Positions 1 through 64,000 are shown, counted from the stretch's first letter. The stretch is DNA of 64,000 nt from Eledone cirrhosa (GCA_964016885.1 OZ024742.1:156922001-156986000), one strand, 5' to 3'. Notes: a model not told the origin generated them from the letters alone. A program made the numbers and translations.

Positions 1-76
1 AATGTAACACTGATGTACACTCGCACACGCATACATCCATACACGTGTTTCATAAACGTATATAATCATGTGTAAA

Positions 77-130
<54 letters not shown>

Positions 131-272
131 TTCGTTTCATTCTTTTCCATTTATAGTTTTCGGTGCGCCCGGCCGATTATCTAACTTGATATGCAAATTA
201 GGCTGCTGAGCCGTTAATATCTATAAGGAAAGTACATAATTTTAGACGTTCAATCATCTGACAGGAAGATAT

Positions 273-315
273 ACGATGCTGACGATAGCTAATAAGCTTG
301 AAACTAGTACATCGT
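273..315 (+). ncRNA. Minimal type I hammerhead ribozyme in a probable PLE pLTR remnant (~126-445) between (TA)n tracts
   Basis: ACGATG-CTGACGA-tAGCT aata AGCTt-GAAAC-ta-GTA-CATCGT: perfect 6-bp stem I, CUGANGA core, stem II, GAAA, palindromic CTAG stem III, GUA triplet. Confidence 0.8.
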
Positions 316-954
316 CCATGTGTCAGTGTTGAAACAAAAAAGGCGACGGTGGTTGTCTGAACACTGTACGGCGTAATTCGGGCTCTTTGTTTACAAATAA
401 ACCGAACGTTATAATAAATGTTCGGTAAACCCAGCCGTTATATATATGTTTGCATGTATGTATATGCATACTATTGTACGGCTGTATAAATATATGTATG
501 TAAGTATACATACATACTTATATTTAAGTATCAGCCGTTATTTGATTCGAATAACACGTGATTTCGCCCACTCTGGCCCGCGTGTCTATTTACAATCTCT
601 CTAGCCATGAGGTTAGATGTGCAGTGTTCAGTTTTCGCATTTTGCTGACTGTTGATCCATGTGGACTGATACTATACATATAGGTGGTGAAACGAAGCTA
701 GGTTCGTATCAGCAGAATATAGTTATAAGGTTTGTGATTTAAAATTCCAATCCAGAGATTTGATTCTGATATACAGTAACGGTAAAATCACGTGTAATAA
801 TTATTTACACACATCTCACTGTGTAACACATTTCTTGTTGTGTAGTATATACTTGCATTGGAGCTCGGAAGGAAATTCTCTATTCTTCTTTGAGCTAATA
901 ATACTATTATTAATATTATTACAGTGAACTGCGGAATGCTCTTAATTCCGATTA

Positions 955-1838
<884 letters not shown>

Positions 1839-2489
1839 TAAGGCCACTACTTTATATCCATGTAGGAGAACCCCTACTGATGCGCTAAACGAGAGTGTGA
1901 CATTTTAGTCCAGCCAGTGATTTGAAAACTCTGTTTCAAACACTACACTTGTGACAATTATTGACACATAGTGCTCGGCCCGTGGTACCATGTGACGACA
2001 TGTGCCGAGAGATCTTCAGATATAAAGCAATGCCTGTGCCGTGAAGCTTTTATACTGAGCAAAGGCACTGCACAAAGCTAGTCCCACTCTCTTTACCAAG
2101 ATGATATTTACCAAAAAGAAGAACAAGTCAACATCATTGGATACCATCAGGGTTGCAAGTGTTATATCAGAGTTTTCTTTCTCCTAGAATTCTGCCTTGA
2201 TAAAGGCTAAGGGGTCTTCTCTCGCAGTGATTTTGGATGGCCATTGACGATTAAGATCTCCTCTGCCCTTTGCCAGGTTTTGTCTTTAGTCCTGCAGGAC
2301 GTCTAAAGTCACCCTCCTAACCAAAAAACCTTGATGGGGTTGCCAGTTTAGTCGCCAACGCCCCGATCATGGGACAGGTTGTACTTCAATACATGTTACT
2401 AGTAGCACCAAGCGGTGACCTGACACATATATATATGTACCTGACCTATATATATATATATATATACATACATATATATATATATAATA

Positions 2490-2934
2490 TATAACGGAGG
2501 AAATGTGGTAAGGAACCAGATGCGCCATAACGCACCAAAGTACTCAATACTTAGGGTAGTAGAGTGGGTAATAGGAACGAGTAGGACCCCGACGGCTGAG
2601 CTCTAGCCGTTTCGACGGCTAATTCTGGACTAAATGAAAATTGTTATCCGGGTATTTGAATAGCCGAGCTTCTCAAGGGGTAATTCCAGATATGGTAAAG
2701 CTGATTGTCACAAGGATTGGTCAAAAGTTTGTTGTTGAGACATAATAATTCTATCATAGAATTATTATGTCTCAACAACAAACTTTTGACCAATCCTTGT
2801 GACAATCACTTTTACCATATATGGAATTAACCCTTGAGAAGCTCGGCTATTCAAATACCAGGATAAACATGTTCATTTTGTCCAGAATTAGTCGTCCAAA
2901 CGGCTTGAGCTCAGCCGTCGGGGTCCTACTCGTT

Positions 2935-2939
<5 letters not shown>
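2490..2939. mobile_element. PLE pLTR remnant forming a ~370-bp fold-back palindrome (2571-2939)
   Basis: Arms of ~184 bp centred at ~2755 (..ATAATTCTAT/ATAGAATTAT..); related to 42330-42500; hammerhead-like GAAACGGCT..AGCCGTC; flanked by (TA)n. Confidence 0.75.
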
Positions 2940-2999
<60 letters not shown>

Positions 3000-3000
<1 letters not shown>

Positions 3001-3810
3001 CCATCAATTCCAGGGTTCCAGGTAAATTCTTTTGTTTGACCTGTTTAGCTTTTCTCTTTTTTTTTTTGCTTCGGTGGCTTATGGCTTCTTGACCGCCATT
3101 CTCACTTTCTTTGGCCTCTATAACCTATAAGTATTGCTCTGGTCTTCTTTTACTCCATTGAGCGCTTGCCGCATATCTCTAAAATTGTGTTTCGCTTTGT
3201 TTTTGACCACTGCGGAAATTATATTTGTATTAATCTCCCGGGCCTAGCAATTGACCAGTTAATTCTATTAGCTAATTCTATTATATAATTCTATTGACTG
3301 ATTAATTGCTTAAGTTTATTTTAAAAACAACCCGATCGAGAGCTTAATTCGATTTGTGCAATTGTTTTCAATTCTTGCATTAATTTTACACATGCTGAAT
3401 TCATTCGCCAACAATTGGGGTTACCTCCCTCGCAGAGTAATACACGTGGGGTTATCAATACAACGGATTATGGTGCTGTGATCCGGCTCACTGGCTGAGA
3501 ATAAAATATATGTTGTCGAAGTGGCGGCCTTGTTCGATCATTATACAAAAAGCTTAATATGGAAGCAGGCAGTATAATTAATTTAGGTGTAGTAGAAACC
3601 CTTTACTGGATTATATCATCAATTCAAGTGGTTCAGGTAAATTCTTTCGTTTGACCTGTTTCGCTTCAGTGGCTGATAGCTTCTTGACCGCCATTCTCAG
3701 TTTGTTTGGCCTCTATAATCTATCTGTATTGCTCTGGTCTTCTTTTAGTCCATTTAGCGCTTGCGCATATCTCGAAAATTGCGTTTCGCTTTGTTTTCGA
3801 CCACTGCCGA
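3000..3810. repeat. Diverged direct repeat, ~200-bp units at ~3000-3215 and ~3615-3810
   Basis: Shared blocks CAGGTAAATTCTTT, GCTTCTTGACCGCCATTCTCA, GTATTGCTCTGGTCTTCTTTTA, GTTTCGCTTTGTTTT. Confidence 0.85.
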
Positions 3811-3862
3811 TAACTATATGTATCACCTATCCCCCCCTTTTTTCTCTTTCTCGATACGTAAA

Positions 3863-3897
<35 letters not shown>

Positions 3898-3968
3898 TAT
3901 ATATATATATATGTATATATGTAATAAATGAATATAAATATGTGTATATATATGTATATATAAATGTA

Positions 3969-4041
<73 letters not shown>

Positions 4042-4125
4042 CATATATATACACACATATATATATACATTTATATATACAAATATATATATTTATTTAA
4101 TACATATATAAATTATATATTTATA

Positions 4126-4178
<53 letters not shown>

Positions 4179-4950
4179 AACACGACAATTCCGGCAATAT
4201 ATATACATTAAATGTAGCACACTTCTCTATTAACATTACGTTTCTAATGCTGCAAAAGCAGTAAATGTAATAGATAAGTAAACATTTTAAATTGTACCGT
4301 TTAAAAAAATTGATTGCAAACTTCAGAAAAATATTGTTTTATAACAAATACGCAATTACAGTATGAACCATGAAAGCTTCTTGTTACCTACGGCATCAAA
4401 TACCATTAACAGAAAACATCACATTATAATATTTGTGGTTTTGATATAAATATCAATCTTTATTTTTACTTCCAAGCATTGGGAAAATATATATACATAA
4501 AACTATAAACATTGTTCAATTTCCTTGATCAGAGAACTTCTTCAGCATTATAACAACTCTTGTTGCTTTTGTTTCTTCCTCTCACCGTTTAACAAAGCAT
4601 CGCGTGTTTATTTTCTTATGTTGCTTGCATTCATATATAAATTTCATGTCATCAAATCAGTTTACTTTCATATTTCCGTAAATACATTTTAACAAATCAC
4701 CCCATTCATGGAAATGCTATCAAATACCAATAAAATATAGATAAATTTGGAGTTTAGAATTCGTAAAAAAATAGTTATAAACACACACCTACATATATGG
4801 AGAAAATAATAGCACGACCAAAACCACCAACAAACACAACAGCTATAGTCAACACATCAACAAGAACAACAATCACATCAACAAGAACAACAACAACAAC
4901 AGAAACTATAATTGCAATAAAAAATAATAATAATAATAATAATAATAATA

Positions 4951-5119
4951 ATTGTTTCTACTTTTGGCACATTACATTACTGGTACTTTATTTTATCGAC
5001 CTCTGTATGGATGAAAGGCAAATTTAACCTCGGCGCGATTTGAACTCAGATCGTAAAGGGACGTAACTATGCTGGAAAGCATATCCGACCCTCTACCGAT
5101 ACTGCCAATTCACCGCCCT
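4951..5119 (-). mobile_element. tRNA-derived SINE, near full length, inside (TAA)n
   Basis: Minus strand: A-box-like TGGCAGTATCGG, B-box GAGTTCAAATC, 3' end GTGCCAAAAGTAGAAACAA(TTA)n. Confidence 0.85.
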
Positions 5120-5628
5120 ATAATAATAATAATAGTAATAATAACAATAATAATAATAATAATAATAATGATAATAATATTAATAGTAATAATAATCGAT
5201 ACATGTAGAATATTATGTCAAACTTAACAGCTTTTGAAGGATATGTTTTCTGTATAGCGCACGTAATTGCAGCGAGGTGTAAAATATATTTTTATCACAA
5301 AGTAATAACATTCTGGTAGACCCGACAGTAAATTAAGTATTTTAACTATTACGAAGAATCACATTAAATGAGGGGTTACTGAGGTTAATATTTACTTCTA
5401 ATTGTAATCATTGTTTGAAGGAATCATGAACCGGAAAATTATATATCTGTTATTTTAAACAATGTTGTTCTAGAATTGAGGAGAAAATATGATTTGGCTT
5501 CAAACAATATTATATATAATATGCATGTTGTTATGACTGTTTGTGTATGTTTTGGAAACTATCAACTGATAGAAACCGTATAAATAGTCCCTCAAACTCA
5601 TGATTTTGAATTTTTTTCAAAATTCTAT

Positions 5629-7403
5629 TTGGCGGACGTCTACTGCAACTGGTAACATAATGGAAGAATTCCCAGCTCTGTGAGCCGAGGAACGGTGGCG
5701 CTGCTTACAAAAGAGCCGAACAAGGGGGATGCTAGTAAAGAGGTTGTCGATTGTCGTTGGTGGTCTGATGGGAGAGGCGCAGACGTGCGCCATTCCAGAC
5801 AGATCTATCCACGACAACCTCCACCTCATGCCATACATCGTGGAGAGGGTAGCTAGAGAACCTGGCACGGGTGCGTCCTTGATCAATTTAGATCAGTCGA
5901 GAGTTTTCGATAGGGTCGACCATCGTTATCTGGCGCCATCCTGATGGTCTGCAGCTCGGTACCTAGAGAGGGAGGTCCATGCCGTCCAACAGCGTCGTGG
6001 GGCGCTGGACGGACGGACCGGTTAAATTAGTAGACGGAGAAAAACTGCGACGAGGCGAAGAGCAGGATGGCTTCTCTCACCCAGAAATGGGCGGTGAGGA
6101 AGCTATCCCGGAAAGGTGTAGCGGAACTAGCTAACGCGTACATCGCCTGCGTCATCTACTACCGCCTGACAGTCATGCCTTCTCTAAGCGCTGGAGCGTT
6201 TGCTCTTTCGCTTTTTGTGGAAGGGACGCGCTCCGATGGTTAAGCGGTCCATCTGCTGTCAACACCCGGTACGTGGAGGGCAGGGCTGGCAGTGGCTAAT
6301 GATGCGTAGACACACGCTCAAGTTACGACATCTCGCCCTCTTTCTTGACTGTGAACAGGTATGGTCGACGTTTGCTAGACGCGTCTTTCCCTAGCTCGTC
6401 TCCTTGACGGAGCTACAGTTATAGGTCAAGCGAAGTCCGAGAGGGAGCGCTTGGAGACTGGAATCTTTTCAGGCGCTCACAGCCCTCAATCTATCGGGCA
6501 ATGTGATCGGTGGAAACTCCACCTTGGCGTTCTATAAAGGATTAGTGGAGGGAGGGGGCAAGCGACGAGGTACTTGGGGAAACTCTAGGCGTCGACGAAA
6601 ATCAACTAGCCAATCTCTTCGGAAGGACTTTCGGGCCGGGGCCTATGGACAACTTCCAGAAATCCCTGGCCTGGCAGTGCAACCGAGGAGCTTTGCCTTT
6701 TTGGTATAAACTCTACAGGCATGGAGGTGCCGTCAGACGGGCATGTCCGAGATGCGCGCAAGGCGACGAACCGCCCTGCACGCACTCGTCCAGTGTCCGA
6801 GCTTTTATGTGGAACACGTGCTGTGGCGCGTAGGGCAGACCCAGTCATCAGCTGAGACCATCGCGAGGATAGCCCCGGTCTCCTCCTTTATCCGGGAAGA
6901 GCAGGCACTTTTTATCTGTCTGGTGGCCATGGCGAAAGAGATAGTATGGTGGACATTTTTGAAAGTGTTGAAGACGAGCATTTACCTCTTCGGTGAAGCT
7001 CTGATTAACTTTTTCAAACTTCATTTAAAAAGGAAAATCAGGGTAGAGCGGGAAGTGGTCTCTTCCTAGCATTTTGTTGAAAGATGGGTGAGAGAGGCAA
7101 GAATGGCCCATGTTAATGGGCCTACTCTGAGTATGTGCCTTTAAATTGAAGGTGGACAACTGTAAGAAGGCACTTGCTCGGGTGGTCCGGGTCACCGTGG
7201 TTTTTTTTAAATGAGCTTTCTCCACGAATGTCCCTCTGCAGTCTCCTCCCTATTGGGGTATTTTTCATTGTTTCTTTTTTTGTTACATCCTCTGTTTTTG
7301 TGGGGTTTTTTACACGCAGAAATGCCCATTTGTACCGTCCTGTATTGTCCTATGCTGTCCTTAATGTCTACTTTGTGTAAACCCTTGTGGTTAATAAAGA
7401 GAG

Positions 7404-7404
<1 letters not shown>
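5629..7404 (+). mobile_element. Tx1-type LINE subfamily B, decayed 3' part; inverted duplicate of 17840-19615
   Basis: ORF fragments AQTCAIPDRSIHDN, LFRFLWKGRAPMV, DNFQKSLAW; shares deletions with the 17.8-19.6 kb copy; ends in (TTA)n. Confidence 0.9.
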
Positions 7405-7434
<30 letters not shown>

Positions 7435-8081
7435 GTTCTTTGAGTCTCAGTCATTGATGATATTTAACTAGAAAGTTTGAAATGAATATCAAGCCGCTAC
7501 CTGCAGCCTCAGATATTCAGGATGTATCGGAGGGTTCTTGCTCTTCCCAGCAAGCATGCCTTTTGAAGTGTTCCAAAAACAGGGCTGGACTAACTTTCTT
7601 TAACCATTCTTGAAACTCTTTGAGATAGTACCTAGTGTGCCTATAACAATCGGGACGACTCTGACTTCATGGCAGTTCCAAATCCTTTTTACCTCCCACT
7701 TTAAGTCCTGGTATCGGTTAATTTGTTCCCTCTCCTTTTCTTGCATTCTCGTGTCAAATTGGCAGGCTACATCTACAATCAGGCACGATCTTTTTTCCTC
7801 GTCAAAAACCAGCAGGTCAGGCCTATTGTGTACCAGTTTCTTATCCGTCTGTATCCTAAAATCCCATAGCACCTTCACCTGAACGTTTTCTATCACTGAC
7901 TCTGGCCTATGCTCATACCACTTCTCAGAATGTGGTAAATTGTTTACTTTGCATAGGTGCCAGTGGATCACCCTGCCTATCACATCATGTCTCCAGCCTT
8001 TATAGTGAGTCTGTGCTAGGTGTTTACACTCGGATACAATGTGAGCCACAGTCTCCTCTCTTTCTCCACAGATCCTACACA
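7435..8081 (-). mobile_element. 5'-truncated Dong/R4 family A fragment (zinc knuckle + RLE); inverted copy of 9622-10268
   Basis: ORF 7600-8133: CRICGEREETVAHIVSEC, RHD, NRPDL..IVDVAC. Confidence 0.92.
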
Positions 8082-8104
8082 TTATTATTATTATTGTTAT
8101 TATT

Positions 8105-8272
8105 GTGGCAGTATCTTTAGAGAGTTGGACCACATGCTTTGCAGAATGGAGTTACGACCCTTTAATGTCTGAGTTCAAATCCTGCCGAGGTTAACATTGC
8201 CTTTCATCCCTACGGCATCAATAAAATAAATTACCAGTAATGCATCAGATAATTGCTGGCCTTGTGCCAAAA
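8105..8272 (+). mobile_element. SINE copy (inverted duplicate at ~9431-9598)
   Basis: GAGTTCAAATCC B-box, GCCTTTCATCC body, GGCCTTGTGCCAAAA 3' part. Confidence 0.85.
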
Positions 8273-8822
8273 ATAGTAAGACCCTGTACTCTTTGGTCTG
8301 GTCCAAGATTAGGGAGGTACCACCTGACGCAGGGGGATCTGGCATAGGCAAACTCTGTCTGAGTGAGACTCTGGAGATACTCAGTAGTGGGAGTAACCTA
8401 ATCAACCTTACGGTCGATATCTTTGGTACCTGTAGAGACTTTAGTGCGGAAACCTTCTACAAGCTATATGGATAGCAACCCCTTAGGACGGAAACTTCCC
8501 TCAAGCTATATGGATAGCATCCCCGTCACACTGAGTCCCCGAGACACGAAACCCACCACATATACCCATCTCTCCCCCTCTCCTCTCGTCTCGAATAACA
8601 TTTATAACACCACACTTATCAGAACCGTGCCTCAGGGCTGTGGTCCACCCATCTCTCTCACTGCCATAACTCGAACCCAAGTTAGCGGACACTAGAAAAG
8701 GAGCGAAGTGACCTACGTCGGTGGAGTCCTACGCTGTGTGCAACCAGGCACGCCAAGTAACCGACCACCGGGCCTCACCACTCAACCCCGATTTGTGATC
8801 CGATTATCCGAATCATATGCTA

Positions 8823-9019
8823 TCAAGCCTGATAACATTGCTGAGAAAAGCCTGACAAAGAATCATACAGAGAGTACACAGGACTAATTCATTTATTCTA
8901 GACTTCAATCGGAGATTCTCAGGTGTCTGACAAATAGAATTTTGAAAAAATGAATTAGTCCTGTGTACTCTCTGTATGATTCTTTCTCAAGCTTTTCTCA
9001 GCAATGTTATCAGGCTTGA
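8823..9019. repeat. 72-bp inverted repeat (8823-8894 / 8948-9019) with 53-bp loop
   Basis: TCAAGCCTGATAACATTGCTGAGAAAAG..GGACTAATTCATTT versus its reverse complement, 2 mismatches. Confidence 0.95.
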
Positions 9020-9158
9020 AATTTTCTCATACAATTATTACTCATTTTGAAGCAAAATATTATTCCTTGAACGGTAAATTACTTACAGAGAAGATTTACC
9101 TGCAATGACTAGTATTGCCATACGAAATTATTATTTACGATCCGCTACATGCGGGGAT

Positions 9159-10268
9159 TCTCGGGGACTCAGTGTGACGTTGATGCTATCCATATAGCTT
9201 GAGGGAAGTTTCCGTCCTAAGGGGTTGCTATCCATATAGCTTGAAGAAGGTTTCCGCACTAAAGTCTCTACAGGTACCAAAGAAATCGGCCGTAAGGTTG
9301 ATTAGGTTACTCCCACTACTGAGTATCTCCAGAGTCTCACTCAGACAGAGTTTGCCTATGCTAGATCCCCCTGCGTCAGGTGGTACCTCCCTAATCTTGG
9401 ACCAGACCAAAGAGTACAGGGTCTTACTATTTTTGGCACAAGGCCAGCAATTATCCGATGCATTACTGGTAATTTATTTTATTGATGCCGTAGGAATGAA
9501 AGGCAATGTTAACCTCGGCGGGATTTGAACTCAGACATTAAAGGGTCGTAACTCCATTCTGCAAAGCATGTGGTCCAACTCTCTAAAGATACTGCCACAA
9601 TAATAACAATAATAATAATAATGTGTAGGATCTGTGGAGAAAGAGAGGAGACTGTGGCTCACATTGTAACCGAGTGTATACACCTAGCACAGACTCACTA
9701 TAAAGGCTGGAGACATGATGTGATAGGCAGGGTGATCCACTGGCACCTATGCAAAGTAAACAATTTACCACATTCTGAGAAGTGGTATGAGCATAGGCCA
9801 GAGTCAGTGATAGAAAACGTTCAGGTGAAGGTGCTATGGGATTTTAGGATACAGACGGATAAGAAACTGGTACACAATAGGCCTGACCTGCTGGTTTTTG
9901 ACGAGGAAAAAAGATCGTGCCTGATTGTAGATGTAGCCTGCCAATTTGACACGAGAATGCAAGAAAAGGAGAGGGAACAAATTAACCGATACCAGGACTT
10001 AAAGTGGGAGGTAAAAAGGATTTGGAACTGCCATGAAGTCAGAGTCGTCCCGATTGTTATAGGCACACTAGGTACTATCTCAAAGAGTTTCAAGAATGGT
10101 TAAAGAAAGTTAGTCCAGCCCTGTTTTTGGAACACTTCAAAAGGCATGCTTGCTGGGAAGAGCAAGAACCCTCCGATACATCCTGAATATCTGAGGCTGC
10201 AGGTAGCGGCTTGATATTCATTTCAAACTTTCTAGTTAAATATCATCAATGACTGAGACTCAAAGAAC

Positions 10269-10313
<45 letters not shown>
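9159..10313. repeat. Right arm of large inverted repeat pairing with 7405-8544
   Basis: Near-identical mirrored ORFs (7600-8133 vs 9570-10103; 8293-8475 vs 9228-9410). Confidence 0.95.
9622..10268 (+). mobile_element. 5'-truncated Dong/R4 family A fragment flanked by (TAA)n
   Basis: ORF 9570-10103 with CCHC + RLE; 3' UTR shared with 62370-62444. Confidence 0.92.
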
Positions 10314-10315
<2 letters not shown>

Positions 10316-10562
10316 TTTATTTATTAACCACAAGGGTTTACATAAAGTAGACATTAAGGACAGTGCAGGACAATGCAGGACGGTACAAATGGGCATTTCT
10401 GCGTGTAAAAAACAAAAACAGAGGATGTAACAAAAAATAACAATGAAAAATTCCCCAATAGGGGGGAGACTTCGTAGGGACATTTGTGGAGAAAGCCCAT
10501 TAAAAAGCCACAATGACCCTGACCACCAAGGCAAGTGCCTCTCCCAGTTGTCCACCTTTAAT

Positions 10563-13500
10563 TTACAGATATATACTCAGAGTAGGCCCATTCTCTCGGG
10601 CCATTCTTGCTTCTCTCACCCATCTTTCAACAAAATGCTGGGAAGAGAGCACTTCCCCCTCTACTCTGATTTTCCTTTTCAAATGAAATTTGAAAAAGTC
10701 AATCAGAGCATCACCGAAGAGGTAAGCGCTCGTCTTCAGCCCTTTCAACCGTGTCCACCATACTATCTCTTTCGCCATGGCCACCAGACAGATAAAAACT
10801 GCCTGCCCTTCCCGGCTAAAGGAGGAGGGCGGGGCAATCCTCACGATGGACTCAGATGATAGCCGGATCCGTCCTAAACGCGACAGCAGGTGTTCGACAT
10901 AAACCCACAAGTCAGCTATTTTCGGACACTGGACGAGTGCGTGCAGGACGGTTTCGTCGCCCTGCGCGCATCTCGGACATACCCGGCTGACGGCACCTCC
11001 ATGTCTGTAGAGTTTATCCCGAACTGGCAAGGCTCCTCGGTAGCACTGCCAGGCCAGAGATTTCTGGAAGTTGTCCATAGGCCCTGGCCCGAAAGTTCTT
11101 CCGAAGAGATTGGCTAGTTGATTTTCGTCGACGTCTAGAGTTTCCCCAAGTACGTCGTCGCTCTTCCCCTCCACTAATCCTCTATAGAACGCCGAAGTGG
11201 AGTTTCCACCGATCACATTGCCCGATTGATCGAGAGCTGTGAGCGCCTGAAGACATTCCAGTCTCCAGGCGCTCCCTCTCGGTCTTCGCTTGACCCAGGA
11301 CTGCAGCTCCGTCAAGGAAACGAGCTGGGGAAATACGCGTCTAGCAAACGGCGACCACACCTGATCACCGTCGAGGAAGAGGTGGAGATGTCGTAGCCTG
11401 AGCGCGTGCCTGCGCATCATCAGCCACGGCATGCCCAGCCCTCCACGTAGCGGGTGTTGACAACAGATGGACCGCCTGACCATCGGAGCACGTCCCTTCC
11501 ACAAAAAGCGAAAGAGCAAACGCTCCAGCGCAGTCAGGCGAGGCTTAGGACAAGGTACGACGGTCAGGCGGTAGCAGATGACAGACGCGATGTACGCGTT
11601 AGCGACCTCCGCTCGACCTTTTAGGGATAGCTTCCTCTCCGCCCATTTCTGGGTGAGAGAAGCCACCCTGCTCGTCACCTCGTCCCAGTTTTTGTCCGTC
11701 TGGAGGTCCGGACCGAACCAGACCCCTAGCAATTTAACCGGTCCGTCCGTCCAGCGTCCGACGACGCTGTTGGACGGCATGGACCTGCCTCTCCAGGTGC
11801 CGAGCTGCAGGCCCACTGACTTTTCCTGGTTGATCATTGCTCCTGTCACCGCTTCGTATTCTCTTAGTGTAGTGCCGATCGCCTCGATGTGTTTGGCGTT
11901 CGACACCACTACGGTGACATCGTCCGCATATGCTGACACGGATATTCCGCATCCTAGTTCGCGCGGGACTCCCCTGAACGTCTCCAGTTTGTGCAGTAAT
12001 GGCTCGAGAGTCAATACGTACAAGAGGGACGAGAGGGGACATCCTTGGCGGACCGAACGCATGATGTTGAACGGTTCCGACAGGTGACCGTTCACTCTCA
12101 CCACAGAGCAGATGTCGCTGTGCATGGCAGCGATCCAGCCTCTGAAGACGGGCCCAAAGCCAACCGCCCTCACGACTGCCGCTAGGTAACGATGGTCGAA
12201 CCTATCGAAAGCTTTCGACTGATCTAAATTGATCAAGGACCCACCCGTGCCAGGTTCCTTAGCTACCCTCTCTATGATGTATCGCATGAGGTGGAGGTTG
12301 TCGTGGAAGGATCTGTCGGGAATGGCGCATGTCTGCGCCTCTCCCTCCAGACCACCAACGACAAGCGCCAACCTCTTTGCTAGCACCTTGGCCAAAATAT
12401 TGAACTCTGTGTTTAGCAGAGTTATGGGCCTAACATTATCTATGTTATCTCCCTTGTTCGGATCCTTTCTCAGCAGTGCCACCGCTCCTCGGCTCACAGA
12501 ATTGGGAATTCTCCCGTTCTGTTGCCAGTTGCAGTAGACGTCCGCCAAGAGGCCTCCGAACAAGTCTGGCATCTGTACGTAAAGTTCATAGGGCAGACCA
12601 TCCAAACCAGGCGATTTACCCCTTGTGCAGCCAGTCATTTCCTCCCTTACTTCAGCGGCTGTTATCGGCTTTTCGCAACAATTCGCCTCAGTGGCCGAGA
12701 GCCGCGGCAGTCCGTCGAGGTAGACACTAAAGTCCATCCCTCTACCCGGCCCACCGCTGCCCCCGAACAGCTGAGCGAAGTGTCGCTGTAAAGCTTCACA
12801 CATTTGCCCGGGATCGAGTAGCATGCGCCCGTCGCGGTCCACCAAAGACCGGATCGTGGCTTTGTTGCCACGACGCGCCTCCGCCACTCGGGCCCATTGA
12901 ACGGCTTTCGTCCCCTCGTGTCTGAGAGCACGCACCCTTGCTCTGACAACGCAGCCTTCGTGCTTTGCATTGAATAATTGGTCAAGGGCCAATTTCGCCG
13001 CAAGCACGTCGGTCGCAATGCCTTTGCTAAGCGCCTCATCTAATTTTCTAACTAATTCTCCTTCTGCTCTATTTTTCTCTATTGCTAAAGTCTTACTAAA
13101 CCTAATGAACTCTATTCTAATTGCTCTTTTCAGAGCAAACCACCACTTGTTGTTGACGATGGCCCCCGTCAACGCCCGCTTAACTAGGTCGCTAATCCGG
13201 TCTCTGTAGGCTTTGTTCGCTGGTAAGGACGCGTTTAGCTTCCAGTAGCCGGGTCCTCGTCTATGAAGCCTATCTAATTGAAGCACACAGATCACGAATT
13301 TGTGGTCCGTGTAGCTGACTATCTTGAATTGTGGACAGCCTATGCTAGACCTATCTATTTCCCTACAAAATACTCTATCTAGATATGATCTGGATGACCC
13401 TATGCGATTTGTCCAAGTCCACATTGGTACATTCGGGAAATCCATTCGGTACCTGTCAGACAGTTTAAAACGTCTGAGCAGGTTTGGAGGCTCTTGCACC

Positions 13501-13981
13501 CTCCACCCCTATCCGCTAATCCCACACAGTCCCAGCGTGCATCTAAGATCCCGTTCCAGTCGCCCACTAACACTAAAGAGCGGGACGTTCCAAGAAAGGT
13601 CTCCAGACGCCGGAAGAAATCAGGCCGCCCTGCTCCTGTCGGGGCATAGACGGCCACTAGCCTGAAAGCTTGCCCGTCTCCGCTGGTCACGTCCAGCACC
13701 ACCAGCTTACCCTCTGGGTCCAGGAATATGGCCCGTATGGCGAGATCCAAACCTCTCCGAAAAAGCACAGCAACTCCTCCACCCGATCCAGGGCGGCTGG
13801 GAGATGCGTACACATCGTAGCCGCCGAAGATCGGTGCGAAGGCCCGTGCTTCGGAGATTCTGGTCTCGCTGATGGCCACTACATCTATGTTTAGTGACCT
13901 GAGGTCGTTGAGCAGGTGACCCTGCTTCCATAACGACCCCAAGCCACGCGCATTTATGCTGCCTATTCTGAGTGAGGTCAT
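10563..13981 (-). pseudogene. Tx1-A ORF2 (AP endonuclease + reverse transcriptase + Cys-rich tail), one frameshift near 13485
   Basis: SINARGL, SET, VYAP, GDWN, YLDR, TDH (APE); PGLDG, RPITLLN, RQGCPLS, YADD (RT); CPRC..HALVQC. Confidence 0.95.
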
Positions 13982-14016
13982 GTTTAAAATAGAGTGGAAA
14001 AGATGGGAAAGACCAC

Positions 14017-16115
14017 TTACCGTACTTTTGGTAGAGGAGGGATGGTTTTTACATCCCTTTTCACTTGATCGACTGGTGAAGGGACCGTTGAATCGTCCCT
14101 TCGGTTGGTCGTCGGTTCTTCTAAGAGAATGTCTGAATATACTCTTCGATTGATGGTTCCTCCTAGGTCCCTGAAATCACCAACTGCGTTGGTGAATTTC
14201 GTTTTAATGTTTCTGTATTGTTTCTGTGCTATTTTTAGCAGTCTTATGTTAGTTTGCGTTTTGATTGGTGCTGGTATTATGTAGTCCTGTTGTGAAATGT
14301 CTGTGTGTTCAATTATGTAAGTATTTAGTTTCTTGTTGTGTGTATTTATTGCCGTGCATTTGTTTTTCTGTGGGTTGGGTGTGGTTCTGCTATTTTCTTG
14401 TCGTTGTTGCTGGGTGTGTGTGTTTTGTTGTTGTGTTTGCGATGTTGGTGCTTGTGGTGGTGGTGTTGAAGGTGTTGTTGGCGGTGGGGTTGTCGCCGGT
14501 GGTGATGGTGGTGCTAGTGTGGGTGGTGATGGTGTTGGTGGTGTTGCTGCTGTGGGTCTCTTTGCAGTAGACTTTACCCTTTTCTCATTTCTTTCCTCCC
14601 TTTTCAAAGGCGACGATGCGCTGCTTCTGCGTTTGTGCCTTCTTACGACCTTTTGCCATCCCTCTCCCACCTCACACTCCATGTCTGATTCTGTGAGGTC
14701 GGGGAGGGGTACCAGCTCTACTCTTTCACTTGTTGTTGTTGGTGATGTTTGCACTGGAGTCTCTGTTGCAGCTGCATTTGGTATTGCTGTTGTTGTTGTT
14801 GTTAATATTTCCACTGCTGCTGCTGTTTTTGATTTCCGTGGAGTGGGTATGGGTGCCACGGACCTATCGTTCCTGGTTGCCGCTTGTCCTGTTGCTGGTA
14901 GCCGTAGAGCCAGATTCGGAAGGAGGGGGTTTTCTCCTTTCTCAGGGTCTTCTCGTTGCAGAAGGCCCTGAGGTGAGTCTTCGATCCACAGCGAAAGCAT
15001 TTCGGGCGTTTGCCCTCAACACTTATGGGCAGTTGAGTGCCGTTATCGAAGTCTATCACATCCGGGATAGCTTCGATGCACTCCTGGTTGGTTTGGATTA
15101 GCATCTCAATGGAGGTGCCTACCCAATCTTCTCTTACTTTTTTTTGTACTTGCAGTACAGTTGTTTTGTCCTCGATTCCGACGAGGGCAGACGCGGCCAG
15201 CCAAGAAGGGGCCATTCCGGGGGGGACGTGGGTCAGTTTGACCCTCACAATTTTTTGCCCGCAGTAGGAGGGCACCAACACCATTTCCTCGCTCCTTAGG
15301 GTCACTACTGATTGGGCCTTTGCCTCCTGGGGTGTGGCAAAAAGTACTTCTACGGTGGCATATTTTTTGCCTCGAGTGATGTGCGTTTTCCGCTGCCACA
15401 CAGACCCCAAGGCTTTTTGTATCTGAGCCTCTGTGGCTCTTTCCACCCTACGGGATTTTGTACTTACTGTACGGTACGTGACCATACAGTGCTGTTGGGT
15501 TTCGAAAAATGTTTCCGCTGCCTTGCAGATTGCTCGGTGTCCATTCTTTCTCACCATCTTCTTCGCTTCCTCTAATTCCTCATTTGTTATGAGGATTGTT
15601 TCCAAGTTTTTCGCAATGCCTGCAAATGAGATTGGTTTTTATTTGCTGCTATTGTTGTTGTTGTCGTCAGAGCTGCTGGTACTTTTGTTGTTGCTGCAGG
15701 TACTACGACTACTGCCTCCGCCGCTGTTGCTGTGGTTGTTGTTGGTGTTGCTGCTGCTAATGCTGTTGTTGTTTATGCTGCTGGTGATGCTGTTGCGGCT
15801 GCTACTGTTGTTTTCATTGTCACTGTTGCTGTTGTTATTACGGCTGCTACTGCTATTATTCCTGACGTCAGACGAATGAACTGGGTTTTCGTATTTCCCG
15901 CACACCTGTTTCGTCGCTGTCGTCGTGGAGAAACCTTGCACGCTTTGCACGAGACTTTTCTTTTCTTTCGTCACTTGCGAAAGAGAAGGGAGGGAGAGAA
16001 ACACATTTAAAGAAGGGAGAGAGAGAGACAATCTTCTCTCTGCTGTAGTGATGATTGAGGAAGAAGAAGACGGAATGAGTGGGAGTGACGTATGAAATTT
16101 CTTTTTCGTAGCCAT
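14017..16115 (-). pseudogene. Tx1-A ORF1 (gag-like), frameshifted
   Basis: Fragments 15639-16115 (Ser/Asn-rich), 14802-15605 (CFRCGSKTHLRAFC knuckle), 14017-15000 (Pro/Thr-rich); the last two are fused in frame in the copy at 56831-57916. Confidence 0.88.
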
Positions 16116-16347
16116 GTTGTTTTTTGTTTAAAATGAATATTGGGTACAAAACGGCAATAACTGGTTATTTAACCCCGAAAGGCCAAATAACGGACAGAAA
16201 GACCCCTCTCACGAGGAGGAGGGTGTCTTTATCAACAATTTGGTTCAAGTTTTAAACAATTTACAATTGTTTTAACGGTTAAAAATTACTATACCTTACA
16301 GAGCCGAGCCTCCGTCAACCATGGCATTCAATAATAATAATAATAAT

Positions 16348-17816
16348 GGATGTGCTTGTTGACACTGTCCGTATTTTCAGCAGTGATATATGTATGCAGT
16401 TTGGTATTAGTAAATGTGGAGAGTCATTGTGATGAGGAGGGGTAGGTTGAGCAGAAGTAACGGCATCCAGATACCAACTGGTGAGATGATAAAGGAAATT
16501 GACTCTGAGGAAGGATACAAATTTGGGCGTTCTGGAGGCTGGTGGCATAAAGAACAAAAAAATGAAGGAATTGTTAAGAACTGAATACATTCGGAGAGTA
16601 AGGAGCGTATTGAAGTCACATCTGAACAGCAGAAATGCCATAAGCGCAGTAAATTCCCGAGCTGTGTCTATTATTAGGTACAGTGCGGGATCTGAGATGG
16701 AATGTTGCTGAACAAAAAGAAATGGATAGGAAGACTAGGAAGATATTGACTATCTACAACATGTTCCACAAGAGGAATGATGTCGATAGACTCTACCTAA
16801 GGAGATCTGAGGGTGGAACAGGTCTTATCAGCATAGAGGACTGTGTTCAGATGGAGAAAAACAACTTATACCAATACGTGACCTATAGTAAGGAGCCAAT
16901 GCTCAGAACTGTACTGAAGGAGGGGACAGTAGGCCAGGGGATGTCCAAGGAGGAAATAACATCAAGGAGGAAGAGCAGCCTTAAGGGAAAATCCCTTCAT
17001 AGTACCTTCTTTGAGAAAACTGAATTTAGATATCCACAGACATGGAACTGGTTGAGAAGAGGAGACCTCAAAAAGGCTACAGAAGGAATGCTAATGGCTG
17101 CGCAGGAGCAGGCCCTCAAAACGAAGTGGTTGAAGCACCATATCTACAAGGAGGAGGCTAGCCCACTGTGCAGGATCTGTGGAGAGAGAGAGGAGACTGT
17201 GGCTCACATTGTGTCCGAGTGTAAACACCTAGCCCAGACCCACTATAAGGACTGGAGACACGAGGTGATAGGCAGGGTGATCCACTGGCACCTGTGCAAA
17301 GTAAACAATTTACCACATTCTGAGAAATGGTATGAGCATAGGCCAGAGGCGGTGATGGAGAACAACCAGGTGAAGGTGCTGTGGGATTTTAGGATACAGA
17401 CGGACAAAAAACTGGAACACAATAGACCTGACCTGGTGGTTTTGGACAAAGAAAAAAGATCGTGTCTGATTGTGGATGTGGCCTGCCCTTTCGACACGAG
17501 AGTGCAAGAGAAGGAGAGGGAGAAAATTAACCGATACCAGGACCTAAAGTGGGAGGTGAAAAGGATTTGGAACTGCCATGAAGTCAAAGTGATCCCGATT
17601 GTCATAGGCGCACTGGGGACTATCTCCAAAAGTTTCCAGGGATGGTTAAAGAAAATCGGCCCCTTCACGCTTTTTGGAACGCTTCAAAAGGCATGCTTGC
17701 TTGGAACAGCAAGAACCCTCCGATACGTCCTGAATATCTGAGGCTGCAGGTAGTGGCTTGATATTCATTCCAACGGACTTTCCAGTTAACCAACATCAAT
17801 GACTGAGATTCAAGGA
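16348..17816 (+). mobile_element. 5'-truncated Dong/R4 family A copy
   Basis: Starts straight after (TAA)n with sequence matching 60974 onward; ORF 16683-17741 (thumb, CCHC, RLE); AAT tail. Confidence 0.95.
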
Positions 17817-17839
17817 ATAACAACAATAATAATAATAAT

Positions 17840-20800
17840 GCTCTCTTTATTAACCACAAGGGTTTACACAAAGTAGACATTAAGGACAGCATAGGACAAT
17901 ACAGGACGGTACAAATGGGCATTTCTGCGTGTAAAAAACCCCACAAAAACAGAGAATGTAACAAAAAAAGAAACAATGAAAAATACCCCAATAGGGAGGA
18001 GACTGCCGAGGGACATTCGTGGAGAAAGCTCATTAAAAAGAACCCACGGTCACCCGGACCACCAGAGCAAGTGCCTTCTTACAGTTTTCCACCTTCAATT
18101 TAAAGGCACATACTCAGAGTAGGCCCATTAACATGGGCCATTCTTGCCTCTCTCACCCATCTTTCAACAAAATGCTAAGAAGAGACCACTTCCCGCTCTA
18201 CCCTGATTTTCCTTTTTAAATGAAGTTTGAAAAAGTTAATCAGAGCTTCACCGAAGAGGTAAATGCTCGTCTTCAACACTTTCAAAAGCGTCCACCATAC
18301 TATCTCTTTCGCCATGGCCACCAGACAGATAAAAAGTGCCTGCTCTTCCCGGATAAAGGAAGAGACCGGGGCTATCCTCACGATGGTCTCAGCTGATGAC
18401 TGGATCTGCCCTACGCGCGACAGCACGTGTTCCAAATAAATGCTCGGACACTGGACGAGTGCGTGCAGGGCGGTTCGTCGCCTTGCGCGCATCTCGGACA
18501 TGCCCGGCTGACGGCACCTCCATGCCTGTAGAGTTTATCCCAAACAGGCAAAGCTCCTCGGTTGCAATGCCAGGCCAGGGATTTCTGGAAGTTGTCCATA
18601 GGCCCCGGCCCGAAAGTCCTTCCGAAGAGATTGGCTAGTTGATTTTCGTCGACGCCTAGAGTTTCCCCAAGTACCTAGTCGCTTGCCCCCTCCCTCCACT
18701 AATCCTTTATAGAACGCCAAGGTGGAGTTTCCACCGATCACATTGCCCGATTGATTGAGGGCTCTGAGCGCCTGAAAAGATTCCAGTCTCCAAGCCCTCC
18801 CTCTCGGGCTTCGCTTGACCTATAACTGTAGCTCCGTCAAGGAGACGAGCTGGGGAAAGACGCGTCTAGCAAACGTCGACCACACCTGTTCACCGTCAAG
18901 AAAGAGGGCGAGATGTCATAACTTGAGCGTGTGTCTACGCATCATTAGCCACTGCTAGCCCTGCCCTCCACGTACCGTGTTTTGACAGCAGATGGACCGC
19001 CTAACCATCGGAGCGCGTCCCTTCCACAAAAAGCGAAAGAGCAAACGCTCCAGCGCTTAGAGAAGGCATGACTGTCAGGCGGTAGTAGATGACGCAGGCG
19101 ATGTACGCGTTAGATAGTTCCGCTCCACCTTTCCGGGATAGCTTCCTCTCCGCCCATTTCTGGGTGAGAGATGCCACCCTGCTCTTCGCCTCATCCCAGT
19201 TTTTCTCCGTCTAGTAATTTAACCGGTCCGTCCGTCCAGCGCCCCACGACGCTGTTGGACGGCATGGACCTCCCTCTCTAGGTACCGAGCTGCAGACCAT
19301 CAGGATGGCGCCAGATAACGATGGTCGACCCTATCGAAAACTTTCGACTGATCTAAATTGATCTAGGACGCACCCGTGCCAGGTTCCCTAGCTACACTCT
19401 CCACGATGTATGGCATGAGGTGGAGGTTGTCGTGGATAGATCTGTCTGGAATGGCGCATGTCTGCGCCTCTCCCATCAGACCAACAACGACAATCGACAA
19501 CCTCTTTGCTAGCATCCCCCTTGTTCGGCTCTTTTGTAAGCAGCGCCACCGTTCCTCGGCTCACAGAGCTGGGAATTCTTCCATTATGTTACCAGTTGCA
19601 GTAGACGTCCGCCAAGGGGCCTCTGAACAAGTCTGGCATCTGTACGTAAAGTTCATAGGGCAGATCATCCAAACCAGGCGATTTACCCCTTGTGCAGCCT
19701 GTCATTGCCTCCCGTATTTCAGATGCTGTTATCGGCTTTTCGCAGCACTCCGACTCAGTGGCCGAGAGCCGCGGCAGTCCGTCGAGGGAGACACTAAAGT
19801 CCATCCATCGATCTGTCCCCGCTTCCCCCGAACAGCTGTGCGAAGTGGCGCTGAAAAGCTTCACACATTTTCCCGGGATCGAGTAGCATGCGCCCGTCGT
19901 GGTCCACCAAAGACGGGATCGTGGCTTTGTTGCCACGACACGCCTCCACCACTCGGGCCAATTGAACGGCTTTCGTCCACTCATGTCTGAGAGAACGCAC
20001 ACTAACTCTGACAACGCAGCCTTCGTGCTTTGCATTGAAGAATTGTTCAAGAGCCAATTTCGCCGCAAGTATGTCGGTCGCGATGCCTTCACTAAGCGCC
20101 TCATCTAATTTTCTAACTAATGCTCCCTCTGCTCTATTTTTCTCTATTGCTCTAAGCCTTACTAAACCTAATGGTCTCTATTCTAATCGCCCTTTTCAGA
20201 GCAAACCACCACTTCTTGTTGACGATGGCCCTCGTCAACGCCCGCTTAACTAGTTCGCAATCCGATCTATGTAGTCCTTGCGCGCTGGTAATGACGCGTT
20301 TAGCTTTCAGTAGCCGGGTCCTTGTCTATGAAGCTTATCTAATTCAACCACACAGATCACAAATGTGTGGTCCGTGTAGCTGACTATCTTGAATTGTGGT
20401 CAGCCTATGGTAGACCTTTCTATTTCCCTACAAAATACTCTATCTAGATATGATCTGGATGACCATATGCGGTTCATCCACATTGCGGTTCATCCACATT
20501 GGCATATTCGGGAAATTCCATAGGTACCTGTCAGACAGTTCAAAACGCCTGAGGATGTTGGTGAGGCTCTTGCACCCTCCTCCCCTATACGCTAATCCCA
20601 CACAGTCACAGTGTGCATCTAAGATCGCGTTCCAGTCGCCAACTAACACTAAAGAGCGGGACGTACCAAGAAACATCTCCAGACGCTGGAAGAATTCAGG
20701 CTTCTCTGCTCCTGTCGGGGCGTAGACGGCCACTAGCCTGAAAGCTTTTCCGTCTCCGGTGGTCACGTCCAGTACCACCAACTTAAATTCTGGGTCCAGG

Positions 20801-22688
20801 AAGATGGCCCGTATGGCGAGATCCAAACCTCTCCGAAAAAGCACGGCAACTCCACCCCCGATCCAGGACGGCTGGGAGATGCGTACAGATCGTAGCCGCC
20901 CAAGATCGGTGCGAAGGCCCATGCTCCGGAGATCTGGTCTCGCCGATGGCCACCACATCTATGCTTAGTGACCTGAGGACGTTGAGCAGGTGGCCCTGCT
21001 TCCATTACGACCACAAGCCACGCGCATTTATGCTGCCTATTCTGAGTGAGATCATGTTGAAAAGGAGTGGAAAAGATGGGAAAGACCACTTACCTTACTT
21101 TTCGTAGGGGAAGGATCGTTTTCCCATCTTTCTCACTGCTTGTGGCCTCCTCCGGAAGGATGTCCTTATAAATCCTCCTGGAGAGTGTTTGTCGGAAGTC
21201 CTCATGTCCTTGGGGAATTTTTGTTTTAGTGTCGTGTACGTTTTCTGTGTGATGCGAGTGATTTGTATGTGTGGAGTTGGTGTGAATTTTTTGGGTGTTG
21301 TGTAGTATTTTTCTGTGATGCTGGTGTTTTGTTGGATGTAGTGTAATAATTGGTTGTTGTTCAAAATTAATGCTGTGTAGTGTGTATCGTTTTGGTTGTT
21401 TTGTTTTGTTTGCGTTTGTTGTGGGTTTGTTTGTTTCCCTTTTTGGTGACATTTGTGGTGTTGGTGATTGTGGTGTTGGGGTTAATGATGGTGATGGTGT
21501 TGGTGTTTGTGGTGATGGGGTCGGTGATGTGGTGTGGATGGCGGCATAGCTGTCCTAACTTTTTTGTTTGTTAGTTTATTTGTTTCCCCCTGTATTTTGT
21601 TTTTAGAGGGGGAAGGAAGGGGATTTTTTTTCTTTTTGGTGTTCTTTTTCTTTTTTTCTTTTTCCCGATACAGTTTCCCACACCTCGTCGTCACAATCTG
21701 TATCCAGTTGCGATAGATCGAGGAGTGGAGAATCCTCCACAGGCGTTGTGTTTGATTGTAGCGTGGAGGATGGTGGAGGCGCTGGTGCTAGTTTGGCGCG
21801 GTGGGAGGTGGTGGTGTTGGTTTTGCTACTTTTTTGGGTGTTGTTGCTGCTACAGTTGCTTCTGTTGTTGCTGCTACAGTTGTTGCTGCCATTTCTGCTG
21901 CTGATGTAGGTTTCTCTAGCCCACACATGTCCAAAAGCTTTTTGTATTTGGGACTCGGGTGCCCGTTCCACTCGGCAAGATTTTGTGTTTAACGTTCGAT
22001 AAGACACGGTACATAGGCGCCGATGCTCCTTTTTATTAGGTGTGTGGGGTGTGGGGTGAAGGAGACCCTGTACCCATCTTTTTTTACCATTCTCTTGGCT
22101 TCATTTAATTAATCCTGGCTTACCTCGATTGTTTCGCTCTTCTTCGCTGCTTTGGCAAACGACACATTTTGTTTCGCGGTGGTGCTGATGTTGTTATTCT
22201 CATTGTTGTTGTTGTTGCTGTTGTTATTGTTATTTTTAGTTTCAGTTGTGGTGGTGGTGTCAGTGGTGGAAGAGTCGTTTCTGGGTGAATCCATTTTCAT
22301 GTCACGAGATAATAATTTTTTTTTTGTTTCCGTTGTCGCTGTGGTGGTGGTGGTGATATCAGTGGTTTTCGTTGTTCTTTTTGACATTGTGATGGTGGGG
22401 GTGGCGGCTTTAAAACCTGCAATTATTGGTAATGGCGGGAAATCCATGTCTTTATGCGGCAAATCTAAATAATTCAGACTGTTAGTAATTTTATTTTCAG
22501 TGTTGGCATCCGTGGCAAGGCTTACAATGGTGTTGGTGTTGGTGGTGGTTGTGGTGGGGGAGGAGGGTGTTGGTCTGTCAAAAACAGTAAATTTCTCGTC
22601 CAATTTTCCATAACTGTCAATTTGAAACAACTGTAAACAACAAACCTTTGCGGAGCTCACAATAATACGATTTCCTACGTAGGCCGCC
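17840..22688 (-). mobile_element. Decayed Tx1-type element subfamily B with both ends and internal deletions
   Basis: APE fragments (VYAPTGA, GDWN), RT fragments, different ORF1 (22109-22705, 21603-22007, 21090-21452); (TAA)n both sides. Confidence 0.9.
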
Positions 22689-22703
22689 AATAATGCTAAT
22701 AAC

Positions 22704-22743
<40 letters not shown>

Positions 22744-22750
22744 TTTAGGT

Positions 22751-22907
22751 CCGCCACGCTTTTTGGAACGCTTCAAAAGGCATGCTTGCTGGGAACAGCA
22801 AGAACCTTCTGATACGTCCTGAATATCTGAGGCTGCGGGTAGTGGCTTGATATTCATTTCAACAAACTTTCCAGTTAACTAACATCAATGACTGAGACTC
22901 AAAGAGC
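22751..22907 (+). mobile_element. Very short 5'-truncated Dong family A 3' end
   Basis: GGAACGCTTCAAAAGGCATGCTTGC..GAGACTCAAAG between two (TAA)n tracts. Confidence 0.9.
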
Positions 22908-22934
22908 AATAATAATAATAATAATAATAATAAT

Positions 22935-25286
22935 GTGGTGGAGACTGGAATGTCATGTGACAGACTCTCACCCAGCAGGTGCTCCCTGGCTCAGCAGCAG
23001 GAACCTGGCTGTCAACCAAATACTGCTGGTGTCAGAGGAAGAAGAAAAAGGAAAGGGACCAGAACCAACTGGACGAAAGAATTGAAGAGAACTGTTATGC
23101 AATGTTACCTGAAGAGTAACCCCAAGGAGAAAGGCTATAGGAAAAGGATGCATAACATCTGGAACGAGATTGGTCCATTTAAATTAGATGAACAAAAACT
23201 GGCCGGGCACGCTCGGGTAATAAGAACTAATGGGTGGATAATCGAGCTGGAACTGGAGGAACTGAGCAGAGAGATTAGGTTGGAAATAGAGTGGAGTATG
23301 CCAGGCAAACGAGCTAGTGGGAAATGAAGGTGAAGAGGTTGAGAGAACGGAGGAACCACCCGAAGCAGAGAATGATCAAATTGCTGACATAAATAATTGT
23401 TTCTACTTTAGGCACAAGGCCAGCAATTACCCAGTGCATTACTGGTACTGTATTTTATCGACCCCGTAAGGATGAAAGGCAAAGTCAACCTCTTCGGGAT
23501 TTGAACTCAGATCGTAAAATGCTGACATAAATAATGCCTGGAACAAAGATACGGCCATTGAGGAGATGAATGCTGACGGGCTAGGACAAGATTTGGTTGA
23601 TATCCTAAACTTAGTGGTAGATGTATTGAACAATGATAGTGGGAAACCTATGAACCTAAGATTTGTAGACAAGAGAAAGTTAAAATTAACAACAGCTAAG
23701 GTAAACAAAGTCATCCCATACCTTGAGGCGAGGAGCCTTCACCAGTGCAACAATATCCTCAAAGCAATAGCAATTCGATGAAGAAATTACGTTGCATAAA
23801 AGCGAGAGGAAACAACAAACAAGAAAGATCAGAACCTTGGTGGAGAAACGACTGAATGGTCAAATCAGCGAAATGAGCAATGACATTGGAAAGCTTGAGT
23901 CCCTAATGAATGGGACACTAAAAAACATAGACACTAAAAATAGACTGTAAATAAAGTACAAAACTAGGAGGAAAAAGCTAAATATGATCATAGAGGAACT
24001 GAAGCAACGCATTGTAGCAAAGAGTGCAAAAAATAGGCGATACGAGAGCAGAGTCAGTCAGTATAGACAGAACCGCATGTTTGACAACGAGAAGATGCTG
24101 TTTCGACAGCTTAAAGGGAAAGAAAGAGGCAACGACTAGATACCTGAGGCGGAACAAACTATAGCATTCTGAAGAGGAATATGGTAGCAGGATGTTGAAC
24201 ATAATGACCAGGGATATTGACTATCTACAACATGTTCCACAAGAGGAGTGATGTCGATAGACTCTACTTAAGGAGATCTGAAGGTGGAAGAGGTCTTATC
24301 AGCATATAGGACTGTGTTCAGATGGAGAAAACAACCTACACAAATACGTGACTGATAGTAAGGAGCCAATGCTCAGAATTGTACTGAAGGAGAGGACAAT
24401 AGACCAGGGGATGTCAAAGAGGAAATAGCAATAAGGAAAAAGAGCAGCCTTCAAGAAAAATCCCTTCATTGTACCTTCTTTGATAAAACTGAATTCAGAG
24501 ATCCACAGACATGGAATTGGTTGAAAAGAGGAGACCTTAAAAAGGCTACAGAAGGAATGCTAATGGTTGCGCAAGAGCAGGCCCTCAAAACGAAGTGGTT
24601 GAAACACCATATTTACAAGTAGGAGGCTAGCCCATTGTGCAGGATCTGTGGAGAGAGAGAGGAGAATGTGGCTCACATTGTATCCGAGTGTAAACACCTA
24701 GCCCTGGCTCACTATAAGGGCTGGAGACATGATGTGATGGGATCGGTGATCCACTGACACCTATGCAAATAAACAATTTACCACATTCTGAGAAGTGGTA
24801 TGAGCATAAGCCAGAATCGGTGATAGAAAACGATCAGGTGAAGGTGCTGTGGGATTTTAGGATACAGACGGACAAGAAACTGGAACATAATAGACCTGAC
24901 CTGGTGGTTTTAGACAAGGAAAATAGATCATGCCTGATAGTGGATGTGGTCTGCCCATTCGACACGAGAGTACAAGAGAAGTAGAGGTTGAACATTAACC
25001 GATAGGAGGACTTAAAGTGGGAGGTAAAAAGGATTTGGAACTGCCATGAAGTCAAAGTGGTCCCGACTGTCATAGGCGCACTAGGTACTATCTCAAAAGG
25101 TTTCCAGGGATGGTTAAAAAAAATTATCCCGCCCACTCTTTTTGAAACGCTTCAAAAGGCATGCTTGCTGGGAACAGCAAGAACCCTCCTATACGTCCTG
25201 AATATCTGAGGCTGCAGGTAGTGGCTTGATATTCATTTCAACAAACTTTCTAGTTAACTAACATCAATGGCTGAGACTCAAAGAAC
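22935..25286 (+). mobile_element. Decayed Dong family A copy with most of RT deleted (junction ~24212) and a SINE insertion
   Basis: ORF 22935-23327 matches the N-terminus encoded from 58977; at ~24212 the sequence jumps from the ~60120 equivalent to the ~61372 equivalent; RLE remnants 24763-25210. Confidence 0.9.
23398..23519 (-). mobile_element. 5'-truncated SINE with 16-bp TSD inside Dong
   Basis: TGCTGACATAAATAAT at 23382-23397 and 23520-23535; single site in the uninterrupted copy (~59423-59438). Confidence 0.93.
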
Positions 25287-25329
25287 AATAATATTGATAA
25301 TAATAATAACAATAATAATAATAATAATA

Positions 25330-26640
25330 GTGAAGGTACGCACCTGTTGAATAGAGTGTTATGAAATCGCTCCCGTATTTTTTTTTTATTTTTTCCATAT
25401 TTAAAACAATTGTGATTCGATAATTCTTATTACAAGTGGAGCAGAAAGTGGTAACGCACCACATTATGGCATAGGGCTCTAATATTTGATATTTAATTTT
25501 CTACCAGAAATTGTATAGTCAGAAAAGAAAATGGCTAGAAAACAACAGCCAAATAAAGTCACCACCAACACCACCACCACCGCCGCCACCATCACCATCA
25601 CCGCTACCACAAAAAATCCAGCCAAATACAAACCAGCACCATCCCTAGAGGACTGCTATGCCATCACCACCGCTACCACTATCCCCTTACCACTTAAGAG
25701 AGGGATGGTGGTAGTGCCGCTACACATGAAAAGAAGCGAGGAAGTTATCAAAAGATATAAATAGACTGGGTTAGTGACTCGGTCAAACAGCTAACAACAA
25801 CAACATCAAAATAATGATGTTGTATCTCTAAACTCTCCCAAAATGTTTAGTTTAAACGATGTCAAATCTAAAATATAATATAATAATGGTTTCTATTTTA
25901 CACACAAAGCCAGCAATTACCCAGTGCATTACTGGAACTTTATTTTATCGACCCCGTAAGGATGAAAGGCAAAGTTAACATCGGCGGGATTTGAACTCAG
26001 ATCTTAAAAGGACGTAACTCTATGCTTCAAAGCATGATGTCCGCCTCTCTACCGATACTGCCAATCCACGCCCTCTATAATATAATAATAATAATTGTTT
26101 CTGGTTTTGGCTCGGGGCCAGCAATTGCCCCGGTGTGTTACTGGTGCTTTGTTTTGTCGGTCCCGTAAGGAAGAAAGGAAAAATAAAAATAATAATTGTT
26201 TCTGCTTTTGGCACAAGGCCAGCAATTATTCAGTGTATTACTGGTGCTTTGTTTTATCGACCCCGTAGGGATGAGGGGCGGGGTTGACCTCGGCGAGGTT
26301 TGAACTCGGACCGTAGGGGGACGTAACTCTGTGCTTCAGGGCATGGCGTCTGACTCTCTACCGATACTGTCAAATGATAAGCAACAAGTCGAAACATTAT
26401 AGAACAGAACACAGACAGAAGCAAACGCATCAGCAAACACAAATTTCAAAAGTTTTCAACAGAACAACCCCTACTTCCCTTAAAAGCAGCAGCAACAACA
26501 ACACTAGTAACCGATGTTAATGACCTTGAAAAACGAAAAACGCAAAGGAAAAAAACAAACAAACAAACAAAATAAACTAAGTCAGACATTCAATCATTAC
26601 AATGAAACTTATGATTATTTTTTTTATTTTTCATTTATTT
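25330..26640 (+). mobile_element. Unclassified repeat family 'GAAATCGCTCCCGTA', copy 1, interrupted by SINEs (other copies ~27374-28300, ~57935-58790)
   Basis: Shared ATGAAATCGCTCCCGTA..AAAAGAAAATGG start, Thr/His-rich middle, shared end AAACTAAGTCAGACATTC..ACAATGAAACTTATG; strand inferred. Confidence 0.65.
25887..26372 (-). mobile_element. Three tandem SINE copies or fragments separated by short (TAA)n
   Basis: Repeated TTGTTTC..GGCCAGCAATT..CCCGTAAGGA..TTTGAACTC at ~25887, ~26095, ~26196. Confidence 0.85.
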
Positions 26641-26646
26641 ATTTAT

Positions 26647-27326
26647 TTAATTGTCGTTCTCGACCTTACCGCTGTTATTTTTGTTATTGTCGTTCTCGAC
26701 CTTACTGCTGTTATTTTTGTTATTGTCGTTCTCGACCTTACTGCTGTTATTTTTGTTATTGTCGTTCTCGACCTTACCGCTGTTATTTTTGTTATTGTCG
26801 TTCTCGACCTTACCGCTGTTATTTTTGTTATTGTCGTTCTCGACCTTACCGCTGTTATTTTTGTTATTGTCGTTCTCGACTTTACCGCTGTTATTTTTGG
26901 TGTTGTTGTTGGTGATGTTGTTGGTGTTATTGTTGGTGTTGTTTGTGTTAGAAATATTTGTTAATTTTAAATCTGTTACAATTTTTTTTTCCTTTGTAAT
27001 ATTTTCGTTTATATTTACCTCCGCTGGAAAGCTGTCTTGTTGACATGCTGATAAAGTCTCCCTCTCTCTGTGTTGTCTGACAGCGCTCTCTCTCTTTTTT
27101 GTGTTATCCATGTTGAAATTTTTCAAAAAATATTTTTACACAAATAAGAATACGACACCCCGTAAAGGGGTGCCGTATTATTTACTAGTGAACCCCTGTA
27201 TTAGGGGGGTCACTTCTTCTAAACTTTTATCAAATTTAAAACTTGAATAAAAGGTTTAGAACGGTTGAAAAAGAGGTACAACGTTGAAAAAGACTGGAAG
27301 CGATAAGAAGCGTGGCTTTACCAACC

Positions 27327-27328
<2 letters not shown>
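26647..27328 (-). mobile_element. Probable 5' end (UTR + ORF1 start) of another Tx1-like element, with a 36-bp minisatellite
   Basis: Abuts (TAA)n; twin hairpins like the Tx1-A 5' UTR; Asn-rich ORF 26647-27126. Confidence 0.5.
26650..26898. repeat. 36-bp tandem repeat, 7 copies
   Basis: Unit ATTGTCGTTCTCGACCTTACCGCTGTTATTTTTGTT, head to tail without spacers. Confidence 0.97.
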
Positions 27329-27376
<48 letters not shown>

Positions 27377-28310
27377 AATCGCTCCCGTAAGTTTTTGATT
27401 TTTAACATATTTAAATCAATTGTGAAATAACAATTCTTAGTACAAATAATACATAAAGCACCAGACTCAAGTCTCAGAAAATTCAGATCCATAATATCCT
27501 GTTATATCGCTCAAATATTTAATTTTGTATTATACATTTTATATTAAAAAAAAGAAAATGGTTATAAATGGAAGAAAACCTCCTCTGTCTACACTATATA
27601 GAACAGCCAAATAACAGCAATTTCACCAACCCCACGAACTAGATACACCACCTATCCCATCAACCCTCTGTGTACACTAAATACAACAGCCAGATAACGG
27701 CAATTTCACCACCACCACCACCACAAATCTCAACATAATAATAATAATTACTATTATTGTATCTAGTGTTTTCTCAAAATGTTTAATTCAAATTTTAAGA
27801 AATATGTCAACACATATATTAAACATACGCGACAAAACGCATAGATACTACAGATCAAACAAACGCATACTACTACTACAGTCTATTCAAAAAAACTCAG
27901 TAACGACAACGCCACCACTCCATCCATCATTGCTGCCACTATCCCATCACCGCCGCCACCAATCCTTCATTGCTACCACCACTATTCCCCCATTACCTTC
28001 TGTTAACTTAAGAAAGGGGAAGGTGGCGGTATCAATAGACAAGGGAGAGGCTAGCAGAATATATAAATAGATTGACTTAGTGACCCGGCCACCGGCCAAA
28101 CGTAAACGACTATGGCACTGCTGGCTCCCCCCTTCCCCACCAACAATAGAAAAAGCCCCAGCACCACTACCGACATAGCCAACAACAATAACAGGCAACT
28201 TCAGCAAAAAGTATATTATATTATTAATAATTTCATTCTTAATCCACGCAATGTTCACATTAAGGAAGCACTCATGATAATAACAATTTAAAAAAAACAA
28301 CAAGAAAGAA

Positions 28311-31300
28311 AACTCCGTGACGAAGAAATACCGGGATGGCGGCCGGTGGGGAATAGCCGTGTCTCTAGGGGAGAACGACCCCTCTAGTCTTGGTTGACAC
28401 TCGTTCTAGAAGTGGTAACACGAAATGATTACCCCTTGGCGGATAAGGATAAAACGCGACAAAATAAAGTAAATGTCTAATGATAAAATCTCGTACCGGA
28501 TCGGCCGTCACCCGGGTAAAAAAGGGCCGCGTCCCTCAGAGAGGAACCAGACTGGGGTCGAAAAATCAGCTAATAGTTCAAACCTTCCCATCACTTCGGA
28601 GCTGGAGACCTCCCATAACCGGAATACTCCTACTGTTGGCCCTCCTTGCTCACCACCAAGAAATCCAAAGAAAAAGAGAGAAAAATGGTTAAGGGAAGAT
28701 AATAAAGAAGTTATTGAGGCTTTCTACACTGCCATGTACTACCCATCAAATACATCGAATACATAACAGACATATATCAACTGGAAAAGAAACATCCTGA
28801 AAACAGAGGCTATATTGACAGTAACAAACTAGCCAATATACGAAGAAATATTGTAAAAAAAAGTTACTAACTGATATAGAAATTGATCAGATCAAGCTAT
28901 TAGCACAAAGTCAGCGAAGGGAAAATGAAACATGTGTCAGTGAAAACGAGGTAAATTGTAACACTTCGAATGCCAGGGTTGTGGCGGAATCACTGACAAC
29001 AGAACAAATTAAAGAAAGGATCGAAAGAGTGGAGGGAGTGCATGCTCAAGATGAAACTCAAAATGAAAACAATGGGATCGTAAATGATAAAGAAATGAAT
29101 GAGAATGAACTTGCCAACGTGTAGGATGAAATTATGGTCGAATGAATGAAAATGAAAGAATCTGACATGGGGGAACGAGACACCCTCCCTAAGATCCAGC
29201 ACTCCAAACAGAACCAAAAGATAATACAGACGTCTAACATAATTCTCAAAAACATTATCATCACAAACAAACTAAGCATTACTGATTTAAATCATGTCTA
29301 TTATGCATCGGCTAAAGTCACCACTCACTTATGTGGAGTGAAGATGAAAAAACAAAGGGATTCCCACAAGAAATCTACTTGGCAAGAGAACATCAATCGC
29401 CAAATAAACCTTCTCCGATCTGACATAGACATTTTAACAAACTATAAAGTAGGTGAACATGTTAAACAAACTAAACTTAGAAAATTGAAAAGAAAGTACA
29501 GTATAAAATCAACAAGTGACATAGACATGCTGATAGAAATAATCAAGCAAAAAGTGTCGGCCAAAGCTGCTCGTATAAGGCGCTTTGAAAAACGATCTAG
29601 ATTCTATAAGGACATAATATGTTCAAAAACAACCAAAGAAACTTCTACAGAAAAAATTGGTAAGTCAACAATAACTGCTAAATCAATACCACCCAAGGAG
29701 GAAGTGCAAGAATTCTTGGAAAAGATCTGGGCCGAAGAAAAAGTTCATAATATACACGCCCCATGGATAGACAGACAAATGAAAGATACAGCTCACCTTG
29801 AGGGAACAAATATGGGAAAATATAACAGTTGAACAGTTGCGTTTGGCTATAAGAAAAACCAGCAAATGGAAATCCCCAGGAAAATACAAAATAAATGCCT
29901 TCACAGAGTCTCATGAGCTGTTAGCCCAATTTTACAATGAAATAGTTAAGGAGCCAGAAAAGATACCATCATGGCTAGTTAACGGCATTACATTCCTGCT
30001 TCCGAAGAATGATGAGACAAACAATCCCAAAAATTACAGACCGATAACTTGCTTGACCACAATGTATATCATTTTAACATCAGTCCTAACTGAATATACA
30101 TATGACCACCTGAATACAAATGATCTATTTCCTATTGAGCAGAAAGGGTGTAAACGAGGCTCATATGGCTGTAAGGACCAGCTTTTGGTTAACAAAATGA
30201 TACTGGAAGATTGTCATGATAGATACAAAAATCTATCAATTGCTTGGATAGATTATAAAAAAGCATTCGATAATTCGCCACACAGTTGGATTGAAAAATG
30301 TTTAGATGTTTTCAAAATATCTCCCGTTGTCAGGAGGTTTTTGTAATTCAGTATGAAGACATGGAGAACAACACTCCTTTTGAATAGTGAAACAAAATCA
30401 CTGGAAGCTGGAGAAGTTAATATTAATTGTGGAATTTTTCAGGGTGACTCTTTATCACCGCTTTTATTCTGCATCGCGCTTATACCATTAAGTAAAATAC
30501 TCAATGAAACAAAACATGGATATAAAGTCTATGACAAAACCATTAATCACCTGTTCTACATGGATGACCTGAAACTATTTACAAAAAATGATGAACAATT
30601 GCAAGGGCTATTATCCACTGTGGACAGTTCAGTGATGACATTAAAATGGAGTTTGGACTAGATAAATGCGCCAAAGCAACGTTCACCAGAGGAAAGCTGC
30701 TGAAAAGTTCAGACATTAATCTTGATCGGGGGAATGTGATAAGAGAACTTGATCAAGAGGAAACTTACACATATCTAGGTGTTTGTGAAGGAGACGGAAT
30801 CAAGCACTCGACAATGCGGGAAAGGATAAGGAAGGTATGTTACCGCAGTGTAAGAGCAATCTTAAGAACGGAATTGAATGCAAGGAATAGGATCGATGCC
30901 ATAAACACGCTTGCCATACCAGTAGTAACCTACAGTTACAATGTCAACAACTGGTCAAGCACAGAGATCCGTAGGGTCGATACAAAAATTTGAAAATTCT
31001 TAACCATGCACAGAATGTATCACCCTAAGCCAGATACAGATATAATATATCTCCCTAGAAAAGAAGGAGGATGTGGGTTAATCCAGTTAGACATTGCGTT
31101 GAAAACTGCAACAATTGGATTATCTACATATCTAAGGGAATCACATGATGAGATGATCAAACTCGTTTTGAAACACGAAAGCATCAAAAGATCATACTCC
31201 ATTACAAAAGATGCACAAAGATACAGTAATGGACTACACATTTCCGAAGTCCCATTTACTGCTGAAATGGAAAACACAGAAAAAGCAAAGCAGGTAAAAG

Positions 31301-32250
31301 TAACTGCAAAGAAAGAACTGCTACAGAAACTGCCTAAGAAATGGCAAGAAAAGCCTCTGTATGGAAAATACCCAGAACGAGCTAACAATCCTGATGTTGA
31401 CAAAACTTTAACCCATCAGTGGTTGGCATCCTCTGGACTGAAATCGGGGACTGAAGGACTGATTATATCAGCACAAGATCAGTGTCTGCCAACAAAAAAT
31501 TACCAAGCCAACATAATAAAAATGGATGCAGCCCATTATGCCGTGTATGCAAAAACCAACCAGAGACCGTTGACCATATAATTTCAATGTGCAGTCCTAT
31601 AGCTCCAACCGAATACCTAAACAGGCATGACAGAGCTGCACAATACATACATTGGATAATGTGTAAGCATTTTGACCTGCCCCATCAAAAGAATTGGTGG
31701 GAGCATCAACCGCCACCCATACTTGAAAAAGATCACATCTCAATCTTGTGGAACTTTAGCATCCAAACAGACCGAAAAATAGATGCAAATAGACCTGATA
31801 TAATATTTAAGGACTTTAAAAATAGGGTATGCCTGCTAATTGATATGTCTGTTCCAATAGACAAGAATGTATCTATAAAAACATTTGAAAAATTGAGCAA
31901 GTATAAGGACCTGGAGATAGAAATTGGAAAAATGTGGAAATTGAGAACTAAAACAATACCAGTGGTTGTAGGCGCTCTGGGAATGATACCTAAGGGGTCT
32001 AATGATTACTTATCGCAACTCCCAGGAAACCCGCGTATAGGAGAAATACAAAAGATAGTACTAATGGGAACTGCCCATATACTAAGGAAGATTATGTCAA
32101 TATAAGTACATCATAAGTCTAAACACTAAAGATGCATGTGTAAGTATGTATGTTCTTTCTTGAACATGGCGGACCTTGTTGTCTCTTGAGGTCACTGGTT
32201 GTGACTTGGTGATAACTCGTATGAACATAAAGCAAGATAAATGCAACTGT
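28311..32250 (+). mobile_element. Near full-length decayed Dong/R4 element, family B
   Basis: Frameshifted fragments 28473-32105: NYRPITCL, EQKGC, WIDYKKAFD, GIFQGDSLSP, FYMDD, CRVC..HIISMC, RHD, NRPDI; ends in (AAT)n; 5' boundary approximate. Confidence 0.92.
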
Positions 32251-32274
32251 AATAATAATAATAATAATAGTAAT

Positions 32275-32775
32275 GTTTTGCTTATTTGCCACAAGTGCTA
32301 ACACGCAGAAAAACAATACAGAATGGTACAGGACGATACAAAGTGGGTTTTGGCCGTGTGATAAAGGTTATAACAGGAAAATTGAAATGAGTCAAAACAA
32401 ATTAAAAAATTCAAACAAAAATTTCCCAATAGGTGTATAATTCCGTGGGTCAATCGTGGCGAAAACCACACAGAAATCACGGCCAACCTCGCTCCCCAGG
32501 CCGACCAGCCTCTCTCAGTTCCTCGATTCCTCAGTCTACAGCGCTTAATCAGAGTGGGTCCGTTCACTCGGACCAGACACGCCACTTTTACCCACCGTTC
32601 AACAAATTTACTAGAAGACAGCATCATTTTCCTCTTCAAGTGAAATTTGAAAAATGTTTATCAGGGTTTAGCTTGAGAGGAAAGTGTCCGTCATCAATCA
32701 TTTCAACCTTGTCCACCACCCAATCTCTTTGGCCATGGCCACCAGGTAGCTTTCATCTGCCTGTCCTTCCTCCTC
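32275..32775 (-). mobile_element. 3' fragment of a third Tx1 subfamily (C), tail to tail with Dong B
   Basis: ORF 32298-32639 LSSSKFVERWVKVACLVRVNGPTL matches the Tx1 ORF2 C-terminus; related 3' UTR. Confidence 0.85.
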
Positions 32776-32783
32776 AATAATAA

Positions 32784-32920
32784 TTATTTCTACTTTTTGG
32801 CCAGCAATTATCCCAGTGCATTATTGGTGTTTATTTTATCGACCACGTACGGATGAAAGATAAAGTTAACCTCGGCAGGATTTAAACTCAGACCGCAAAT
32901 GGACGCAACTCTACCGATAA
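32784..32920 (-). mobile_element. Decayed SINE copy
   Basis: TTTCTACTTTTTGGCCAGCAATT..GGATGAAAG..AACCTCGGCAGGATTTAAACTCAGA. Confidence 0.8.
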
Positions 32921-33840
32921 CAACTGATCTGACTTGGGGATCTGGCCTGATTAGTTGGAGACGGTTACAACTTACAGAACCTGCCGGAAAAGTTGTGTGA
33001 GGATTCTCCCTCCAGAACACTTTCAGGAATAAATAGGCGAAGAAGAAGAAGAAGAAGAAGAACATGAATCTACTACTCTGAATATATCACATGATATATT
33101 TAAATACAGCCTGAATTAAGCATGTATGACTTTATATATTGTCGTGTCGATGTATGCAAACAAGTACATATACATTCATACAAGTTTATATATATACACA
33201 CACCTAAGGCACATCCGGGTATGAATCGGGGGTTTATTTCCCGCTTCTCGTTTTTTTCTTTGCAATACGTATTGTAAATGATTACGTTTCAGGAAAGGAC
33301 AAGTAATTATGACTTTCTCGTCAATATAAGATTAACAGTCCTCAAGTGTATCTAAACGTAATCCATTCGTAAATATATTTAAACCTTATAATCGATGTGA
33401 CTTTTATTGCCTTACAAGCTATATGGTAACCAGCAAACGTGCCGCCATCGTGTCTCCACTGAACAGTAACTAGCCGCTTTTGTAATCAGATCTTTACTTC
33501 AGATAATATTAATCGTGTAATTACAAATAGTGTGTGATGGACATAAATACAATAGAGAAATGGCCTCCGTATCCCATTCGGTCATCTATTAATTTCGCCT
33601 TGAGTTTCCATTTGATATAGTAAAGCAATTAATTCTGAAGTCCTTCCTTTCCCTGTATTACAAGAAATTATTATATTAAATATGTACACATTTCCTTTGC
33701 TAATAATCCTAATCAAATTAACAGCATTCCAGCTATCCTAGTATGTATTTATTAAAAGCAACACTTAATATACATATATGTATATATATATATAAGTGTA
33801 TTTATATGCGTGTGTGTATGTGTGTGTTTGCGTGTGTGTT

Positions 33841-33872
<32 letters not shown>

Positions 33873-34014
33873 TGTGTGAATCATACTATAAGTGTGCTGG
33901 AAAATACCGCTTGGAAGTTACACAACCGATATAATATATTCGACGCTTCAATGTCATTGTTTTTATTTTGCATTTTAGGGATAATCACTAAATAAATAGT
34001 TCACATTATTTCTT

Positions 34015-34140
34015 CGTTACGATCAGAGTTCAAATCCCGCCGAGGTTGACTTTGCCTTTCATCCTTACGGGGTCTATAAAATAAAGTACCAGTAATGCAC
34101 TGGTTAATTGCTGGCCTTGTACCTAATGTAGAAACAATTA
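34015..34140 (+). mobile_element. 5'-truncated SINE copy
   Basis: GAGTTCAAATCCCGCCGAGGTTGACTTTGCCTTTCATCC..GTAGAAACAATTATA. Confidence 0.88.
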
Positions 34141-35014
34141 TATCTTTTTGGTGAATTTCCTCGAAACACAGTCTCTCATAGTTTTCATTCCACAACTAAC
34201 AACCTAATACCGAAATTCATCATATGGTATTTCTTCCACCCTGTTAGCATGATATTTTCTGTCCTGATCAATTTATACCTCACTTAGTTCCGGCCTTTAT
34301 TCCGTCTGTTAGTGGTGCTGCACGTGCTGCAGGTGTCAGCTTGGGGGGATGGGGCGTAGATCCGGGGACCGGGGCAGCGAGCGGCGTCAGGGGTGAATGG
34401 CTGGCGTGTGTGGGTGGAAGGGAAAGTGCTAGTAAGAGGGCCTCATAGCTCACATACATCAGATATAGAGGTGTCAGAAGACAACAGAGAAAAGAAGGGG
34501 CGGCACGGAGGGGGTCACACAAGTAGAATGTTATCAAATGAATGAGTGAATGGATGAATGTACAAAAAAATGTGTAGGGAGGGGGAGAAAGCAGGGGGTT
34601 GTTCCTACGGAAAGACCCAGAGTTCAGCACGCACACATTAGAGCATGTTAGCAGTTTCTCATAGGACCTTGTGGCTGGAGGTGAGTCATTCAATCTTGAA
34701 AACATGTTTTCTTATTGTCAATATGCTGGTGTTGGCTTCCTCTTGTTAATGGTAGTGTTGTGATTGCTGGTAAGATGTTGGTGTATACACATATGTGTTG
34801 TTGTTGTTAATGTCACAGTTTTGTCGTTGCCTTCCTCTTGTTAATGGTGGTGGTTGATGAAACTGCTACCAATTCGGGCTGCCAGGCAGTATGTTGAGTC
34901 TCGAGTGCCTTCTTTTACTGAAGATGCGGTCAGTGGCTTTCGGCATCATTTGGCAGCACAGCGGCAAATAAATATATTCTCAACTTTTTTGATTTTTTCT
35001 TTCACTGTCTAATC

Positions 35015-36215
35015 TGATTCAAATTATTTGGCAGTGAGTTGGTGGTCGGTTTGGTTTTGTTTTGTTTTATGTTTCCATTTTTTTTTCTTTCTTTCTCTCG
35101 CTCTTCTCGTATGTTTCGGTGCACTAAATTTGTAAGAATCCTATCGATGGTTAATAGCATTGATTGTGAATTGGCAGTATCGTTAGAGGGTCGGGCGCCA
35201 TGCTTTGACGCATAGAGATACGGCCGTTGCTATTCTGAGTTCAAATCCCGCCGAGGTTAACTTTGCTTTTCATCCTTACGGCGTCGATAAAATAAAGTAC
35301 CAGTAATGCACTAGGTTATTGCTGGCCTTGTGCCAAAAGTAGAAACAATTATTTGAGGTTTCCATTCTAGGATGTATTCCATCATAACAGCACATACTGC
35401 TTCCCAGCATCATGGATTAAACTGTGAGGTTAATGCCTCAAATGTTTGGAGCGAATGTTTGACTATTGGGGAATCAGATAATCCAAGCGTAAAATCATCA
35501 ATGTAGATATGGATAGAGTCTGGTGGATTTAGGAATGTGTTAGAAGTGATGAAGCAGCGTGGTAAATGTTTAAGATAAACATTCATTAACTCAAGAGGAT
35601 TGGTGTCTGATGCAAGAAAATTCCTTCATCGATGTCAGATTCAATATCTTTATGGACATCACGTGTTGGGTTACTTATGGCGAACTATAATGTTTAATAA
35701 TTCGCGACTAGTATAACAGCTTTGTACGGCTCTCATTGCAATGGGAGGAAAAAGTCTGTAACTTGGTATGCTTGCACCATGGAATGGCATAATATTAGCA
35801 TACCACATACATATATACACATACATGTATGCCCACGTACATATGTGTGTTGGTATGTCAAATACACACATATATATGTGTATATCCGTGTGGGGAGCAA
35901 CACGTGTTGGTTTGTTGTTAATGTTGTTCCTTCTCTCTTTCTAATCCGATTTAAAAAATTATTTGGCAGTGAATTGATGGTCGGTTTTTTTTCCCCCTTC
36001 CTTTTATTTTGTTTCTTTCTCTCGCTCTTCGCGTATATTTTGGTGCGTTATATTTGCGAGGTTGCTATCAATGGTTAATAGCATTTATTATTTGTGGTTA
36101 TGTTTCCATTCTAGGATGTATTCCAACATAGGAGCAAATCTGATTCCAGGAATCTTGTATTAGTCAGTGAATTAATGCCGCGAATATTTTGAACGCAAAC
36201 GTATCATCAATGTAT
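35015..36215. repeat. Diverged tandem duplication (~35015-35510 and ~35950-36215); first copy carries a + strand SINE at ~35162-35350
   Basis: Shared AAATTATTTGGCAGTGA, CTCTCGCTCTTC, ATGGTTAATAGCATT, TTTCCATTCTAGGATGTATTCCA. Confidence 0.85.
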
Positions 36216-36432
36216 AGTAAACACATCTTAAATAGAGCTTGGAGCAGATATTACGTTAAGAGAACATTCAGACAGAGTAGATGTGGAAAAGTTGAAAACG
36301 TTTACCTCGTTTGGTGTTGAATTTGTAGGTCCAGACATTTGTTTTTTCAATCACAGGAAAGTGCACACAGATACATATATTAATGAACATGTATTTTACG
36401 TTAAACACAGATTGACATCAGTAAATAATAAT

Positions 36433-36739
36433 TGTTTCTACTTTTGGCACTAGGCCAGCAAAATACCCAGTGCATTACTGGTACTTTATTTTATCGGCCC
36501 CGTAAGGATGAAAGGTAAAGTTAACCTGGGCGGGATTTGAACTCAGAATGGCAAGGTCCATAACTCAATGCGTCAAAGCATGGCGTCCGACCCTCTACCG
36601 ATACTACCAATCCACCAGTAAATAATAATTGTTTCTACTTCAGGCACAAGGCCAGCAAATACCCAATGTATTACTGGTACTTTATTTTATCGACCCCGTA
36701 AGGATGAAAGGCAAAGTCAATCTCGGCAGGATTTGAACT
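36433..36739 (-). mobile_element. Two tandem SINEs with a triplicated 14-bp target site
   Basis: CAGTAAATAATAAT at 36419-36432, 36616-36629 and 36740-36753. Confidence 0.92.
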
Positions 36740-37352
36740 CAGTAAATAATAATGACGATATTTAGATATAAAGATATAAATGTAAATATCTCTATCTCTT
36801 CTGTTTATATCATCACCTGGCTAGGGCATTTTCGTGGTAGGGTGTTGCCTTATCGAAAATATTTTTTGTTGAGAAGAGGCTGTGGAATATACGGCTATTT
36901 ACAGTTACTAAGTTTTTGAAGGTGCCATTAATGTCCGATTATATATGTACGTCATTCAGTAGATTTAAAATAAGATTTGTATGTATTACAAATCAAGATA
37001 AATGTAACATCTACAAAATCTACGATAGCGAAAATAGTAGGTTTGATTTTAACTACTTCATCCGTAACGACATCTATCAGTTTATTTTTCTTTTCTATTT
37101 TTAAACTATCAAAAGTTCGATCAAATTAATGAAATGATATCGCTCAATCGTCTTAGCTGTACGAATAGACCCGAAAGATTTACAACCAATTCTTAAGTTT
37201 GATCTGTGTGTATAATCAAATACATTTATGTAAATCCGTGGTGTCGATTGTTATCATACTCTATATAATCATGCGTTGGTGTGTGTGCGCATTAGTTTAT
37301 AAGTGTGCATTGCTGAATATATTAATATGTATATGAATATGTATATGAATTC

Positions 37353-37439
<87 letters not shown>

Positions 37440-37642
37440 AGTGTGTCTGTGTGTGTGTGTGTGTGTGTCTATGTGTCCGTGTGTAGCTGTGTGCAGTCGT
37501 GTGTGTGGATTTGAAAACATATAAATATATCTGTTTATGTGCGGTATGTGTGTGTTTGAAAACACACACATATATATTTATATGTTTTCAAATCCACATA
37601 CACGGCCGCACACACATACACAAACACACACACCACACGCGC

Positions 37643-37742
<100 letters not shown>

Positions 37743-38214
37743 ATACATATACACACATATATGCTCGCATTTCATAGATTTTGCAACTACAATCTATGCT
37801 TATATTTTATACCTTCATACTTTGTAAAATTGCATACTCATGTCGATTCTAAACTCATCTGATAATGGATGTTGAGCGACATATTCCCGTTTTAGTCCAA
37901 GCAAAAGTCTATCTATTGATCAGTTTAACTGAATATGTTTAAAAGATAGACAAATATCATAAAACATACATGCAATCTATTCAATTCATGACCTAGTCTG
38001 CGTTTATCACCAACATTATACAATCTTTCAGCCATTGATTTTAATCATAATCCTGCAAATTTGTTGAGATGACGTGACTAGGTTAAAGATCAATGTGAGG
38101 AAACTAAACACTTTTAATTAGAAGTCATCACATTGTTTGGTGACAAAACATGTCTAGACAATATTCAAACATACTCACACACTCATACTCAGAAACACAC
38201 AAACACACACACAC

Positions 38215-38279
<65 letters not shown>

Positions 38280-38360
38280 TATTCCGGGTTGAATCGGAGG
38301 TAACCACAGTAGGTAAAGTACTCAATACATTGCAGAGTATAACAAGTTTTAATATAGAAG

Positions 38361-38411
38361 AGCTTCTACTTGACTAGAACTGTTTCATTCGTGAGAAATC
38401 ATCAGGAAGCT
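38361..38411 (-). ncRNA. Hammerhead ribozyme in a PLE pLTR remnant (from ~38275)
   Basis: Minus: AGCTTC-CTGATGA-tTTC tcac GAAt-GAAAC-agttctagtcaa-GTA-GAAGCT; AAAGTACTCAATAC motif shared with the 2.5-kb remnant. Confidence 0.7.
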
Positions 38412-39073
38412 GGCTGTCCAAGTAAAATGGTAGTATTTATATCTTTCCTTATCTGGTGGTAGGAGAGGGTGGCGATTGGGATGGGTGTAGGTTATTGGAT
38501 GAACGAATTAAAGAAAAGGGAGTTCATTAAAAGCTAATACTTTAAAGTTATAACATTAACAAAGGCATAAAGAATACAGTAAGCAAGTTCAAAATTGGAA
38601 TACCAATCCTTGTTTATCACTAACAATGCCTGCAAGACAGGTGTCTACAGGATGGGAGGGGTTCAATGGTTTAAAGAAAAGGGAAAATCTGTCGAAGCGA
38701 ATTCTTTAAGGCTGAAACAAGAGTGACAAAGGCAGAATTGTTTCCATCATCAGATTCAAGTGTTTGGGTGAACACCCTTATTGTGAAGTTTCCCTTAATA
38801 TATATTCCAGGTGTCGACAAAAACACTCACACACGCGCGCACTTACACACGTACACACACTTACAAGCACGCACACACAGGAAGGCACACACAAAAAACA
38901 GACATAATGGTACGTACACACATACGTACATACAAATATATACATACGTACATACAAATATATACATACAAAAATACATATATATGGGTACATACATACG
39001 CATACATATATATATAAACATATATATATACATACACATACGCATACTTACACATTTACATATATATATATAT

Positions 39074-39189
39074 ATTTATTAAAATAACAGATTAAATTTT
39101 AAGCAAAGAATCGGTGCTTTCACCCTTAACGGGATCTTGGTGAAATCTGCGATTCTTTGCTTAAACTTTAATCTGTTATTTTAATAAAT
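39074..39189. repeat. Fold-back inverted repeat (~50-bp arms) at a (TA)n edge, probable PLE terminus
   Basis: ATTTATTAAAATAACAGATTAAA..AAGCAAAGAATCG / CGATTCTTTGCTTAAA..TTTAATCTGTTATTTTAATAAAT. Confidence 0.8.
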
Positions 39190-39274
39190 GTTTGCTCTAC
39201 TCTTGTTATATATTTGATATATATTTATCCTTATCGAGCTCTCTTTGAATTTTAGTCTTCAAATTTATTATTAT

Positions 39275-39325
<51 letters not shown>

Positions 39326-39756
39326 CACACACACGCTCTCATGCATACACACCACGCGCACACACACACATATTTTTTCCTAATATATATATATATATTA
39401 GGAAAAAAATAAGGAAAAAAAAGCAGAAAAGGCTAATAGGATTTTCTCATAGAATAACAGCAAATATTTTTTTTAAAGTAATTTATCGTACCGGTTTCAG
39501 CCGACACCTTTTTTTCAATAAAATGATTTGAATTTTGCGAAGTGACTGAAAGTTTGCCGTTGTTGTTTTTGATCTACCGCAGATCAACTCAAAGGAAGCG
39601 GAGTTATATTTATAATGTTTACCACACATTGGGTAATATACGGTTAGCTTTCTTTCGGGAACATAAAACCGGGCATTGCATTTTAGAAACAAAAGGAGTA
39701 AACATGAAAATAAAGTAAATTATGGCAATTAATAACAAAAAATGTACAATTTAAGT

Positions 39757-41050
<1,294 letters not shown>

Positions 41051-42233
41051 GTGTGTGTGTGTCTGTGTGTGAGTGTTTGCCTGCCTGTTTGTATTGCTTT
41101 ATTGAGTTCATACAATGAGTGGGTTATACTGCCTATAAATGCACTGCCATCAATTATGTTAACCAGGCAACTATATCCATTCACCATTTGGATCTGTAAC
41201 AGCACTGTCATATCCAATCTGTTCGAACTATACACTGGAATAGTTAGAACATTATTAAATCGAAAATGAGACACGGTGAGCAAAATTAAACGTTGAACAT
41301 ATAACAGTATTTGTGATGTAAGAGCTTTGACAATTTCACTGTTCATCAGCAACTTACTGGAACATTAGTTGTCCAAACATTATCAGGTTCTGTGAAGTAA
41401 TTTGTTGTAAATATTTGTAGTTTCTTGATTTTTGTTCGTTAATTCTCACATGGCCTCACCTCAGATATATAATGTATGTAGAGTTTCATGCAAATGGTTA
41501 AGTGGCAAAGATACTTCAAAGTTACTTCTACTATAGAAATTACATTGTAAATTTCATGCGAGTGCTATTTGTTGGCGGAATCTATGTTGCTGTGTAGCCG
41601 TACCTAGGCTAACATGTATTCTCTCTTTAAGCCCAGTATCTTATCCGTCGACGGTCAGGCACCCATACATTCCGTACCACACATTATGAAATTAAGCATA
41701 TTAGGATTGATGTGGTCGAATCAACCAATTCAATGTGTTGCCCCAGTAAGACCGCAATCTAATATGTGTAGCGAGTAGAAGAATAATAGAATAAAATGTT
41801 AGAAGAATAGATGAATATATGTCCGTCTGTGTGTACTGAAGTATGAGGAAATTATATAATAGAAGATACGTATTAACCTTCTGTTGACTAATTCGCATTC
41901 ATGTTGCTCTGAAACATAACCTAGAGCAGGCCTGAAAATTTCTAGCGTAATTGGTAAATTAACGGTAGGATAATGGAGGATAGAAACGCACTAATTAGGT
42001 GCATGAACTCGCCGTTGAGACAGTGAACATATAACAACACATACACACACGTACACGCACACATACACTGACAATATACATCATTCAATCATTAATATCA
42101 ATAGCAATATATATATAGAGAGAGAGATAGAGAGGGGAAGAGAGGGAGAGAGAAGGAAAGAGAGGTGGATAGATAGATAGATACATAAATAGCTATAAAT
42201 ACATACACACACAAATTCATTCACAAAGACACG

Positions 42234-42500
<267 letters not shown>

Positions 42501-42517
42501 TATGTATATATATATAT

Positions 42518-43425
42518 TGTTATACTTTGGGAGGGTCATGTTGCCAATAAGAAACACACGCACCAGTTGATTCACTTCAATTTATTATATATTTATAAAT
42601 TTATAAATTTATAAACTTCTGGTTGGTTGGTTGCTTCCACAACCAGATAGTTGTTTATATATAGTCATAGTTCTTTCGTCACACACTATGTGACCTCTTC
42701 AGTGACTGGGGATTCCTTTCTTTGTTTCTGTGCCTCTCCTTTGTTCTGTCCTACGCCATTTTGTTTCTGTGTGTGTGTTGTGTGCTCAGTCTGCGCATGC
42801 GCCACATCCAGGTGTCTGTGTGTGTTTATGTTCATTTATTTATTTGTTTATTTACATGTTACTGGTTGGTTGTTTGTTCTATGTGTGTGTGTGTTTTCAT
42901 TTTGTCCTTAATTGTAAGTTGTGATGTTGCTGTTCCACTCATATTTTCTATTTAATTTTGGTTGTAATTCTTTTATGTTTATTGCCTCTGTAATTTGTCT
43001 AAACATTGCGTCTTTTATGTGTGTAGATTCTATTTTTATTTCTATGTTCTCTAATTTACCCTTGTGTTATATCTTAGCATGTTGGTAGTGTACAGATGAT
43101 TCTTTATTATCTTGAAGGTCTCGCTAGTGTTCATTTATCCGTTCCCCTACACTACGAGCTGTCTCACCTATGTACACTATATTTTTGTCTCTACATTGCC
43201 CTTCAGTACATCTTATGCTATACACTACATTTCTAGTTTTACAGTTAATATGGGGGCTTATTTTACAGGTTATACATTTCTTATCTATACATGAGGGTCT
43301 TTGAAAAGGGTATGTCTTGCTAATAAGTGTTTTTACCGAGGTACCTGGTCTTTCTACTATCTTAATATTGAGTTCATGTTTATTTAGGGCCCTTCTAAAT
43401 TTGTAAGCTAATTCACCTCTAGAAA
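42518..43425 (-). mobile_element. 5'-truncated PLE with decayed GIY-YIG endonuclease and hammerhead
   Basis: Manual minus-strand translation ~43280-42930: CIDKKCITC..NCKTRNVVYSIRC..C..VYIGETARSVGERINEH*..RQITEAINIKELQPKLNRKYEW (2 stops, so absent from the ORF track). Confidence 0.85.
42663..42707 (-). ncRNA. Minimal hammerhead ribozyme
   Basis: Minus: AGTCA-CTGAAGA-g-GTCACA tagtg TGTGAC-GAAAG-aa-CTA-TGACT. Confidence 0.82.
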
Positions 43426-43552
43426 CGATATATATATACTGTGCTTAACACTAAATATTTATAAACATTTCACTACCAAACCAACTTCTTACATAAAAGT
43501 TGATCAATATTTATGGTACGTCAAAATTATTTATAAAACTGTTTATATATTG

Positions 43553-43618
43553 TATTTTATCTGAAGAAGGCATGCCATATTTTTAATATGGTATCCCCGA
43601 AATATGTATAATGAAATA
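43553..43618 (+). ncRNA. Hammerhead ribozyme in 5' pLTR
   Basis: TATTTTAT-CTGAAGA-..ATGCCATATT ttt AATATGGTAT..-GAAATA tg T-ATA-ATGAAATA: 8-bp stem I, 10-bp stem II core, AUA triplet. Confidence 0.75.
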
Positions 43619-43799
43619 AATATGGTTTTATAAATATAGTTTCCATTTGTTTAATATCGTATATCTACTCCAAAACTTGTTGAGTGCTTTATATCAGTTA
43701 TAAAATATTTACTTGTTGTAACCCAACAATTTTAAATAAAACGTTTGCATATATTTTTGCTCCAATACTGTTGAGCGCTTTATATTATAACTGAAAAAA

Positions 43800-46042
43800 A
43801 TGGAATTCTTTAAGATATCTTCTTCTCTAAAAGACATACCTCTACCTAAGAACAAAGACTTTATTAAACAATTAATAGAAAAATCAGACTCTTTTATGAG
43901 AAGAATCAGGTGGCGTGCCTTCCACTTTGATAAATCTAATCTAAATGAAAATGTTTCAGACTTAGATAAAGTTTTCAAATCTAAACAAAATCCACCCCCC
44001 AACAAACTTTTAATGGATTTTGAAAACGATATAATTTCTATCATACAAGGAGTCAAATTCAAGAGAAACTTCAAAGGCCAGGACTATCTAAGAAGTATTA
44101 AGGATATTATTGAAGGCTTGGAGAGAACAGAGAAGATCTTGGTGAAATCGGACAAAACCAACAACCTTTATGGAGTGCATAAAGACATGTATAATGGCCT
44201 TATACTGAAAGAACTAAGGAAAAAGTACAAGGTAGCAGATAAGGACGAACTGGAAAAAATGAATGTTGAGGCATCTTGTATAATGCATGAGTTGGACATT
44301 GAGAACAAAACACAACCCTTCTTGCCTAGGAAACCCAAGATCAATATGAAAGATCACAAAAGAAATTTTGAAAATGATTTGCTAGTCAGATTGATTGCAC
44401 CATCAAAATCTGACCTAGGTAAACTTAGCAAAAACATTCTAGACAGGGTGATACGGCAAATTAATAACTTACATAATTTACCTAACTTAAACTTATGGAA
44501 GGGGACTGGTGAGGTTATTGAGTGGTTTAAAGAAATTAAATATAACAATAATAATAAATTTATTCAACTAGATATTGCTAACTACTATTCATCTATTACC
44601 CCTAATCTACTGAATAAGGCACTAAATTACGCATTCAAACATACAGACCTAACTAGCAATGAAATGCACATTATATTATCGGCAAGGAAAACATTGATAG
44701 AATTTAATAACCAACTATGGACTAGGGCAGATAATAATTTCGACATTACTATTGGATCATCTGACTCAGCTCAGGTAACGGACCTTGTGGGCCTATTTAT
44801 AATTAATTCGCTGCATAGAAAAATACCTGGTGTAACCGGAGGATTATATCGTGATGACATGCTTTTACTTGTTGAAAATAATAACTCTGAACTAAATAGA
44901 AAAAGAAAACAAATTATACATTTTTTTAATTACCTTAATCTAAAAATAGAAATAGAGAATAACCATAGAATAGTCAATTTCCTAGATGTAACACTAAATC
45001 TCAACACATGTCTTCACTATCCATTTCACAAACTAAATGAAAACTTGAATTATGTCAATTTTAACTCAAATCACCCCAGATCTGTTAAAAATACTATAGT
45101 GATCTCTGTTCAAGAACGTATCTCAAGAATTTCATCTAATAAAAATATTTTCGACGAAAAAGCGCAGTATTACAATGAAGCGTTAACTAGAGCAGGATAT
45201 AGTGATACAATTAAGTACATCGATAATAATAGGCAAACTACCCAAAATAATAACAATTTTAATTACGGTAACAATAGAAAACATTACAATAATTACAGAA
45301 GCCAGAAAAGAAATAGAACTAGAAATATAATATGGTTTGCCCCCCCCCCCTTTCTCACTAAATATTAAAACCCACATTGCTAAACTATTTTTTAATGCTC
45401 TTGACAAACGCTTCCCTAGAACACATAAATATCACTCAAGTTTTAATAGACATACTATAAAATTAACTTACTCGTCCACCAAAAATTTAGCACAAAATAT
45501 TAACAGAATAAATAATAGGAATCTAAAACCTAGCCAAAATACCGATAATAGCCCAAACAATATTCAATTAAATAACTGTAACTGAAGAAATAAATCTAAA
45601 TGTCCGTTAAATAACAATTGCTTAGTTAAAAATATAATATACAATTGTAATGTTAAAACTAACTTAAAATACAATATACAATTGTAATGTTAAAACTAAC
45701 TTAAATTCTTTTAACTATGTTGGTTCCAACTCGACAGAATTTAAACTTCGCTACAAAAATCATAAGAATTCTTTCACAGATCCAAACAAGAAATCTTCAA
45801 CTTCACTATCAGGCTTACTCTGGCGACTTAAACATGATAACGTTGGGTATTCGATTTTTTGGAATATTGTCTCAAGAGGGATTCCTTTTAATTCCTCATC
45901 TGAGACATGTGACCTCTGTGTGGAGGAGATATTCTTTATATTAAAATCTAAAAATTCCCTTAATTTAAGGAGCAATTTATTCAGTTGCTGCAGACATAGA
46001 TTGAACTCAACGTTTAAATATAAATATGAATTTAAAATGTAG
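43800..46042 (+). pseudogene. PLE polyprotein: reverse transcriptase + Cys finger + GIY-YIG endonuclease
   Basis: KSDKTNNLY, DIANYYSSI, GLYRDD, NFLDV; frameshift in the C-run ~45340-45350; CN(TGA)RNKSKCPLNNNC; 37-bp tandem duplication ~45636-45705; IIY..YVG..FKLRYKNH..CDLC..CRH; TAG at 46040-46042. Confidence 0.9.
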
Positions 46043-46600
46043 TATAATTAGTTAAGATATTTAATTAATGTATGAAACCTGACGATAAATTTTTCGATTC
46101 CTTCAACTTTTTCTTTTAAATCTTCTTCATAAATATATACTAATGATGTAATTAAACTACCCTAAAATGTAGATGCTCCCAATCTATTGAATAAATTTTA
46201 CGCTAGATAAACTTCTATACTAAATATAAGAGCATCGGTAGAACAACAGGGTCTCCTAAATCTTTTAAATCTGCTAAATAAGTTTTGTTGAATAATTTTT
46301 GGTTTTTTGTTTGCTTTTTGATTCTGATTGCTTCTAATGAACTTGGCAATATATTGTCAGATAAATTGGAAGGGTAGATTTCTGTGGTTGATATGGGGTG
46401 CATACTGTGTTTTTTACGGCCCGAGATACTCTAGGGAGTGATGAAAATATTTTTAACGTTTTGATATCTCTGTGCTGATATATTAATATCTGGTTGTTTC
46501 TGTACAAAGGCCATATGTATTAATATGAATATGGAATGATTACAGAGTATATTTTATTTTATCTGTTTATTTTATCTGTCCATGTACATATATGCGTGCA

Positions 46601-46640
<40 letters not shown>

Positions 46641-47672
46641 GGTATAGTTCTGGATATGTTACAGATATGCATAATATTCTATACATGAACGATAATCATG
46701 TATGTGAGGGCAGGAGTATTAATATATATTTTTTATGTATATATATATATATAGTAACATCTTTTATAACACAAGGGAAAACATTTTTTCTGTGAAACAA
46801 GAAATTACTGAGTTGATCACGTAAGATCATGGGTATGTCTATAGTATCAACTAGAACTTGAGATGACCTTCTCTTTTTCTCTTTCTTTCCTTTTCCGGAA
46901 AGTACATATATACTTATATATTTCCGTATTTTTTGAAGTTTTATCTCAGTGTTTGGTACATCGACCTCAGAATTTTAAACTAAACATATGGTCATTATTT
47001 TTCACACATTATATATCTGTCTCATTCATGAATATTGATATTTACATTATAATACCCAATTCATATGAATTGATAATTCAAATTGATAGGACATAACGTA
47101 AAGATGTAAATCTATCATCCCTCTCTCTAGATATATCTCTTTCTTCTCCTCCCTCTTTATAATTGATGAAGCCTAAGTATCGGTTATTTTAACTTTGCCT
47201 CTCGAGTTTCTCTCTTGTCTTGTCTCTTACTGCTCTCCTATTTCTCTCACCTCCCCATATATAATAATTATTATTATTTGGTCTACCTCTTTTTCCCCCA
47301 CCTCTATCTTTCTCTCTCTCTCTGTTTTCTCTTCATTTTTTTATTTCTCTCCGTCTCCTTAACACTATAACTAAATAACTACAGTACTCCCTCCCTCCTA
47401 AATCTCTCAATTTGTGTGATGAATTATTATTATTCATCTGTTGCCTCAGCTGCCTCTCTTTTTTCACCTCCTCACTATTTCTCTCTCCCCTATCTCTCTC
47501 TATTTCTCTCTGTTTTTCTTTACATAAATTTCTTCTTTTTCTCCGTCTTTCTTTTTAACTGTGCTTAACACTAAATATTTATAAACATTTCACTACCAAA
47601 CCAACTTATTACATAAAAGTTGATCAATATTTATGGTACGTCAAAATTATTTATAAAACTGTTTATATATTG

Positions 47673-47738
47673 TATTTTATCTGAAGAAGGCATGCCATAT
47701 TTTTAATATGGTATCCCCGAAATATGTATAATGAAATA
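47673..47738 (+). ncRNA. Hammerhead ribozyme in 3' pLTR
   Basis: Same sequence as 43553-43618. Confidence 0.75.
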
Positions 47739-47778
47739 AATATGGTTTTATAAATATAGTTTCCATTTGTTTAATATC

Positions 47779-47835
<57 letters not shown>

Positions 47836-48049
47836 TTCTTAAAAGATAGATATGACATATTTAACGACCCGGGGATTATATATATGTATATATACCATAA
47901 ATGAGAACATATGGGTGTATATGTGTACATGTGTATTCGCTCAAACGGTGCATACATATATATAGAGAGAACCAATGGCATGGGAGATCTGGTTGGGAAT
48001 ACAACGCGCATCCCTAAAAGTGAAACTACGCAACAACTTTTTAATATAA

Positions 48050-49040
48050 TTAATCCTAGAGGAGATGTAAACCTAAATGAAAATAACACCGGGTAGCGTT
48101 TAATAAACGGGGACCTGAAATCGCCGATCATGAAAATCGAGGATGCCAGAGTAGTAGACAGGGAAGGACTGTGCAAACCCTTTGCACGCTCAGGGGGGAA
48201 CGTGGACCATAAGGGCCGCCTCCCACGTTGCGAACTAGGGTCCTCCACTTCGGGATGCTCCAAAAGGCATAGACAATCGGACAGGCACCGGCGACCGGAG
48301 GGCACGACCATTCCATGTGCCCTTGGCAGTTGCGTAACGCATGCCCGGACAGAGCAGGTAATGAGACCAGGGCTAACATGAAAAAGCGACCCGGTTGTCG
48401 CAATGTCGTATGTTATAACCCTTCTTTCTGCGCCAGATTATGCAGCAACCTCGCAGCCATTTTCTTCAGGGACTTGGATAAGCATTTCCCGAGACAGCAA
48501 GGTAGTGCGCCATTTTCTACCGGATGGGGGAGGGGGGGCTTGGCAACCGTGATGAAGCATATAATACCATGGACCGGGAATGACAATAGAATCATACAGC
48601 ATAATACGCTAAGCAGACAGTAACATCTCCCCGGATTGTAATTGTAGAAGCCCCAGCAATTACCTCCTGGGAGACAAATGCCTTAGCAGTAACTTAGTTT
48701 ATGAATGTAGGGTAAGTACCAATAGCCAAACCTTCACCGATATCTATGCGACGATTAATAAATTTAAGGAACGCTGGTACAACCACTGCCACACTTTTAT
48801 ATAGTGGATATGAAAAACGGCAACGCCCTCTCCGAACAGGTGTGTGACTCAAGAATGACAACATTGGATACACCCTGTCATGGTCCAAGGACACCGCAGC
48901 CCAACCCTAAATGGGAGGAGGGCAGGACACGTGCAATCTCTGTGTCACCGAAATTATAGAGATAATCAAGAGGGGAGTACATGTTATCACTAAAAGAAGT
49001 AACCTGTTCAGCACCTGTCACCACCAAATATCAACCAGAA
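48050..49040 (+). pseudogene. Old decayed Naiad-type PLE remnant (RT thumb to GIY-YIG)
   Basis: RNVVCYNPSFC..IFFRDLDKHFPR parallels RNIIWFAPP..LFFNALDKRFPR; CNCRSPSN..C..LVYEC at 48637; CNLC ~48930; TCHH ~49015. Confidence 0.75.
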
Positions 49041-51203
49041 CCTTCCTCAGACTGTAAATTAGCAAAGTAGTTGTACTGGCTATGGTCGAGTACAATGTTT
49101 GACCAAGGGAGCCAGGCGGGCTGCACAACGACATTGACTGAGGACGAATCCTTTATAGTCTGCGTGCGTGTCACATTACACTGGTCCAAATACTTTGCCT
49201 TTTTTTAGGAGGTCCATCATCTTTACGCTAGTCTGAACACCCTAGCAATAATATCATGCGATCCTTGGGTTCTTGATGATAATACATTTCACTCTTTACT
49301 TCATATGCCTGACATATGTAAGTTCATCTTAGGTACGATTGTGCATATACCGTGGATTACAAGTGACGCCTGATGGAAGAATGACACAAAGAATGAAGAA
49401 TGAAACATAAATTCACGTTAGTTTGTTTTGGAATTACAAAGTAATTGTTATGAAAGAGATTGAGAGAGAGGGGAGAAAGAGAGAGTCAGTGAGTGAGAGA
49501 GAAGAATGAAAAACGTAACTCTTTTTCTACCATCACACATACCTACACTCACACAAATACACACATACATTCACACAAACACACACACATACACTCACAC
49601 ACATACACACACATACTCACAGAAATTTGAAACGGTATTTGATTATATTTTCGGCTCTCTTTCTATTTCTTCTACTCTCACTTTTTATCTCTCTCACTCT
49701 CTCTCTCCCACTCTCTCTCGCTCGTTCTCATTCTGTGTTTCTCTCTCTCACACACTTATTATTTCTCACCTTCTATAACTTTTCTTCTCTTTTAGTCTGT
49801 ATTTCTGCCTTCCCCCCTTTTAAACACATATTCTTATATATACAAACATATTGAATTCGAATCATTTACATTTACATTCGAATCATTTTAGACACCTGTA
49901 TTTACATTTAAATTTATATCGTTATTAAATATATTTGAGTGTATAAATATATACCCACAAACATCCACAAATTCACACAAATACACACGAATACACACAT
50001 AGACATACGCTCACACAAATACACAAATATACATTCATACAAACACACACATACATCCACACACACACTCACGCAGAGCGTGGAAAAGGTTGGAAGTATG
50101 TTGGCTGTTTTTCTGTAGTTTTTTTCACCAACACATTTCCTCCCTTTTACATACACGTGCACTCACAGACATACACACATATACTGACACAGAGTTGAAA
50201 GGGTGTTTGATCTTTTTCGCCGTAGAATTTTCACTCTCGCACTTCCAAGTGGACTGACATTCGACTTTTATTTATATAGATTATCGCGTTCTCTAATTGC
50301 TTTGTTCATTTGTTCATATGTAAACTGGACGATTGCGGCGTTCCTTCTGTATTTTAGGTTAATATTATGATGTCCCACTAAGGAATATTTTCCAAAAAGT
50401 GTGAGTGTATGTTTGCGTGTGCGTGCGTATATTTCTATTATAAACATGTAATCCCCTGTTATAGGATAGTCTCCCTTTATCTACATACAGGTGTTTATAT
50501 TCCCTTTTGATGCACGATGCTATATGAATTATGAGTATAGCATTCAGCCAATACAATTTATGGAAATAAATAGTCAGCTATAATACAGATGTACAAATAG
50601 ATATAAATAGACCTCACCGTTTTAGCATTGCTAAAAATGTAATGTAATTTATCTAATCAAAACTTATCTAACGTCAGGATAATATTTGTTGCAATTTATC
50701 CAGTGAAATGATTATCAATTACATTTATCTTCTTTCTTTTCGGCAAAGCTGGTCAAAGGAAAATGACTATATAATAACCCCGTGTGATGACAGATATTGC
50801 CAGTTGAATAAAAAAGCACAAAGACATCAAAGAGGAAGTGAATGGAAGAGATGCGTCCTGTTTAATCATGTTAAATTGTGTGTATCAACGAACCAGCAAA
50901 TTATTGCAGGATAGCGTAACATGTCGGCTGCATTTCGTTGATTGATCACGTGCAATAGTTAAATACTCTTAAATACATGGCCATCCACATTTGCCAAGGT
51001 GACTTCATGCTAGGAACTCATACAATTCAAATGGTCATGTCAGTGTGATAAATGTTTTTTTCTTCCTCTTTTTATGAAGCACAATATATATATACTAGAA
51101 AAAAAATAAGCAAACACTTTCAAAATATAAATCGATTCACTTATATTCTCTCTCTCTCTCTCTCTCTTTCTCCAATCTCTCTTTCTTCCTATCGTTTTAT
51201 AAA

Positions 51204-51256
<53 letters not shown>

Positions 51257-51559
51257 GGTGGAGGCGTATGTTTGTGAATGTGTGTGTGCAGTACTTTTTT
51301 TATGTAAAGACTGATTTAATGGTTAATAATATTTCTAAAAGAAAGAATTTTCTCATTATCACCCCTTTTATATTTCTAATTACCTGGTTGTATTACTTTG
51401 CTAAAAGGTTTCATAGGTGGCTTTCTAGATGCAGTCTTCTTTTATAGGATAGGTTTAATTTTGGCACAAGCGTTATATGATCAAAGACAAGTTAACAATG
51501 CTGATCCCATGATCCCATCCACGTGCATTATCTAAAAACCAAGCGTACAAAATCAGGTG

Positions 51560-53015
51560 AAAAAAGCAGAGGCAATGTGTCACATTTCAAAAAAATTAAG
51601 ACCAAACTATTCACCATCCCAGCATGAAAGAGAAAACCAGGAAGGAATATTACCGGAGAGTTCGTGCCCTTTTGAAAACTGAGCTCTATCCAAAGAATAA
51701 AACATATGCTATAAATGGTCTTGCAATTCCTGTTACCACATATAGTTCCAACACAATCCATTAGAAAACTAATAAAATAAAAGAAATGAACATCAAAATC
51801 AGGATCCTTGCGCCCTGCAAGAAAGTACATCCCCAAACACATATGTGGATCACCACTATCTTCTTGGGAAACCCATCATGCTCGCTCAAGCAAAACAAAA
51901 ACAGATGCGCTTGAACAATACCTTAACTCTATAAATGACTGGATGCTGAAAATATTTGAAATTTGAAATAAAAGGAAATTTATTAGCATTCAATTAGGAA
52001 AGAAATTAGAAATGTTGTGGAAGAATTGGGAATAAACTTTGAAAACGATGGTGATTCTTGAATTCAATCTTCAAAGAACATCAAAGTGCTGGCGTAAAAG
52101 GAAGGTCAACGGAAACTCTACACTACATGAGAGAAAAACCTATTGTATGTTCAGTATGTTATCGGTACCAAAGTACATGATGTATTTCAAATATTTACCT
52201 ATCAATGGCTGAGGAGATCTTCGCGAAAAAGAAAGAGTGCGGAATTTGTGTACGTGCCACAAGACCAATGTATTTCAACGCGCAACATTCAAACCAATGT
52301 GATCAGAAACTGAACTCCCCTCAATTGTCGATTTTGCGATGAGCAAATTGAGATCATTGTCTGCCTCACTTCAGGCTGCACTGAATTTGCTTCCCAGCAA
52401 TATAAAACTATGCATGATAGAGTAGAGCAATACCTACAGTGGCTAACATGCACAGTTATGCTATAAAAAGGGGAAATGGTACAATCATGACTTAAATGCA
52501 CTAACAAGATTCGTGAATGTGACAATCCTATGGGATTTACAAGTGTACACCGACGGGAAGGTCAATGCCATCATACCTGATATAATAGGTTAGAAACGTA
52601 AGCAGTAAAAAAAAAAAACACTTCTTAATTGGCATTAGATCGTAGCAGCACATGGAAAGCATTCCAAAAGCTCCGTAAATATAAATATATGACAATGGAA
52701 ATTGGGAAAGTGTGGCATGTTAAAGCCTGTACAATACTAATGATAGTCGGTGCACTTGAAAAGATAACAAACAAAAGAAAAATATTTGGACTCATTACTT
52801 GGAAAACTGCAAGAGATAGGGAAAAAACTAGCAATGTTGTCGATGTTGTTGGAAGTGTATTATAAATTTATATAAGATTTACTGATTTGTCCCTGCCCTC
52901 ATAGCATAATTTGTAGGCCATTGTTTTTTGAAAATGTGTATTATAAAATTCTCTCTCGGGTGCCAGGTTGACACTTGGCAAATATAGGAAAGAAGCATAA
53001 TTCTAAGTAATTTCT
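51560..53015 (+). pseudogene. Heavily decayed Dong/R4 element, family C
   Basis: Manual translation ~51643: EYYRRVRALLKTELYPKNKTYAINGLAIPVTTYS; ORF 52629-52865 KLRKYKYMTMEIGKVW..IVGAL; ends at (AAT)n. Confidence 0.8.
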
Positions 53016-53028
53016 CCATAATAACAAC

Positions 53029-53061
<33 letters not shown>

Positions 53062-53069
53062 TAGGGAAG

Positions 53070-53115
<46 letters not shown>

Positions 53116-53376
53116 TTTCTTTATTAACCACAAGGGTTTACATAAAGTAGACATTAAGGACAGTGCAGGACAATGCAGGACGGTACAAATGGGCATTTCT
53201 GCGTGTAAAAAAACAAAAAACAGAGGATGTAACAAAAATAACAATGAAAATAACAATGAAAAATTCCCCAATAGGGGGGAGACTTCGGAGGGACATTTGT
53301 GGAGAAAGCCCAGTAAAAAGCCACAATGACCCTGACCACCAAGGCAAGTGCCCTCTCCCAGTTTTCCACCTTTAGT

Positions 53377-56300
53377 TTACAGATATATACTCAGAGTCGG
53401 CCCATTCACTCGGGCCATTCTTGCTTCTCTCACCCATCTTTCAACAAAATGCTGGGAAGAGAGCACTTCCTTCTCTACTCTGATTTTCCTTTTCAAATGA
53501 AATTTGAAAAAGTCAATCAGAGCATCACCGAAGAGGTAAGTGCTCGTCTTCAGCCCTTTCAAACGTGTCCACCATACTATCTCTTTCGCCATGGCCACCA
53601 GACAGATAAAAACTGCCTGCCCTTCCCGGCTAAAGGAGGAGGGCGGGGCAATCCCCACGATAGACTCAGATGATAGCTGGATCCGTCCTAAACGCGACAG
53701 CAGGTGTTCGACATAAACCCACAAGTCAGCAATTTTCGGACACTGGACGAGTGCGTGCAGGACGGTTTCGTCGCCCTGCGCGCATCTCAGACATGCCCGG
53801 CTGACGGCACCTCCATGCCTGTAGAGTTTATCCCGAACTGGCAAGGCTCCTCGGTAGCACTGCCAGGCCAGAGATTTCTGGAAGTTGTCCATAGGCCCTG
53901 GCCCGAAAGTTCTTCCGAAGAGATTGGCTAGTTGATTTTCGTCGACGCCTAGAGTTTCCCCAAGTACGTCGTCGCTCTTCCCCTCCACTAATCCTCTATA
54001 GAACGCCGAGGTGGAGTTTCCACCGATCACATTGCCCGATTGGTCGAGGGCTGTGAGCGCCTGAAGACATTCCAGTCTCCAGGCGCTCCCTCTCGGTCTT
54101 CGCTTGACCCAGGACTGCAGCTCCGTCAAGGAAACGAGCTGGGGAAAAACGCGTCTAGCAAACGGCGACCACACCTGATCACCGTCGAGGAAGAGGTGGA
54201 GATGTCGTAGCCTGAGCGCGTGCCTGCGCATCATCAGCCACGGCATGCCCAGCCCTCCACGTAGCGGGTGTTGACAACAGATGGACCGCCTGACCATCGG
54301 AGCACGTCCCTTCCACAAAAAGCGAAAGAGCAAACGCTCCAGCGCAGTCAGGCGAGGCTTAGGAAAAGGTACGACGGTTAGGCGGTAGCAGATGACAGAC
54401 GCGATGTACGCGTTAGCCACCTCCGCTCGACCTTTCAGGGATAGCTTCCACTCCGCCCATTTCTGGGTGAGAGAAGCCACCCTGCTCGTCACCTCGTCCC
54501 AGTTTTTGTCCGTCTGGAGGTCCGGACCGAACCAGACCCCTAGCAATTTAGCCGGTCCGTCCGTCCAGCGCCCGACGACGCTGTTGGACGGCATGGACCT
54601 GCCTCTCCAGGTGCCGAGCTGCAGGCCCACTGACTTTTCCTGGTTGATCATTGCTCCTGTCACCGCTTCGTATTCTCTTAGTGTAGTGCCGATCGCCTCG
54701 ATGTGTTTGGCGTTCGACACCACTACGGTGACATCGTCCGCATATGCTGACACGGATCTTCCGCATCCTAGTTCGCGCGGGACTCCCCTCAACGTCTCCA
54801 GTTTGTGCAGTAATGGCTCGAGAGTCAATACGTACAAGAGGGACGAGAGGGGACATCCTTGGCGGACCGAGCGCATGATGTTGAACGGTTCCGACAGGTG
54901 ACCGTTCACTCTCACCACAGAGCAGATGTCGCTGTGCATGGCAGCGATCCAGCCTCTGAAGACGGGCCCAAAGCCAGCCGCCCTCAGGACTGCCGCTAGG
55001 TAACGATGGTCGACCCTATCGAAAGCTTTCGACTGATCTAAATTGATCAAGGACCCACCCGTGCCAGGTTCCCTAGCTACCCTATCTACGATGTATCGCA
55101 TGAGGTGGATGTTGTCGTGGATGGATCTGTCGGGAATGGCGCATGTCTGCGCCTCTCCCACCAGACCACCAACGACAAGCGCCAACCTCTTTGCTAGCAC
55201 CTTGGCCAAAATCTTAAACTCTGTGTTTAGCAGAGTTATGGGCCGGAAATTGTCTATGTTATCCCCCTTGTTCGGATCCTTTCTCAGCAGTGCCACCGCT
55301 CCTCGGCTCACAGAACTGGGAATTCTCCCGTTCTGTTACCAGTTGCAGTAGACGTCCGCCAAGAGGCCTCCGAACAAGTCTGGCATCTGTACGTAAAGTT
55401 CATAGGGCAGACCATCCAAACCAGGCGATTTACCCCTTGTGCAGCCAGTCATTGCCTCCCGTACTTCAGCGGCTGTTATCGGCTTTTCGCAACACTTCGC
55501 CTCAGTGGCCGAGAGCCGCGGCAGTCCGTCGAGGTAGACACTAAAGTCCATCCCTCTACCCGGCCCCCCGCTGCCCCCGAACAGCTGAGCGAAGTGTCGC
55601 TGAAAAGCTTCACACATTTGCCCGAGATCGAGTAGCATGCGCCCGTCGTGGTCCACCAAAGACCGGATCGTGGCTTTGTTGCCACGACGCGCCTCCGCCA
55701 CTCGGGCCCATGGAACGGCTTTCGTCCCCTCGTGTCTGAGAGCACGCACCCTAGCTCTGACAACGCAGCCTTCGTGCTTTGCATTGAAGAATTGGTCAAG
55801 GGCCAATTTCGCCGCAAGCACGTCGGTCGCAATGCCTTTGCTAAGCGCCTCGTCTAATTTTCTAACTAGTTCTCCCTCTGCTCTATTTTTCTCTATTGCT
55901 AAAGCCTTACTAAACCTAATCGATTCTATTCTAATCGCTCTTTTCAGAGCAAACCACCACTTGTTGTTGACGATGGCCCCCGTCAACGCCCGCTTAACTA
56001 GTTCGCTAATCCGGTCTCTGTAGGCCTTGCGCGCTGGTAAGGACGCGTTTAGCTTCCAGTAGCCGGGTCCTCGTCTATGAAGCCTATCTAAGTCAAGCAC
56101 ACAGATCACGAATTTGTGGTCCGTGTAGCTGACTATCTTGAATTGTGGACAGCCTATGCTAGACCTATCTATTTCCCTACAAAATACTCTATCTAGATAT
56201 GATCTGGATGACCCTATGCGGTTTGTCCAAGTCCACATTGGCACATTCGGGAAATCCAATCGGTACCTGTCAGACAGTTCAAAACGCCTGAGCAGGTTGG

Positions 56301-56796
56301 TGAGGCTCTTGCACCCTCCACCCCTATCCGCTAATCCCACACAGTCCCAGCGTGCATCTAAGATCCCGTTCCAGTCGCCCACTAACACTAAAGAGCGGGA
56401 CGTTCCAAGAAAGGTCTCCAGACGCCGGAAGAAATCAGGCCGCCCTGCTCCTGTCGGGGCATAGACGGCCACTAGCCTGAAAGCTTGCCCGTCTCCGCTG
56501 GTCATGTCCAGCACCACCAGCTTACCCTCTGGGTCCAGGAAGATGGCCCGTATGGCGAGATCCAAACCTCTCCGAAAAAGCACAGCAACTCCTCCACCCG
56601 ATCCAGGACGGCTGGGAGATGCGTACACATCGTAGCCGCCGAAGATCGGTGCGAAGGCCCGTGCTTCGGAGATTCTGGTCTCGCTGATGGCCACTACATC
56701 TATGTTTAGTGACCTGAGGTCGTTGAGCAGGTGACCCTGCTTCCATGACGACCCCAAGCCACGCGCATTTATGCTGCCTATTCTGAGTGAGGTCAT
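53377..56796 (-). pseudogene. Tx1-A ORF2 (APE-RT) with one premature stop at 55336-55338
   Basis: ORFs 55336-56796 and 53377-55311 are in the same frame; CAA (Gln) in the other copy is TAA here. Confidence 0.95.
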
Positions 56797-56830
56797 GTTT
56801 AAATAGAGTGGAAAAGATGGGAAAGACCAC

Positions 56831-57916
56831 TTACCGTACTTTTGGTAGAGGAGGGATGGTTTTTACATCCCTTTTCACTTGATCGACTGGTGAAGGGACC
56901 GTTGAATCGTCCCTTCGGCTGGTCGTCGGCTCTTCTAAGAGAATGTCTGAATATACTCTTCGATTGATGGTTCCTCCTAGGTCCCTGAAATCACCAACTG
57001 CGTTGGTGAATTTCGTTTTAATGTTTGTGTATTGTTTCTGTGCTATTTTTAGCAGTCTTATGTTAGTTTGCGTTTTGATTGGTGCTGGTATTATGTAGTC
57101 CTGTTGTGAAATGTCTGTGTGTTCAATTATGTAAGTCATTAGTTTCTTGTTGTGTGTGTTTATTGCCGTGCATTTGTTTTTCTGGGGGTGGGGTGTGGTT
57201 CTGCTATTTTCTTGTCGTTGTTGCTGGGTGTGTGTGTTTTGTTGTTGTGTTTGCGATGTTGGTGCTTGTGGTGGTGGTGTTGAAGGTGTTGTTGGCGGTG
57301 GGGTTGTCGCCGGTGGTGATGGTGGTGCTGGTGTGGGTGGTGATGGCGTTGGTGGTGTTGCTGCTGTGGGTCTCTTTGCAGTAGACTTTACCCTTTTCTC
57401 ATTTCTTTCCTCCCTTTTCAAAGGCGACGATGCGCTGCTTCTGCGTTTGTGCCTTCTTGCGACCTTTTGCCATCCCTCTCCCACCTCACACTCCATGTCT
57501 GATTCTGTAAGGTCGGGGAGGGGTACCAGCTCCACTCTTTCACTTGTTGTTGTTGGTGATGTTTGCACTGGAGTCTCTGTTGCAGCTGCATTTGGTATTG
57601 CTGTTGTTGTTGTTAATATTTCCACTGCTGCTGCTGTCTTTGATTTCCGTGGAGTGGGTATGGGTGCCACGGACCTATCGTTCCTGGTTGCCGCTTGTCC
57701 TGTTGCTGGTAGCCGTGGAGCCGGATTTGGAAGGAGGGGGGTTTTCTCCTTTCTCAGGGTCTTCTCGTTGCAGAAGGCCCTGAGGTGAGTCTTCGATCCA
57801 CAGCGAAAGCATTTCGGGCGTTTGCCCTCAACACTTATGGGCAGTTGAGTGCCGTTATCGAAGTCTATCACATCCGGGATAGCTTCGATGCACTCCTGGT
57901 TGGTTTGGATTAGCAT
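56831..57916 (-). CDS. Tx1-A ORF1 C-terminal half (5'-truncated), CCHC knuckle
   Basis: CFRCGSKTHLRAFC followed by a Pro/Thr-rich region. Confidence 0.85.
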   Translation of the reverse strand: MLIQTNQECIEAIPDVIDFDNGTQLPISVEGKRPKCFRCGSKTHLRAFCNEKTLRKEKTPLLPNPAPRLPATGQAATRNDRSVAPIPTPRKSKTAAAVEILTTTTAIPNAAATETPVQTSPTTTSERVELVPLPDLTESDMECEVGEGWQKVARRHKRRSSASSPLKREERNEKRVKSTAKRPTAATPPTPSPPTPAPPSPPATTPPPTTPSTPPPQAPTSQTQQQNTHTQQQRQENSRTTPHPQKNKCTAINTHNKKLMTYIIEHTDISQQDYIIPAPIKTQTNIRLLKIAQKQYTNIKTKFTNAVGDFRDLGGTINRRVYSDILLEEPTTSRRDDSTVPSPVDQVKRDVKTIPPLPKVR

Positions 57917-58790
57917 CTCAATGGATAATAATAATTAGGGAAGAAGACGCACGAGGTGACGGAGGTCATGAAATCGCTCCCGTAAGTTTTGAATTTTTAA
58001 CATGTTTAAATCATTTGTGAAATAACAACTCTTAGTACAAATGCTACGTAAAGCACCCGGCTTGAGCCCAAAAAAATTCGGACCCAAAATATATTGTTAT
58101 AAGGCTCAAATATTCAAATATTCAACTTTATATTGTACACTGTATATCCAAAAAAGAAAATGGCTATAAATGGAAGAAGAACCCCCCCTCCTCCTCTGTC
58201 TACACTATATAGAACAGCCAAACTCACCAACACCAGAAACTAGATACACAACCCACCCCATCACCTGTGTACACTAAACCACCACCGCTCACTACGGCCA
58301 TCATTACAACCATTATCCCATCACCGCCGCCACCACCCCTTCACTCCTTCACTGCTACCACCGCTACAGCACCATCACTACAGTAATACGGTCACATCAC
58401 CGCCACCACTGCCTCGGTATCGACATCACCACCACCACTGTCTCAGTATCGCTACCGCCGCCAGACTCCCACCACTTCTAGCTGGCTGCTGCCACCACAT
58501 TATAGAATCCCTACTGCTAAAAAAGAGGAAGGCATCAAAATATATAGATAGACTCAAAAGAAAAAAGAAAAAACAAACAACAAAACCAAAGCAGCACAGC
58601 AACAACAGCAAAAAACGAGAAAAACAAACAGAGAAAAAAAAAAAAAAAAAAAACCAAAAAACGTAAAGAAAATAAGAATGAAGAGAGAAGCAGGCGGACG
58701 GACAGAGAAGAGGGGGGAAAAACTAAAACTTAAAAAACAAAAACTAAGTCAGACATTCGAACACTACATTACAATGAAACTTATGCTTAT

Positions 58791-61700
58791 TCATTTTTGG
58801 GGCCCTTTCTGCCTGTGTGTTTGTTTGTTTATGTGTGTTCGTATACAGCGTGGTGATAATGCCACACAAGGGCCAAGTGGAATGGCGGATCCACAGATGG
58901 ATATGTAACCATACATTCGCCAATCCTCGATAAGAGTGTTTAAATATCGAACATAAACAGTTCGAATAACGGTGAAATGGAGACTAGAAGGTCATGTGAC
59001 AGACTCTCACCCAACAGGTGCCCCCTGGCTCAGCAGCAGGAACCTGACTGTCAACCAAATACTGCTGCTGTTGGCGGAAGGAGAAGAAGGAAAGGGGCCA
59101 GAACCAACTGGACGAAATAATTGAATAGAACTGTTATGCAATGTTACCTGAAAAGTAACCCCAAGGAGAGGGGCTACAGGAGACGGATGCATAACATCTG
59201 GAACGAGATTGGTTTATTTAAATTAGATGAACAAAAATTGGCCGGGCAGGCTCGGGTAATAAGAACTAATGGATGGATAAGCGAGCTGGAACTGGAGGAA
59301 CTGAGCAGAGAGAATGGCTTGGAGATGGCGGGTGTAGTATGCCAGACAAGCGAGCCAGTGGGAAATGAAGGTGAAGAGGTCCTGAGAACGGAGGAACCAC
59401 CCGAAGCAGACAATGATCTGAATACTGAGATAAATAATACCTGGAACAGAGATACGGCCACTGAGGAGATGAATGCTGACGGGCTAGGACAAGATTCGGT
59501 TGACATCCTAAATTTAGTGGTAGATGAATTGAACAATGATAGTGGGAGACCTATGAACCTAAGATTTGTAGACAGGAAAAAGTTAAAAGAAACAACAGCT
59601 AAGGTAAACAAAGTCATCCCATACCTTGAGGCGAGGAGCCTTCACCAGTGCAACAATATCCTCAAAGCAACAGCAAATACGGTGAGGAAACTACTTGGTA
59701 TAAAAGCGAGAGGAAACAACAGACAAGAAAGAGCAGAGCCGTGGTGGAAGAAGCGACTGAGTGGGCAAATCGGGGAAATGAGAAATGACATAGGAAAGCT
59801 TGAGTCACTACTGAATGGGACACTAAAAAACATAGGCACTAAAAATAGACTGGAAATAAAATACAAAACTAGGAGGAAAAAGCTAAATATTATCATAGAG
59901 GAACTGAAGCAACGCATTGTAGCAAAGAGTGCAAAAATCAGGCGATACGAGAACAGAGTCAGTCAGTATAAACAGAACCGCATGTTCGACAACAACCAGA
60001 AGATGCTGTTTGGACAGCTTGAGGGGAAAGAAAGAGGCAACGACTTGATCCCTGGGGCGGAGCAAACTAAAACATTCTGGAGAGGAATATGGGAGCAGGA
60101 TGTTAGACACAATGCCCAGGCAGGGTGGATTGAGACAGTACAGAGGGAGATCGGTGAGCAGGCACAACAACAAACTGATTTGAGTATCACAGTTGAAACT
60201 CTTAAGGGGCAGGCCAAAAAACTAACCAACTGGAAATCACCAGGCCCAGATGGTGTGCAGGGGTATTGGATTAAACATTTAACATCCCTCCACCCGAAGC
60301 TGACGGCCATGTTCAATGACTGCTTGGTGTCAGGTGAGGTGCCAGAGTGGTTGACAAAAGGTACCACAGTTCTGATAATGAAAGACCGAATCAAGGGTAA
60401 CGAAGTTACCAACTATAGACCTATCACATGTCTGCCCGTAATGTGGAAACTGTTGACGAGCATTGTGTCTGAGGAAATCTACCATCACCTCCACACAAAC
60501 AACTTGTTACCGGACGAACAGAAAGGATGCCGAAAGAAGTCACGTGGTACAAAGGACCAGTTACTTATTGATAAGATGGTAATGGGGAATTGCAGGAGGA
60601 GACACACTGATCTTGCCATGGGATGGATAGACTACAGAAAGGCATTTGACATGGTGCCTCATTCCTGGATCACCAAAAGCCTGGAGATCTTCAGGGTGGC
60701 AGATAACATCAGACAGTTGCTAGGCAGGAGTATGGGGTCCTGGGAGACAGAGTTGACATCAACTGGAGTATCCTTGGGAAGCGTGAAGATCAAGAGAGGT
60801 ATCTTCCAGGGAGATAGCCTGTCCCCTCTGTTGTTTGTCCTTGCCCTGATGCCCTTGACCATTATGCTGCGAAAAGTGAGAGCAGGATACAAGTTGGGAA
60901 GGGGAGAGCTTACCATCAATCACCTCCTCTTCATGGACGATCTTAAGCTCTTCGGGAAAAGTGAGAAGGAGTTGGATGTGCTTGTTGACACTGTCCGTAT
61001 TTTCAGCAGTGATATATGTATGCAGTTTGGTATTGGTAAATGTGGAGTCATTGTGATGAAGAGGGGTAGGTTGAGCAGAAGTAACGGGATCCAGATAACA
61101 ACAGGTGAGATGATAAAGGAAATTGACTCTGAGGAAGGATACAAGTATTTGGGCGTTCTGGAGGCTGATGGCATAAAGAACAAAAAAATGAAGGAATTGT
61201 TAAGAACTGAATACATTCGGAGAGTAAGGAGCGTATTGAAGTCACATCTGAACAGCAGAAATGCCATAAGCGCAGTAAATTCCCGAGCTGTGTCTATTAT
61301 TAGGTACAGTGCGGGAATTCTGAGATGGAATGTTGCTGAACAAAAAGAAATGGATAGGAAGACTAGGAAGCTATTGACTATCTACAACATGTTCCACAAG
61401 AGGAGTGATGTCGATAGACTCTACCTAAGGAGATCTGAGGGTGGAAGAGGTCTTATCAGCATAGAGGACTGTGTTCAGATGGAGAAAAACAACCTATACA
61501 AATACGTGACCTATAGTAAGGAGCCAATGCTCAGAACTGTACTGAAGGAGGGGACAGTAGGCCAGGGGATATCCAAGGAGGAAATAACATCAAGGAGGGA
61601 GAGCAGCCTTAAGGGAAAATCCCTTCATAGTACCTTCTTTGAGAAAACTGATTTTAGAGATCCACAGACATTGAACTGGTTGAGAAGAGGAGACCTCAAA

Positions 61701-62444
61701 AAGGCTACAGAAGGAATGCTAATGGCTGCGCAGGAGCAGGCCCTCAAAACGAAGTGGTTGAAGCACCATATCTACAAGGAGGAGGCTAGCCCACTGTGCA
61801 GGATCTGTGGAGAGAGAGAGGAGACTGTGGCTCACATTGTGTCCGGGTGTAAACACCTAGCCCAGACCCACTATAAGGACTGGAGACATGATGTGATGGG
61901 CAGGGTGATCCACTGGCACCTGTGCAAAGTAAACAATCTACCACATTCTGAGAAATGGTATGAGCATAGGCCAGAGGCGGTGATGGAGAACGATCAGGTG
62001 AAGGTGCTGTGGGATTTAAGGATACAGACGGACAAAAAACTGGAACACAATAGACCTGACCTGGTGGTTGTGGACAAAGAAAAAAGATCGTGTCTGATTG
62101 TGGATGTGGCCTGCCCGTTCGACACGAGAGTGCAAGAGAAGGAGAGGGAGAAAATTAACCGATACCAGGACCTAAAGTGGGAGGTGAAAAGGATTTGGAA
62201 CTGCCATGAAGTCAAAGTGATCCCGATTGTCATAGGCGCACTGGGGACTATCTCCAAAAGTTTCCAGGGATGGTTAAAGAAAATCGGCCCCTTCACGCTT
62301 TTTGGAACGCTTCAAAAGGCATGCTTGCTTGGAACAGCAAGAACCCTCCGATACGTCCTGAATATCTGAGGCTGCAGGTAGTGGCTTGATATTCAATCCA
62401 ACGGACTTTCCAGTTAACCAACATCAATGACTGAGATTCAAGGA
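58791..62444 (+). mobile_element. Full-length Dong/R4-clade RLE retrotransposon, family A
   Basis: Single long ORF, short 3' UTR, (AAT)n tail; 5' boundary approximate. Confidence 0.93.
58977..62369 (+). CDS. Dong/R4 ORF: RT + CCHC + restriction-like endonuclease; probable true ATG 58977, premature TAA 59118-59120, then 1082 open codons
   Basis: PGPDG, NYRPITCL, EQKGC, WIDYRKAFD, GIFQGDSLSP, FMDD, YKYLG, CRIC..HIVSGC, RHD, NRPDL..IVDVACP..EKINRY. Confidence 0.95.
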
Positions 62445-62478
62445 ATAACAACAATAATAATAATAATAATAATAATAA

Positions 62479-62592
62479 TTGTTTCTACTTTTGGCACAAG
62501 CCCAGCAATTATCCCAGTGCATTACTGGTACTTTTGTTTTATAAACCCCGTAAGGATGAAAGGCAAAGTTAACCTCGGCAGGATTGAACTCA

Positions 62593-62593
<1 letters not shown>
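62479..62593 (-). mobile_element. 5'-truncated SINE between Dong and Tx1 tails
   Basis: TTGTTTCTACTTTTGGCACAAG..GGATTGAACTCAG flanked by (TAA)n. Confidence 0.9.
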
Positions 62594-62635
<42 letters not shown>

Positions 62636-62636
<1 letters not shown>

Positions 62637-64000
62637 CTTTCTGTATTAACCACAAGGGTTTACACAAAGTAGACATTAATGACAGTACAGGACAATACAG
62701 GAGGGTACAAAGGGGCATTTTCTCTATAGCTAAAGCCTTACTAGACCTAATGTACTCTATTCTAATCGCTCTTTTCAGAGCAAACCACCACTTTTTTGTT
62801 GACGATGGCCCCCGTCAACGCCCACTTAACTAGTTAGTTAAGCCGGTCTCTGTAGGCCTTGCGCGCTGGTAAGGACGCGTTTAGCTTCCAGTAGCCGGGT
62901 CCTCGTCTATGAAGCCTATCTAAGTGAAGCACAAAGATCACGAATGTGTGGTCCGTGTAGCTGACTATCTTGAATTGTGGACAGCCTATGCTAGACCTGT
63001 CTATTTCCCTACAAAATACTCTATCTAGATATGATCTGGATGACCCTATACTATTTGTCCAAGTCCACATTGGCACATTCGTGAAATCCAATCGGTACTG
63101 TCAGACAGTTCAAAACGTCTGAGCAGGTTGGTGAGGTTCTTGCACCCTCCTCCCCTATCCGCTAATCCCACACAGTCCCAGCGTGCATCTAAGATCCCGT
63201 TCCAGTCGCCCACTAACACTAAAGAGCGGGACGTTCCAAGAAAGGTCTCCAGACGCCGGAAGAAATCAGGCCGCCCTGCTCCTGTCGGGGCATAGACGGC
63301 CACTAGCCTGAAAGCTTTTCCGACTCCGCTGGTCACGTCCAGCACCACCAACTTACCTTCTGGGTCCAGGAAGATGGCCCATATGGCGAGATCCAAACCT
63401 CTGCGAAAGAGTACAGCAACTCCTCCCCCCGATCCAGGACGGCTGGGAGATGCGTACACATCGTAGCCGCCGAAGATCAGTGCGAAGGCCCGTGCTTCGG
63501 AGATTCTGGTCTCGCTGATAGCCACTATATTTATGTTTAGTGACCTGAGGTCGTTGAGCAGATGGCCCTGCTTCAGTGACGACCCCAAGCAACTCGCATT
63601 TATGCTGCCTATTCTGAGTGAGGTCATGTTGAAATGGAGTGGAACAGATGGGAAAGACCACTTACCTTACTTCTCGTAGAGGAAGGATGGTTTCTCCATC
63701 CTTTTCACTGCTTCTGGCCTCCTCCGGAAGGATGTCCTTATAAATCATCCCGGAGAGTGCTTGTTGGAAGTCTCCGATGTCTTTGGGAAATGTTTGTTTT
63801 AGTGTCGTGTACATTTTCTGTGTGATGCGAGTGATTTGTATGTGTGGAGTAGGTGTGAACTTGTGGGTTGTTGTGTAGACTTTTTCTGTGATGCTGATGT
63901 TGTGTTGGATGTAGTGTAATAATTGCTTGTTGTTCAAATTTATTGCTGTGTAGTGTGTATCGTGTTGGTTGTTTTGTTTTGTTTGCGTTTGTTGTGGGTT
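62636..64000 (-). mobile_element. Internally deleted Tx1 copy (RT removed, junction ~62720); runs off the window
   Basis: 3' UTR ..GGGCATTT joined to the post-APE linker; APE ORFs 63046-63627 and 62834-63091; B-type ORF1 end 63662-63937. Confidence 0.9.

Follow-up and report, generated by a model that had tools for sequence, protein, structure and literature searches.

LINEs of the Tx1 clade are known to insert into microsatellites, with Kibi targeting (TC)n, Koshi (TTC)n and crocodilian Tx1 elements (TTCC)n or (TTTC)n (PMC4494074, PMC3812793). In the portions of these two sources available to us, a (TAA)n target is attributed to Dong alone, the review among them naming TAA as the Dong target (PMC3812793). 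LINE and SINE insertion can also deliver a mature microsatellite at birth, as described there for the poly(A) of L1 and Alu. Instead of poly(A), the Drosophila I factor and the eel element UnaL2 end in short tandem repeats, (TAA)n and (TGTAA)n, respectively, and such a repeat on the RNA is thought to set the start of reverse transcription (PMC3747384). For octopods, PMC13282606 reports 13 'L1-Tx1' families from Octopus vulgaris, given without sequences, and its Table 1 lists five Dong-R4 families with 1,129 recent insertions. That LINE tails can seed microsatellites, that some LINEs are microsatellite-specific and that tandem-repeat tails guide initiation is already established.

The octopod LINE described here resembles Kibi, Koshi and crocodilian Tx1 in being an APE-type element with two ORFs that enters one kind of microsatellite in fixed orientation, often in tandem. 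It differs from them in its host and in its target, which is (TAA)n read as TTA. With Dong, the classical (TAA)n-specific LINE of the R4 clade, it has the microsatellite in common, and in the window, i.e. the whole 64-kb stretch of DNA analysed, the two share arrays and interrupt each other. However, the focal LINE carries an APE endonuclease at its N terminus and has its best match in L1 ORF2p, whereas the Dong-like ORF is of the R2-related type without APE, and the LINE family reads the opposite strand of the array. Like the I factor and UnaL2, the octopod LINE has a short tandem repeat where other elements have poly(A), but those two belong to the I and L2 clades, respectively, while the unit of the octopod LINE is TTA in sense and the repeat is also the genomic target. 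We know of no report that the I factor or UnaL2 targets its own repeat. Finally, L1 and Alu bring a tail with every insertion, whereas in the octopod LINE such delivery seems exceptional and most of the repeat that follows its copies appears to be target DNA.

A truncated LINE copy at the head of a Dong-like element

The focal LINE is a 4.8-kb, 5'-truncated, minus-strand copy of an element of ~6.03 kb. The features of the locus, together with a second copy that served as family reference, are listed by their coordinates in the window, with the basis of each assignment in brackets (TSD, target-site duplication):

10269..16347, minus strand: second, full-length copy of the LINE, family reference (97.5% identical to the focal copy)
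53018..53060, plus strand: pre-existing (ATA/TAA)n array before the Dong 5' end (TRF 53018-53113, period 3; paralogs)
53051..53070, no strand: left TSD copy ATAATAATAATTAGGGAAGA, 3' of the LINE in the LINE's own orientation (sequence match)
53071..53113, minus strand: putative internal tail, (TTA)14 in LINE sense and (TAA)14 on the plus strand, between body and TSD (14 pure units)
53114..53376, minus strand: 3' UTR with AATAAA 10 nt before the tail (sequence)
53377..56796, minus strand: ORF2 region, broken into two pieces (ORFs, Pfam)
56831..57924, minus strand: last 361 codons of ORF1, cut off at 57924 by the 5' truncation (ORFs, alignment)
57925..57944, no strand: right TSD copy, whose last 8-10 nt are the first Dong bases (match and paralogs)
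57937..62443, plus strand: full-length Dong-like (R4-type) element (ORF, RVT_1, paralogs)
62444..62479, plus strand: (AAT)12 tail of Dong (repeat and junction reading)

Alignment places the focal copy at ~1217-6029 of a full-length copy, i.e. about the first 1,216 nt are absent, and the anatomy given in the first-pass annotation is to be corrected accordingly, as the copy is not full length. The copy is young; it is 99.46% identical to the nearest sampled copy over 4,812 nt, and the last 217 nt of its 3' UTR recur with 100% identity in three other genomic copies. Its ORF2 is split into a piece of 486 aa containing the APE endonuclease (55336-56796) and a piece of 574 aa containing RT and zf-RVT (53377-55101), with Pfam matches to Exo_endo_phos (1.2e-14), RVT_1 (9.7e-19) and zf-RVT (2.4e-8). 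An intact ORF2 found elsewhere comprises 1,139 aa (3.1e-14, 1e-28 and 6.6e-8 for the same Pfam families). ORF1, which reaches ~698 aa in other, full-length copies, matches no Pfam family at E <= 0.01, and one CCHC knuckle (CFRCGSKTHLRAFC) was read in it by eye; in the Tx1 clade, ORF1 carries an RNA-binding module and a CCHC knuckle. Full-length copies measure 6,005-6,040 nt, and both ORFs are open in 3 of 10. The second copy in the window has a tail array at 10269-10313 that adjoins a Dong 3' end, and its 5' end GAATGCCATGG at ~16329 is followed by (AAT)6 at 16330-16347. Other copies of the LINE start at many different positions and have a common 3' end, ...AAAGAAATCA. Thus, both hallmarks of a non-LTR retrotransposon that moves by target-primed reverse transcription (TPRT) are present, namely a TSD and 5' truncation with a constant 3' end.

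The order of domains in ORF2, an N-terminal APE endonuclease, RT and a C-terminal zinc-binding domain, places the element in the L1/Tx1 group. Among proteins of solved structure the best relative of ORF2 is human L1 ORF2p (1.7e-42), with R2 at 2.4e-20. In pairwise comparisons, ORF2 scores 277 bits (29% identity over ~725 aa) against the Tetraodon 'pol-like protein' BAC82605.1, which we take to be from the screen of Kojima and Fujiwara, and 272 bits (29% identity over ~725 aa) against a YTX2-labelled fish protein. The corresponding figure for human L1 ORF2p is 148 bits, obtained by phmmer and hence by a different method from the two former scores. The label 'Tx1' given at first pass is supported as far as the L1/Tx1 group is concerned, and Tx1-labelled fish proteins outscore human L1 ORF2p; a place within the Tx1 clade itself would be a tentative reading of these pairwise scores. 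Target-specific insertion into a repeated sequence, which is a feature of the Tx1 clade, is observed.

The insertion point coincides with the first 8-10 nt of the Dong-like element, to which the LINE is antisense. This element has a ~1.18-kb 5' UTR, a 1,082-aa ORF at 59121-62369 and a 3' end ...GATTCAAGGAATAACAACA. Elements of the Dong/R4 clade have a single ORF with RT and a C-terminal restriction-like endonuclease but no APE domain. In the ORF of the present element, Pfam detects RVT_1 (7.2e-23) and no Exo_endo_phos/APE domain, R2 proteins are the closest relatives of solved structure (2.8e-30), and putative CCHC and PD..D..K-like motifs were picked out by eye. The (AAT)12 tail of the element is followed by a reverse-oriented SINE, by a further array, (AAT)14, and by an older LINE copy, of which the 3' end comes next. 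Dong 3' ends run into (AAT)n and Dong 5' junctions follow (TAA)n, the flanking by sense-oriented TAA repeats that characterises insertion of this clade into (TAA)n.

The target-site duplication and the tract inside it

The first-pass annotation had described a 20-bp TSD around the LINE, which we can confirm to the nucleotide. The 20-mer ATAATAATAATTAGGGAAGA is present at 53051-53070 and 57925-57944, which are the exact ends of the minus-strand copy, and as both occurrences sit precisely at the junctions they are placed as a TSD should be. The two match at 20/20 nt and cannot be extended (A at 53050 versus G at 57924; T at 53071 versus A at 57945). With at most one mismatch allowed, the 13-mer core TAATTAGGGAAGA occurs twice in the 64-kb window, both times at the TSD copies, compared to an expected count of 0.18, and none of 100 shuffles reached two. 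The 20-mer is a genuine TSD. The LINE body ends on one side at 57924 (...CTCAATGG). On the other side, inside the TSD, 43 nt of pure TAA repeat (53071-53113; 14 units plus 1 nt) are followed by the reverse complement of the LINE 3' end (TGATTTC...). The last ~10 nt of the pre-existing array at 53018-53060 form part of the left TSD copy, and the DNA to the left of this array is an old repeat (~70% identity, 481 candidates) with a short variable trinucleotide tract at the same spot.

Paralogous Dong heads served as a proxy for the pre-insertion site, in place of the orthologous site. A search of the same genome with the right flank yielded 1,343 candidates, and all 40 that were scored are at least 99% identical. 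In 24 of 24 fetched Dong 5' junctions, a single uninterrupted (TAA)n array precedes (T)(T)AGGGAAGAAGACGC; read on the other strand, ...GTGCGTCTTCTTCCCT(A)(A) leads straight into one (TTA)n array. At 99% identity, 23 of these paralogs run collinear with the element over 1.52 kb or more, reaching from the Dong 5' end into the ORF antisense, and the 24th does so over 0.5 kb. Since every junction shows one array, the pre-insertion site most likely held a single TAA tract, and the second tract would have arrived with the LINE, as the first-pass annotation had proposed for its ~14 units. In the 3.0-Gb genome, the focal locus is the single place where the LINE tail is joined to TCTTCCCTAATT, which leaves neither a donor for transduction nor a duplicate. 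The firm point about the tract is its presence inside the TSD; its length at insertion may have differed, as 0.5% divergence from the nearest sampled relative leaves room for microsatellite slippage.

Ordinary copies and the origin of the focal tract

To other copies of the LINE and its SINE the same reading was applied by eye, at 7 LINE and 9 SINE junctions drawn from the 40 best-scoring of 380 candidates. A TSD is readable in 7 of 38 genomic LINE copies (L010, L016, L020, L022, L030, L033 and L037); the other 31 lie in pure arrays or carry later insertions, where tail and target look alike. In all seven, the TSD starts where the body ends, with room for between 0 and at most 3 tail units, and L010 and L037 have none. 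Likewise, a readable TSD adjoins the body in 9 of 13 near-full-length SINE copies and starts with ATTA in 8 of these 9. TSDs that start with ATTA(T) directly after the body imply a nick 5' of ATTAT and a primer that pairs with the RNA, and accordingly what looks like a tail in these LINE and SINE copies reads as target DNA rather than deposited sequence. The focal copy is an exception, as the other copies with readable TSDs show no deposited tract.

The locus shows directly that a TSD is present, that the copy is truncated, that the tract lies within the TSD and what both flanks consist of, and comparison adds the single-tract state of the 24 paralogs; the order and position of the nicks and the copying of an RNA tail are deduced from the TPRT model. 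In our judgement it is probable that a 4.8-kb, 5'-truncated, minus-strand copy of an APE-type L1/Tx1-like LINE, with a 20-bp TSD, landed in a full-length Dong-like element that lies behind (TAA)n, at a point 8-10 nt within the 5' end of the latter, and that the internal (TAA)14 of the LINE was reverse-transcribed from a (UUA)n tail of the RNA, because the priming end (...TTAGGGAAGA-3', plus strand) cannot pair with (UUA)n. The first nick would have been made in the plus strand between ...GGGAAGA and AGACGC, that is 8-10 nt beyond the array and within the first Dong bases, close to the ~10 nt estimated at first pass, and the second in the other strand, 20 nt away and inside the old array. Reverse transcriptase would have begun copying an RNA with at least 14 UUA units at its 3' end or close to it, these units being produced either by transcription into the donor's downstream array or by slippage on a shorter tail, and synthesis would have halted ~1.2 kb before the RNA 5' end. 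In the usual mode of the LINE family and its SINE, the sense strand would be cut immediately upstream of ATTAT, and the primer end (...ATAAT-3') would pair with the first UUA units, so that new TAA sequence would be gained solely via the 8-20-bp duplication. A start set by the repeat, as in the I factor and UnaL2, fits octopod TSDs that begin exactly at the boundary of body and tail, and by analogy tandem repeats of the transcript may direct a precise start of reverse transcription here as well. The focal copy would then have inserted out of register and, by chance, exposed the RNA tail. Its nick site, GGGAAGA^AGACG, is unlike the site proposed for the usual mode, and the event may have used a pre-existing nick instead of the LINE's own endonuclease.

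The AATAAA 10 nt upstream of the tail predicts cleavage within the first few units and addition of poly(A), which is a poor fit with a 14-unit RNA tail. It would better suit insertion of a short tail of 1-4 units that later grew to 14 by replication slippage, the more so as other resolved copies carry 0-3 units and 0.5% divergence allows many generations of microsatellite change. However, the 3.7-unit TAA stretch in the right TSD is still identical to its partner, the tract is perfectly pure across 43 nt, and microsatellite tracts of fewer than about 4-5 units seldom expand, which makes such growth improbable. Unlikely, too, is that reverse transcriptase itself made the tract by repeatedly slipping or priming anew on a short UUA template, a mechanism put forward for the tandem-repeat tails of other LINEs. 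A non-complementary primer is the very situation in which repeated re-alignment might run on, but the other copies contain no excess units, and this route predicts the same DNA as copying of an RNA tail, differing from it only in the origin of the 14 units. An origin of the 20-mer and the tract without retrotransposition, through recombination, gene conversion or repair between TAA arrays, is hardly credible. Arrays do crowd this region, and elsewhere, as with the 57-nt array of L008, copies in tandem share long identical flanks, but the exact 20-bp direct repeat, which includes 10 nt of unique sequence, stands precisely at both element ends, and 5' truncation, 3' tail and TSD make up the standard TPRT signature, and the junction search of the 3.0-Gb genome returned no donor locus for the segment with its flanks.

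The copying of an RNA tail at this locus must be kept apart from the broader proposal of the first-pass annotation that each insertion seeds a fresh (TAA)n microsatellite from its tail, such that feed-forward production of targets would account for the clusters and for a substantial part of the (TAA)n load. In line with that proposal, the focal copy did bring a tract, an (ATT)n run follows nearly all LINE copies (median 6 pure units, range 0-20, n=39), severely truncated, nearly tail-only insertions with 16-20 nt of body plus tail occur inside arrays (L021 and L054), and arrays are reused as targets. Yet the survey of TSDs and tails did not reveal internal tails in the other copies, the run behaving as target DNA in 7/7 LINE and 9/9 SINE copies with readable TSDs and two LINE copies lacking any unit; moreover, the focal type of junction is unique in the genome, and the new focal tract contains no insertion. 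General deposition is therefore not supported, since a lack of internal tails in other TSD-bounded copies is what the first-pass annotation itself had named as speaking against it.

(TAA)n arrays shared by several element families

The first-pass annotation was right in that (TAA)n arrays serve as targets for Dong and the LINE itself, as they are reused as landing sites by the focal LINE, related LINEs, the SINE and Dong. An (ATT)n run stands directly 5' of GAATGC in 14 of 14 full-length LINE copies, most LINE 3' ends run into arrays, and readable TSDs start with ATTA. Four head-to-tail LINE-LINE junctions were found (L005, L008, L023 and L029), and in L008 one 57-nt interrupted array precedes each of two successive copies. 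Dong segments near LINE copies are antisense to the LINE in 19 of 22 cases, and all 13 arrays of at least six units in the window adjoin a terminus of the LINE, SINE or Dong families. Nested and head-to-tail copies are common in these families. The clustering is real, but strand-specific targeting of arrays, together with the duplication of parts of them, accounts for it better than tail deposition as a regular event. Clusters arise because the LINE, its relatives and the SINE (TTA in sense) share arrays with Dong (TAA in sense) in fixed opposite orientations.

As a tentative extension, which we regard as possible rather than probable, the octopod genome may hold a self-sustaining '(TAA)n niche'. 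The RLE-type Dong, several APE-type L1/Tx1-like LINEs that differ in their heads and an abundant SINE, at least five retroelement families in all, would share a microsatellite landing pad whose opposite strands are read by the two enzyme classes. Insertions would split and partly duplicate the array and occasionally add a whole tail, and elements and arrays would thereby breed dense nests, the source of essentially all long (TAA)n tracts.

Taken together, the locus represents a clean natural experiment: the nick would have missed the array by 8-10 nt, leaving a primer unable to pair with the RNA, so that this copy exposes the probable RNA 3' end. Comparison of the focal with ordinary copies separates target-derived from element-derived repeat units, a distinction that is normally blurred in LINEs with a microsatellite target. 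In octopods, an APE-type LINE and its SINE share the (TAA)n target of Dong on the opposite strand, which explains the nested Dong/LINE clusters and ties most of the sampled arrays to element termini.

The focal LINE copy and its junctions

The focal insertion is a minus-strand LINE copy lying between a (TAA)n array and the 5' end of a Dong-like (R4-type) element.

Features of the locus and its relatives in the window
53051–53070 and 57925–57944: 20-bp copies of the target-site duplication (TSD)
53071–53113: (TTA)n tract, as read on the minus strand
53114–57924, minus strand: body of the focal LINE copy
10269–16347: second LINE copy, 97.5% identical to the focal copy
about 57937–62443, plus strand: full-length Dong-like element, tail 62444–62479; its 5' end forms the right flank

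The first-pass annotation had claimed a 20-bp TSD with a repeat tract inside it, and both proved correct. The 20-mer ATAATAATAATTAGGGAAGA is present at both positions, and the match cannot be extended by one base on either side. The string TAATTAGGGAAGA, that is the non-repeat core plus three repeat bases, occurs with at most one mismatch at only two sites in the window, both being TSD copies, as compared to an expected count of 0.18; two occurrences were reached in none of 100 shuffles. Read on the minus strand between the TSD copies, the LINE body ends ...AATAAAGAAATCA, and a pure (TTA)n tract of 43 nt, corresponding to 14 units, directly adjoins it. As this tract lies between body and TSD, it is inside the duplication. 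A canonical AATAAA is located at 53122–53127 (minus strand: TTAATAAAG), 10 nt ahead of the start of the LINE tail. If this signal is used, the transcript would be cleaved among its first few UUA units and then polyadenylated; yet poly(A) is found on no copy.

A genome search with the last 217 nt of the LINE yielded 380 candidates, 40 of which were scored, and nine of these 40 are at least 99% identical. We fetched 38 of the scored copies, leaving out the window's own place and one copy within the sampled locus L019. Full-length copies (n = 10) are 6,005–6,040 nt long, start with GAATGC(C/T)ATGGTTGACGG and consist of a ~215-nt leader, a ~698-aa ORF1 and a 1,139-aa ORF2, both frames being open in three of the ten. 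The focal copy corresponds to positions ~1217–6029 of the full-length element and is 5'-truncated, since ORF1 of the second copy in the window continues upstream beyond the end of the focal copy. With 99.46% identity over 4,812 nt to the closest relative sampled, it represents a young insertion.

According to Pfam, intact ORF2 contains Exo_endo_phos, RVT_1 and zf-RVT, and the ORF2 pieces of the focal copy likewise encode an APE-type endonuclease, a reverse transcriptase (RT) and the zf-RVT zinc domain. Among the named proteins of a large database, one from the octopod Argonauta hians is closest, and the best match among solved structures is human L1 ORF2p (1.7e-42), with R2 proteins far behind (2.4e-20). 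Fish relatives of one database match are named 'Transposon TX1 ... ORF 2', 'YTX2' and 'pol-like protein' (BAC82605.1, Tetraodon), and the octopod ORF2 is 29% identical over ~725 residues to two fish relatives (277 and 272 bits). A protein-cluster search returned generic 'reverse transcriptase' clusters only, which are uninformative on the clade. These matches place the element in the L1/Tx1 group, and the pairwise, rather than tree-based, comparison leans towards Tx1, of which it is a candidate member. The 2026 annotation of Octopus vulgaris lists in its Table 1 13 recently active 'L1-Tx1' and five 'Dong-R4' families (PMC13282606).

The site before the insertion

A genome search with the right flank (57935–58120) gave 1,343 candidates, and all 40 that were scored are at least 99% identical. 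Among 24 paralogs fetched, 23 match onward for at least 1.52 kb, nearly always to the end of the 1.66 kb fetched, the match extending into the antisense of a 1,082-aa RT ORF (59121–62369). Pfam detects an RT but no APE domain in this ORF, and its best matches among solved structures are R2 proteins (2.8e-30), a combination that fits the restriction-like-endonuclease group, the home of Dong/R4.

The 24 paralogous Dong heads served as proxies for the empty site. Without exception they show one unbroken (TAA)n array followed directly by (T)(T)AGGGAAGAAGACGC. Because these proxies have one tract and not two, the tract at 53071–53113 was most likely absent beforehand, and on the best explanation the pre-insertion site would have read left flank, one (TAA)n array and (T)TAGGGAAGAAGACGC..., i.e. 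the Dong head. The local reading of the earlier annotation, namely that the tract came with the element and that the nick fell off the array, is well supported. Four of these young Dong heads have irregular 5' junctions: the first ~13 nt are tandemly repeated in L050, L042 and L057 show partial repeats, and in L046 a (TTC/GAA)n run separates head and array. Such junctions suggest that the 5' end is completed untidily when Dong integrates.

Other origins of the right flank were considered. One was a further LINE with a (TTA)n tail ('family D') whose 3' end would form the flank, and another a template-switch chimera with the RNA end of that family copied twice, but the flank is the antisense of the Dong 5' region and both ideas were dropped. 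A 3' transduction from a donor copy with the same flank was rejected: the junction of LINE tail and TCTTCCCTAATT occurs once in the 3.0-Gb assembly, so that the locus has no duplicate and the flank no transduction donor.

The left-flank search revealed no second haplotype or haplotig of the locus, its single 100% match being the window itself and the remainder old repeats of ~70% identity. Out of 24 public sequencing runs listed, Logan contigs of four (X1, X4, X5, X6) were compared with 52300–58600. These contigs break at the arrays, and the unique left flank is well covered in X1 only; no element-skipping joint is listed among them, which is uninformative on the empty allele either way. The left flank at 52560–53015 is itself an old interspersed repeat with 481 candidates at ~70% identity. 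In its paralogs L086–L090 the position of the focal array is taken by a short trinucleotide tract that varies between copies (ATA, CAG or GAT types). Possibly, such a tract was the origin of the array first used by Dong.

Target-primed reverse transcription (TPRT) of a minus-strand element requires two cuts at this site. The plus strand would be cut after ...TTAGGGAAGA, 8–10 nt into Dong, and the minus strand 20 nt away, within the old array. The 3' end exposed in this way, GGGAAGA, cannot pair with (UUA)n, and in the simplest reading synthesis would have started at the terminus of an RNA with at least 14 UUA units, or close to it, and would have copied all of them. We infer both the cuts and the copying of the RNA tail from the arrangement of the locus, and later slippage may have altered the number of units in the tract.

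Junctions of other LINE and SINE copies

Junctions were read in all 38 fetched LINE copies. The duplication is unreadable in 31, where the copy lies in a pure array or a later insertion adjoins, and readable in seven.

Readable duplications of LINE copies at sampled genomic loci
L010: (C)ATCATTATA
L016: (C)ATTATGT
L020: ATTATTATTATG
L022: ATTATTGTTGTTGTCGTT
L030: ATTATTACTACTACTAC
L033: (T)ATTATTACG
L037: ATAATGAG[G/A]TTGATAATA

All seven start at the first base past the body, which therefore leaves room for zero to at most three element-derived units; L010 and L037 have none. An abundant SINE of ~170 nt, which ends ...AGTAGAAACA followed by ATT repeats, was sampled as 13 near-full-length copies in ~509 kb. 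Four of its duplications are unreadable (pure arrays or later insertions); the other nine measure 11–20 nt, two being imperfect, and eight of the nine start with ATTA. As the LINE and SINE duplications abut the body, the normal nick of the LINE family is likely to fall on the sense strand immediately before ATTAT. In this usual mode the first UUA units would serve as pairing partner of the primer, and what looks like a 'tail' in genomic copies is mostly target DNA. The pure ATT run past the LINE body has a median of 6 units (range 0–20, n = 39), as expected if run lengths are set by the landing position within the array. Hence, the proposal that each insertion seeds a fresh tract does not hold in general: the duplication starts at the body end in 7/7 other LINE and 9/9 SINE junctions, and among 8 LINE and 9 SINE readable junctions only that of the focal copy clearly departs from this pattern.

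The SINE begins GGGCGGTGRATTGGCAGTATCGG... and ends ...AAAGTAGAAACA plus ATT repeats, and its 11–20-bp duplications give a LINE-like junction pattern. It is found in the window at 62480–62593 (minus) and 4953–5145, and at L010, L015, L016, L017, L026, L036 and L054; 36 SINE segments in the sampled loci are oriented as the LINE and 17 opposite. The SINE is likely mobilised by the focal LINE family or a relative.

Array targeting and the origin of the clusters

(ATT)n lies directly ahead of the 5' end in 14/14 full-length LINE copies. The LINE is followed head-to-tail by another copy in four cases (L005, L008, L023, L029), by the head of a related family (GGCGACCTACGTAGG...) in L002, L012 and L027, and by the reverse complement of the Dong 3' end in L004, L006, L007, L013, L017 and L028. 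Dong segments near LINE copies are antisense to the LINE in 19/22 cases, the array being read as TAA by Dong and as TTA by the LINE. Array targeting is strong and strand-specific.

In the window, 13/13 arrays of at least 6 units adjoin a terminus of these families. A comparison sample of 200 kb, taken at arbitrary round coordinates, contains only two such arrays; both were missed by the library-based flank test and by eye adjoin SINE ends. Array density in the window is ~20 times that of this small sample. The clusters and their arrays are therefore tied to these elements. However, an ordinary insertion adds only an 8–20-bp duplication and splits one array into two, and gains of an entire tract like the focal one seem to be rare. 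As a general model, the feed-forward loop driven by tails is not supported. Insertions of little more than a tail do occur, as seen from fragments within arrays that comprise only 16–20 nt of LINE body and a tail (L021, L054).

In L008, each of two consecutive full-length LINE copies is preceded by the same 57-nt interrupted array (ATTATTATTGTTGTTGTCGTT...GCTATT(ATT)6), and L022, on another chromosome, has an 18-bp duplication consisting of a similar motif. This could be due to unequal exchange, 5' transduction or a duplication of exceptional length. A related LINE family, which differs in its head (GG(C/T)GACCTACGTAGG...) but has a homologous ORF1, likewise begins right behind (ATT)n (window 21090–22744, minus; L002, L012, L027, L045, L062, L063). 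Further heads following arrays are CAGTTGCATTTATCTTGC... (window 32268 region, L032, L044, L049, L060, L061) and TCGGCCTGTTCGGACGCC... (L031), and with these three heads at least three more families use the same target. An element ending ...AAGCGTGGCTTTACCAACC plus (AAT)16, with Dong-like tail polarity, is present at 27247–27326 (plus) and in L025; in the window an older, 32-nt-shorter Dong head comes next. Very long (TA)n arrays at 958–1837, 3866–4175 and 39760–41049 (about 435, 158 and 652 units) are unrelated to the TAA arrays. A 36-bp tandem repeat at 26639–26910 (7.6 copies, 96% identity) codes on the minus strand for a repetitive peptide in a 162-aa open frame.

Microsatellite-specific APE-type LINEs of the Tx1 clade are described for (TC)n, (TTC)n, (TTCC)n and (TTTC)n, and the (TAA)n target is assigned to Dong (PMC3812793, PMC4494074). 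The octopod LINE differs from these Tx1 elements in using (TAA)n, read as TTA. In full-text literature searches and in passages of the octopus papers PMC13282606 and PMC9115989, no cephalopod LINE of L1/Tx1-like type was found described as targeting (TAA)n; Repbase or the supplementary figures of PMC4494074 may already contain TAA-specific Tx1 families. Seeding of microsatellites by LINE and SINE tails is textbook knowledge for L1/Alu (PMC3812793), and initiation guided by tandem-repeat tails has been described for the I factor (TAA) and UnaL2 (PMC3747384). The focal locus provides a neat teaching case for separating tail units from target units.
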